Origin: Candidatus Dadabacteria bacterium
Lineage (GTDB): Bacteria; Desulfobacterota_D; UBA1144; Nemesobacterales; CSP1-2
DNA: 46,343 nt
Direction of reading: 5' to 3'
NCBI GenBank assembly: GCA_040289575.1
Contig: PSLL01000001.1
Span: forward strand, 120,096-166,438
Within the stretch, counting starts at the first letter, position 1; every line of letters starts with the position of its first letter. This document shows, in pieces, positions 1 to 46,343 of the stretch. The position numbers were made by a program, and so were the translations under genes. The notes beneath the pieces are model-generated. The model ran no database searches, was not told the DNA's origin, and saw nothing but the letters and a program-made list of their open reading frames with translations.

Positions 1-1
1 T

Positions 2-259
2 GACAACTCTGACTGGAAGCAGACTCTGGATGTATCGCGTGTAATTAAAGCAGAGATTGTTTATGGAATTCGTGAGGAGATGGCACAGAAGCTAACGGAT
101 GTAGTCTTTAGACGCACTGAGCTTGGCTCAGGTGGTAACCCTGGAGATACGGCTTTGAAAACCTGTGCCGCCATTATGGCAAAAGAGTTTGGTTGGGATG
201 AATATAGGATTCAGACTGAGATAGGAGAAGTAAAGGCTGTATTCTCTACCTTGGATTGA
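2..259 (+). CDS. 3' end of a GlpD-like FAD-dependent glycerol-3-phosphate dehydrogenase/oxidase family protein (partial)
   Basis: My translation of frame 2 (not in the ORF track) gives ...KAEIVYGIREEMAQKLTDVVFRRTELGSGG...AAIMAKEFGWDE...*, which matches the GlpD C-terminal domain pattern. TGA at 257-259 overlaps the next gene start. Confidence 0.8.
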   Translation, partial: DNSDWKQTLDVSRVIKAEIVYGIREEMAQKLTDVVFRRTELGSGGNPGDTALKTCAAIMAKEFGWDEYRIQTEIGEVKAVFSTLD

Positions 260-1056
260 AGATTATGGACACTGTGGTTGAGAACTGGCCGGTTGCCCTT
301 TTCAATAAGTCTGTTCTTAAACAGAGAAAACTAAAAGAAATTACAACTCTGTTGGGGAAAACAGACTCCTTAATGTGTCTAGACATTGGATCGGACAACG
401 GAGTTATAAGTTATCTGCTAAGACAAAGGGGTGGTTTTTGGAAAAGCGCTGATTTGGATGAAGGTGCCGTTTGTTCCATACGTGAGTTGGTAAAGTCGGA
501 TGTATTCCAAATCAATGGCCTTCAGACTCCTTTTGAAGATAATGAATTTGACAGGGTTGTTATTGTTGATTTTCTTGAGCATATTGCTACGGATAGAGAA
601 TTTATAGATGAGCTATTTAGAATAATGAAGCCCCGTGGGGAGCTAATTATTAATGTCCCCCATATTAAGAACGGTCTGCTTAGGCAATTTCGCCTAAGCA
701 TAGGACAAACAGATGAGAAACATGGGCATTTACGTCCGGGATATACAACGGAGGAGATTAGGTCGCTCCTAGGCAGTAATTTTACCCTAACTTCATATAA
801 AACCTACTCCAAATTTTTCTCTGAATTCATTGATACGCTTATCACTTTCGGATATGGAATACTTAAAGGCTCGGACTATGAGGGGTCTAAAAAGGGTGTT
901 TTTGTTACTGGGAGTGATATAGAAGAGAGGTACAAGGGGCTTTTCAAGATTTATTCACTGATTTACCCTGTAGTTTGGTTTTTTTCTAAGCTAGATTTAC
1001 TCCTTTTTTTTCAGAGTGGATACATGTTGATTTTGAAGGCTAGGGTTAATAAGTGA
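256..1056 (+). CDS. Class I SAM-dependent methyltransferase
   Basis: LDIGSDNG motif I; FEDNEFD..VDFLEHI; RIMKPRGELIINVP. The start may be the ATG a few codons downstream. Confidence 0.85.
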   Translation: MKIMDTVVENWPVALFNKSVLKQRKLKEITTLLGKTDSLMCLDIGSDNGVISYLLRQRGGFWKSADLDEGAVCSIRELVKSDVFQINGLQTPFEDNEFDRVVIVDFLEHIATDREFIDELFRIMKPRGELIINVPHIKNGLLRQFRLSIGQTDEKHGHLRPGYTTEEIRSLLGSNFTLTSYKTYSKFFSEFIDTLITFGYGILKGSDYEGSKKGVFVTGSDIEERYKGLFKIYSLIYPVVWFFSKLDLLLFFQSGYMLILKARVNK

Positions 1057-1082
1057 TTCTATGGGCTTATTAGGAGGAAAAG

Positions 1083-2066
1083 ATGAGGGTTTTGGTTACA
1101 GGGGGAACAGGATTTACTGGAAGTGCACTGGTAAAGAGGCTATTAAATGAGGGGCATGAGGTAATAGCATTGGACTATAAAGAGGGGATCCAATTTGATA
1201 GTCTTCGCTCTATGGGTGCAAAGACATTTATAGGCACTGTTACGGATAAAAAGATAGTTGAGCGATGTATGGAGGGTGTAGATATTGTATTTCATCTGGC
1301 GGCTGCATTTCGTGAGTTGAATGTTCCCGATGGGTATTATTACGATGTAAATGTCAACGGGACACGTAATGTATTAGAAGCGGCGTACATAAATGGGGTA
1401 AAGAAATTCATATATTGCAGCACCTGTGGGGTCCATGGGAATATTGAAAACCCTCCGGCAAATGAAGATGCGCCAATTACCCCTGCTGATTACTATCAAA
1501 GGACAAAGTATGAAGCAGAACCTATTGTGAAGGAATATGCAAATAGAGGGATGAAAACTGTGATCTTGCGTCCGGCGGCTATATACGGTCCGGGTGATCC
1601 GGAGAGATTTTTTATGATCTTCAAAAGGGTAGCAAAGGGCTCTTTTCCTATGTTTGGAAGCGGGGATACCCTTTATCACCCTCTGTATATTGATAATCTC
1701 ATTGACGCATTCATGATTTGTATGGAGCCGGATAAGGGGAACGGTAGGGAGTATCTGATCGCCGATGAAGAATACTTTCCTATAAAAGAGATAGTAAAGA
1801 AGGTCGGTGAGGCTTTGAATGTTCCTGTTAAAATAAACCACTATCCTGTGATGCCCATTGTTATTGCTGGCCATATTGTCGAAAAAGTATGTAAGCCCCT
1901 GGGAATTGCCCCCCCTATTTTTCCTAGAAGGGTTGATTGGTACAGACAAAATAGGGCTTTTGATATTACCAGGGCAAAAAAGGAGTTAGGATACATCCCT
2001 AAAATAGGATTAGACGAGGGCCTAAGAAGGACTGGGCAGTGGTACAAAGAGAGGGGATACTTATAG
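1083..2066 (+). CDS. NAD-dependent epimerase/dehydratase (extended SDR)
   Basis: TGGTGFTG Rossmann motif, HLAA, catalytic YQRTK (YxxxK); AGGAGG SD upstream. Confidence 0.92.
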   Translation: MRVLVTGGTGFTGSALVKRLLNEGHEVIALDYKEGIQFDSLRSMGAKTFIGTVTDKKIVERCMEGVDIVFHLAAAFRELNVPDGYYYDVNVNGTRNVLEAAYINGVKKFIYCSTCGVHGNIENPPANEDAPITPADYYQRTKYEAEPIVKEYANRGMKTVILRPAAIYGPGDPERFFMIFKRVAKGSFPMFGSGDTLYHPLYIDNLIDAFMICMEPDKGNGREYLIADEEYFPIKEIVKKVGEALNVPVKINHYPVMPIVIAGHIVEKVCKPLGIAPPIFPRRVDWYRQNRAFDITRAKKELGYIPKIGLDEGLRRTGQWYKERGYL

Positions 2067-2102
2067 AAATATGAGTGCATTAACTCATCAATGGAGCAAA
2101 TG

Positions 2103-4076
2103 ATGTGCGGAATAGCCGGTATTGTATCCGAATGTCCCGATCTATTTGAGGCTCTACCAAGGATGGTGTCATTACTTGCCCATCGTGGTCCGGATGATGA
2201 AGGGATAGAATATCTCAATGGCGCAGCCTTAGGACACCGTAGATTAAGCATCATTGATCTTGCAGGAGGGCATCAGCCTATGTTTAATGCCTCTAGATCT
2301 CTGGCTATTGTTTTTAATGGTGAGATCTATAACTACCCTTCTCTAAAGAAACAACTGGAGGCTGAAGGTAGGTATTTTCAAACACGTTCAGATACAGAGG
2401 TAATTCTCCATTTATATGAAAAATACGGTAAGGACTGTGTAAAGTATCTAGATGGAATGTTTGCTTTTGCGATATGGGATATAAGGAGGAAAAGGCTCGT
2501 TCTGGCTAGGGATCACGTAGGTCAAAAACCCCTCTTTTTCTGTGAACTGCAAGACGGGCTTGCATTTGCTTCAGAGGTTAAAAGCCTTCTGGCGAGTGGC
2601 TTTGTAAAACGAGAGACTGACTTAGAGGCACTTTATCATTACATCTCTTTAAGATTCATACCTGATCAGCTCACACTATTTAAGGGTATAAGAAAGCTTC
2701 CCGCTGCTCATCGGCTTATATATGAAAATAGCAGAATAAGGATAGAGCGTTATTGGGATTTTTCCTGTCTTGATAAGATAAATGGAACAGAAGAGGAAAT
2801 TACGGATCAGCTAGATCATATACTTTCCCAAACTGTAGCGGATCATATGCTAAGCGATGTATCCATAGGCTGTTTCTTAAGCGGAGGGATTGACTCCAGT
2901 TTAATTACTGCTATGGCGGCAAAGCGATCCGAGGAGCCTATTTCTACCTTTTCCATTGGTGTTAAGGAGCAGGATTTTAATGAACTTCCCTTTGCAGAAC
3001 TAGTAGCAAGGCAATACAAAACCAAACACTATGAAAAGGTAGTTCAGGCGGATTTAATTCATCTAGTGCCTAAAATGATCTGGCATTTAGATGAACCCTC
3101 TGACCCATTTGGGGTAGGTGTATATCTAGTTTCAGAGTTGGCATCAAGGTATGTGAAAGTCGTACTTAGCGGGGATGGAGGAGATGAGCTTTTTGCCGGA
3201 TATGACCGTTTCTCCGGTAACCGTCTTGCGGATTTCTATTGTGTGATTCCGAGGTTCCTACGAAAGTCTCTGTTTAAGAGGATGATAAATAAGATTCCCG
3301 AGAGCTTTGCGTACAAGAGCCTTTCTCAAAAACTGCGCTGGTTAAACGAGATGTCTCTACTGGACCATGGCGATCGTTATGCCGAGAGTATGAGTTTTTT
3401 GAGATATACGGAGGAAGCTAAATCACGGTTGCTTACTGATTGGGTAAAAAAGGAATTGGGTTATATTGATTCTAAAGAGAAGATATTGGTTCACTTTAAT
3501 TCCCATAATGTGGATGAGTTAGTTGATCGAATGCTCTACACTGACCTTATGACACGTATGCCCGACCATCTTCTGTCGATTGTAGATAGAATGGCTATGG
3601 CACATGGGCTTGAGGTAAGGCCCCCTCTTTTGGAGCATAAGATGGTCGAATTTGCTGCCCGAATCCCGGCCCACTTAAAGCTCAATGGGGCTAAATTAAA
3701 ATATATCCTGCGCAAGGTGGCTTCAAGATATATACATCCCAGTTTGGTCTCTCGAAGGAAGCAGGGTTTTGGTTTTCCATTGGCGTATTGGATGAGAGAT
3801 GAGCTGAAAACATTTTTAAGACAGATTGTAAAGGAGTCACGTTTCATCGAGAGTCAAATCTTTAATCATGAATATGTCCATAATATGGTAGAGGAGCATA
3901 TTGTTGGTAAGAGAGACCATAATTTTAGGATATGGATATTTATGAACTTAGAAATATGGTATCGCATATTTATTGAGCAGCAAACGCTTGAGGGTATACG
4001 GGGATGGATTAACAGATACGTATCCCCGATTAAATCGGGGATGGAAGAGAGAATATCAAAGATGGCCAACTGCTAG
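2103..4076 (+). CDS. asnB: Asparagine synthase (glutamine-hydrolysing) family amidotransferase, probably glycan amidation
   Basis: MCGIAG Ntn nucleophile start (ATG 2103), HRGPD, RRLSIID, FNGEIYN, LSGGIDSS, SGDGGDELFAGY, RKQGF. Confidence 0.93.
   Translation: MCGIAGIVSECPDLFEALPRMVSLLAHRGPDDEGIEYLNGAALGHRRLSIIDLAGGHQPMFNASRSLAIVFNGEIYNYPSLKKQLEAEGRYFQTRSDTEVILHLYEKYGKDCVKYLDGMFAFAIWDIRRKRLVLARDHVGQKPLFFCELQDGLAFASEVKSLLASGFVKRETDLEALYHYISLRFIPDQLTLFKGIRKLPAAHRLIYENSRIRIERYWDFSCLDKINGTEEEITDQLDHILSQTVADHMLSDVSIGCFLSGGIDSSLITAMAAKRSEEPISTFSIGVKEQDFNELPFAELVARQYKTKHYEKVVQADLIHLVPKMIWHLDEPSDPFGVGVYLVSELASRYVKVVLSGDGGDELFAGYDRFSGNRLADFYCVIPRFLRKSLFKRMINKIPESFAYKSLSQKLRWLNEMSLLDHGDRYAESMSFLRYTEEAKSRLLTDWVKKELGYIDSKEKILVHFNSHNVDELVDRMLYTDLMTRMPDHLLSIVDRMAMAHGLEVRPPLLEHKMVEFAARIPAHLKLNGAKLKYILRKVASRYIHPSLVSRRKQGFGFPLAYWMRDELKTFLRQIVKESRFIESQIFNHEYVHNMVEEHIVGKRDHNFRIWIFMNLEIWYRIFIEQQTLEGIRGWINRYVSPIKSGMEERISKMANC
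4022..4042. repeat. 21-nt palindrome ATCCCCGATT-A-AATCGGGGAT inside the asnB 3' tail
   Basis: Perfect 10-bp inverted arms read directly from the sequence. Confidence 0.7.
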
Positions 4077-4086
4077 TTAAAGTTCC

Positions 4087-4854
4087 ATGGAAACGTATAG
4101 AGATTTAAAGGTACAGAAATCACTTGGGGATGAGAAAAGATCAAATCTAAGGAAATACTCGGAGCTGATTGTTGGAAGCCATAGTATTTGGGAGATAATT
4201 AAGTATGAGTTGATTATTACTTTTGTTAGTTGGCTTCCCGGTGCACTTGGACTTTTTTTAAGGAGCAAGCTCTATCCATCAATTATAGGTAGGGTAGGGA
4301 GAAGGGTAATTTTTGGTAGGAACATTGCCCTTAGACATCCAAAGAAGATTCAAATTGGGGATAATGTCATAATTGATGACAATACGATGCTCGATGCGAA
4401 GGGTTTTAGTAATAGTGGAATTATAATTGAAGACGGTGTCTTTATTGGAAGAAATTGTATTTTATATTGCAAAAATGGAGACATATATTTAAAAAGAAAC
4501 GTCAATATCGGGCATAACTGCACGGTGTTTTCTTCTAATAAGGTCACTATTTATGAAAACACCCTTGTATCTGCTTATTGCTATATTTTAAGCGGTGGCG
4601 AGTATGATTATACAAGTGAGGAAGTCAGGATGATTGATCAAGGCGGGGGGGATTCAATAGGTGATTTAGAAATAGGTAGTAATTGTTGGATTGGGGCTGG
4701 AGTCATCGTCACGGATGGTGCATCTATTGGAGATAACTCAGTTATCGGAGCAGGGGCTGTTGTGACAAAACCAGTTCCAACCAATTCTGTTGCAGTTGGC
4801 ATTCCGGCAAAGGTTATTAAGACCATAGAAAAGGCTAGAGCAACCAAGTCATGA
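4087..4854 (+). CDS. Hexapeptide-repeat (left-handed beta-helix) O-acyltransferase
   Basis: Repeats IQIGDNVIIDD, IIEDGVFIGRN, IGSNCWIGAGV, IGDNSVIGAGAVVTK; C-terminal GIPAKVIK. Confidence 0.9.
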   Translation: METYRDLKVQKSLGDEKRSNLRKYSELIVGSHSIWEIIKYELIITFVSWLPGALGLFLRSKLYPSIIGRVGRRVIFGRNIALRHPKKIQIGDNVIIDDNTMLDAKGFSNSGIIIEDGVFIGRNCILYCKNGDIYLKRNVNIGHNCTVFSSNKVTIYENTLVSAYCYILSGGEYDYTSEEVRMIDQGGGDSIGDLEIGSNCWIGAGVIVTDGASIGDNSVIGAGAVVTKPVPTNSVAVGIPAKVIKTIEKARATKS

Positions 4855-4959
4855 TGCAAATAGACGGTCAGAGCCCAAATCAGTATAGAGTTCCATTTGA
4901 TTTAATCTCCTGAAACCGGGGACATATTTTTTCCAAATAATGCATTGGGGGTAGTAGAT

Positions 4960-6081
4960 ATGAGAATAGGAGTGATGTTACGTTCAATAGATGAAAAAGG
5001 GGGTATCGGAGTATACAGCCGTTACATAACTGAAGAGCTATTAAAGGTAGATCCCAGAAACGAATACGTGTTGTTCTATCGTAATAGAGAAAATATAGGG
5101 CGATATTCTAAATACGATAATGTGGAAGAAAAATATGTCTATGCTCCAAATAAGGCCCTTTGGGATCAAGTGGCTATTCCTTATGCGGCAAAGAGGGAGG
5201 GGATTAATTTAATTTTTCATCCTAAATTTACCGTTCCAATATTTACTAACTCTAAGACGGTGATGGTTCTACATGGGGCGGATTGGTTTATTCCCGAATT
5301 TGCAAGGTTCTACAATAGATATGACATACTCTACGTTAAGAAGATTATGCCGATTTACTGTAAAAAAGCCGATTTTATTATTTCTGTCTCGGAACTTACA
5401 ACGATAAATTTTATAAATATCTTAGGGATCAATCCAAACAAGATAAGAACCATCTATTTTGCCGCTAATGACATTTTCCAACCTATAAGGGATGACAGAG
5501 TCTTAGGAGAGGTAAAGCTGAAATACAGCTTACCGGATGAGTTTATATTAACTGTTACAGGGTATGATCCTAATAGAAAAGAACGGAAAAACTTCGGCGG
5601 TGTATTAAGCTCATTTCAAAAACTCCACGAGAAATATTCCTGCAAATTGGTTGTCGTTGGGAAGGAGTGCTGGAGATATAAAGAAGACTATAAAATTGAT
5701 GAGCTTAAATTGGGTAAGGATATATTATTCACAGGATGGGTAGAACAAAGAGATTTACCCGCCTTTTATAATCTAGCATCGCTTTATCTTTATCCCTCTA
5801 ATGTTGAGGCATTTCCAATACCAATATGTGAGGCTATGGCCTGTGGCTGCCCGATTGTGACTTCAAATGCAAATGGCCTTTATGAAATAGCCGGAGACGC
5901 AGCTATACTGGTTGATCCAAATGATTCGGATCAAATAGCCGAGGCTATGTTCAGGATATTGACAAGTCAAGAGTTAAGGAGAAACCTATCTGAGAAGGGT
6001 TTACAAAGATCCAAATTGTTCAGTTGGAAGAAGTGCGCAAAAGAAACACTCGAAATATTTGAGAGTCTCAATCATAACTAA
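4960..6081 (+). CDS. Glycosyltransferase family 4 (GT-B)
   Basis: RKNF, YPSNVEAFPIPICEAMACGCPIV, FSWKKCA. ATG 4960 preferred over TTG 4945. Confidence 0.92.
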   Translation: MRIGVMLRSIDEKGGIGVYSRYITEELLKVDPRNEYVLFYRNRENIGRYSKYDNVEEKYVYAPNKALWDQVAIPYAAKREGINLIFHPKFTVPIFTNSKTVMVLHGADWFIPEFARFYNRYDILYVKKIMPIYCKKADFIISVSELTTINFINILGINPNKIRTIYFAANDIFQPIRDDRVLGEVKLKYSLPDEFILTVTGYDPNRKERKNFGGVLSSFQKLHEKYSCKLVVVGKECWRYKEDYKIDELKLGKDILFTGWVEQRDLPAFYNLASLYLYPSNVEAFPIPICEAMACGCPIVTSNANGLYEIAGDAAILVDPNDSDQIAEAMFRILTSQELRRNLSEKGLQRSKLFSWKKCAKETLEIFESLNHN

Positions 6082-6217
6082 GAGAGTGTATTACCACTAT
6101 TATTTTAGGATTTAATATTTGTTATCCTGTACAATAACTACGGTAAGTATCCTGACACTGGAATTGTCGATATTAGACTCCTAATAGGAAAAGGGCATTA
6201 AGCGCTGGATGTCTTAA

Positions 6218-7693
6218 ATGAAACAAGTAAGTACTATAACAAAAGAAGCGAGTATTACAACAAAAAACATATCAGCAGTAGTCCTCCTCAGGGTGCTTCA
6301 ATATCCATTTTTATTTCTTGCCGTAACTTTAATTCCTCGACTGATGGGTCCAGAAATCTATGGAGAGTATGCGCTTTTAATCTCTATAATTGTAATTTCA
6401 AGTTCCATAGTTTACCTTGGGTTTGGAGAAGTCCTAGTAAGGTTCGTACCGGAGTTGGAGATCCATGGAGAGTCGGCAAGCACTGTAAGGTTATCTTCCA
6501 ATATTCTTGCCTTTAAGGTTGCCGTTGACCTCGTTGTCTCTATAGTTCTATTTTCAATACTTAATCTCGCTTATGGAGATAGATTTTCAATCATTTACTT
6601 TCTACTGATTGTCGTCATCCTGTTGGTGGCTGATGTGGGGAGTATTCCTTATTTTCTCTTATTCGGCCTAAATAAATTAGGTAAATACTCTTTGCGTGAT
6701 CCATTTAGAAGAGCACTGGGTTTAGTCTTTATACTTATTCTATTCAATTACTATGGGCTTGTGGGGGCGATAGCGTCTACATTGTTGGTAGAGACTTCTC
6801 TTGCGATACTCTATTTTTTTTGGACTCGAAGGTATTTTCGTATTGAGAGTTTTGGAATTGATCTATCCCTTCTAAAGCCCTATCTAAAATTCGGTTTTAT
6901 ATTCTATATATCTGTGGGGATATTAAATATTTGGCAGAGGTTGGGTAATCCATTAATAGAGTATATAACCAGGGATTCACGTGAGGTTGCTCTTTTTGAC
7001 ATACCGAATCAGATTCTTCTTATGGTGCTCAATTTCATTCCTATTCTTATAACTTATTTTATTCCTATTTTTACTGAACTCTTGTTAACTGGTAAAGAGG
7101 GAAAACTCATCAATTGGTCAAATCTAATTATGAAGTATATAGGAACCTTCTGTACGATAATCTTTTTTGGTTTCATACTTATGGGTCCTGATTTAATCCC
7201 TATAATTATTGGCTCTAAGTATAAGGGAATTTTTCCCAATGGGATTGTACTACTTTTAGCTATATTTCCTATGAGCTTTGCTCAGTTAGGTAGTGTTTTC
7301 TCACTGGTCTATAAAGAGCCTAGGAAATATCTTCAGGCTCTTTGTTTTGCTTTCTCTACATTTCTAGTTGTCTCTATTTTACTTATACCGAAGTATGCTT
7401 CGATGGGTTGTGCGATTGCCACTTTTATCTCCTCCATGGTTTTGGCTGTGGTTTTATATTTTTATTTTAGAGAGAAACTACTTCCATGCCTAGCCGACGG
7501 GCTTAAAACTGTCTTTCTAGGATTTATATTTGTGCCTTTTCTCTTCTTTAGAGGAGGATTAATCACAAATTTATCCTTAGCCGTTTGCTCTGTGCTGGTT
7601 TATATACTTTTGTTGTTTATCATTAGGGCCTTAAATCTAGATGAAATTAAGGAAATATCTCGGGCTATAAGGTATCGGCCTTTAGAATTATAG
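6218..7693 (+). CDS. wzx: Wzx-like polysaccharide flippase (MOP superfamily)
   Basis: 491 aa with many hydrophobic segments; N-terminal IPRLMGPEIYGEY; C-terminal LLIPKYASMGCAIAT. Confidence 0.8.
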   Translation: MKQVSTITKEASITTKNISAVVLLRVLQYPFLFLAVTLIPRLMGPEIYGEYALLISIIVISSSIVYLGFGEVLVRFVPELEIHGESASTVRLSSNILAFKVAVDLVVSIVLFSILNLAYGDRFSIIYFLLIVVILLVADVGSIPYFLLFGLNKLGKYSLRDPFRRALGLVFILILFNYYGLVGAIASTLLVETSLAILYFFWTRRYFRIESFGIDLSLLKPYLKFGFIFYISVGILNIWQRLGNPLIEYITRDSREVALFDIPNQILLMVLNFIPILITYFIPIFTELLLTGKEGKLINWSNLIMKYIGTFCTIIFFGFILMGPDLIPIIIGSKYKGIFPNGIVLLLAIFPMSFAQLGSVFSLVYKEPRKYLQALCFAFSTFLVVSILLIPKYASMGCAIATFISSMVLAVVLYFYFREKLLPCLADGLKTVFLGFIFVPFLFFRGGLITNLSLAVCSVLVYILLLFIIRALNLDEIKEISRAIRYRPLEL

Positions 7694-7889
7694 GAGCTTC
7701 TATATACAAAGGGAGCAGGAAGGCTATCTCCTTATCGTAGCCCGAAAGGCTCTATGTACTTAGGGACCGGCTTAAGGTTTTGCTTGAGATAAGTAAATCA
7801 GTCAATTCTAGTAGTCTAAATTTGAAATTCGAGTGTGTATTAGTAATGTGTTTCAAAAAGACTGGCTAGGGAGGCTATTTAGATAAGAG

Positions 7890-9725
7890 ATGGCTTCATT
7901 ACGCTTTGCTATAATCTGTAATGGAATGACATTTCCGCGATGGCAAGCCGAATGTCTAAAGAAGATTCTTGAATTAGGTAATGTCCATATCGCCTTGCTT
8001 ATATTGAATTATGATAATGTTGTCTCAAGGAACCCGTTTATCGGGGTTTTTACCAGGTTAAGAAGACTAAACTTTAGAGAGATTCTATTTCAATTTTACA
8101 GTTCTTTAATTGCCCAGTCATCCCCATTTAGACCAGTAAATATGATGAACCTCCTTTCCCGTGTGCCTTCAATCCACTGTAAGGTGGTCAATGACATTGG
8201 GGATTCAGCGTATTTTAGCAATGAATACATAAGTAGAATCAGGCAATTTGACCTGGATTTCATTCTAAATTTTGGGTTTAATGTCCTTTGTGGAGATATA
8301 CTTAATTCGGCCCGCTATGGTGTCTGGTCATTTCATCACAGCGATGAGGTGAAATACGGAGGAATCCTTGATTGCTTCTGGGAAACTTACAGTGATGATC
8401 ATCATGTAATAGGGGTTGTGTTGAAGAGACTCACAGGATGCCTTGATGGAGGTGTTATTCTCAGGAAGGGCTTCTTTCCGAACATTTCATATTCTTTTAC
8501 TGCTAACTTGCGTATGATATTTCTCGAAACTTCATGCTGGCCCATGCAGGTATGTATTGATATACTTAATGGCAACATTGAGTACTTAAATGCTCCTCCT
8601 TCTCCGATGACGGTCATTACGTATCGTACTCCGAGTAACTCCCAGATGGTGTTGTTTTTACTTAAGCTACTGAGAGGCTTCTTTATAAAGAAATTTAATC
8701 GCTTTTTTTATCATGAGGAGTGGAATATTGGGATTATAAAAGAGCCGATAAGCGCGCTTCTAAAGACCGAGGTTAGACCTGCAATTCAGTGGCTTCCAAA
8801 ACCTGAAAAAGACCATTATCTAGCTGATCCATTTGCAATCGCCAAGGATCACAAATTTTACATATTTTGTGAAGATTTTGATTGTAACTCTGGTAAAGGT
8901 GTCATTTCAAATATAGAGCTTAGTAATAACTCGTATTCCATTGTGAAAAAGGAAATTGTACTTAGCACCTCTTTTCATTTGTCTTATCCTTTTCTTTTTG
9001 AATATAAGGGTGAGTTTTACTGTATCCCCGAAACATCAGACGCTTGCGAAATAGCAATTTATAGAGCTGAGCATTTTCCATCGCGCTGGATAAAAGTCTG
9101 TACACTCATAAAGGATTTTCCGGGTATTGACAGTACTATTTTCAAATACGGGAGTTACTGGTGGCTTTTCTGTACAAACGCGAAAGACGGTATGATGTAT
9201 AAACTGTTCATCTGGTATGCTCCGAATTTGACTGGACCATGGGAGCCTCATAAGTTAAATCCCGTCAAGATTGATGTGCGATCTGTGCGTCCGGCTGGTA
9301 CTCCATTTATGCACGATAGCTGTCTATATCGTCCTGCACAGGATTGTTCTGTAACGTATGGAGGACGAGTTGTATTAAATCGGATAGTCCGACTCACACC
9401 AGTGGCCTTTGAAGAAGAGCCTATAGTGAGTATTGAGCCAGACAGGAATAGTCATTATCGAGATGGGCTACATACAATATCAGCAGCTGGGGATGTTACA
9501 TTAGTAGATGGTAAGCGCCGAGTATTCTCATTTAGAGCTTTTATCTATACGGTACGATATATGCTTAAGGATTTTTTATGGGATCGGCGGGGGAATGGCT
9601 CTTTAAGATTTTTGAAATATGGGAGGTATACAGGATGGGCAAAGGTATTATTCGCCGTCTTATCAATCTGTGTGGCTATGACATCGTTTCACTCTATCCC
9701 CCTGACTTCTCTACAGAGGATATAG
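7890..9725 (+). CDS. Degenerate formyltransferase-like N-domain plus GH43-like five-blade beta-propeller (GINT1 N-terminal-like family)
   Basis: DFILNFGF..GDILNSARYGVWSFHH (formyltransferase-like); YLADPF, HLSYPF, YCIPET, RPAG, RPAQDC..YG, LHT (propeller motifs). Confidence 0.7.
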   Translation: MASLRFAIICNGMTFPRWQAECLKKILELGNVHIALLILNYDNVVSRNPFIGVFTRLRRLNFREILFQFYSSLIAQSSPFRPVNMMNLLSRVPSIHCKVVNDIGDSAYFSNEYISRIRQFDLDFILNFGFNVLCGDILNSARYGVWSFHHSDEVKYGGILDCFWETYSDDHHVIGVVLKRLTGCLDGGVILRKGFFPNISYSFTANLRMIFLETSCWPMQVCIDILNGNIEYLNAPPSPMTVITYRTPSNSQMVLFLLKLLRGFFIKKFNRFFYHEEWNIGIIKEPISALLKTEVRPAIQWLPKPEKDHYLADPFAIAKDHKFYIFCEDFDCNSGKGVISNIELSNNSYSIVKKEIVLSTSFHLSYPFLFEYKGEFYCIPETSDACEIAIYRAEHFPSRWIKVCTLIKDFPGIDSTIFKYGSYWWLFCTNAKDGMMYKLFIWYAPNLTGPWEPHKLNPVKIDVRSVRPAGTPFMHDSCLYRPAQDCSVTYGGRVVLNRIVRLTPVAFEEEPIVSIEPDRNSHYRDGLHTISAAGDVTLVDGKRRVFSFRAFIYTVRYMLKDFLWDRRGNGSLRFLKYGRYTGWAKVLFAVLSICVAMTSFHSIPLTSLQRI

Positions 9726-10375
9726 AAATCGTCAAACTCGTACGACCATATACAATGACTCGTCCTGAGCAGATTGTAGCTTTGGCCACTTCAGTAAAAT
9801 ATATTGTTGAAAATGGTATTAGAGGTGATCTAGTAGAATGTGGTGTATGGCGGGGGGGAAGCGCTATGGCGATGTTATACACACTGCTTAAGCTTGGGGA
9901 CACTGAACGGACGATTTATTTGTATGACACTTATAATGGAATGACACCACCTGGTGCAAAAGATGTTGCACACACCGGAGAATCCGCAGTTGATCTGCTT
10001 AATAAAGCAAAAAGAAAAACCGCCTCAAACATTTGGTGCTGGGCAACGATCGAGGATGTAACCAAGAATGTTTTATCTACCGGGTATCCAAAGGACAAAA
10101 TCGTATTGGTTGAGGGTGATGTAAGACAAACAATTCCCCAAACCGTTCCTACTGAGATTGCACTCCTAAGACTTGACACCGATTGGTATGAGTCCACAAG
10201 GCATGAGCTTATACACCTATTCCCGCGTTTGACCGATAAGGGCGTTCTAATAGTAGATGATTATGGACACTGGAGAGGGGTAAAGGATGCGGTTGATGAG
10301 TACTTTAGTAGTCATAAGTATAAACCACTTCTGCATCGAATCGACTACTCGGGAAGGTATTTAGTTAAGGTGTAA
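9635..10375 (+). CDS. TylF/MycF/NovP-family sugar O-methyltransferase
   Basis: GDLVECGVWRGGS, LRLDTDWYEST, IVDDYGHW. GGAGG SD at 9622-9626 supports ATG 9635 rather than 9578. Confidence 0.92.
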   Translation: MGKGIIRRLINLCGYDIVSLYPPDFSTEDIEIVKLVRPYTMTRPEQIVALATSVKYIVENGIRGDLVECGVWRGGSAMAMLYTLLKLGDTERTIYLYDTYNGMTPPGAKDVAHTGESAVDLLNKAKRKTASNIWCWATIEDVTKNVLSTGYPKDKIVLVEGDVRQTIPQTVPTEIALLRLDTDWYESTRHELIHLFPRLTDKGVLIVDDYGHWRGVKDAVDEYFSSHKYKPLLHRIDYSGRYLVKV

Positions 10376-10509
10376 AGTGAATCAGAATCGAGGTTGTATT
10401 TTCGAATTATATCTGTTACTTATACATCAAAATCAAACATAGATCCAAATTTTATATCTATCTACACTGAAAAATTCTGGTCAAACTTTGTATCTTGTGT
10501 TAGATTGCT

Positions 10510-10518
10510 TGTTATAGT
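10510..10518 (+). promoter_or_regulatory. Possible extended -10 promoter element (TGtTATAGT) upstream of the secreted esterase
   Basis: TGn-TATAGT in a 175-bp AT-rich gap, with TTGTAT 19 bp upstream of the hexamer. Could arise by chance in AT-rich DNA. Confidence 0.25.
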
Positions 10519-10550
10519 TGGGCTTAGAACAGAGCAGTGCGATGAGGTAG

Positions 10551-11978
10551 ATGAAGATGAATAAACTATGGTGTTTGTTTACTGTGCCCTTTTTCATATT
10601 ATCGGTGAAATATGGTTATGCTCAGTTTATTCCAAAGACCAACTGGAGTCTTAAGTATGTAGACAGTCAGGAGACAAGCTGTGGGAATTGGGCAGCAGTG
10701 AATTCATTTGATGGAAATACGGCTACGTTCTGGCATACACAGTGGTGTACATCAAATCCTCCACCACCGCATGAGATACAGATAAACCTTGGTGGGATGT
10801 ATAACATAAGTGGATTTCAGTATCTACCTAGAGGGGACGGTAGTGCGAATGGTCGAATAGGTCAGTATGAGTTTTATGTAAGCACAGATGGGAGAGGTTG
10901 GGGGACACCTGTTGCTACAGGGACATTTGCAAATGATGGTACACAGAAGACAGTTTCATTTACATCAGTGAGTGGGCAGTATGTGAGATTGAGGGCACTA
11001 TCTGAGGTCAATGGAAACCCATGGACCTCAATGGCTGAACTGAATGTTCTAGCTCCCTGCATAACCCCTCTTGCTAAGATTATACAGCCTCAGAATAATC
11101 TCTTACAGACATCGTCAACTTCAGTTAGTGTAAACGCTAGTGCCTGTGGCTTAAATAGCGGTTGGGGAGTAAGATTTATTTTAGATGGAGGACCCACAAA
11201 TGGAGGGGCGCAGTTTGACGATTATACCTCGCCTTTTGGAGTAATATTTACAAACCTGGCCAAGTCGGAGCATCTTATTGATGTCTTCATAATTGATAAC
11301 TCTGGTAATCTAGTCTCTGGTAATGGGACACATGATCGAGTAAAGGTTGGTATAGGGAACTATTATGTTGCCGTGGGTGATAGTATTACAGACGGGTTTA
11401 GAGATGATATAACTTCGGATGGTATCTCTCAGGATGGTAGAAATATAGGAGGGTATGAACCAATACTGAACAATCTTTTAACAAACAGAAAGGTGTATCC
11501 ACAAACTGTTGTTAATAAGGGTATTGGAGGAACTACATCTTCTAATGGGGCGTCCTCAATTGCATCTGTTCTAGCAAGTAATCCAGATGCTCAGTACTTT
11601 CTCATTGAATATGGAACCAATGATGCAAGCATCCCTGTTCCAAGTGGATTAGGTCTACATTCCGGGGATCCAGGATATCCTGGAACATTCAAAGCCAATA
11701 TGCAGCAAATCATAACATCAATTAAGAATGCCGGGAAGTTGCCTTATTTGGCAAAGGTACCTTACTCAACGGGTCAGTACAGTGGAAGAAACTCACTATA
11801 TCAGACTTATAATCAGGTTATAGATGAACTGGTGAGCGAAAACAACATAAGTGTAGTGCCTCCCGATTTTTATACCTATTTTCAGAACAATCAAACTCAG
11901 CTTTCTTCCGACGGTTTGCACCCTAATGGAATAGGGTATCAGGGTATGGCTAATCTATGGTTTAATGCTTTACCATAA
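10551..11978 (+). CDS. Secreted F5/8 type C (discoidin/CBM32) + Ig-like + SGNH/GDSL hydrolase
   Basis: Signal peptide ending YGYA|Q; FDGNTATFWHT..PHEIQINLG..YVRLRALSE (F5/8); GDSIT, GIGG, GTND, DGLHPN (SGNH blocks). Confidence 0.85.
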   Translation: MKMNKLWCLFTVPFFILSVKYGYAQFIPKTNWSLKYVDSQETSCGNWAAVNSFDGNTATFWHTQWCTSNPPPPHEIQINLGGMYNISGFQYLPRGDGSANGRIGQYEFYVSTDGRGWGTPVATGTFANDGTQKTVSFTSVSGQYVRLRALSEVNGNPWTSMAELNVLAPCITPLAKIIQPQNNLLQTSSTSVSVNASACGLNSGWGVRFILDGGPTNGGAQFDDYTSPFGVIFTNLAKSEHLIDVFIIDNSGNLVSGNGTHDRVKVGIGNYYVAVGDSITDGFRDDITSDGISQDGRNIGGYEPILNNLLTNRKVYPQTVVNKGIGGTTSSNGASSIASVLASNPDAQYFLIEYGTNDASIPVPSGLGLHSGDPGYPGTFKANMQQIITSIKNAGKLPYLAKVPYSTGQYSGRNSLYQTYNQVIDELVSENNISVVPPDFYTYFQNNQTQLSSDGLHPNGIGYQGMANLWFNALP

Positions 11979-11995
11979 TATGGAGGTAAATAGGA

Positions 11996-12391
11996 ATGAA
12001 AAGAAGATTACTATATTCGATCTTGGTTTCTTTGCTAGTTAATGGCAATTTAGTGTTTGCAGCGGAAGGGGTGGGTCCGGTTAGTACAGTGATTCAATTT
12101 TATAAAGCCTCTAAGAATGGAGATATAGAAACAATGAAACGGTTTATTTCCGGATCATTTTATAACCGCAGGAAGGTTCTGTTAGAAGAAAACAAAGAAT
12201 ATCCAAATTTTTTGAGGCAGCACTATCAGGGGACTAAAATACGAGTGGTTAATTCTAATATAACAAAGGATAATGCAGTGGTAGATATAAGTATAGAATT
12301 TCCCGATGGGAGCATAGATGTCAATAGTTTGCTTCTTAAGAAAGATGCGAGTGGCATTTGGAGAATAGTAGATGAGAAAATGAGTCAGTAA
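11996..12391 (+). CDS. Small exported protein, DUF4878/NTF2-like
   Basis: Signal peptide VFA|A; P..TV.QFYKA...GD; C-terminal LKKD..G.WRI; GGAGG SD. Confidence 0.6.
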   Translation: MKRRLLYSILVSLLVNGNLVFAAEGVGPVSTVIQFYKASKNGDIETMKRFISGSFYNRRKVLLEENKEYPNFLRQHYQGTKIRVVNSNITKDNAVVDISIEFPDGSIDVNSLLLKKDASGIWRIVDEKMSQ

Positions 12392-12598
12392 ACTCCTCAA
12401 ATGCTCTACGAAAAATACATTAATAAAAACGGATTGAATAATTCTGGTAAAAAGAGTAAAGGTTTTTCTCCCTTCCCGATCTAGATCCTTGTATATAAGT
12501 ATTGCCTACATCTTGCGATACCAAATGTTCGAATATTTTAATGCTACTACGGCCCTCGAAATTAAGGGGGATCGTGGTATTAATCATCTATTAAAAAT

Positions 12599-13846
12599 AT
12601 GAGTTATAATAGAAGTGACACAAAACCTAGGGTATGCCTTCTAACCGAAGTTTTTTATCCCGTAGTGGGTGGTTCGATAACTCATGCTCAAATGCTTTCT
12701 GAAAAGTTGATTGAAAACGGAGTGGATTTATTTGTTCTAACTAGGCGAGTTACTTCAGATTTAAAAGAATACGAGATGATAGGAAAAATCCCAGTATATA
12801 GGGTAAAGCCTTCTGGATTTAAGAGATTCGGTAAGTACTTAATGACGATTCCGGCTTTTTGGAATCTATTAAAAAAGCGCAATGAGTATAATGTCATATA
12901 CGTTTGCGGAATTAGGATTCTGGGACTTGTAGCGGTATTAATTTCGGTCCTCTTGGGAAAGAAGTGCGTTTTACGTTTGGAGATTTCTGGCGAGATGTCA
13001 GGGGACTATATAAGACACGAAATTTCCGAAGAAAGGAAGTTGTTTCTCAAATTCATTGAAGTTGTTCTTGTACTACGAAATGGAGTACTCAAAAAATCCG
13101 ATTCATTCATAAGTATAAGCAGGGCAATTGAGAATGAGCTGCTTTGGTGTTGTGTTGATCCTTCGAAAATTAAGTACATTCCTAATGGAATTGATACTGC
13201 CAGATTTTCACCCGTAGATGGAAATAAAAAATCTATGTTGCGAGAGAAGTTAAATATTCCAACAAAAAAGTTAATATTTCTATATACCGGTAGGTTAACT
13301 AAAATAAAGGGATTAGAGTTACTCTTAAGAGTATGGAAGAGGCTCGTCCAAGAAGAGAAGGAGATACATTTAATTTTAGTTGGTCCCGGGGAAAATCAAT
13401 TTTTATCGTGTGAATATGAGCTAAAGCAATTTGTAAATAAATATAAATTGGAAGATAGTGTAACCTTTACTGGATCTGTTGAAAATGTCTTTGAATATCT
13501 TCAATGTTCGGATTATTTTGTTATTCCATCAGAAAGCGAAGGATTGCCAATTTCTCTTCTAGAAGCAATGTCGTGTGGATTGCCTTGTATTGCTACAAGT
13601 GTTGGCGGAATACCGGATCTTATTGAAAATGGGGAAAATGGTAAGTTGGTGAAAGTCGGTGACGAAGAGGGAATATACAATGCCATTGTTGAGTTGATAA
13701 GAAACAGGGAAATAGCAAGGATAAGGGGGGAGAAAGGAAGAAAAACAGTGGTAGAACGATTTAGCATTGATTCAATTGTAAACGAACATATAAGACTTTT
13801 TTCTTCTCTTCTTAATGCTAGAGAGAAGCAAAAAGCTCGTTTTTGA
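12599..13846 (+). CDS. Glycosyltransferase family 4
   Basis: FYPVVGG, IPNGID, GRLTKIKG, PSESEGLPISLLEAMSCGLP. Confidence 0.93.
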   Translation: MSYNRSDTKPRVCLLTEVFYPVVGGSITHAQMLSEKLIENGVDLFVLTRRVTSDLKEYEMIGKIPVYRVKPSGFKRFGKYLMTIPAFWNLLKKRNEYNVIYVCGIRILGLVAVLISVLLGKKCVLRLEISGEMSGDYIRHEISEERKLFLKFIEVVLVLRNGVLKKSDSFISISRAIENELLWCCVDPSKIKYIPNGIDTARFSPVDGNKKSMLREKLNIPTKKLIFLYTGRLTKIKGLELLLRVWKRLVQEEKEIHLILVGPGENQFLSCEYELKQFVNKYKLEDSVTFTGSVENVFEYLQCSDYFVIPSESEGLPISLLEAMSCGLPCIATSVGGIPDLIENGENGKLVKVGDEEGIYNAIVELIRNREIARIRGEKGRKTVVERFSIDSIVNEHIRLFSSLLNAREKQKARF

Positions 13847-13877
13847 TGAAACCTACGGCACTGTGGAGGTTAAGTAA

Positions 13878-15848
13878 GTGTTTAGAAATGAAGTCCGTAA
13901 TATAAAAGTTTTCCAATTAATATTCCTCTTTCTTGGAATCTTAACTATTGTTTTAGGACTTTATGCTACTGAATTCCGGCTTACACAATTTGTAACTAGC
14001 CACTTATCCACACATAAGGTGTTGTCTGAACGCACTATATCGCTTTTACATAGATTTAGAATTATGATTTTCCTATCGAGTGCTATATTAGTTTTATTGT
14101 CAATAATAGCGGGATATGTTGCAGTGTTAAAAGACTATATTATTAAGAAGATTGAATCGGGACATCTAGTTGAAAAGACTATTTCTTCCATAGGGAGGTT
14201 TTTAGATTTAATCTATGCCATAGGAACTAATGAAAAATTTCTTTTGTGCTTGTTGGTATTAATATTTATAATTTTCCTCCCTCTTGATGTTTTCTTGTCT
14301 CCGTGGGGTGGTTTTCACTCCGAAGGTATCAACCTACAGCTGCCAAAGAATCTTGCAAGGCATGGAATTTATGCGACTCTAACCACAAGAGGATTTGATG
14401 AGTTTACTTATAGAGTTTCGGCGGGACCGGGCATATTAATACCAATTGCCATTGTTTTTAAACTCTTTGGGATTAGTAACTACCATAGCCGAATGCTCTA
14501 TGCCGCATTTATCGTCTTAACAGCAATTGTGTTTTATTATGTGGCTCGTAACTTATATGGTAGGAAAGTATCACTCCTTGCATTGTTGTTATTTGTCTTT
14601 CAAAACGGAGCGTTTTCGGGGATAATGGGTGCGGATGCATATACGCCAGCCCTCTTCTACTTCTTAGTGGCCGCTCTATTTTGGTTTAAAGCAGTAGAGA
14701 CAAAAAAGAATATCTATCTTATTATAAGCGGTCTTTTTTGGGGCTTATCTTTTCAAACACAATGGCTCTTTCTATTTGCGATTTTTGCTGTGATTGTAAC
14801 ATGTATTATTCTTAGCTTATCTAAAAAGGGTTTAGGAAGCAAATATTATCTTATTCCATCCTGTATGGTCTTTTTAGTTACCATGGCTTGGTTCATTTTT
14901 CGTATATATAATGTTGGACTTAGACAAGAACTAATTCATTTGGAAGAATTTTGGAGAGAGCATGGACATAGGGCATTTGGAGCTAATACTGAGCAGGGGG
15001 TGATTTCTTCAATTTTGGCTTTTGCTCGTCCTATTGTCTCCCTTTCTCAGATCGACTTATGGGGCGAATTGCAGTTATTTTTGATTATCCCTGCCATTTT
15101 GTATGTAATCATTCTAATAGTCAGAAGCAGGATGTCAGATTACAGGAGTCTATTTTTTATAAGTTTTACTCTGATATGGTTTACCTGGTGGCTGTTATTT
15201 AATTATGACCTTCCCGAAACTCATCTCAGTATTGTTATCCTAATGTCTCAGCTTTTTATTGCCAAACTCCTATATGATATTTGGCGGTGTTCATCAGCAC
15301 ATAAGGACAGTTTTCTTGACTTGGTAAAGAATAAAAAGACGCAGGAAGCCTCTTTATCTTATGTACTGAAGATAATAATCATATGTATTGTCTTAGGAAA
15401 TACCGTGCTTCCTTTCGCTAGGGATATAGGGGACTTATATAATTATAATTTGACATTAACGAAACCGGAAAAAGAAATGATGAGATATATAAGAGAAAAT
15501 ACTGAAGCAGATGCCGTATTTTCCGGTTGGAATTGGAGTATGCCATGGTATGTAGACCTTGATGATGCTGGAGACCACATTATTAAGGATAGATCTACAT
15601 ATCCACCACAGCAGCGTGAATCTGTTCCGGAATACTTTATAGTCTCTCCTGAGTGGCCATTACTTAAAGTTACCGATAAATGGCCTTCTGTAGTTAATGA
15701 AAGCAGCAGTAGTATTAAACTGAATGAGGCACGTAAGAGGTTCTTAGAGGAAAATTGTACTTTAGTAAAGGTCTTTGGTGGCGATAAGCATAAGTGGCTT
15801 TTATATAAGGTCAATAACGATAAACTCGTCCAATCACATCAGAAGTAA
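13878..15848 (+). CDS. GT-C fold membrane glycosyltransferase (ArnT/PMT-like) #1
   Basis: Polytopic membrane protein; SEG acidic loop, then GP..L.P....FKLFG; SGLFWGLSFQT; soluble C-terminal domain. Confidence 0.7.
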   Translation: MFRNEVRNIKVFQLIFLFLGILTIVLGLYATEFRLTQFVTSHLSTHKVLSERTISLLHRFRIMIFLSSAILVLLSIIAGYVAVLKDYIIKKIESGHLVEKTISSIGRFLDLIYAIGTNEKFLLCLLVLIFIIFLPLDVFLSPWGGFHSEGINLQLPKNLARHGIYATLTTRGFDEFTYRVSAGPGILIPIAIVFKLFGISNYHSRMLYAAFIVLTAIVFYYVARNLYGRKVSLLALLLFVFQNGAFSGIMGADAYTPALFYFLVAALFWFKAVETKKNIYLIISGLFWGLSFQTQWLFLFAIFAVIVTCIILSLSKKGLGSKYYLIPSCMVFLVTMAWFIFRIYNVGLRQELIHLEEFWREHGHRAFGANTEQGVISSILAFARPIVSLSQIDLWGELQLFLIIPAILYVIILIVRSRMSDYRSLFFISFTLIWFTWWLLFNYDLPETHLSIVILMSQLFIAKLLYDIWRCSSAHKDSFLDLVKNKKTQEASLSYVLKIIIICIVLGNTVLPFARDIGDLYNYNLTLTKPEKEMMRYIRENTEADAVFSGWNWSMPWYVDLDDAGDHIIKDRSTYPPQQRESVPEYFIVSPEWPLLKVTDKWPSVVNESSSSIKLNEARKRFLEENCTLVKVFGGDKHKWLLYKVNNDKLVQSHQK

Positions 15849-15990
15849 GAGGTAAGTTTTTATCAACTGATGAGATCAATTTATTGTTTATTTCTTCTTT
15901 TATAAAGGTTGTTTCATTGCTTGATAATCCTTAGTTATTAACAGACGTCTATAGACTCCAGAATTTAGTGGGGTAGACCTGAGAAGAATT

Positions 15991-16977
15991 ATGAAGAAGA
16001 GTAGTACCAGGCTATGGATAAGCATATTAGCTAGTGCATTGTTCATAGTATTGACACTATATAAGGTTGATTTCCAAAAAACCGGAGAGGCTCTCGAGAC
16101 AGCCAATTATATATATCTTCCATTGGGAGTGATGTTGAGTCTACTGACGAATATCATTCGTAGTTACCGCTGGAAATATGTCCTTAATCCAATTCAAAAA
16201 ATCAGTATTCTGAGTGTTTTCTCCGTGGTATCCATTGGATATATGGCGAATAACATCTTGCCAGCAAGGTTAGGAGAATTTGTAAGGGCTTATATAATAG
16301 GCAAAAAAGAGGGGATAAGTAAAAGTACAACCCTTGCTACAATTGTTGTTGAACGAATATTTGATGGTTTAACACTACTATTTTTTTTAACTCTTATCTC
16401 GTTGTTTTTCCCATTGCCCCTTTGGATAAAACGCGTTGGATTTGCCGCCACCGTGTTTTTCTTATCGTTATCGGTTTTTTTACTTATCTTAATGTTCAAA
16501 AAGACAATAGGAATACGATTAGTAGAACGAGGTGTGAGTTTATTCTCTTCTTATATAGCACAAAGGGCTAGTCGCCTTATGGATTCTTTTTTATCCGGAT
16601 TAGTCATAATTAACCATAAAAAAGACATTTTGATGGCTTTTCTCTTCTCAGTTATCGCCTGGTTGGCGGAGGCAACGACCTATTATGTCATTGGTTTGTC
16701 TTTCGGTATTGATTTGCCTCTTTACGTGCCTGTGTTAACAGTTGTAATAGTAAACCTGGGAATAATGATTCCTTCGGCTCCGGGATATGTTGGCACCTTT
16801 GAATTCTTCTGTATTAGTGTGCTTGCCATATTCTCTGTGGAAAAGAGCATTGCTTTGAGTTTCGCTATAGTGCTTCATGCGGTGTTATTTATCCCTATAA
16901 CCATTGTTGGAATGATCTATTTTTGGAAGGAGAATTTAAGTTTTGCGGAAATTGATACGGTAAAATTGTCCCACTGA
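15991..16977 (+). CDS. Lysylphosphatidylglycerol synthase TM-domain / UPF0104 flippase-like protein
   Basis: RSYRW, NNILPARLGEFVR, VERIFD, PSAPGYVGTFE. Confidence 0.88.
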   Translation: MKKSSTRLWISILASALFIVLTLYKVDFQKTGEALETANYIYLPLGVMLSLLTNIIRSYRWKYVLNPIQKISILSVFSVVSIGYMANNILPARLGEFVRAYIIGKKEGISKSTTLATIVVERIFDGLTLLFFLTLISLFFPLPLWIKRVGFAATVFFLSLSVFLLILMFKKTIGIRLVERGVSLFSSYIAQRASRLMDSFLSGLVIINHKKDILMAFLFSVIAWLAEATTYYVIGLSFGIDLPLYVPVLTVVIVNLGIMIPSAPGYVGTFEFFCISVLAIFSVEKSIALSFAIVLHAVLFIPITIVGMIYFWKENLSFAEIDTVKLSH

Positions 16978-17026
16978 GATTTAGATACCCAGCTTTTATA
17001 AAAAACCATATGGGGGAGATATCAAT

Positions 17027-19135
17027 ATGAAGGCAATAGTTATACTAGGTGGAGGATTAGCAGGGTTAAGTACCGCCTGGCATTTAGAAAAGGCGGGGTA
17101 TAAATACCATCTTTTCGAGAAGGAATCAAGGGTGGGTGGGCTCACGCGTTCTGAAATCATTGAGGGTTTTACATTTGATTTTACTGGCCACCTTTTGCAT
17201 TTTAAGGATCAATATGTAAAGGACTTGATTCTACAGTTGCTCGGGGAGAATATTAATTATGTTGAGAGGAGTTCTTGGATCTTCTCAAAGAATGTCTATA
17301 CGAGATACCCTTTCCAGACCAATACATTTGGGTTGCCTGAGGAGGTTGTAAAAGAATGTATTATTGGTTTTGTTGAGGCTAAATATGGGAAAAATGGTGC
17401 AGATTTAAATAAAACTGTCTCCAAAGATGCCAGGGAAGACAAGACATTTGAAGATTGGATATACGAAAACTTTGGTCGTGGAATTGCAAAGCACTTTATG
17501 ATTCCCTATAACCAAAAGTTGTGGACTGTTCATCCAAGGGATCTCACATGCGACTGGATGGGCAGGTTTGTTCCCCAAACATCTTTGGAGCAAATACTCG
17601 ATGGTGCCCTTTCAGATCAATCGAAAAAAATAGGATACAACGCTTACTTCTATTATCCTCTTCAAGGTGGTATAGAGTCATTACCTAGGGCTTTTGCCTC
17701 TTCTCTTTCTAATATACATGTAGACAGTGAGGGCTGTGAAATAGACCTAAAGGAGAGAATGATTACTTTTAAGAACAGTGAGAAGATACACTACCATAAG
17801 CTTATATCATCTATCCCTCTACCTAGACTGGTAAGTATGATAAAGCCATTGCCAAGTCAGATCAGAGATTCAGTGCGGAATCTCCAGTATAACTCTGTTT
17901 TCGATATAAATTTGGGGATTAATAGAAATGTTAGTGATAAGCACTGGATCTATTTCCCTGAGCCGGAGTACGTATTCTATAGAGTTGGATTTCCAAGCAA
18001 CTTTTCTCCGTTTATGGCGCCTGAAGGAACTAGCTCTCTTTATATAGAGATTTCTTATTCTGATAATAAACCATTGGATAAGAAAATGGCTATTGAGAGG
18101 GCAAAAGAGGATCTTATAAAGGCCCACATACTTAGAGATTCAGATAGGATTTTAGTGGAAAAGTGCCTGGATATAAAATGCGCTTATGTGATTTATGATA
18201 GAAATCACAAGAGCACTGTAGCTCAAATAAAAGATTTCCTGAGAGAGAACGACATATACACCATTGGAAGGTACGGTTCTTGGGAGTATTCCGGTATGGA
18301 GGATGCCATGCTACAGGGAAGGGATTTAGCTAATAAAATAATCCATGAGGATAAGGAGGGCTATATTCTTAAACAACCTGAGCAAGCTCCCGTCGTTTCT
18401 ATAGTTATTCCTATCTATAAAGAAGAGAAGATACTTGAAGGCGCTGTTACAGAAATTATACAAGAGGCTGACAAACTCCAAATAGATTATGAATTATTAC
18501 TCTGTGAAAATGGCAGTCCCGATCGTACTGGAGAGATTGCAAACAGACTCTCTGTTACCTATCCTCAAGTACGGGTTGTCCGTTATCCTGAGCCGAACTA
18601 CGGAAAGGCATTGGAACTAGGAATTCTCAAGTCTATTGGCCAGTATATAGTCTGCTTTGAGATAGATTTTTGGGATGGGGCATTTATTGAAATCGCTAGG
18701 GTCTTGCTTAGGAAATACGATGCCGTCATTGGTTCAAAGAGGGCTAAAGGGGCTAGGGATAAACGACCGCTCATTCGTAGGATAATCACCCTTGGTTTTA
18801 ACCTGTTTTTAAGACTCTTTTTCGGTTTTCAGGGAACTGACACCCATGGTATAAAGGCATTTAGACGTGACAAGGCTATTGATATTGTTAAAGAGTGTAA
18901 AACCGGTAAGGATATTTTTGCTACCGAACTCATTTTGAGAATGGAGCGTGCAGGATTGTATATGTGCGAGATCCCACTCGAGATAGAGGAGAAAAGACCT
19001 CCTTCGATAAATCTCCTTAAGCGTGTACCAGGTACAATTAAAAACCTTATAAAACTTTGGAGAGTAACCAGAAATTTAAAACGTCCAGAAATTAAAAACC
19101 TGGAGCCTGTTCCAAAGATATCTAATAAAGCCTAG
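17027..19135 (+). CDS. Fusion of an FAD-dependent UDP-galactopyranose-mutase-like/HemY-fold flavoprotein (aa ~1-440) and a polyprenol-phosphate GT2 (aa ~456-702)
   Basis: GGGLAG FAD motif, FDFTGH, YPFQ, PYNQKLW, YP..GG, WIYFPE..FYR, GRYGSWEY; then SIVIPIYKEE, ENGSPD, NYGKAL, IGSK, DTHGIKAFRR in one uninterrupted frame. Confidence 0.8.
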   Translation: MKAIVILGGGLAGLSTAWHLEKAGYKYHLFEKESRVGGLTRSEIIEGFTFDFTGHLLHFKDQYVKDLILQLLGENINYVERSSWIFSKNVYTRYPFQTNTFGLPEEVVKECIIGFVEAKYGKNGADLNKTVSKDAREDKTFEDWIYENFGRGIAKHFMIPYNQKLWTVHPRDLTCDWMGRFVPQTSLEQILDGALSDQSKKIGYNAYFYYPLQGGIESLPRAFASSLSNIHVDSEGCEIDLKERMITFKNSEKIHYHKLISSIPLPRLVSMIKPLPSQIRDSVRNLQYNSVFDINLGINRNVSDKHWIYFPEPEYVFYRVGFPSNFSPFMAPEGTSSLYIEISYSDNKPLDKKMAIERAKEDLIKAHILRDSDRILVEKCLDIKCAYVIYDRNHKSTVAQIKDFLRENDIYTIGRYGSWEYSGMEDAMLQGRDLANKIIHEDKEGYILKQPEQAPVVSIVIPIYKEEKILEGAVTEIIQEADKLQIDYELLLCENGSPDRTGEIANRLSVTYPQVRVVRYPEPNYGKALELGILKSIGQYIVCFEIDFWDGAFIEIARVLLRKYDAVIGSKRAKGARDKRPLIRRIITLGFNLFLRLFFGFQGTDTHGIKAFRRDKAIDIVKECKTGKDIFATELILRMERAGLYMCEIPLEIEEKRPPSINLLKRVPGTIKNLIKLWRVTRNLKRPEIKNLEPVPKISNKA

Positions 19136-19191
19136 TGAGGGGAGATAATTTTACCTTAGGCAAAGTCAGAGAATAGGTGAAAGGAGTAGTA

Positions 19192-20010
19192 ATGATAAAC
19201 GCTATGACTGTCGACCTTGAGGATTGGTACCATAGCATAGACTCTATACCATTCCATGATTGGGATATTTATGAGTCTCGAATAGAGGCTGATACTTATA
19301 AGATTCTTGAGATTTTTAATCAATTTGAGTTAAGAGCAACATTTTTTGTACTGGGATATGTGGCTGAAAGGCATCCGGCATTGGTAAAAGAGATTCACTC
19401 CATAGGGCACGAGATAGCAACACACGGGTATTCTCATAGCCTTATCTATCGTCAAACCCCTAAGGAATTTAGGGAGGATCTACGTAGATCCATTAGAGCA
19501 ATAGAAGATATAACTCAGCGGAGTGTCTTAGGGTACAGAGCTCCATACTGGACAATTACCACGGAGTCTTACTGGGCTTTGGATATTCTTCAAGAGGAGG
19601 GTATAAAATATGATTCGAGTATCTATCCGGTAAAGACTTATCTCTATGGTATTCCCGGTGCTCCTGTATATCCATATGTTGTTAAAGAAAGTGACGGTAA
19701 CAAATTAATTGAGTTTCCTCCCTCGACGGTTACTATTTGCGGGATAAGGGTACCAATAGCTGGTGGCTTTTATATGAGGGCACTTCCCTCTTGGCTTATA
19801 CACTGGGGAATTAAAAGAATTAATAAAGAGGGTCAACCCGCTATAGTATATATACACCCGCCTGAGTTTGACCCACTAAAGCCCGTTGTAAAATTACCGT
19901 TTAGGGAGAGAATCTTGCATTATTACAACCTGGATGTGATGGAGAGGAAGCTCAGGGCATTACTCTCAGAGTTTAGATTTGACTCTGTAAGGGAATTGCT
20001 AAGATTATAG
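19192..20010 (+). CDS. Polysaccharide deacetylase (CE4) with DUF3473-type C-terminus, like the PEP-CTERM/XrtA-locus subfamily
   Basis: TVDLEDWY, ATFFVLG, HEIATHGYSH, GYRAP, YDSS, GGFYMR, YIHPPEFD. AAGGAG SD supports ATG 19192. Confidence 0.9.
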   Translation: MINAMTVDLEDWYHSIDSIPFHDWDIYESRIEADTYKILEIFNQFELRATFFVLGYVAERHPALVKEIHSIGHEIATHGYSHSLIYRQTPKEFREDLRRSIRAIEDITQRSVLGYRAPYWTITTESYWALDILQEEGIKYDSSIYPVKTYLYGIPGAPVYPYVVKESDGNKLIEFPPSTVTICGIRVPIAGGFYMRALPSWLIHWGIKRINKEGQPAIVYIHPPEFDPLKPVVKLPFRERILHYYNLDVMERKLRALLSEFRFDSVRELLRL

Positions 20011-20012
20011 AG

Positions 20013-21759
20013 ATGAATAATTTATTTAGGATGAATTTAATTAGTAACAACAAGAACTCAATATATATTTGTCTGTCATTTATTGGAGCTATATTAGTTA
20101 TTGCAGGTTTGATTTTTAATCCTCTATTCGTAGCCAGATACTTAAGCTCACGCGGTGTTCTAGCGAAATCAACTGTTGTTGATATCTATAAGTTAGAATC
20201 ACTTATTATTATCCTTGGGTTGATTATTTGCCTTTTTTCTTTAGATAGAATTATCAATAGTACTCCAAATAAGATCGATAGGTTTTTGTTTATTCACAGA
20301 ATTGTCCTTTCCGGTCTTATTGTTGCCCTTCTCTTACTTATACTTCCATTTCTTCTTTATGATGTCATAAGGATTAGCTATATGGCTCCTATTGACTACA
20401 GCGAGGGATGGAATACAGTTCACACAACAGGATTACTCTATGGTAAGCCACTTTATGTACCGCTCAGGGGTTTCCCACTTACACCAGTCAATTATCCTCC
20501 GTTAGGATTCATTATTATTAGTGCACTCAGCTATTTTACGAGTTTATCGGTTCTCCAAACCGGAAGGATAGTTTCACTTATTTCATTATTGCTCATAGGT
20601 TATTTGATCTATGGAATAATTACCAATTTTACGTCAAAAAAATTAGGTGCCCTATTGGGTGCACTCATGTGGATTGCATTTATAGCACGATTGGCCAGAG
20701 ACTATGTTAGCATGTGCAACCCACAAATGTTGGGGCATGTTTTTTCTCTAGGAGCCCTTTATTTCTATTCCAAATGGGCTGATTGGCTTACCATACGAAA
20801 AACATGTGTACTGGCATTATTGTGCTGCTTTGCTCTATTTGTTAAATTCCTTTTAATTGCTGTTCCGGTTACACTTGCAATATCACTTTTCTTTAACAAC
20901 GGAAGATATTTTTGGGTTTTTACTTTAGCGGGAATAGTTATTTTCCCTCTTATGATTTTTGGAAGCTGGATTTATGGGAGAGAGTACTTTTTCTCCAACG
21001 TCATAGGCTTTGAGTTTGTTCGTCTTGCTTGGAACATGAAAATGGTAACAAATATTAGAGAACTATTTGCAACTCACTTTGCTTATGTTCTTTTCTTTCC
21101 CTTCATTACTCTTCTTTTTAACTGCCAAAGAAAATGGATTTCTGTTCCAGTATACTTCTCTATTTCTTTTCTATTGGGTTCTTATTTTATTCGTGGTCAT
21201 GGTGTTACTGTAAATGCCTGGTTTGATTTTTTTTATATCTGCTGCCATTGGTTTTGGACTATTGGCTGCAGAGTTTATAAAACCAGAAATTTTTTGGAAG
21301 CGTATTTTGGTTTGTGGAATTCTAGCCTCTTGTCTCTTGCCATTTTTTATGAATTTAAGAGGTGACCTAAGTAGAGTTTTAAACTACAATGAACTTAAAC
21401 AGCAGGAGAAAGACTATCGAACAAGTGTTGAACTTTTACGATCCATTGATGGAGCGGCTCTATTTGAGGATCCACTTTTGGGATTCGATGCGGGAAAAGA
21501 GTTTTTATTTGATCCTTTTATTGGTACTGATCTAATTTGGTCCAGACGCATACCTGAGAGAGTTTTAACAGATGCTATACGTGAACAAAAATTCGGTGCT
21601 ATTGTTTTTGAAGTTAGCCTCGATAAAGAGGAGCTATGGACACATAACATAATTGAGGCTATTAAGGACAATTATGAGTTACTAAATCTGCGGTATCACA
21701 GTCCTTATTTTTTTTATATACCGCGCAAAAGAAACACACATTTCATGGTAGGTCAGTGA
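20013..21759 (+). pseudogene. GT-C fold membrane glycosyltransferase #2, split by a frameshift in a T8 run
   Basis: DYSEGWN and NYPP motifs. ORFs 20013-21365 and 21214-21759 join into one frame (...AWFDFF|ISAAIGFGLL...) if one T is removed from the run at 21227-21234. Confidence 0.75.
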
Positions 21760-21910
21760 CTTAATTTAGTGAGTCATTAAAACCAAAGTGTGATTTGGGA
21801 TGAATGATTATGAGATTTTACTTCTGTAGGTGGGCTTGCTGTTTTATACAATGGCTTTTTCATCTCTATATTTCTGATTTAGTCTATAAATTTTTTATTT
21901 TAAGGAGTGA

Positions 21911-23728
21911 ATGGTTATGATAATACTCGGTATTTCTTGTTTTTATCATGATAGTGCTGCTGCTTTGGTAAGAGACGGGGAGATTATTGCGGCTGCCCAA
22001 GAGGAAAGATTTACACGCAAGAAGCATGACTTTGATTTTCCAAGGCATGCCATTGCCTACTGCTTACAAGAAGGAAAGATCTCCATAAGAGATGTGGACT
22101 ATGTTGCTTTCTACGATAAGCCTTTTATCAAGTTTGAACGAATTATCGAGACCTATCTTGCTTATGCTCCGAGGGGTTTAAAATCATTTCTTATAGCAGT
22201 TCCTCTATGGCTAAAGGAGAAGCTCTGGATGTCGGAGTTAATTAGGAAGGAACTCGGTGGATATAAAGGAGAAATTATTTTTCCAGAGCACCATGAATCT
22301 CATGCCGCTTCGGCGTTTTACCCTTCTCCTTTTGAGGAGGCTGCTATATTGACGATTGATGGGGTAGGGGAGTGGACGACGACCAGTTTCGGTATAGGGA
22401 AAGGCAATTCAATAGAAATCCAATGGGAACTCCGTTTCCCGCATTCATTGGGGATGCTCTATTCGGCATTTACCTATTACACTGGTTTCAAGGTAAATTC
22501 CGGTGAGTACAAGGTTATGGGGCTAGCTCCTTATGGGGAACCGAAGTATGTGGATTTGATTTATGAATACTTGATGGATCTGAAAGAGGATGGCTCCTTC
22601 AAGCTCAATATGGAGTATTTCAACTATTGTGCAGGACTCACAAATGAAAAGTTTCATAGGCTCTTTGGCGGTCCGCCGAGACAGCCAGAGACCAAGCTCA
22701 CTCAAAAAGAGATGGATTTAGCGGCATCTATTCAGGCAGTTACAGATGAGGTGATGTTGCGTATGGCCCGTCATGTAAAAAGTGTAACTGGTCAGAGGTA
22801 CTTATGCCTAGCAGGTGGTGTGGCGCTAAACTGTGTGGCAAATGGCAAGATTTTACGCGCCGATATTTTTGATGATCTATGGATTCAACCCGCGGCGGGG
22901 GATGCAGGGGGATCGCTAGGGGCAGCACTGATAGTCTGGTATCAGTACCTAGGTAATAAGCGAAGGGTTGGTAAAAGAGATATGCAAAAGGGCTCTTATC
23001 TCGGACCGGCATTTTCGGACGACTATATCGAAAACTTCTTAAGACAGAAAAAAATTCCTTATGAGAAGTGTGAAAATGGGCAACTTACCCAACTGGTTGC
23101 TGAGTTATTAACCCAGGAGAAGGTCATCGGTTGGTTTTCCGGACGCATGGAGTTTGGTCCTCGCGCGTTGGGAGCGCGTAGTATCATTGGGGATGCCCGT
23201 TCACCCAATATACAATCCACGATGAATTTAAAGATAAAGTTTCGCGAGTCGTTTCGTCCGTTTGCTCCAACTGTACTGCGTGAAAAGGCCTCTGAATGGT
23301 TTGAAATGGACCGGGAGAGTCCTTATATGCTTCTCGTAGCCGATGTTAAGAAGGAAAAACAACGTGAAATGACAGATAGAGAAAAACAATTGTGGGGTAT
23401 TGATAAACTAAATGTGGTGCGAAGTGAGATTCCAGCAGTTACACACGTTGATTATTCTGCACGTATTCAAACGATTGACAGAGAAGATCACCCACTGTAC
23501 TACGAGTTAGTAGAGAGGTTTTATGAAAAGACAGGATGCCCTATTATTGTTAATACATCCTTTAATGTGCGCGGAGAGCCTATTGTGTGTACCCCGGAGG
23601 ATGCTTATAGGTGCTTTATGCGAACGAATATGGATTATCTTGTTCTTGGCAAATTCATTTTAGATAAGACCCAGCAACCCAGATTTGAGGATAACAGCGA
23701 CTGGAGAAAGGAGTATGAACTGGATTGA
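21911..23728 (+). CDS. O-carbamoyltransferase, NodU/CmcH family (SxtI-like subgroup)
   Basis: YHDSAA, EERFTRKKH, EHHESHAASAF, DGVGE, GEYKVMGLAPYG, GGVALN, EFGPRALGARS, RESFRPFAP, NTSFNVRGEP. Confidence 0.95.
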   Translation: MVMIILGISCFYHDSAAALVRDGEIIAAAQEERFTRKKHDFDFPRHAIAYCLQEGKISIRDVDYVAFYDKPFIKFERIIETYLAYAPRGLKSFLIAVPLWLKEKLWMSELIRKELGGYKGEIIFPEHHESHAASAFYPSPFEEAAILTIDGVGEWTTTSFGIGKGNSIEIQWELRFPHSLGMLYSAFTYYTGFKVNSGEYKVMGLAPYGEPKYVDLIYEYLMDLKEDGSFKLNMEYFNYCAGLTNEKFHRLFGGPPRQPETKLTQKEMDLAASIQAVTDEVMLRMARHVKSVTGQRYLCLAGGVALNCVANGKILRADIFDDLWIQPAAGDAGGSLGAALIVWYQYLGNKRRVGKRDMQKGSYLGPAFSDDYIENFLRQKKIPYEKCENGQLTQLVAELLTQEKVIGWFSGRMEFGPRALGARSIIGDARSPNIQSTMNLKIKFRESFRPFAPTVLREKASEWFEMDRESPYMLLVADVKKEKQREMTDREKQLWGIDKLNVVRSEIPAVTHVDYSARIQTIDREDHPLYYELVERFYEKTGCPIIVNTSFNVRGEPIVCTPEDAYRCFMRTNMDYLVLGKFILDKTQQPRFEDNSDWRKEYELD

Positions 23729-23794
23729 AGGATTTATTAATGAACGGAATTGTTATAAATAAATCCCCGGGGCTTAATTAAAGGAGTAGTAAAA

Positions 23795-24217
23795 ATGATA
23801 TCAACAATAAAAAAGGAACTCAATTCACTAAAGACTGATAAGAAGACACTTAGAAATTTCGGACTTCTCTTCTTTGTAGTTTTGGGTGCCATGGCGGGTC
23901 TCTCTTATTGGAAGGGAAGTTCACATTGGCCGTGGTTTATAGGGGGAAGCGGGTTGTTTCTCATTTTGGGCTTATTCTTTCCGTCTCTTCTTAAATCTTT
24001 CTACAAGGTGTGGATGGTATTTGCCTTTCTACTAGGCTGGGTAATGACCAGAGTTATATTAACTCTGACCTTCTTCTTAGTCTTTACCCCTGTGGGTTTT
24101 ATGTTGAGAGTGTTGGGTAAGGATCTATTAAATCAGAGGATTGGCAAGAATGCCAGCACATACTGGCGCAGGCGTGAACCTATATGGGATAAGTCGAGAT
24201 ACTTAAAGCAATACTGA
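23795..24217 (+). CDS. SxtJ-family membrane protein
   Basis: LRNFG, W...A..LGWV.TR.IL...FF..FTP.G...R..GKDLL, TYW..R; directly follows the carbamoyltransferase; AAGGAG SD. Confidence 0.85.
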   Translation: MISTIKKELNSLKTDKKTLRNFGLLFFVVLGAMAGLSYWKGSSHWPWFIGGSGLFLILGLFFPSLLKSFYKVWMVFAFLLGWVMTRVILTLTFFLVFTPVGFMLRVLGKDLLNQRIGKNASTYWRRREPIWDKSRYLKQY

Positions 24218-24231
24218 GGAGGTTTTTTAAG

Positions 24232-24390
24232 ATGAGTAAACTGTATATGTTTAGAGAACTCTGGGGATTTCTGAGGGTAAGGAAGAAGTGGTGGTTAACT
24301 CCAATTATTCTATTCTTGATTATATTGAGTGCATTGATCATCTTTACATCTGGCTCTGCAATTGCGCCATTCATTTATACTCTATTTTAG
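24232..24390 (+). CDS. SxtK-like / DUF5989 small membrane protein (52 aa, below the ORF-track cutoff)
   Basis: MSKLYMFRELWGFLRVRKKWWLTPIILFLIILSALIIFTSGSAIAPFIYTLF; RKKWWL.P and APFIYTLF signatures; GGAGG SD right after the previous stop codon. Confidence 0.9.
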   Translation: MSKLYMFRELWGFLRVRKKWWLTPIILFLIILSALIIFTSGSAIAPFIYTLF

Positions 24391-24666
24391 AAATGTATGA
24401 CGACCGACAAGAATTGCAAGATCCACTATAATTGAGAATAATACCAATTCCATCGGATACTTCTGGTGTGCTCAAAAAGGTGGTTATTGTCAGTGGATTT
24501 TGTGTCTCTTGTATTGACCTGAGTCTTAGCTAAGTCCATACTGTGCTTTCCAGGGATATTTCCAGAGGCTTTATATGGGCGTTTTTAGATCTTAGACAAG
24601 ATCCTACTATATTCTAAAAAACGGGTTTTGGTGGCTGATGATATATGGTGGAATGGAGGGACAGCA

Positions 24667-25929
24667 GTGAGGGAATGGACAATAAGACTAGGGCTTATAG
24701 TTTTTGGATTTTTCATAGTCGTGGTCTCTATGGTGGCTTTAGAGTTCTATTTAAGCAGATTCACCCCTCATATCTTGACTCTCTATAAGCCAGATGAATA
24801 TATAGGCTGGAAGGGGATACCTAATTTCAAGGGGGAGTTCAAGAAAGGTAGAGTAAGCTCATATGTTAGGATGAACTCTCATGGGTTTAGAGATAAAGAA
24901 CGTAGTTATGAGAAAGGGAAAGATACATTCAGGATTGTTGTTCTGGGTGATTCTTTTACTGAGGGTATGCAAGTTCCACTAGAGCAGACATTTCCATATA
25001 TACTTGAGGAGAGGTTAAATTCGGGGGGAAGTAGTGAGAGGTTTGAGGTAATAAATCTTGGGGTATCAGGGTTTGGTACTGCTCAGGAATACCTAGCACT
25101 TAAGTATTATGGATTAAGATATCACCCCGATCTTGTCATATTAGAATTCTTTATAGGTAATGATGTTGTAAACAATTCCTTGATCCTAGAAACTGAGAAG
25201 GAGAGGCCATTTTTTGTATTAAGTGGCGGTAAACTAGAAGAGCTGCCATTTAAAATCAGGACTAGCAATCTCGCTAAAGGAGAAGGGGAGACCAAGGAGG
25301 ATGTTGCTGAGCAATTCCGAATTAAATATTTGATACTTAGATATTCAACGAGGTTTTTTCCCAATATCTCCTATTCATTGGAGGATAGAATAAAACAAAC
25401 ACCATGGTTAGCAAATCTATTGTGGAAAATGGGTATTGTTAACTCTAAACCACAATTGCCTGATAAATCTCAAAGAGATGAAATCCCTTTAGATAAGTAT
25501 ATATATGCTGAGAGTTATTCACGGGAATGGGAGGATGCTTGGGAGATTACAAAGGGATTAATATTGAAGTTAGCAAATGAATTAGAGGCACAGAAGATAG
25601 GGTTTCTAGTGGTTGTTATTCCAAATGAGTATGAATTTAGGTCTGATATATGGGATAAGATTCTAGGTGCATATCCTCAGATGAGGTCAATGAGGTTAGA
25701 TTTAAGGAAGCCAGAGGGTATTTTATCGAGATTTTTTGAATCAAATGGGATAGAGTATCTTCTACTGAGGTCGGAATTTGAGAGATATACCAAGGAAACT
25801 GGTAAGGATTTACATTTCCACTTTGCATATGAGAATCACTGGAATGCGGATGGGCATGCCCTTGCTGCTGATCTCATCTATAAGAAACTGAAAGAAGATA
25901 AGTTAGTGTCAATAAAAGATGTACAATAG
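24667..25929 (+). CDS. Membrane-anchored SGNH/GDSL protein (AlgX/AlgJ-like), copy 1
   Basis: N-terminal TM; NSHGFRD, LGDSFTEG, NLGVSGFGT, GND, ENHWN..GH. GTG 24667 follows a GGAGG SD. Confidence 0.85.
   Translation: MREWTIRLGLIVFGFFIVVVSMVALEFYLSRFTPHILTLYKPDEYIGWKGIPNFKGEFKKGRVSSYVRMNSHGFRDKERSYEKGKDTFRIVVLGDSFTEGMQVPLEQTFPYILEERLNSGGSSERFEVINLGVSGFGTAQEYLALKYYGLRYHPDLVILEFFIGNDVVNNSLILETEKERPFFVLSGGKLEELPFKIRTSNLAKGEGETKEDVAEQFRIKYLILRYSTRFFPNISYSLEDRIKQTPWLANLLWKMGIVNSKPQLPDKSQRDEIPLDKYIYAESYSREWEDAWEITKGLILKLANELEAQKIGFLVVVIPNEYEFRSDIWDKILGAYPQMRSMRLDLRKPEGILSRFFESNGIEYLLLRSEFERYTKETGKDLHFHFAYENHWNADGHALAADLIYKKLKEDKLVSIKDVQ
24670..25895 (+). repeat. 1226-bp direct repeat, copy A
   Basis: Matches 26957-28182 at offset 2287. 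One difference seen (G25492 vs T27779). Confidence 0.95.
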
Positions 25930-26044
25930 GAAAAGTGACTTAGACTTAGTCTGTCAGATCTTTGCAAAGTTCCTTTTCACTATCATAAAAGTAGAAATTC
26001 TGTCATAACTGAACTTGTATTGATGCCTTGTACTTGGTATTAAA

Positions 26045-26929
26045 ATGGGATTAGATAATAATGCAACTAGATTTTTACTTTATGCAAAAACACAAGGGGT
26101 TAATTTCACTAAAACTGCTATGATTGGAAGGCAGAAACTTCATATAGATATAAGGTCGTTAAGAAAAAATCTAATAGACTTTGGTTACTTCACTAGAAAT
26201 GACGAAGTCAAGCGCCTGTTAAACGAGAGAGATGGCTATGCTGAGCCATTTCTCCAAATGTTGGGTGCAGCTGAAATCTACTCATTTGATGTCAATGATT
26301 ATGAAGATGCTACCAATATACATGATTTTAACCTACCAATTGATGAGCACCTCAAGAATCGTTTTACTGTAGTCTTAGATGTAGGATTACTAGAACACGT
26401 ATTTAATTTTCCTATGGCAGTCAAGAATTGTATGGAGATGGTAGAATTAGGAGGGCATTTTCTTATCATAACTCCCACCAATAATTTTTTCGGACACGGT
26501 TTTTATCAGTTTAGTCCGGAACTATTCTTTAGAATATTTAACACGATAAATGGCTTTAGACTTGTGCGAATGATTCTGTTTGAAGAATCACTTAGAGTAC
26601 AGTGGTTTGAGGTAATAGACCCTGGAGCTGTTGAACAAAGGGTGACTCTAGTCAATACACGCCCAACGTATCTGGCAATAATAGCCAAAGAGGTTGAATC
26701 TGTCCCTATCTTTATTACATATCCTCAGCAAGGCTACTATGTCTCGTTGTGGGAATCAGGTGATAATACAGCAGAATCGGATTCTTTTTTAAGGGCTTTT
26801 GGTAAATTCAGGAAACAAATTTACAAACTTGTCCCCAATCCATTGAGGATATTTTATCTTTATATCCATAACCAGTGGAAAATTTTTTCTCGTTATAATC
26901 CTAAATTTTTTAGGAAGGTGAGGGTATAG
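26045..26929 (+). CDS. Putative class I methyltransferase-fold protein
   Basis: HDFN.PI, FTVVLDVGLLEHVFN, GGHFLIITP, GHGFYQFSPE. Motif I is atypical (MIGRQ). Confidence 0.65.
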   Translation: MGLDNNATRFLLYAKTQGVNFTKTAMIGRQKLHIDIRSLRKNLIDFGYFTRNDEVKRLLNERDGYAEPFLQMLGAAEIYSFDVNDYEDATNIHDFNLPIDEHLKNRFTVVLDVGLLEHVFNFPMAVKNCMEMVELGGHFLIITPTNNFFGHGFYQFSPELFFRIFNTINGFRLVRMILFEESLRVQWFEVIDPGAVEQRVTLVNTRPTYLAIIAKEVESVPIFITYPQQGYYVSLWESGDNTAESDSFLRAFGKFRKQIYKLVPNPLRIFYLYIHNQWKIFSRYNPKFFRKVRV

Positions 26930-26941
26930 GAATAAGGAGCG

Positions 26942-28219
26942 ATGCGGATGATATTAAGGGAATGGACAATAAGACTAGGGCTTATAGTTTTTGGATTTTT
27001 CATAGTCGTGGTCTCTATGGTGGCTTTAGAGTTCTATTTAAGCAGATTCACCCCTCATATCTTGACTCTCTATAAGCCAGATGAATATATAGGCTGGAAG
27101 GGGATACCTAATTTCAAGGGGGAGTTCAAGAAAGGTAGAGTAAGCTCATATGTTAGGATGAACTCTCATGGGTTTAGAGATAAAGAACGTAGTTATGAGA
27201 AAGGGAAAGATACATTCAGGATTGTTGTTCTGGGTGATTCTTTTACTGAGGGTATGCAAGTTCCACTAGAGCAGACATTTCCATATATACTTGAGGAGAG
27301 GTTAAATTCGGGGGGAAGTAGTGAGAGGTTTGAGGTAATAAATCTTGGGGTATCAGGGTTTGGTACTGCTCAGGAATACCTAGCACTTAAGTATTATGGA
27401 TTAAGATATCACCCCGATCTTGTCATATTAGAATTCTTTATAGGTAATGATGTTGTAAACAATTCCTTGATCCTAGAAACTGAGAAGGAGAGGCCATTTT
27501 TTGTATTAAGTGGCGGTAAACTAGAAGAGCTGCCATTTAAAATCAGGACTAGCAATCTCGCTAAAGGAGAAGGGGAGACCAAGGAGGATGTTGCTGAGCA
27601 ATTCCGAATTAAATATTTGATACTTAGATATTCAACGAGGTTTTTTCCCAATATCTCCTATTCATTGGAGGATAGAATAAAACAAACACCATGGTTAGCA
27701 AATCTATTGTGGAAAATGGGTATTGTTAACTCTAAACCACAATTGCCTGATAAATCTCAAAGAGATGAAATCCCTTTATATAAGTATATATATGCTGAGA
27801 GTTATTCACGGGAATGGGAGGATGCTTGGGAGATTACAAAGGGATTAATATTGAAGTTAGCAAATGAATTAGAGGCACAGAAGATAGGGTTTCTAGTGGT
27901 TGTTATTCCAAATGAGTATGAATTTAGGTCTGATATATGGGATAAGATTCTAGGTGCATATCCTCAGATGAGGTCAATGAGGTTAGATTTAAGGAAGCCA
28001 GAGGGTATTTTATCGAGATTTTTTGAATCAAATGGGATAGAGTATCTTCTACTGAGGTCGGAATTTGAGAGATATACCAAGGAAACTGGTAAGGATTTAC
28101 ATTTCCACTTTGCATATGAGAATCACTGGAATGCGGATGGGCATGCCCTTGCTGCTGATCTCATCTATAAGAAACTGAAAGATAAAGGTATAGTGTCTCA
28201 TAAAGGGAGGCATGTATAG
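26942..28219 (+). CDS. Membrane-anchored SGNH/GDSL protein, copy 2
   Basis: Same protein as copy 1 except the termini and one D/Y change; own AAGGAG SD. Confidence 0.85.
   Translation: MRMILREWTIRLGLIVFGFFIVVVSMVALEFYLSRFTPHILTLYKPDEYIGWKGIPNFKGEFKKGRVSSYVRMNSHGFRDKERSYEKGKDTFRIVVLGDSFTEGMQVPLEQTFPYILEERLNSGGSSERFEVINLGVSGFGTAQEYLALKYYGLRYHPDLVILEFFIGNDVVNNSLILETEKERPFFVLSGGKLEELPFKIRTSNLAKGEGETKEDVAEQFRIKYLILRYSTRFFPNISYSLEDRIKQTPWLANLLWKMGIVNSKPQLPDKSQRDEIPLYKYIYAESYSREWEDAWEITKGLILKLANELEAQKIGFLVVVIPNEYEFRSDIWDKILGAYPQMRSMRLDLRKPEGILSRFFESNGIEYLLLRSEFERYTKETGKDLHFHFAYENHWNADGHALAADLIYKKLKDKGIVSHKGRHV
26957..28182 (+). repeat. 1226-bp direct repeat, copy B
   Basis: Matches 24670-25895. 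Confidence 0.95.
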
Positions 28220-28305
28220 ATTATCGCGAGAGATAAAAAATAAAGCTCTCTGTGTTTTGTGGTTTTCAAGAGGTCTATTTTAATAAATAGCATAAAACAT
28301 AAAAT

Positions 28306-29808
28306 ATGAAGCTAAATAGAAGTGGGTTAATATTGTTGTTAATTCTACTCCTAGGTTTATTTCTCAGAACCCACAATTTAAGTAAGGAGAGTATATGGTT
28401 TGACGAAGGGTATTCAATTAGCGTGGCTGACTTGAGTCTGCTTCAGATAGTTGTAGAGACATATAAGAGCGATCAAAACCTACCCTTGTATTATATTATT
28501 TTGCACTTCTGGATTAGTCTATTCGGTGATTCTGAATTTTCGGTTAGATTTCCGTCTGTCATATTTGGTCTTTTTGCGATATTTATGCTCTATGAGGTGG
28601 GTAGATTAATTTTTGATAATGAGGTCGGTATCTTGGGATCGTTATTACTGGGATTATCTTTATTTCATATTCGTTATTCCCAAGAAGCTAGATGTTATAG
28701 TCTGATGGTTTTGCTGACTCTAATCTCTATTTATTTCTTTATAAGGCTTTTCAAAGAGAGAAGCCTTATATTTTCAATTGGTTATATCCTATCAAGTACT
28801 CTATTAATCTACACTCATGTCTATGGCTTATTTATAATAATAGCCCAAGATATCTATATTGTTACGCTGTTTCTATCGTCAAAGGAAAATCATAAACTCA
28901 ATTTCAGATTATGGATCTTACTGCAATTTATATTAATCACTCTATTTATACCAGAGATTGGATTTTTCTTGCGTAATGTGTCAGATATGGTTCACCATGG
29001 TTATTGGATACCAGTACCTGTTATAAGTTCAATAATTGATTCTTTCTTTGAATATGCAGGGTCCCGCTATTTATCGTTACTCTTTCTGATATTGTCATCT
29101 TTTTCAATAGTAAATTGCGAAAAATTTAGTGGTAGCTTTAGTTGGAGAGATTTTTTTAAGTCTATTGAAAGCTACCGCTGGAATATATACCTATCGGATA
29201 CTAATAGAGTCTATCTAGTATTAGTCTGGCTGCTAACCCCTATTGTTTTGCCATTTTTAATTTCTAGATTTTTAACCCCAATTTATATTACTAGGTACAC
29301 AATTGGAGCTTCCTTGGCTTTTTATTTACTATTATCCAAAGGAATCAGAAATCTAAATTTTAGATACATAAAATTAGCTGCGATTGGTATAATCACTATC
29401 CTTTCTTTAAGGGCTGTTTGGATGTATTACACAAATACCAATAAAGAGCAATGGAGAGAGGTAGCGAATTATATAGATACGAATGCTGAACGCGGAGACT
29501 TGTTAGTATTTAATTGCTACCCTTGTGCAAAGGGAGGGCTCTTTGATTATTACTCTAAAAGAATAGACTTAACCAAAAAGGTGTTTTCAAGGACGCCCAG
29601 CCCCCAACCAGGCGATTATGATATAAGAGAAATTAGTATTAGCGTAAGAGGTTGTAATAGAGTTTGGTATATAATGGCCAGTGAGGGTTATCAAGAAGAT
29701 AAAGAGTTTATTAAAAAGACGCTTAGCGAGGCTTATAATTTATCCTACTATAAGAGATATGTTGGTATAGAGGTGTATCTGTTTAGTAATAAAAGCAGGA
29801 AAAAATGA
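28306..29808 (+). CDS. GT-C fold membrane glycosyltransferase (GT39/GT83-like) #3
   Basis: SIWFDEGYS, PLYYIILHFW, R.PSVIFG, YSQEARCY, RY, WRE. Confidence 0.88.
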   Translation: MKLNRSGLILLLILLLGLFLRTHNLSKESIWFDEGYSISVADLSLLQIVVETYKSDQNLPLYYIILHFWISLFGDSEFSVRFPSVIFGLFAIFMLYEVGRLIFDNEVGILGSLLLGLSLFHIRYSQEARCYSLMVLLTLISIYFFIRLFKERSLIFSIGYILSSTLLIYTHVYGLFIIIAQDIYIVTLFLSSKENHKLNFRLWILLQFILITLFIPEIGFFLRNVSDMVHHGYWIPVPVISSIIDSFFEYAGSRYLSLLFLILSSFSIVNCEKFSGSFSWRDFFKSIESYRWNIYLSDTNRVYLVLVWLLTPIVLPFLISRFLTPIYITRYTIGASLAFYLLLSKGIRNLNFRYIKLAAIGIITILSLRAVWMYYTNTNKEQWREVANYIDTNAERGDLLVFNCYPCAKGGLFDYYSKRIDLTKKVFSRTPSPQPGDYDIREISISVRGCNRVWYIMASEGYQEDKEFIKKTLSEAYNLSYYKRYVGIEVYLFSNKSRKK

Positions 29809-29818
29809 AAAACTCTAC

Positions 29819-29874
29819 CTTCTCCCTATCAACTCAGTATTTATTCGAACTGATATCTATGCTTTAGGGAGAAG
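29819..29874 (+). other. Intergenic stem-loop (CTTCTCCCTA...TAGGGAGAAG with inner TCAGT/ACTGA helix)
   Basis: Perfect 10-bp inverted repeat plus a 5-bp inner repeat; no U-tract follows. Confidence 0.5.
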
Positions 29875-29892
29875 TAAAAGGGGGGGCAGAAC

Positions 29893-31092
29893 TTGACATT
29901 AATATCCTTAGTCATTCCTACATATAACGAACGCCGAAATATCATCCCTTTAATCCGACGTGTGACCTTTGCTTTACAGAGGACTACAGATGAGTTTGAG
30001 ATAATCGTAGTTGATGACGATAGCCCTGATGGGACCTGGCAGGTGGCTGAAGAACTGGCCAAAGGGAATCCTCATCTCAGGGTTATAAGGCGTCAAGGTG
30101 AGAAGGGGCTTGCTACTGCCGTTGTAGCCGGATGGAAAGCCGCTGAAGGAGAGATTCTGGGGGTTATGGACGGAGACCTACAACATCCCCCTGAGGCTCT
30201 ACCGGATTTGATTGACTCAATTCTCACTTCACATGCCGATATAGTCGTTGCAAGCCGGCATGTATACGGAGGTGGAGTAAGCCAGTGGAGTCTAATTCGC
30301 AGATTTATATCCTGGACAGCAGCATCTATCGCAACTTTAATGCTGCCCGGTATATTACAGGCTGTGCGTGATCCTATGTCTGGATATTTTCTCATTAAGC
30401 GTTCTGTTATTGAATCTGTTAATCTAAGGCCTGAAGGATATAAAATTCTTTTAGAGGTATTGGCTAGAGGCAATTATCGAACTGTCGTAGAGGTGCCTTA
30501 TATCTTTGAAGAGCGCAAAGAGGGTGGAAGTAAACTCGGTCCTAAACAGTACTCCGAGTTTTTTACCCATCTGGCACATCTGGCGGTTGAAACGGGGCAG
30601 ATGGGGCGTTTTTTACGTTTCTGTACTGTTGGACTCTCAGGTGTCTTTGTTAATGAGGGTGTGCTTAGATTTTTTACAAAAACAGGCGGTCTATACTATG
30701 TTTATTCTTCTATTTTAGCATGTGAGATGGCTATTATCACCAATTTTCTTCTTAACGAGTTTTGGACATTCCGGGACAGATCGAGTCAGAGGCCGGATGT
30801 GGCGAACCGTTTAAGACGGCTTTTAAGATTCAATTTAATTTGCACTGTGGGAGTTATCCTAAACGTAGCGCTACTTTGGGCTTTGACTAATTTAGCGGGA
30901 TTTTATTATTTAATCAGTAATCTATTTGGAATCGGCGTTTCTACACTGTGGAATTATGGATTAAATAGTAATATTACATGGGAGGTACCAGTTAAACGAA
31001 AAGTAGAGAAGACCCCTAGTCAGGAGGGAATAGCAGTAAATACGGGCTATAGTCCTGTGCAACCAAAGGAAAAGAGGACTAAGCTCGATTGA
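29893..31092 (+). CDS. Polyprenol-monophosphate glycosyltransferase (DPM1-like GT2) fused to a GtrA flippase domain
   Basis: IPTYNE, VDDDSPDGT, MDGDLQHPP, DPMSGYF, GYKILLE; C-terminal RFCTVGLSGVFVN..NFLLNEFWTF..WNY (GtrA). Confidence 0.9.
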   Translation: MTLISLVIPTYNERRNIIPLIRRVTFALQRTTDEFEIIVVDDDSPDGTWQVAEELAKGNPHLRVIRRQGEKGLATAVVAGWKAAEGEILGVMDGDLQHPPEALPDLIDSILTSHADIVVASRHVYGGGVSQWSLIRRFISWTAASIATLMLPGILQAVRDPMSGYFLIKRSVIESVNLRPEGYKILLEVLARGNYRTVVEVPYIFEERKEGGSKLGPKQYSEFFTHLAHLAVETGQMGRFLRFCTVGLSGVFVNEGVLRFFTKTGGLYYVYSSILACEMAIITNFLLNEFWTFRDRSSQRPDVANRLRRLLRFNLICTVGVILNVALLWALTNLAGFYYLISNLFGIGVSTLWNYGLNSNITWEVPVKRKVEKTPSQEGIAVNTGYSPVQPKEKRTKLD

Positions 31093-31178
31093 ACCCCTGG
31101 TATCCTGGCTAGTAATTCAGTTACACTGTGGTATATTGGGTGAAAGATAATATAGTTATTAGATTACAATAAGAAACC

Positions 31179-32588
31179 ATGAAACTGCTAATTATTGGTC
31201 TTGATTCCGCTGTTCCTGACCTGGTTTTCAATAAATGGATAGAGGAGCTTCCGAATCTAAGGCGACTTATGGAAAAAGGGATATACGGGCCTCTTGAGAG
31301 CACTCATCCTCCGATTACTGTTCCTGCCTGGACATCCATGATGAGTAGCAAAGATCCGGGGCAGCTGGGCTGTTACGGCTTTCGCAATAGAAGAGATTAT
31401 TCATATAATGGCTATGCAATAGCAAACTCTACTGCAGTACGCTGTGATAGGGTTTGGGATGTTCTCTCTGGTTCAGGGAAGAAAGTAATATTACTTGGTG
31501 TTCCCCAAACGTATCCTACCAAACCGATAAATGGATGTATTGTAACTGACTTTCTTACGCCATCTACAAAGAATGAGTATACATATCCATCTGATCTCAA
31601 GGATGAGATAGAGAGGGTCTCAGGTGGATATGTACTGGATGTTGAGAACTTCCGTACCGATGATAAAGATGTGCTCCTTGAGCGTATTTATGAGAAGACC
31701 AGAAAGCATTTTAAAGTGGCAAAGCATCTCATTAGCACAAAGCCTTGGGATTTCTTTATGCTTGTCGAGATGGGAACTGACCGCATTCAACACGGTTTTT
31801 GGAGCTATATGGATCCAGAGCATCATAAGTACAGGGCGGGAAATACATTTGAGAATGCGATAAAGGAGTACTACATATATTGTGACAGGGAGATTGGAGA
31901 CCTCCTTTCCCTTGTTCCCAAAGATACTGTAGTAATGGTTGTCTCGGATCACGGGGCAAGAAAGATGGAAGGAGGAATATGCTTCAATGAATGGCTCATA
32001 AAGGAGGGCTATCTGACTCTAAAAGAGTATCCCTCGCGGCTGACTGCTATAGGTGATGTGGAGATAGACTGGACTAGAACATTGGCCTGGGGTGATGGAG
32101 GATACTATGGGCGTCTTTTTATGAATGTAAAGGGAAGAGAACCACAGGGGATTATTGATCCCAAGGATTATGAGAGGGTTCGCTCTGAATTAATAGATAA
32201 AATAGAGGCTGTAGAAGACCACGAAGGAAAAAATATTGGCTCTCGGGCCTATCGTCCTGAGGACTTATATAGAGAAGTCAAAGGCGTTGCTCCAGACCTC
32301 ATTGTTTACTTTGGAAATCTCAACTGGCGCTCTGTAGGAAGTGTTGGATTGAGAAGCATATACACGTTTGAGAACGACACGGGACCAGATGAGGCCAACC
32401 ACGACTGGCAGGGGATATTTATCTTAAACGAAATGGGGTGCAGAGCAGGGATAGAGGGAGGATATAGGGAAGGTTATAGAATATATGATATAGGACCTAC
32501 TGTTCTCACTCTCTTTGGTATGAAACTGAAAGATAATAATCTAGTGGGAAAGAGCTTGCTAACTAATTCCAACTCATTGAAGAGTTAA
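31179..32588 (+). CDS. Alkaline phosphatase superfamily protein (type I phosphodiesterase/nucleotide pyrophosphatase-like)
   Basis: IIGLDS, STHPPITVPAW, DRIQH, VSDHG, NH...GIF; no signal peptide. Confidence 0.88.
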   Translation: MKLLIIGLDSAVPDLVFNKWIEELPNLRRLMEKGIYGPLESTHPPITVPAWTSMMSSKDPGQLGCYGFRNRRDYSYNGYAIANSTAVRCDRVWDVLSGSGKKVILLGVPQTYPTKPINGCIVTDFLTPSTKNEYTYPSDLKDEIERVSGGYVLDVENFRTDDKDVLLERIYEKTRKHFKVAKHLISTKPWDFFMLVEMGTDRIQHGFWSYMDPEHHKYRAGNTFENAIKEYYIYCDREIGDLLSLVPKDTVVMVVSDHGARKMEGGICFNEWLIKEGYLTLKEYPSRLTAIGDVEIDWTRTLAWGDGGYYGRLFMNVKGREPQGIIDPKDYERVRSELIDKIEAVEDHEGKNIGSRAYRPEDLYREVKGVAPDLIVYFGNLNWRSVGSVGLRSIYTFENDTGPDEANHDWQGIFILNEMGCRAGIEGGYREGYRIYDIGPTVLTLFGMKLKDNNLVGKSLLTNSNSLKS

Positions 32589-32737
32589 TACTTTTTTCAC
32601 TTCAAAATATAACTAAAGTCTGATTGATTTCATTCCACCTGGGTAGTTACTATATACTGGATGTAAGTGAGGTTGCGGAGCACTAAGAAATAGGCATAAG
32701 GGTCTTTAAGACCTAAAGTCTTTTGAGTTCTTCTGTC

Positions 32738-33706
32738 ATGCAACAAAGGGTCTATACAAAAGATAAGATTGAAATTTCAATAGTTGTACCCCTCTATAAT
32801 GAAGAGGGAAACGTAGAGGCATTATACCAATCTTTAAAGCAGGCCCTGCGTGCTCTAAATAGAGAATCCGAGATTATATTTATTGACGACGGGAGTACGG
32901 ATAGGACTTTTGACCTATTATTAAAACTTAAGGAATCAGATAGTTGTACGAAAATTATACATTTTACAAGGAACTTTGGTCAAACGGCAGCCATGTCTGC
33001 TGGATTTGATTATGCAAGGGGCGATATAATCATTACAATGGATGGGGATCTGCAAAATGATCCAAAAGACATACCCTTGCTTCTTGAGAAGGTTGATGAA
33101 GGGTATGATATCGTTAGTGGTTGGAGGGTTAAAAGGCAGGATAAATTTCTCTTAAGAAAACTTCCTTCCAAAATAGCTAACTGGCTAATCGGTTTAATAA
33201 CAGGTGTTAAGTTGCACGACTCGGGCTGTTCTCTTAAGGCCTATCGTTCGAACATTATTAAAAATCTGAGACTCTATGGAGAGATGCATAGATTTATACC
33301 TGCCCTTGCAAGCTCAAGAGGTGCGAGAATTACTGAAGTTAAAGTTAACCATCACCCCAGGGTACACGGTGGCTCAAAATACGGAATCTCTCGGACCATA
33401 CGGGTTTTTCTTGATCTTATAACAATTAAGTTCTTGCTGTCTTTTTTGACACGCCCCCTTCAAATATTCGGTCTTTGGGGGCTCGCGTTTACGGGTCTGG
33501 GGTTTCTGGTTTGCGTTTATCTCTCTATAACTAAGTTACTTTTCAACCAAAGCCTCTCGGATAGACCTCTTCTATTGTTGGGTATTTTGCTCCTAGTCTT
33601 AGGGGTTCAGTTCATAGGATTTGGGTTGATTGCTGAGATGCAAACAAGGACTTACTATGAGGTTCAAAATAAACCGATCTATGTTATAAAGGATTTTATA
33701 GAGTAG
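32738..33706 (+). CDS. ArnC/GtrB-like undecaprenyl-phosphate glycosyltransferase (GT2) with two C-terminal TM helices
   Basis: VPLYNEE, DDGSTD, RNFGQTAA, MDGDLQNDP, HDSGCSLKAYR, GEMHRFIP, SKYG. Confidence 0.92.
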   Translation: MQQRVYTKDKIEISIVVPLYNEEGNVEALYQSLKQALRALNRESEIIFIDDGSTDRTFDLLLKLKESDSCTKIIHFTRNFGQTAAMSAGFDYARGDIIITMDGDLQNDPKDIPLLLEKVDEGYDIVSGWRVKRQDKFLLRKLPSKIANWLIGLITGVKLHDSGCSLKAYRSNIIKNLRLYGEMHRFIPALASSRGARITEVKVNHHPRVHGGSKYGISRTIRVFLDLITIKFLLSFLTRPLQIFGLWGLAFTGLGFLVCVYLSITKLLFNQSLSDRPLLLLGILLLVLGVQFIGFGLIAEMQTRTYYEVQNKPIYVIKDFIE

Positions 33707-33728
33707 CCCACGAATATCCTAAATAGAT

Positions 33729-34316
33729 ATGCCATCAACAATTGGTCATTCTATAGCAGGTTATGTTATATATCGTGCTGCCTCAGAAGACGCTTCACGC
33801 CTCGAATGGAGAAGGCTCTTTCTCTACTGTATTTGCTCCAACTTGCCCGATTTAGACTTTATTCCTGGATTTTTATTAGGTGCACCAAATAAATTCCACC
33901 ATGGTGTGAGTCATAGTTTGGGTTTTGCCTTTGGATTTGGCTTCTACATGAGTCTTATTCTTTTATTTGTAAAAGATCAGAGTATCTTAAGAAGCTTTAT
34001 TATATTCTTTGGTCTCTATTTTTCTCATGTGCTCTTGGATTTACTAAGTTATGATTCCTCTCCACCTTATGGAGTTCCTGTTTTATGGCCTATTACTGAT
34101 AATTACTATATCTCGCCAATATCGGTTTTTTCTGATATTGAGAGGGATCGAGCTTCTGAAGCTTTCATACGGAGTCTATTTAGTCTACATAATTTTCTAG
34201 CAATCTTAATTGAAACTGTTATCCTATTACCTTTAGTTATAATGGTTTCATTCTTTAAGAAGGGTAAGGTGAGAATTGAGAGGAAGGTATTTCAAAACAA
34301 GCGAACTCATCTATAA
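33729..34316 (+). CDS. YdjM/DUF457-like membrane metal-dependent hydrolase
   Basis: GHS, LPDLD, HHGVSHSL, SHVLLD, G.P.LWP. Confidence 0.82.
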   Translation: MPSTIGHSIAGYVIYRAASEDASRLEWRRLFLYCICSNLPDLDFIPGFLLGAPNKFHHGVSHSLGFAFGFGFYMSLILLFVKDQSILRSFIIFFGLYFSHVLLDLLSYDSSPPYGVPVLWPITDNYYISPISVFSDIERDRASEAFIRSLFSLHNFLAILIETVILLPLVIMVSFFKKGKVRIERKVFQNKRTHL

Positions 34317-34343
34317 GAATTGAGTTTTTCAGGAGGCTCATCT

Positions 34344-35618
34344 ATGTATGAAAATCCAATTGAAACTGTTGCTATAATTGGGTTGGGCTATGTGGGACTT
34401 CCATTGGCCATCGCTTTTGCCGAAAAGAAAATCAAGGTGATAGGCATAGATAAAGACCCAAATAAGATTGATATGCTAAGGGAAGGAAAATCTTATATAG
34501 AGGACATAAGCAATGAGGAACTTAGGGTAAATATGGGTTATTTTTATCCCACAACGGATTTTTCCTTTCTTTCATCTGTAAATAACGTAATTATGTGCGT
34601 GCCAACTCCGCTAAACAAAACTAAGGATCCTGACATTTCTTATATTATCGCCGCTGCTAATGATATTGCTAGGTATCTGCATAAAGGTATGCTCATTGTG
34701 CTTGAGAGTACCACATATCCGGGCACAACCGAAGAGATACTTAAATCCATATTTGAGAAAGGTGGATTAAAGGCGGGTCAGGACTTTTCTCTTGCGTTTT
34801 CCCCTGAGAGGATTGATCCCGGAAATAAAAATTTTAATGTCAAAAATACACCAAAGGTCGTAGGTGGGATAACTAAAGGGTGTACGGAGCGCGCCGTAGA
34901 GCTTTACAGTAAAATCGTAGAAAGGGTAGTTTCAGTTTCATCTCCTGCAGCGGCTGAGGCTGTAAAACTTCTTGAAAACACATTTCGCTCTGTTAACATC
35001 GCGCTTGTAAATGAAATCGCACAACTCTGCCACAGAATGGGCATTGATGTCTGGGAGGTAATAGATGCCGCCGCTACAAAGCCTTTTGGATTTATGCCTT
35101 TTTATCCAGGTCCAGGTATCGGAGGTCATTGTATTCCTGTAGATCCTCTTTACCTTTCCTGGAAGGCCAAGCTGTTTAATTTTCGCACCCGTTTTATAGA
35201 GCTTGCCGATGAGATAAATGGTAAGATGCCCGAATATGTGGTGTATCGTCTTTTTGAAACTCTAAATGAAGCCGGAAAGTCAATTAAGGGATCAAATATA
35301 CTGATCTTAGGTGTGGCTTACAAAAAGGATGTAGGTGATATTCGTGAATCTCCTGCTTTAGAGATAATAAAGCTTATCTTAGAAAAGGAAGGAAGGGTTA
35401 TATATAATGATCCTTATGTACCTGAATTCACTTTTCTTGGTAGGATCTGGCGTTCTGTAGAAGTTGACGATGGTATTCTTGAGGCATCAGATTGTGTAGT
35501 TGTTCTTACGGACCATAGCTTTTACAATTGGAAGTCAATGTCTGAGAAAGCCAGATTGGTACTTGATACCAGAAATGCTATAAACGGATTTTTATCAAAG
35601 AGAGTCTATAAATTATAA
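34344..35618 (+). CDS. Nucleotide-sugar 6-dehydrogenase (UDP-GlcNAc dehydrogenase, WbpA-like)
   Basis: GLGYVGLP, CVPTP, ESTTYPGTT, SPERIDPG, KLLENTFR, GGHCIPVDP, GVAYKKDVGDIRESP. AGGAGG SD supports ATG 34344. Confidence 0.93.
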   Translation: MYENPIETVAIIGLGYVGLPLAIAFAEKKIKVIGIDKDPNKIDMLREGKSYIEDISNEELRVNMGYFYPTTDFSFLSSVNNVIMCVPTPLNKTKDPDISYIIAAANDIARYLHKGMLIVLESTTYPGTTEEILKSIFEKGGLKAGQDFSLAFSPERIDPGNKNFNVKNTPKVVGGITKGCTERAVELYSKIVERVVSVSSPAAAEAVKLLENTFRSVNIALVNEIAQLCHRMGIDVWEVIDAAATKPFGFMPFYPGPGIGGHCIPVDPLYLSWKAKLFNFRTRFIELADEINGKMPEYVVYRLFETLNEAGKSIKGSNILILGVAYKKDVGDIRESPALEIIKLILEKEGRVIYNDPYVPEFTFLGRIWRSVEVDDGILEASDCVVVLTDHSFYNWKSMSEKARLVLDTRNAINGFLSKRVYKL

Positions 35619-35724
35619 ATTATACTTAAACTTGTATAGCCTAAGGTAGGAGTATATAAATCTGGTTTTATTCCTTCTCTATCGACTGTCATTCAAAAAA
35701 TTCATTTAATAGATAGTTTGTTCC

Positions 35725-36590
35725 TAGTGCAGAAATGCAGCTGATAGTTTGAATAAAAGTAAAATCTATGGCTTGATTAATATATGAAAGCACTATTTAT
35801 ACGAGAAGTATCATCAGAGGAAAAGAAAGTGTTACAAAAAGGGCTGCATTCAACAGAAGCCTTCACTAGAAGCCTTCACTGTGCGCCGATGCCAAATCTT
35901 GTTGAGCAGTGCGGAGGGAAAAACACTAATCCAGATTGCATCTGACATACACTGCACTGACCAATGTGTACGAGATGGTATACATGCCTTTAACAAAGAA
36001 GGATTGATTTGTATAAAAGAGAAGTCTCATGCACGTCACGACAGGCAAAGTGCCTTTGATTCAACAGGATTGGAAAGACTCAAAGAAATAATCCGTCTGT
36101 CGCCACGTACTTTTGGATACGAAACTAGCATCTAGACACTCCTGCTTTTGGCACAGAGTTGTCAACGTGAGTCATTAACATCACGGCCCATCAGTACGTA
36201 CAGTGTAGGTCGAGCACTTAAGCGAATAGGTATATGGTGGGGTCGAGCTAGACATTGGATTCATAGTCCAGATGAGCATTATGATTGGAAAAAAAACGAC
36301 GAGATAAGTTGAAGGAGAGGGTAAAGATAGAGCCCAAGTGGATGTTAAAGGGATTGGGTAAGTGGATACAAAGTACGAGCCAAACAGCAAGGGGATGTAC
36401 GATTAATTATCTACCGTTTACCAAAAAGAGTCCATTAATACGGGAAGGGGTGCTGGGTACATGCAAAGCGTAAGGTAGCAGAGCCGGATGGAGAATTGAT
36501 GGTAGATGAGTTAAAGCAACGTCTGTGTGCTCATTTTGGAGTTGAATTGAGCACTGCAACACTCAAATTATCTGATGCATTCTTGCACTA
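35725..36590 (+). mobile_element. Decayed IS630-family element with imperfect terminal inverted repeats and TA ends
   Basis: Left CTAGTGCAGAAATGCAGCTGATAGTTTGAAT (35724-35754) vs reverse complement of right CTAGTGCAAGAATGCATCAGATAATTTGAGT (36561-36591): 25/31 match. Transposase remnant inside. Confidence 0.85.
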
Positions 36591-36591
36591 G
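35784..36591 (+). pseudogene. IS630-type transposase pseudogene
   Basis: MKALFIRE..RRCQILL..HTH..SPRTFGY.TS.(W>TAG)TL..SPDEHY..KK; 13-bp duplication frameshift; DDE core largely missing; tail WVHAKRKVAEPDGEL..ELKQRLC. Confidence 0.8.
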
Positions 36592-36624
36592 TGCAATGCA
36601 AGAGTGAATTAAGAGGAGTTACCC

Positions 36625-37899
36625 GTGTCTCAAATAAAAGGAACCTTAAAAGTAGCATATCTTTTAGATATGTTTCCTACCCTTTCTGAGACTTTTATAC
36701 TTAACGAGATAATAGAATTAAAGAGACAGGGATTAGATATTGCCGCTTTTTCTGTTTCTAAACCAAATGAAGGTGTTATTCATAAAGAAGCCGAGAGATT
36801 GGCTAGGGAAACATATTACTTCGATGACTTTAGAAATCTAAGTAACTTTAATAAGGCTTGTATTTATCTATATGTGCATTCCTACTTTATTATTACCAGC
36901 CCTTTTAGATACCTGAGGGGTCTTTGGTTTGCTTACACTATAGGTAAACATAAATACGTTCTTTCAACATTTAGGGCAGCGGTTTATTTTGCTTTTATAT
37001 TAAAAAATTCGAAGGCAAATCACATTCATGCTCATTTTGCCAACAGTGCTTCTGAGTATGCAATGCTTGCTTCTATGCTCTGTGGGATGCCTTTTAGTTT
37101 TACCGTACATGCCCATGATATATTCCTCGGATTGAGATTGATAAGAGAAAAAATAGAGTTATCAAAATTCGTATTGGCTATCTCATCATATAATAAGAGG
37201 TTTATAAAGGAAAGGTGCCCGGCAGTTAATGAGAATAAAATACGCGTTGTCCATTGCGGCGTGGATTTAAAAAAATTGGGTGTTTTTAGCTCCAATGGGA
37301 ATGATGAAAAACGGCCTTTTATAATTTTGTCTGTAGGTAGGCTTGTGGAGACAAAGGGTTTCAAATACTTATTGGAAGCGTGTAGTGTCCTGCTTAAGAA
37401 GGGTATATCGGATTTCGTATGCAAGATAGTAGGACAGGGTCCTTTAAGAAATGAACTCGAAGAGCTAGCTATAGGTTTGGGTTTAGAAGAATCGGTGCAG
37501 TTTTTGGGTCCTCTTCCCAGTGAAAAGGTGTTTCCTCTCTTGAGTCAGGCAGACCTTTCTGTTCTTTCATCGGTGGTTGACCGTGACGGCAATATGGATG
37601 GTATTCCTGTCTATCTAATGGAGGCTATGGCCTTAGGAAAACCCGTCGTATCAACATATATCTCAGGGATTCCAGAATTAGTAAAAGACGGGGCTGGTAT
37701 TTTAGTTCCGCCAGAGGATTCAAGGGCATTGGCTGAGGCTATTGAGGAAATTTACTTTATGGACCGGGATGGGAGAAAAAAAATGGGTCTAAAGGGCCGT
37801 GAGATAGTAGAAAGAGAATTTAATCTGGAGAAGGAGGTTAAAAAAATTAGAGACCTATTTCTAAGCCCTTTAGAATTAGATAATGGACATACTAATTAA
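36625..37899 (+). CDS. Glycosyltransferase family 4 (WcaL-like)
   Basis: FPTLSETFILNE, HIHAHFA, SFTVHAHDIF, GRLVETKG, DGIPVYLMEAMA. Confidence 0.92.
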   Translation: MSQIKGTLKVAYLLDMFPTLSETFILNEIIELKRQGLDIAAFSVSKPNEGVIHKEAERLARETYYFDDFRNLSNFNKACIYLYVHSYFIITSPFRYLRGLWFAYTIGKHKYVLSTFRAAVYFAFILKNSKANHIHAHFANSASEYAMLASMLCGMPFSFTVHAHDIFLGLRLIREKIELSKFVLAISSYNKRFIKERCPAVNENKIRVVHCGVDLKKLGVFSSNGNDEKRPFIILSVGRLVETKGFKYLLEACSVLLKKGISDFVCKIVGQGPLRNELEELAIGLGLEESVQFLGPLPSEKVFPLLSQADLSVLSSVVDRDGNMDGIPVYLMEAMALGKPVVSTYISGIPELVKDGAGILVPPEDSRALAEAIEEIYFMDRDGRKKMGLKGREIVEREFNLEKEVKKIRDLFLSPLELDNGHTN

Positions 37900-39430
37900 A
37901 GGATCGGAGTCTCAATTGAGCAGCTTATCCCAAACGGACACCACAGGTTTAGGACAAAAAATAAGAAGTGGAACCCTATGGTCTTTTATAGGTAATGCCC
38001 TTTTACAGTTTTTGTCTCTATCCACAACTGTTGTCCTTGCAAGATTACTGTCTCCCCAGGATTTTGGTGTAGTTGCTATTGCTATGACTGTTTGGGGAAT
38101 AATTCAACTGTTTGGCAGTATGGGAATTGGGGCAAAGCTAATTCAACAGCCAGATGATGTCAGCAGATATGCATCTGCCGCTTTTTGGTTAAACATAACT
38201 ATAGCCTTGTGCCTGTCTATTCTTACTGTAATTGTTGCTCCTTTTGTGGCTTCATTTTACAAAAATAACCTAGTTAAGCCTATTTTAATGGTTATGGGGT
38301 TGGGTTTTTTCTTAGATTCATTTGGTACTGTACATTCGGTTCTGCTTGTTAAGGAGCTAGATTTTAAGAAGAGAACGTTGGTAGATATTGCAATAAATCT
38401 GGTAACAAGGGCAATAACAATACTTATGGCATTTGTAGGATACGGGGTTTGGAGTTTGGTTATACCTCAGATTCTCTCTTCTCCTATTCGTGTCTTTGCA
38501 TTATGGAAGATATGTCCGTGGCGGCCAAATTTAGAGTTTAATTTTCTTTATTGGAAGAGAATATTTAATTTTGGAAAATACATACTTGGCACAGACTTAT
38601 TGCGTTATATCAATTTGAATGGGGACTATACGATTGTCGGTAGATTTCTTGGTCCACTTGAATTGGGACTCTATACGTTTGCCTATAAATTAGCAATGTT
38701 TCCATTAGAGAACATCGTAGGAGTGGTATATAAAGTTTCCTTCCCTGCATTTTCAATGCTACAAAATGATTTGAATCGTTTAAGGGAAGCATTTCTGAAA
38801 ATGACAAGGCTTCTATCACTTATATCTTTCCCGTTGTTTATAGGGCTAATGGCTATGGCAAATGAGTTAATCCCTGCTGTATTTGGAGAAAAATGGAATA
38901 GGTCTATAGTTCCATTACAGATAATAATAGGTTTTGCCATGATAAACTCATTTGTTTCACCCTGTGGTCAAATTGTGCTTACATTAGAAAGACCGGAAAT
39001 CGAATTTAAATTTAACCTGATACAGGCTCCTTTGCTTTTAGGCGGAATATTTATAGGTGTAAAATACGGGATCATCGGTGTAGCTGTTGCGATGTCTTTA
39101 GTTATTGGTATCATGGCCCTTGTGTTTTTGAAGCTCTCCATAAATTTAATTGGTTTGGGTATAAAGGACATTCTAAATGCCTTTTTCCCTGCGCTGTCAT
39201 CCTCTTTAATAATGCTGATTCCAGTATTATTGATTAGGTATCTGTTGCTTTATTTCGGTTGTAGGGGATACCAGGTCTTATTGATTTGTATTCCATTTTG
39301 TGGGTTTATGTACCTCCTGGCACTGCTTACATTTTTTAAGAACAACTTTCAAATGATTTGGAATATGTTTATGGATATCTCAGGCCACTGTATTATTAGC
39401 CTTAAGAGGGTTTATGTTCATAACCCATGA
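37883..39430 (+). CDS. wzx: WzxC-like polysaccharide flippase
   Basis: LARLLSPQDFGVVA, GYGVWSLV, IVGRFLG..LGLY..AY, FPAFS.LQ, FGEKW. Confidence 0.9.
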   Translation: MDILIKGSESQLSSLSQTDTTGLGQKIRSGTLWSFIGNALLQFLSLSTTVVLARLLSPQDFGVVAIAMTVWGIIQLFGSMGIGAKLIQQPDDVSRYASAAFWLNITIALCLSILTVIVAPFVASFYKNNLVKPILMVMGLGFFLDSFGTVHSVLLVKELDFKKRTLVDIAINLVTRAITILMAFVGYGVWSLVIPQILSSPIRVFALWKICPWRPNLEFNFLYWKRIFNFGKYILGTDLLRYINLNGDYTIVGRFLGPLELGLYTFAYKLAMFPLENIVGVVYKVSFPAFSMLQNDLNRLREAFLKMTRLLSLISFPLFIGLMAMANELIPAVFGEKWNRSIVPLQIIIGFAMINSFVSPCGQIVLTLERPEIEFKFNLIQAPLLLGGIFIGVKYGIIGVAVAMSLVIGIMALVFLKLSINLIGLGIKDILNAFFPALSSSLIMLIPVLLIRYLLLYFGCRGYQVLLICIPFCGFMYLLALLTFFKNNFQMIWNMFMDISGHCIISLKRVYVHNP

Positions 39431-39452
39431 TTGGAAGAAATATTGAGGTTTT

Positions 39453-40295
39453 TTGATACTTAAACGTTGGAGTGAATCTGCTGTGAACTCGAGATTAAAA
39501 CTAGTGGAAGAGTGCTTAACAAATCCAGATATTCATCAGAGATGGGCGAGTTTATATTATATGGCTGTGGAAAATGAAAAGTTTTTTGAACTCGCTTTTG
39601 ACTACATAGCCAGTGTTCTAAGCGCCCCAAAGAATTCTATCATTCTGGATGCTGGATGCGGTAAATGTGCTCATTCCATTCGCCTAGCGAATCGGGGATT
39701 CCTCGTCCAAGCAGTTGATTTTTCTGAAACTGTATTAAAGGAAGCAGAGACAAATGTAAAGGCCAAGGGATTAGAGGACAAAATTAGCATCCGTCGTGAA
39801 AATATCCTTTCTCTTTCATTCGAAGACGAAACTTTTAAGTATGTTTTTTGCTGGGCTGTATTGATGCATATACCAGATTTGGAAACAGCAATATCAGAAC
39901 TCACCCGTGTCCTAAAGCTAGGAGGAATGCTGGTCATTGGTGAGAACAATATGTATTCCCTGGAATCGCGAATTCTACATAACCCCAGGTGGTTAGCGAG
40001 AAAAAACAATGTAAGTGTTGAGAAAACACCGGCTGGTATAGAGTATTGGCATACTACTTCTGATGGTACGATGATAACAAGGCATACAAATGTGCAATGG
40101 TTGATTGAAGGATTTAAAAGTAAGGGATTGACTGTTAAGAAACACGTAGTACGTCAATTCACGAAACTACATCTGAGTTTTTCCTCTCCACTGCTCAAGA
40201 ATCTTATTCACGGTTTCAACAACTTTTGGTTCAGGTATATAAAGATACCATACCCAGCCCTCGGCAATCTAATAATTCTTCAAAAGGAAGGATGA
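39453..40295 (+). CDS. Class I SAM-dependent methyltransferase
   Basis: ILDAGCGKC, VDFS, LSFEDETF, VLMHIPD, RVLKLGG. Confidence 0.88.
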   Translation: MILKRWSESAVNSRLKLVEECLTNPDIHQRWASLYYMAVENEKFFELAFDYIASVLSAPKNSIILDAGCGKCAHSIRLANRGFLVQAVDFSETVLKEAETNVKAKGLEDKISIRRENILSLSFEDETFKYVFCWAVLMHIPDLETAISELTRVLKLGGMLVIGENNMYSLESRILHNPRWLARKNNVSVEKTPAGIEYWHTTSDGTMITRHTNVQWLIEGFKSKGLTVKKHVVRQFTKLHLSFSSPLLKNLIHGFNNFWFRYIKIPYPALGNLIILQKEG

Positions 40296-40414
40296 AACGA
40301 CGCACAGAATATACTTAATGTGAAAAGGCTACTATTGAAATCTGTTAAGATTACTTTTAGATGTCGGCTGTAAACTTGGATTGATGCTATAGAATTAACA
40401 AAGAGGTATCCTCA

Positions 40415-42330
40415 ATGGAATACCTTAAGAGCTTACAAAATATTCTAAAAAGAAAAGAGCAACTATTACTTATCGCAATACTCAGTGTCCAATTTCTAGT
40501 TTGCCTGTGGCTTTTGGATAAGAGGTGGATTAATCCCGATGAAGGCGCACATACTATGGATGGACGCCTTGTGTTAAGCGGCCTTATCCCTGAAGTTGAC
40601 TATGGCTCGCGCCAGGTATTATACGTATATATTATAGCTTTGTTTCTTAAAGTATTTGGTGTTGGCTACTTAGGTGCGAGAATTCTTCCGCTAATTTCAA
40701 CCATAGGTGTCAGCTTATTGGTTTTCTTTATTTCAAAGAGGTTATTTAATCAAAAAGTCGCTTTACTTGCCTGTGGGATATATGCCTTCTTACCTTTGGC
40801 AATTGTAGAATCCACTATTGTAAAAACAGAACCTCTAACTACATTACTTAGTTGTACTGGGATGTATCTTGTAATTTCTGGGACAAAAAGTGAGAAAAAG
40901 GCCTCTTTATTTTTCTTTTTATCTGGCGTCTTTATCTCACTTGCATACTATGTCAGGGAGTCTTCTTTGGCGATTCTTGTATCTATTTTTCTTTTCTTTT
41001 TCATTAATTATTGGAAAAGAGTTCGATTGCTATTTAAGAATTATGGAATTGTCCTGAGCGGCTATATTTGTGTATGTCTCATTATTTTTGCTTACTATAG
41101 TCAGTTTATGAATCTATCTCAGATTGGGCATGACTCTATTAATCCATTACATATAGTATTGGAGAGTTTACAAAATATCTCTACTTCATCTCTGACCCAG
41201 CTGGAGGCGCCGACTCATAGCCTCGACTTTTCTGTTAGATCTGGGTCCTGGAATCCGACAGATTATTATTTGAATCTCACTCTACTTACCAATTCTTTTT
41301 TATTTGTTGGATTTATCTTTTCGTTATTTATATTATCCTATTCTCTATTAACTAAGAGAGATAACGGAGAATTTAAAAAACTTGTTCTTCCATTTTCACT
41401 CTTATATTCTTGGTTATTCAGCTTGACGCTTTTCTACTCTTACTGGACGTTCAACCGCGGTTTTTTTATACAGTACTTTGAAGAGTTCTTACCACCCTTG
41501 TCTATTCTATTGGCTTTTTCAATTATCTATATGGTAAATAAGTTTGAGTTAGAGAGGAATTTAGGAAAAGCCATAGTCACTATGTTGCTGTGTCTGCTCA
41601 TAGTGTTTTTCTTCAATAGATTCTCTGATTTCCATATAAGAAGCTTTATATATTTCTTAATAACTACTTTTATAATGGCTTTTTTTTATTTCTCGTCTTA
41701 TCTTAGACAGAGACGGTGGTTATATGGACTTTTAGCCTTCGGCATTATTATTTTGATTGTCTTAGTCAATCTGCTATATACTGCTCTGCATCTTATCAAA
41801 TTTTTACCATATTTAATCCTATCCATATTGGTGTTTTTGGTGGCATTTATCGCTTTATTAAAAAGGGATTTTAATAGGGGTTTGAGTTTCATCTCTTTCT
41901 CCCTTCTCCTCTCTTCTTTTATATTATCTTTTGCCATATCTGGGCGTAATATGGGTATTGATTTTGATAATGTTTGGTCTCCTGAGACGGTGAGAGAGGC
42001 CTCGGATTATATAAAAGCAAATTCAAAAGAGAATGATGAGGTTATCTCTGGCGCCGTTATTTGGGAGCTTGAGTCTGATCGAAAGCCGTTTATGAATCAA
42101 ACACATCCTCTGGGGTATGAATCCGGTATAGCCGATGATTGGAGAGTATAGAGTGTTATTTATCCATACATAAACCGAGATTTATCGTTTTAGATGGATA
42201 TACAGAACGAACTTACCTTAGGTATATTAGTGAACTTCAGATGGTTATGGATAGAGAATATCAATTAAAAAAAGTAGTCTATGGTTCTCGATATCCTGTA
42301 AAAATATACGAACTGAAAGACGGGTTCTAA
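40415..42330 (+). pseudogene. GT-C fold membrane glycosyltransferase #4 with a frameshift near the C-terminus
   Basis: NPDEGAH, VKTEPL, AYYVRES. ORF 40415-42151 continues as 42139-42330 (KPRFIVLDGYTE..Y) if one base is added near 42139. Confidence 0.7.
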
Positions 42331-42363
42331 AATCTCTTGAGGTTAAAAGGGGAGCTGTAGTTA

Positions 42364-42716
42364 ATGCCAAGGGTCAGTGTAATTATTCCTACATATAATC
42401 GTGCTGAGTTTTTGTGCTCGGCAATTACGAGTGTATTGAATCAGACATTTCAGGATTTTGAGATTATCGTTGTGGACGATGCATCGAATGATGGCACTTA
42501 TGAGGTTGTAAGTAGTTTTAATGGTAATGGAATAAAATACATACGCCATAAGATAAACAGAGGTGGGGCAGCAGCAAGGAACACAGGTATAAGGGCTTCA
42601 ACGGGAGAATACATTGCATTTTTAGATGATGATGATGAGTGGATGCCAGAGAAACTCCAAATGCAGGTTGATTTATTACAAATTAGTCCACCTGAGGTTG
42701 GAGCAGTATATACGGG
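42364..42716 (+). repeat. 353-bp exact direct repeat, copy A (5' part of the GT2)
   Basis: Identical to 43320-43672 at offset 956. Confidence 0.95.
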
Positions 42717-43320
42717 TTTTGTAATAGTATCTAGGGCTGGTGGAGAGATATTATATCAAGGTGTTCCCACCAGAAAAGGGTATATTTTCAATGAAATGCT
42801 TATAGGAAATTTAGTTGGAGCTACCCCAAGTGTTTTTCTTAGAAGGGAGTGTTTCAATAGGGTTGGTTTATTTGACGAGAACTTACCATTTGCAGAAGAC
42901 TGGGATATGTGGATTCGAATCTCAAAGGAGTTCCATTTTGAATGTATCGAGGAAATATTGGTTAAATGCTATTTTCATAATAGAGATAAACTTTCCGTTA
43001 ACCTAGAGGGATTAAGTAGGGGAATCGAAATTATGCTTGAAAAATACGGTCATTTTCCGGGTTTCAAGAAGACTTTGAGCTATAGCTACCTTCGGCTCGG
43101 AGTCCTGTCCTGTTATAACAGAAATACTAGAAAGGGTAGGGAGGCATTTTTTAAGGCTATAAGGTTGTATCCATTCGAGATAAAGCACTATTTTAATCTA
43201 TTTATCTCTCTACTAGGTGCAGATAATTTTAGGAAATTAAAAATGTGTAAAGAAAAAGTAATTGGCCCATTTCGAGATAATAAGAGTTCAATGGACTATG
43301 AAAGGAGAATGTATTTCTGA
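42364..43320 (+). CDS. Glycosyltransferase family 2, copy A
   Basis: SVIIPTYNR, VDDASND, ARNTG, FLDDDD, EDWDMWIR. Confidence 0.93.
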   Translation: MPRVSVIIPTYNRAEFLCSAITSVLNQTFQDFEIIVVDDASNDGTYEVVSSFNGNGIKYIRHKINRGGAAARNTGIRASTGEYIAFLDDDDEWMPEKLQMQVDLLQISPPEVGAVYTGFVIVSRAGGEILYQGVPTRKGYIFNEMLIGNLVGATPSVFLRRECFNRVGLFDENLPFAEDWDMWIRISKEFHFECIEEILVKCYFHNRDKLSVNLEGLSRGIEIMLEKYGHFPGFKKTLSYSYLRLGVLSCYNRNTRKGREAFFKAIRLYPFEIKHYFNLFISLLGADNFRKLKMCKEKVIGPFRDNKSSMDYERRMYF

Positions 43321-43672
43321 TGCCAAGGGTCAGTGTAATTATTCCTACATATAATCGTGCTGAGTTTTTGTGCTCGGCAATTACGAGTGTATTGAATCAG
43401 ACATTTCAGGATTTTGAGATTATCGTTGTGGACGATGCATCGAATGATGGCACTTATGAGGTTGTAAGTAGTTTTAATGGTAATGGAATAAAATACATAC
43501 GCCATAAGATAAACAGAGGTGGGGCAGCAGCAAGGAACACAGGTATAAGGGCTTCAACGGGAGAATACATTGCATTTTTAGATGATGATGATGAGTGGAT
43601 GCCAGAGAAACTCCAAATGCAGGTTGATTTATTACAAATTAGTCCACCTGAGGTTGGAGCAGTATATACGGG
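43320..43672 (+). repeat. 353-bp exact direct repeat, copy B
   Basis: Identical to 42364-42716. Confidence 0.95.
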
Positions 43673-44243
43673 CTACTTAATAATAGATAGAGTCAAGGGG
43701 GAGATAGTGGATCGAAAAACTGCTACAAAAAGGAGAGATCTCTCCAATGAATTGATTCTCAGTAATTACCTTGGTGCGGCAGGGTCATCCATCCTTTTAA
43801 GGAGAGGATGTTTTGAAAAAGTAGGCTTGTTTGATAAGGGCTTGTCTAGTAGTCAGGATTATGATATGTGGATTCGAATCCCAAGAGAATTTCATTTCGA
43901 CTGTGTTGAAAAATCTTTAATTAAATATCATTTTCATAAAAATAGAATTTCTAATAATCTAATTGCATTGATTAATGGTAGAGAGATGCTACTTAAAAAA
44001 TATAGTCAATTTTTTGAATCTCATAGAAAGAGTTATAGCCTCTATCATCTTGGTCTCGGGGTGCTTTATTGTTACACTGGAAATATCAAAAGGGGTAGAG
44101 AATTACTCGTGCAAGCGATAAGGTTGTATCCATTCGAGATAAGGCACTATTTTAATCTATTTCTCTCTCTACTGGGTGCGGATAATTTTAAAAGGTTAAA
44201 AGAGACTAAGGAAGAAGTAGTCGTTTCCTTCTTCCGATGGTAA
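43320..44243 (+). CDS. Glycosyltransferase family 2, copy B
   Basis: Same N-terminal motifs; QDYDMWIR; start overlaps the previous stop (TGATG). Confidence 0.93.
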   Translation: MPRVSVIIPTYNRAEFLCSAITSVLNQTFQDFEIIVVDDASNDGTYEVVSSFNGNGIKYIRHKINRGGAAARNTGIRASTGEYIAFLDDDDEWMPEKLQMQVDLLQISPPEVGAVYTGYLIIDRVKGEIVDRKTATKRRDLSNELILSNYLGAAGSSILLRRGCFEKVGLFDKGLSSSQDYDMWIRIPREFHFDCVEKSLIKYHFHKNRISNNLIALINGREMLLKKYSQFFESHRKSYSLYHLGLGVLYCYTGNIKRGRELLVQAIRLYPFEIRHYFNLFLSLLGADNFKRLKETKEEVVVSFFRW

Positions 44244-44278
44244 TGGGGGTTTAATTACTATAAGGGTTTATAGGAAAA

Positions 44279-45679
44279 GTGAAGGCTTATACTAGTTATT
44301 ACAAATCTATAAATCTATCTATAATTATTGTCTGCTTGGTTCTGGCAATTATACTAGGAATATGGCTAACGGGCAATTCCATCAAACAGATTATATTTGT
44401 TATTTTGGCAGTTGTCGGGATTGGAGCTAGCATCTATAGGCCAAAGATACCAATGTTTCTTTTCTTTCTATTTATACCTCTTGAGTTATTTACTCTGCTG
44501 CCATCTCAAACTTTGACCAAATTTATTGGGCTGTATTTGAGTTTCCTTTTGTTCTTAGAGCTTTCAATAACAAAGAGGATTTGGCTTCCGCGAGGTGGAA
44601 AAAGCATTTGGATATTAATCTATGGATTGGCTGCTATTTTATCTCTCTTAGCCTCTAGAGACTTATCTAGAAGCCTAACCTATCTTATAACACTTTGGCT
44701 GTTAATAGGTATGTTTTTTATTTTATCCATTACAATAAGGGATATAAAGACATTGCATACTGGAATATTATTTTTACTTATAGGTGGATTTCTCTCTATA
44801 GTAATTAGTTCTATAACAGGGCAGGGATGGCAAGCACAGGCGTTGATAGTAAAAGGGGTTAGGTCTGTCCAAACTTTTACCCGTCAAGGTGGTTTATGGG
44901 GGGACCCCAATGAATTTGCCTCTATACTATTGGTATTGATGCCTCTTTCATTGTTGCAATTTTTCCGGTCTAAAAGTTTTTTTATGAAGGTTTTTACATT
45001 TGGCCTGTTTGCCTGCTTGCTTTTTGGATTCTTCCGTACTTATTCTAGGGGCGGTTTTCTAGGTTTTGCTGTCCTATTGGTCCTTAGTATTTTTAAATTC
45101 GACCTTCTGAAGAGAGGTACCAATAAAACTAAGATTGTTATTTATGTAGTGCTTGTTGCAATTGTAGCAATAGTCATTTTTTCTACGATATCTCAAACAT
45201 TTATAGCGCGCATAGAGACATTAAAATCACTCGATTCATCCGTGCATTCACAAAGGGGGGAAGCCATCTATGCTAGATATCAGGCCTATAAGTCTGCTTT
45301 GGTTCTGTTCTCAGAGCATCCTATATTGGGAGTCGGTATAAGAAACTTTTATTTATATAATCCTGTAGGTGTTGTACATAATACTTATCTAGAGGTTTTA
45401 ACATGTACTGGACTTATAGGTTTTATTCCTTTTGTGACCATACTCTATCTAACGTGGAAGGAGTTAAGAGGGGTGCAGAACTCTTGGAGACTTAGAGATA
45501 GGGAAAACTCCCTTAATTACCAGTACGCAGTGGCATTGGAGCTTGGCTTCATAGCATACCTTGTAACAATTGTCTTTCTTACTTTAGATCTTGCAAAGAT
45601 GACCTGGCTGCTTATAACACTTTCTTCAATATTGCGGAGTACTTCTGCAAATCCGGGGTTAGTTCAAATAAAGACATAG
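44279..45679 (+). CDS. O-antigen ligase / Wzy polymerase family membrane protein
   Basis: GDPNEFA, TYSRGGFLG, HPILGVG, VHNTYLEVL..TGLIG. Confidence 0.88.
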   Translation: MKAYTSYYKSINLSIIIVCLVLAIILGIWLTGNSIKQIIFVILAVVGIGASIYRPKIPMFLFFLFIPLELFTLLPSQTLTKFIGLYLSFLLFLELSITKRIWLPRGGKSIWILIYGLAAILSLLASRDLSRSLTYLITLWLLIGMFFILSITIRDIKTLHTGILFLLIGGFLSIVISSITGQGWQAQALIVKGVRSVQTFTRQGGLWGDPNEFASILLVLMPLSLLQFFRSKSFFMKVFTFGLFACLLFGFFRTYSRGGFLGFAVLLVLSIFKFDLLKRGTNKTKIVIYVVLVAIVAIVIFSTISQTFIARIETLKSLDSSVHSQRGEAIYARYQAYKSALVLFSEHPILGVGIRNFYLYNPVGVVHNTYLEVLTCTGLIGFIPFVTILYLTWKELRGVQNSWRLRDRENSLNYQYAVALELGFIAYLVTIVFLTLDLAKMTWLLITLSSILRSTSANPGLVQIKT

Positions 45680-45693
45680 ACTATAAAGAAAAA

Positions 45694-45981
45694 ATGAAGA
45701 TCAAACCAGAATAGAGTCTGTGACTTCACAAATATAGGATAAGGGAGTTATGTTTTATATTTTCAAGGTGTCCAGAAAAGGTATTTAAAACAGCCCTTGA
45801 ACTCGGTGCCGGAGATGGATTTCAGAGTGGCTTACTTACAAAGTACGTTTCAAGATTGATAGGTACTGACTATAACTCTAATATAGTGAAAAACGAAGGT
45901 GATGAATTAATCGAATTTCATATATGTGATGCCGAGGAAGTAGATTTAGTAAAAGACAGTTTGATTTAGTCTTTTCTTCTA
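45694..45981 (+). pseudogene. Degraded class I methyltransferase
   Basis: My translation: MKIKPE*SL*LHKYRIRE...ALELGAGDGFQS...TDY...ICDAEEVD, then FDLVFSS in another frame. The 3' limit is uncertain. Confidence 0.7.
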
Positions 45982-46162
45982 TCCGAATATGTGCATGCTT
46001 GCCTTAGAGAGGATAACAGAAAAAGGTGGATTTAGTATATTAAAAAATGAAAGGAGTCATAAATAATTTAGAATCTGATATAGAAGAGCGTGGAAATAAT
46101 CCAAAATAGTCCTTACAAAGGGTATTTTGATTAGGGTTTGTGTATTAATGGGTCCCAATTAA

Positions 46163-46343
46163 ATGCTACGTTCTATTGTTAAGAGTTTATCTAGTTATTT
46201 TTACCCCAACTACAGAGATGATAACTCAGTATTTTATAATTGGGTTGGGGAATCAATAAAGCCGGATTCGGTTATTCTGGACTTGGGGGCTGGAGCTGGA
46301 ATAAAATGGCCATATGACTTTGCAAAGCGGTGTCAGAAGATTA
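46163..46343 (+). CDS. 5' part of a class I methyltransferase (runs off the window)
   Basis: MLRSIVKSLSSYFYPNYRDDNSVFYNWVGESIKPDSVILDLGAGAG...; open to the window end. Confidence 0.7.
   Translation, partial: MLRSIVKSLSSYFYPNYRDDNSVFYNWVGESIKPDSVILDLGAGAGIKWPYDFAKRCQKI

Follow-up and report, generated by a model that had tools for sequence, protein, structure and literature searches.

The question raised by this locus is whether one bacterial protein may both contract the ring of a nucleotide-linked sugar and load the furanose so formed onto a polyprenyl phosphate. In the window, that is, the whole stretch of 46,343 nucleotides of a Candidatus Dadabacteria genome that was analysed, an earlier note had described a single 702-residue frame joining an FAD flavoprotein to a DPM1-like family 2 glycosyltransferase (GT2), and we recovered this frame from the ORF list and its translation with an ATG start, zero internal stops and a Shine-Dalgarno-like stretch (GGGGGAGA) about 8 nt 5' of the start. 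Pfam matched both domains, Amino_oxidase at residues 11-439 (9.2e-21) and Glycos_transf_2 at residues 458-584 (7.6e-14). The features of the gene are as follows, UGM standing for UDP-galactopyranose mutase.

17027..19135, + strand: fusion protein P0001, 702 aa; UGM-like flavoprotein domain, short linker and polyprenyl-phosphate-glycosyltransferase-like GT2
17027..18346, + strand: N-domain, aa 1-440; FAD Rossmann fold G8-G-G-L-A-G13 and UGM substrate residues
17183-17191, + strand: His loop T53-G54-H55, within the N-domain
18347..18394, + strand: interdomain linker, about aa 441-456, of constant length in 21 fused homologues
18395..19132, + strand: GT2 (GT-A) domain, aa 457-702, without membrane helix
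18659-18667, + strand: E545-I-D547, occupying the DxD place in the GT2 domain

The N-domain motifs listed in the earlier note were all found, and in the order given there: F50-D-F-T-G-H55, Y94-P-F-Q97, T140FEDWI...FG.GIA..FM.PYN.K.W166 and C175.WMG179 in the first half, and N205..F.YP..GG215, W307.YFPE...FYR...SNFSP328 and G414RYGSW.Y421 in the second; TGH in the His loop and EID in the GT2 likewise read as it had them. We rejected the possibility that the joined frame is an assembly artefact on the evidence of fused homologues, two further genome loci and Logan contigs across the junction. Among the best 120 homologues, both domains are also present in at least 23 other protein clusters of 693-728 aa with 61-87% identity, and the frame is likewise fused at the loci L001 and L002. 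In Logan, contigs from the runs X1, X2 and X3 (from two soil studies, X2 perhaps being the source of the window) bridge the domain junction, as does a contig of the hot-spring run X5 with 114 substitutions, so that the stop between the domains for which the reads were to be checked did not appear; the only indels within the ORF in Logan contigs were a compensating +1/-1 pair at 17429/17433. In the predicted model of the whole protein (pLDDT 87.9, pTM 0.64) residues 445-451 of the linker region have low pLDDT and the interdomain interface is of low confidence.

The N-domain had been proposed to stand nearer to eukaryote-type UGMs than to HemY, and on this point phmmer against the PDB and Foldseek of the predicted fold agree. 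By phmmer it matched TcUGM (4dsg, 7.3e-51) and AfUGM (3ute, 1.6e-45), and the next family after the eukaryote-type UGMs was that of the L-amino-acid oxidases, at best only 9.4e-10. By Foldseek it has the same fold as these two enzymes (4dsg 1e-42, TM 0.88; 25-29% identity), while structures of PPO (2ive, 3e-24) rank under all UGM chains with 16% identity. An identity as HemY/PPO was thus rejected, the PPO models giving 32-36 bits against cut-offs of 98-560 and UGM being better in sequence and predicted fold. The relation to the bacterial Glf-type mutases is a distant one in sequence: the NCBIfam UGM model TIGR00031 gave the fusion protein 37.3 bits against a cut-off of 303.75, E. coli Glf (1i8t) was matched only distantly (4.1e-6 over residues 4-122, phmmer against the PDB), and PF03275 (GLF) was found neither among the Pfam matches of the protein at E<=0.01 nor in the host genome. 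The chemistry is nevertheless presumed to be the same in Glf-type mutases, with reduced FAD, a redox-neutral ring contraction and an equilibrium that favours the pyranose (PMC12369002).

We compared the N-domain with the ligand-contact residues of AfUGM listed in Table 3 of PMC3624792, and 15 of the 17 align to an identical residue. The kept contacts, which include all six for uridine, four of the five for diphosphate, N207, H63, G62 and R447, are invariant in 13 family members and near-invariant in the 21 fused homologues. The uridine pocket Y104/F158/F106/Q107/N163/W167 corresponds to Y94/F157/F96/Q97/N162/W166, each invariant in 13/13; Gln107 is absent from bacterial UGMs (PMC3624792), and its counterpart Q97 is a eukaryote-type trait of the N-domain. 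G54-H55 aligns with AfUGM G62-H63, of which the His stacks on the flavin and the carbonyl of the preceding residue contacts N5 (PMC3624792); both are kept in 13/13 family members and each in 20 of the 21 fused homologues, while G61 is Thr here. In the diphosphate cage (R182/Y317/R327/Y419/Y453) the counterparts Y309, R319, Y387 and Y421 are kept and R182 aligns with F181. A further UGM substrate residue is R415. Common to the N-domain and the eukaryote-type UGMs are thus the His loop and its N5-contacting Gly, the pocket for uridine, N207 in the '200s flap' and most of the Arg/Tyr diphosphate cage; the N-domain departs from them in being prokaryotic, in its length (about 440 aa against 480-510), in TGH for GGH and in the fused GT2.

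The expectation that the UGM active-site residues would be present therefore held for the uridine and most of the diphosphate contacts and failed at two positions that touch the sugar. R182 of AfUGM is the mobile-flap Arg, touching both diphosphate and Galp (PMC3624792); here the flap Arg stands one residue earlier (R180), and that position is Arg/Lys in 11/13 family members and without a basic residue in 2/13. The three Galp contacts of AfUGM are R182, N207 and N457, and only N207 is kept (as N205), N457 being replaced by the invariant Met424; the position of Gln458 is occupied by Glu. Since two of the three contacts (R182, N457) differ, we do not class it as a UDP-Galp mutase proper. With Met in place of Asn457, and a flap Arg that is displaced and missing from some family members, the alignment suggests that the sugar is probably something other than plain UDP-Galp, and the differences in TGH, flap Arg, Asn457/Gln458 and fusion make it probably not identical to that of the eukaryotic enzymes. 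The C. jejuni enzyme UNGM is reportedly a mutase for UDP-GalNAc. Together with HS41.17 of C. jejuni, a mutase for CDP-fucose/6-deoxy-altrose (PMC12369002), it provides a precedent for non-Gal and for N-acetylated mutase substrates. By sequence and predicted structure the N-domain would thus belong to a large prokaryotic family, sister-like to the eukaryotic UGMs and with a predicted mutase role. One member of this family, P0387, is fused to an RmlD-type NDP-sugar reductase, and stand-alone members adjoin GT4 and PGT genes, both of which fit a nucleotide-sugar substrate.

The assignment of the C-terminal domain as a DPM1-like GT2 was also upheld by its nearest folds. In Foldseek its ranks 1-19 (predicted model pLDDT 90.2) are all ArnC, GtrB or DPMS (6.6e-13 to 6.2e-11), followed by chondroitin polymerase at 1.8e-10, the margin of the family over other GT-A enzymes being modest at about 2-3 orders of magnitude. 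With these enzymes it has in common the GT-A fold, the residues of the acceptor-phosphate site, the Asp that binds the metal and putative interface helices (predicted at aa 582-599 and 664-681); it differs from them in having no membrane helices, ExD in place of DxD, ENGS where DDxS is expected and an aromatic residue at the position of the metal-ligand Gln. Against D89-A-D91-L-Q93 of PfDPMS, in which D89 is a ligand of the sugar and not of the metal, and D91 and Q93 are the metal ligands, D547 corresponds to D91, E545 stands for D89 and W549 for Q93. K571, R584 and T588 align, with conservative changes, with R117/R131/S135, the triad that binds the Dol-P phosphate in PfDPMS. These three residues, as well as E545, I546 and D547, are invariant in 21/21 fused homologues. 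We found no TM helix in the GT2 domain; it may be noted that PfDPMS deprived of its TM domain is still active on Dol-P and 80% membrane-bound. Orthology to ArnC was rejected (about 30-33 bits against a cut-off of 529). Undecaprenyl phosphate is the putative acceptor, as judged from the fold, the residues and the GT-C and flippase-like genes next to the fusion.

We then asked how common the fusion is and whether the two functions travel together. In a search of 1.84 billion representatives of 50%-identity clusters the fusion protein was matched by 1,741 representatives at E<=1e-30, and among the best 150, which were inspected, the fusion is rare, making up one full-length cluster plus one fragment. 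A search of 30 relatives of the host genome did not recover it, no fused Myxococcota protein occurred among the best 150 representatives, and no triple fusion with the flippase-like protein occurred among the best 120 homologues of 386-1229 aa. Open frames of about 650-750 aa near some Myxococcota GT2 matches were considered as extra fusions and rejected, as the fetched loci held separate genes. Gene adjacency was judged by tblastn with the proteins of the window, because ORF calls in the high-GC metagenome loci were too noisy and many had no Pfam match. Split pairs in the order UGM-like gene then GT2 gene were observed in Planctomycetota, Myxococcota and metagenomes (18/33 assessable GT2 loci), and for every member of the window's own GT2 subclade. 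The GT2 family is present in 118/201 sampled Myxococcota genomes. In this phylum the flavoprotein gene lies directly upstream of the GT2 gene at 19/39 assessable loci, and where no copy is adjacent, 19/20 genomes hold the flavoprotein elsewhere at E<=1.6e-74 (the upstream region in G035 being too short to assess); where the GT2 family is missing, just 1/20 genomes has the flavoprotein. The genomes of one phylum are kin, and independence is overstated by these counts. In the GT2 tree, genes with and without an adjacent flavoprotein are interleaved and share the same active-site motif. The nearest stand-alone flavoproteins (57-61% identity) are solitary genes, and in the one such genome that was searched (G033, that of locus L007) no GT2 of the fusion's family was found. 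Split adjacent pairs and genome-wide co-occurrence independently support a coupling of the two functions. The earlier note knew of no characterised example of the fusion, and the literature concurs: we found there no published UGM-like/GT2 fusion, nothing relevant on prokaryotic relatives of eukaryotic UGM, and no assayed member of either the UGM-like or the GT2 family.

The genes around the fusion form a row on the same strand:

13878..15848, + strand: GT-C membrane glycosyltransferase, PMT_2 at 35.7 bits (cut-off 26.1); putative consumer of the lipid-linked sugar
15991..16977, + strand: LPG_synthase_TM / TIGR00374 'flippase-like domain' membrane protein; candidate flippase
19177..20010, + strand: CE4 polysaccharide deacetylase carrying DUF3473; TIGR03006 at 309.6 bits (cut-off 276.2)
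20013..21365, + strand: 450-aa polytopic membrane protein with no family match, starting 2 nt past the deacetylase stop; possibly another GT-C-like protein

The order GT-C, flippase-like gene, fusion is identical in L001, and no terminator-like sites were found between the genes of the row. The GT-C gene is syntenic in L001 (54% identity) and L082 (37% identity) and the flippase-like gene in L001, L002 and L014, the GT-C/flippase-like/CE4 flanks being partly kept in L002, L014 and L082; at many related loci a CE4 gene lies immediately 3' of the GT2 gene. The Arn pathway (ArnC, ArnD, ArnE/F, ArnT) has the same gene logic, with a GT2 loading undecaprenyl phosphate, an adjoining CE4-family deacylase, a flippase and a GT-C. 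ArnD belongs to the CE4 family, and an unfavourable equilibrium upstream in the Arn pathway is pulled by the later steps. Unlike ArnD, the CE4 protein here scores as a polysaccharide deacetylase of XrtA systems (TIGR03006). The row also matches a three-component extracytoplasmic glycosylation system, its genes being putatively the lipid-sugar synthase, the flippase and the GT-C; in the periplasmic systems of this kind (Citrobacter youngae undP-pentofuranose and mycobacterial DPA; PMC11127046) the logic is the same, with a lipid-linked monosaccharide made in the cytoplasm, a flippase and a GT-C, although the flippase there is MATE, SMR or GtrA and the candidate here is of the LPG_synthase_TM family. 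The lipid-linked furanose donors that we found in the literature (mycobacterial DPA/DPR; undP-Ribf/Xylf/Araf) are all derived from PRPP, being pentoses made by UbiA-like synthases and epimerised on the lipid (PMC11127046), whereas here a flavin mutase would form the furanose on a nucleotide sugar and a GtrB-like GT2 would transfer it to the lipid.

We consider the chances about even that the locus runs from an NDP-pyranose over the NDP-furanose and a polyprenyl phosphate carrier to extracytoplasmic glycosylation, a scheme for which we infer the chemistry, step order, carrier lipid, sugar and roles of the neighbouring genes. The N-domain would be a reduced-FAD-dependent nucleotide-sugar pyranose/furanose mutase that binds a UDP-sugar, galacto-configured or N-acetylated as our best guess, and contracts its ring through a flavin-N5 adduct as UGM does. 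The C-domain would be a peripheral-membrane GT2 of DPM1/GtrB/ArnC type passing the furanose to polyprenyl phosphate. Since the mutase equilibrium favours the pyranose (for CDP-fucose, pyranose to furanose is 92:8, the NDP-furanose being minor; PMC12369002), a tethered transferase that consumes the furanose would draw the reaction onward. The adjacent CE4 protein may then de-N-acetylate the lipid-linked furanose, by analogy with ArnC/ArnD, the flippase-like protein would flip the lipid-linked sugar, and the GT-C would use it to decorate a surface glycan from this large polysaccharide locus.

The observed domain identities, residue conservation, synteny and co-occurrence can also be read in other ways. 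The mutase may be real while the GT2 acts on a different acceptor, be it a glycolipid precursor, some other phospholipid or a phosphorylated molecule in solution; the flippase-like neighbour would then move a glycolipid in the manner of MprF. MprF moves a modified phospholipid, and the neighbour protein falls in the family of its flippase domain; the GT2 domain carries no membrane helix, glucosyl-3-phosphoglycerate synthases are weakly present among its sequence matches, and the Myxococcota module is surrounded by housekeeping genes, lacks GT-C and flippase genes in its vicinity and is followed at L191 by CE4 and PlsC-type acyltransferase genes. We consider such an acceptor unlikely, as every one of the best 19 structural matches is a polyprenyl-phosphate glycosyltransferase, the residues equivalent to the phosphate triad are conserved, the locus shares with L001 and L082 a syntenic gene of the GT-C family, whose enzymes use polyprenyl-P-sugars, and PfDPMS works on Dol-P even when TM-less. 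A small chance of the same order is given to an N-domain that is no mutase and carries out another FAD reaction on a nucleotide- or lipid-linked sugar, for example an oxidation (compare DprE1 or the ArnA dehydrogenase), next to an ordinary polyprenyl-P glycosyltransferase. The fold is common to amine oxidases and PPO, two of the three Galp contacts are lost with the flap Arg variable, and the score is far under the curated UGM cut-off; on the other hand, UGMs lead every oxidase by at least 17 orders of magnitude in sequence and fold, the invariant His loop, N5-contacting Gly, uridine pocket and kept part of the Arg/Tyr cage are traits of non-redox UGM chemistry, and Met424 is the residue of bacterial UGMs at an isoalloxazine contact (PMC3624792 Table 3, the two positions presumably corresponding).

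If the order of steps were reversed, a common UDP-sugar would first be turned by the GT2 into a polyprenyl-P-pyranose, whose ring the flavoprotein would contract on the lipid, polyprenyl phosphate leaving and returning in the course of the reaction. UGM chemistry requires only an anomeric phosphate as leaving group, the same GT2 motif with or without a flavoprotein neighbour would be simpler if the donor were always a pyranose, and known lipid-linked pentofuranoses are remodelled after lipid transfer (PMC11127046). Nevertheless, the six invariant uridine-binding residues, and a UGM-like family with Leloir GT4 genes as neighbours and an RmlD-like NDP-sugar reductase as another fusion partner, argue for a nucleotide-sugar substrate and leave this order highly improbable. 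We give still less credence to a fusion of no mechanistic meaning, in which loss of a stop codon joined two enzymes from separate branches of one polysaccharide locus: it would agree with the single full-length cluster and one fragment among the best 150 representatives, with the failure to find the fusion in 30 relatives and with the low-confidence interface (pTM 0.64), but the same gene order is adjacent in several phyla, the two genes co-occur genome-wide in Myxococcota, and the 21 fused homologues, down to 61% identity, conserve a linker of one length and key residues in each of the two domains.

As judged from sequence and models, the intact fusion gene points to a putative, undescribed way to a lipid-linked furanose for cell-surface glycans. 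A wider proposal, which we regard as rather doubtful, is that the fusion and its widespread split form are one unrecognised route, in which a UDP-(N-acetyl)hexose would be contracted, a dedicated TM-less GT2 would trap the minor furanose on polyprenyl phosphate and the CE4 protein would often deacetylate it, giving a polyprenyl-P-aminofuranose, a non-pentose lipid-linked furanose, for a GT-C to attach outside the cytoplasm. Under this wider proposal the product would join the PRPP-derived undP-pentofuranoses as a fourth kind of donor, present in most of the sampled Myxococcota and in several candidate phyla. To our knowledge, glycans receive their hexofuranoses from cytoplasmic nucleotide sugars alone. 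If our reading is true, the tethered pair of mutase and GtrB-like enzyme would be a bacterial route to furanoses, possibly amino-furanoses, outside the cytoplasm, and a natural case of a producer-consumer fusion pulling an unfavourable equilibrium (about 8% furanose). Eukaryotic UGMs are studied drug targets, and the UGM-like family would comprise their closest prokaryotic relatives. A testable function is thereby proposed for two large families so far labelled only 'FAD-dependent oxidoreductase/protoporphyrinogen oxidase' and 'glycosyltransferase family 2'.

The open reading frame at 17027..19135 (+) starts with ATG, runs for 702 aa with no internal stop on ORF calling and translation, and is directly preceded by the stretch GGGGGAGA. 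In a Pfam search the protein matched Amino_oxidase at aa 11-439 (E 9.2e-21) and Glycos_transf_2 at aa 458-584 (E 7.6e-14). Of the 120 best among 3,174 matches, 96 were flavoproteins of 425-488 aa, and 23 further protein clusters, 693-728 aa long and 61-87% identical to it, combined both domains. The identical fused arrangement was present in two further loci, L001 and L002, and the domain junction was bridged by Logan contigs of the soil runs X1, X2 and X3, which come from two studies and include the window's possible source, X2, and of the hot-spring run X5, with 114 substitutions. Within the ORF these contigs were free of indels except for X5, where a +1/-1 pair at 17429/17433 cancelled out. 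Thus the single frame described in the earlier note, joining a UGM-like (UDP-galactopyranose mutase-like) domain and a GT2 domain, is indeed genuine, and all the motifs listed there were found in the translation in the same order, including T53-G54-H55 and E545-I546-D547.

The N-domain (aa 1-440) is nearer to eukaryote-type UGMs than to HemY, as proposed in that note, since UGMs led both by PDB sequence and by Foldseek fold. Its top matches among all PDB sequences were the Trypanosoma cruzi enzyme (TcUGM, 4dsg, 7.3e-51, residues 3-437) and the Aspergillus fumigatus enzyme (AfUGM, 3ute, 1.6e-45); L-amino-acid oxidases followed as the next family at about 1e-9, and E. coli Glf matched only the first 120 residues (4.1e-6). 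An AlphaFold2 model of the whole fusion protein (46-sequence alignment, pLDDT 87.9, pTM 0.64) matched TcUGM with Foldseek E 1e-42, TM 0.88 on the target and 29% identity, and AfUGM with E about 1e-41 to 1e-38. Protoporphyrinogen oxidases came behind at 3e-24 and weaker with 16% identity, and a HemY/protoporphyrinogen oxidase grouping of the domain was therefore rejected, the UGM matches being far ahead in both searches. The curated UGM model TIGR00031 gave 37.3 bits, far short of its cut-off of 303.75. We placed the AfUGM ligand contacts from Table 3 of PMC3624792 onto the HMMER alignment of the N-domain.

Ligand contacts of AfUGM in Table 3 of PMC3624792 and the aligned residues of the fusion protein
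Uracil and ribose pocket: AfUGM Y104, F158, F106, Q107, N163, W167; fusion protein Y94, F157, F96, Q97, N162, W166
Diphosphate: AfUGM Y317, R327, Y419, Y453; fusion protein Y309, R319, Y387, Y421
Galp: AfUGM N207; fusion protein N205
Flavin: AfUGM H63, G62, R447; fusion protein H55, G54, R415

These contacts were invariant in 13 family members and kept in 20 or 21 of the 21 fused homologues. All six uridine contacts, four of the five diphosphate contacts, the Galp contact N207 and the flavin contacts in the table were thus retained, whereas mobile-flap R182 of AfUGM aligns with F181, the Arg sitting one residue earlier (a basic residue at this shifted position is missing in 2 of the 13 family members), and the counterpart of N457 is an invariant Met in the N-domain family. 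In bacterial UGMs the isoalloxazine is contacted by a Met (Ec M349, Kp M352, Dr M373; same Table 3), of which the N-domain Met would be the positional equivalent. Since the contact residues are kept while R182 and N457 depart, the alignment indicates that the catalytic apparatus of a UGM-type mutase is present, with a sugar pocket that is not that of UDP-Galp.

The GT2 domain (aa 457-702) was modelled separately (38-row alignment, pLDDT 90.2), and Foldseek ranks 1-19 were taken by Salmonella ArnC, Synechocystis GtrB and Pyrococcus DPMS (6.6e-13 to 6.2e-11), all polyprenyl-phosphate glycosyltransferases, so that the predicted fold upholds the proposed DPM1-like assignment by a modest margin, the first match outside these enzymes being chondroitin polymerase at 1.8e-10. 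In the family profile E-I-D-F-W-D aligns with D89-A-D91-L-Q93-H94 of PfDPMS and D94-A-D-L-Q-D99 of GtrB, while G-S-K571, G575, R584 and T588 align with G-S-R117, G122, R131 and S135 of PfDPMS. According to PMC5526996, the metal of PfDPMS is held by D91 and Q93, D89 touching the mannosyl group and not the metal, and the Dol-P phosphate is bound by R117, R131 and S135. The metal Asp and the phosphate site were kept in all 21 aligned fused homologues; the family invariably has Glu in place of Asp89, an aromatic residue in place of Gln93 and ENGS instead of DDxS. The lack of membrane helices in this domain should, by analogy, be no obstacle, because a PfDPMS variant without its TM domain retained membrane targeting and wild-type activity (same source). 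Stand-alone GT2 relatives are common (230-300 aa, 452 matches; 47-76% identity among the matches listed) and bear the sole name 'glycosyltransferase family 2'. One of them, P0122 (283 aa, 76% identity), starts with the linker motif of the fused proteins (…DKEGYVLKKPD…); its gene call may have been truncated, or it may be a copy of the fusion that was split recently.

A single long polysaccharide locus, with its genes on the same strand, fills the window; it encodes GT4, GT2, Wzx-like, Wzy_C and asparagine-synthase-like proteins, a UDP-sugar dehydrogenase, a methyltransferase and a carbamoyltransferase. The genes of the immediate row are separated by 2-142 nt, and no terminator-like site was found between them from 13878 to 21365.

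Immediate gene row of the fusion
13878-15848, same strand as fusion: GT-C (PMT_2, 35.7 bits)
15991-16977, same strand as fusion: flippase-like protein (LPG_synthase_TM 9.6e-59; TIGR00374 116.8 bits, cut-off 43.2)
17027-19135, +: UGM-like/GT2 fusion (Pfam, PDB and Foldseek matches)
19177-20010, same strand as fusion: CE4 deacetylase with DUF3473 (TIGR03006 309.6 bits, cut-off 276.2)
20013-21365, same strand as fusion: polytopic membrane protein, no family match

Similar rows were observed elsewhere: GT-C, flippase-like, fusion, second GT-C and deacetylase in L001; flippase-like, fusion and deacetylase in L002; flippase-like, flavoprotein and GT2 in L014; and GT-C, flavoprotein, GT2 and deacetylase in L082. 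A CE4 gene lies directly downstream of GT2 in 23 of 40 Myxococcota loci and in many metagenome loci. The Myxococcota module is situated among housekeeping genes, for example polA, hrpB, urate oxidase, MscS and UDG, with no GT-C or flippase gene near it. In the high-GC loci L091, L099, L105 and L179 the flavoprotein-then-GT2 cassette directly follows polA, with an HrpB-type helicase gene on its other side in the first three. A Myxococcota row (L191:1705-6054) of flavoprotein, GT2, CE4 deacetylase and PlsC-type acyltransferase (PF01553), adjoining a divergent GntR regulator, may point to a glycolipid route in which deacetylation precedes acylation.

Elsewhere in the window there is a second lipid-sugar set 9 kb downstream, at 28306-31092: a GT-C (PMT_2, 28306-29808) and, after it, a GT2 that is joined to a GtrA/DPMS transmembrane domain (29893-31092). 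A further GT-C-like gene is at 40415-42151, the protein at 20013-21365 being possibly another; several branches of extracytoplasmic glycosylation seem to be encoded in the locus. At 21911-24217, sugar O-carbamoylation is suggested by a carbamoyltransferase (Carbam_trans_N/C, 605 aa) with a small SxtJ-family protein after it. A 611-aa protein at 7890-9725 matches GINT1_N (glucosamine inositolphosphorylceramide transferase 1 family N-terminal domain, 7.7e-43), and its ORF, called from the first start codon, overlaps a TylF-like methyltransferase ORF (9578-10375) by 148 nt. A 294-aa ORF without family match stands between the genes of two similar GDSL-like proteins, of 433 aa (24628-25929) and 425 aa (26942-28219), which share one partial Pfam match.

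Among 1.84 billion 50%-identity representatives the whole 702-aa query matched 26,672 at E<=1e-3 and 1,741 at E<=1e-30, the best matches listed being almost all flavoprotein-only; within the best 150 both domains were spanned only by P0022 (706 aa), and P0243 (466 aa) was a fragment covering query residues 237-699. Thirty relatives of the host genome (2 of the same genus, 12 of the same family, 16 of the same order) all lacked the fusion, their best N-domain matches showing 33-35% identity, and the nearest fused genes came from MAGs with the labels Bacteroidetes, Ignavibacteriaceae and Thermodesulfobacteriota. The cassette thus has a patchy distribution and probably travels together with polysaccharide loci. 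A flavoprotein relative was encoded in 582 of 600 candidate stretches from one-genome-per-species contigs, and the best 80 loci came from Omnitrophota, Elusimicrobiota, Acidobacteriota, Planctomycetota, Myxococcota, Clostridia, one Bathyarchaeia MAG and others. In the sources, members of this large flavoprotein family go by 'protoporphyrinogen oxidase' or 'FAD-dependent oxidoreductase', and only rarely by 'UDP-galactopyranose mutase'. GT4 glycosyltransferase genes adjoin most stand-alone members in the 80 genome loci, and the host genome (95% complete), which has no Glf-type PF03275 gene, carries a 47%-identical paralogue between PF00953 phosphoglycosyl transferase and GT4 genes. In P0387 (724 aa) an RmlD-substrate-binding (NDP-sugar reductase) domain is fused N-terminally to the UGM-like domain. 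Such neighbours and this fusion fit a nucleotide-sugar substrate for the family. P0376 (1551 aa) combines DUF707, an extra N-terminal flavin-binding domain and a UGM-like domain at 866-1308. The host genome (G000:C20:101172-102500; L163:979-2859, - strand) and many of its relatives also encode an Amino_oxidase-family protein of 620-650 aa, 27-29% identical to the N-domain, with a ~190-aa C-terminal extension without Pfam match and an adjoining PBP1C-like gene.

Split pairs, flavoprotein then GT2 within 48-165 nt, were present in four of the 80 genome loci (L014, L026, L055, L071), the GT2 being of the fusion's family at 46-66% identity. In a GT2-first survey of 80 metagenome loci and the genome loci (>=35% identity, HSP of at least 195 aa, no stop; L087, L091, L096 and L118 removed for stops), 43 rows were kept, window included, of which 18 had the flavoprotein fused or directly upstream, 15 lacked it with at least 1.4 kb upstream and 10 were not assessable. 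It was fused or directly upstream in every member of the window subclade of the GT2 tree (window, L001, L002, L026, L081; CFEIDF[WY]D) and in L082, whose similar motif CYEIDFWD was not resolved into that subclade, while rows with and without it were interleaved in the larger clade C[DE]EIDLCD. In the flavoprotein tree (93 domains, two rows with stops left out) the three fused rows formed one clade (support 99), and 15 of 18 GT2-adjacent rows formed their own clade (SH-aLRT 82), which with L082 and three stand-alone rows made a 19-row group (91). The GT2 family was present in 118 of 201 sampled Myxococcota genomes, and in 40 loci, taken solely for enough flanking sequence, the flavoprotein was directly upstream on the same strand in 19, divergent in 1 and absent within about 3.5 kb in 19, 1 being too short. 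Where no adjacent copy was detected (20 genomes, G035 with the short locus among them), a family member was present elsewhere in 19 at E<=1.6e-74. Of 20 genomes that lack the GT2 family, 8 had a match at E<=1e-40 and just 1 at the E<=1.6e-74 level. The genomes are kin and independence is overstated in this contrast, which nevertheless allays the concern that the GT2 might frequently act without a flavoprotein. On the other hand, some of the stand-alone flavoproteins nearest to the fused clade (57-61% identity; L003, L004, L006, L007, L013) are solitary genes, which argues against strict coupling, and one genome carrying such a solitary flavoprotein, when searched, had no GT2 of the fusion's family. 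In L004 and L007 (about 4000-9300) the flavoprotein (57-59% identity) is divergent from a conserved row of YdjM, VTT/DedA-type, LolA-like/DUF4292 and MacB/FtsX permease genes; a YdjM gene is also in the window (33729-34316).

We propose that the N-domain would contract the ring of a UDP-sugar on reduced FAD, that the tethered GT2 would capture the scarce furanose nucleotide and transfer the furanose to polyprenyl phosphate, and that the lipid-linked product may then be de-N-acetylated, flipped and used by the GT-C enzyme. For CDP-fucose, PMC12369002 gives a pyranose:furanose equilibrium of 92:8. An N-acetylated or otherwise non-Gal sugar is plausible, though a guess, because the flap Arg is shifted, Met replaces Asn457 and a CE4 partner is frequent. 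We rate the chances of the whole chain, from ring contraction through GT2 capture and polyprenyl-phosphate transfer to the later steps, as roughly even. It is unlikely that the GT2 domain uses another acceptor; a non-mutase flavin reaction is equally improbable. Contraction only after the sugar has been transferred to the lipid would be a still more doubtful order of events, and a fusion with no mechanistic meaning is the least likely. The lipid-linked furanose route is the best-supported reading, its basis being wholly sequence, predicted structure and gene context.

The gene row of the window follows the same logic as three-component periplasmic glycosylation systems and the Arn pathway, which has a GT2, a CE4 enzyme (ArnD), a flippase and a GT-C. 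The lipid-linked furanose donors described in PMC11127046 (mycobacterial DPR/DPA and the undP-Ribf/Xylf/Araf three-component systems) are pentoses that UbiA-like synthases produce from PRPP and that are epimerised while lipid-linked; they are set there against GtrB-type systems using UDP-hexoses. The module of the window would pair a GtrB-type synthase with a mutase. The full-text literature searched, with subscription journals mostly outside it, held no description of a mutase-GT fusion or of a lipid-linked hexofuranose, including galactofuranose, which agrees with the earlier note's knowing of no characterised example, as an absence there and not as proof. The new aspect, on the best-supported reading of sequence and models, would be that a fused mutase supplies a lipid-sugar pathway of the three-component or Arn-like type, a reading of relevance to glycobiology.
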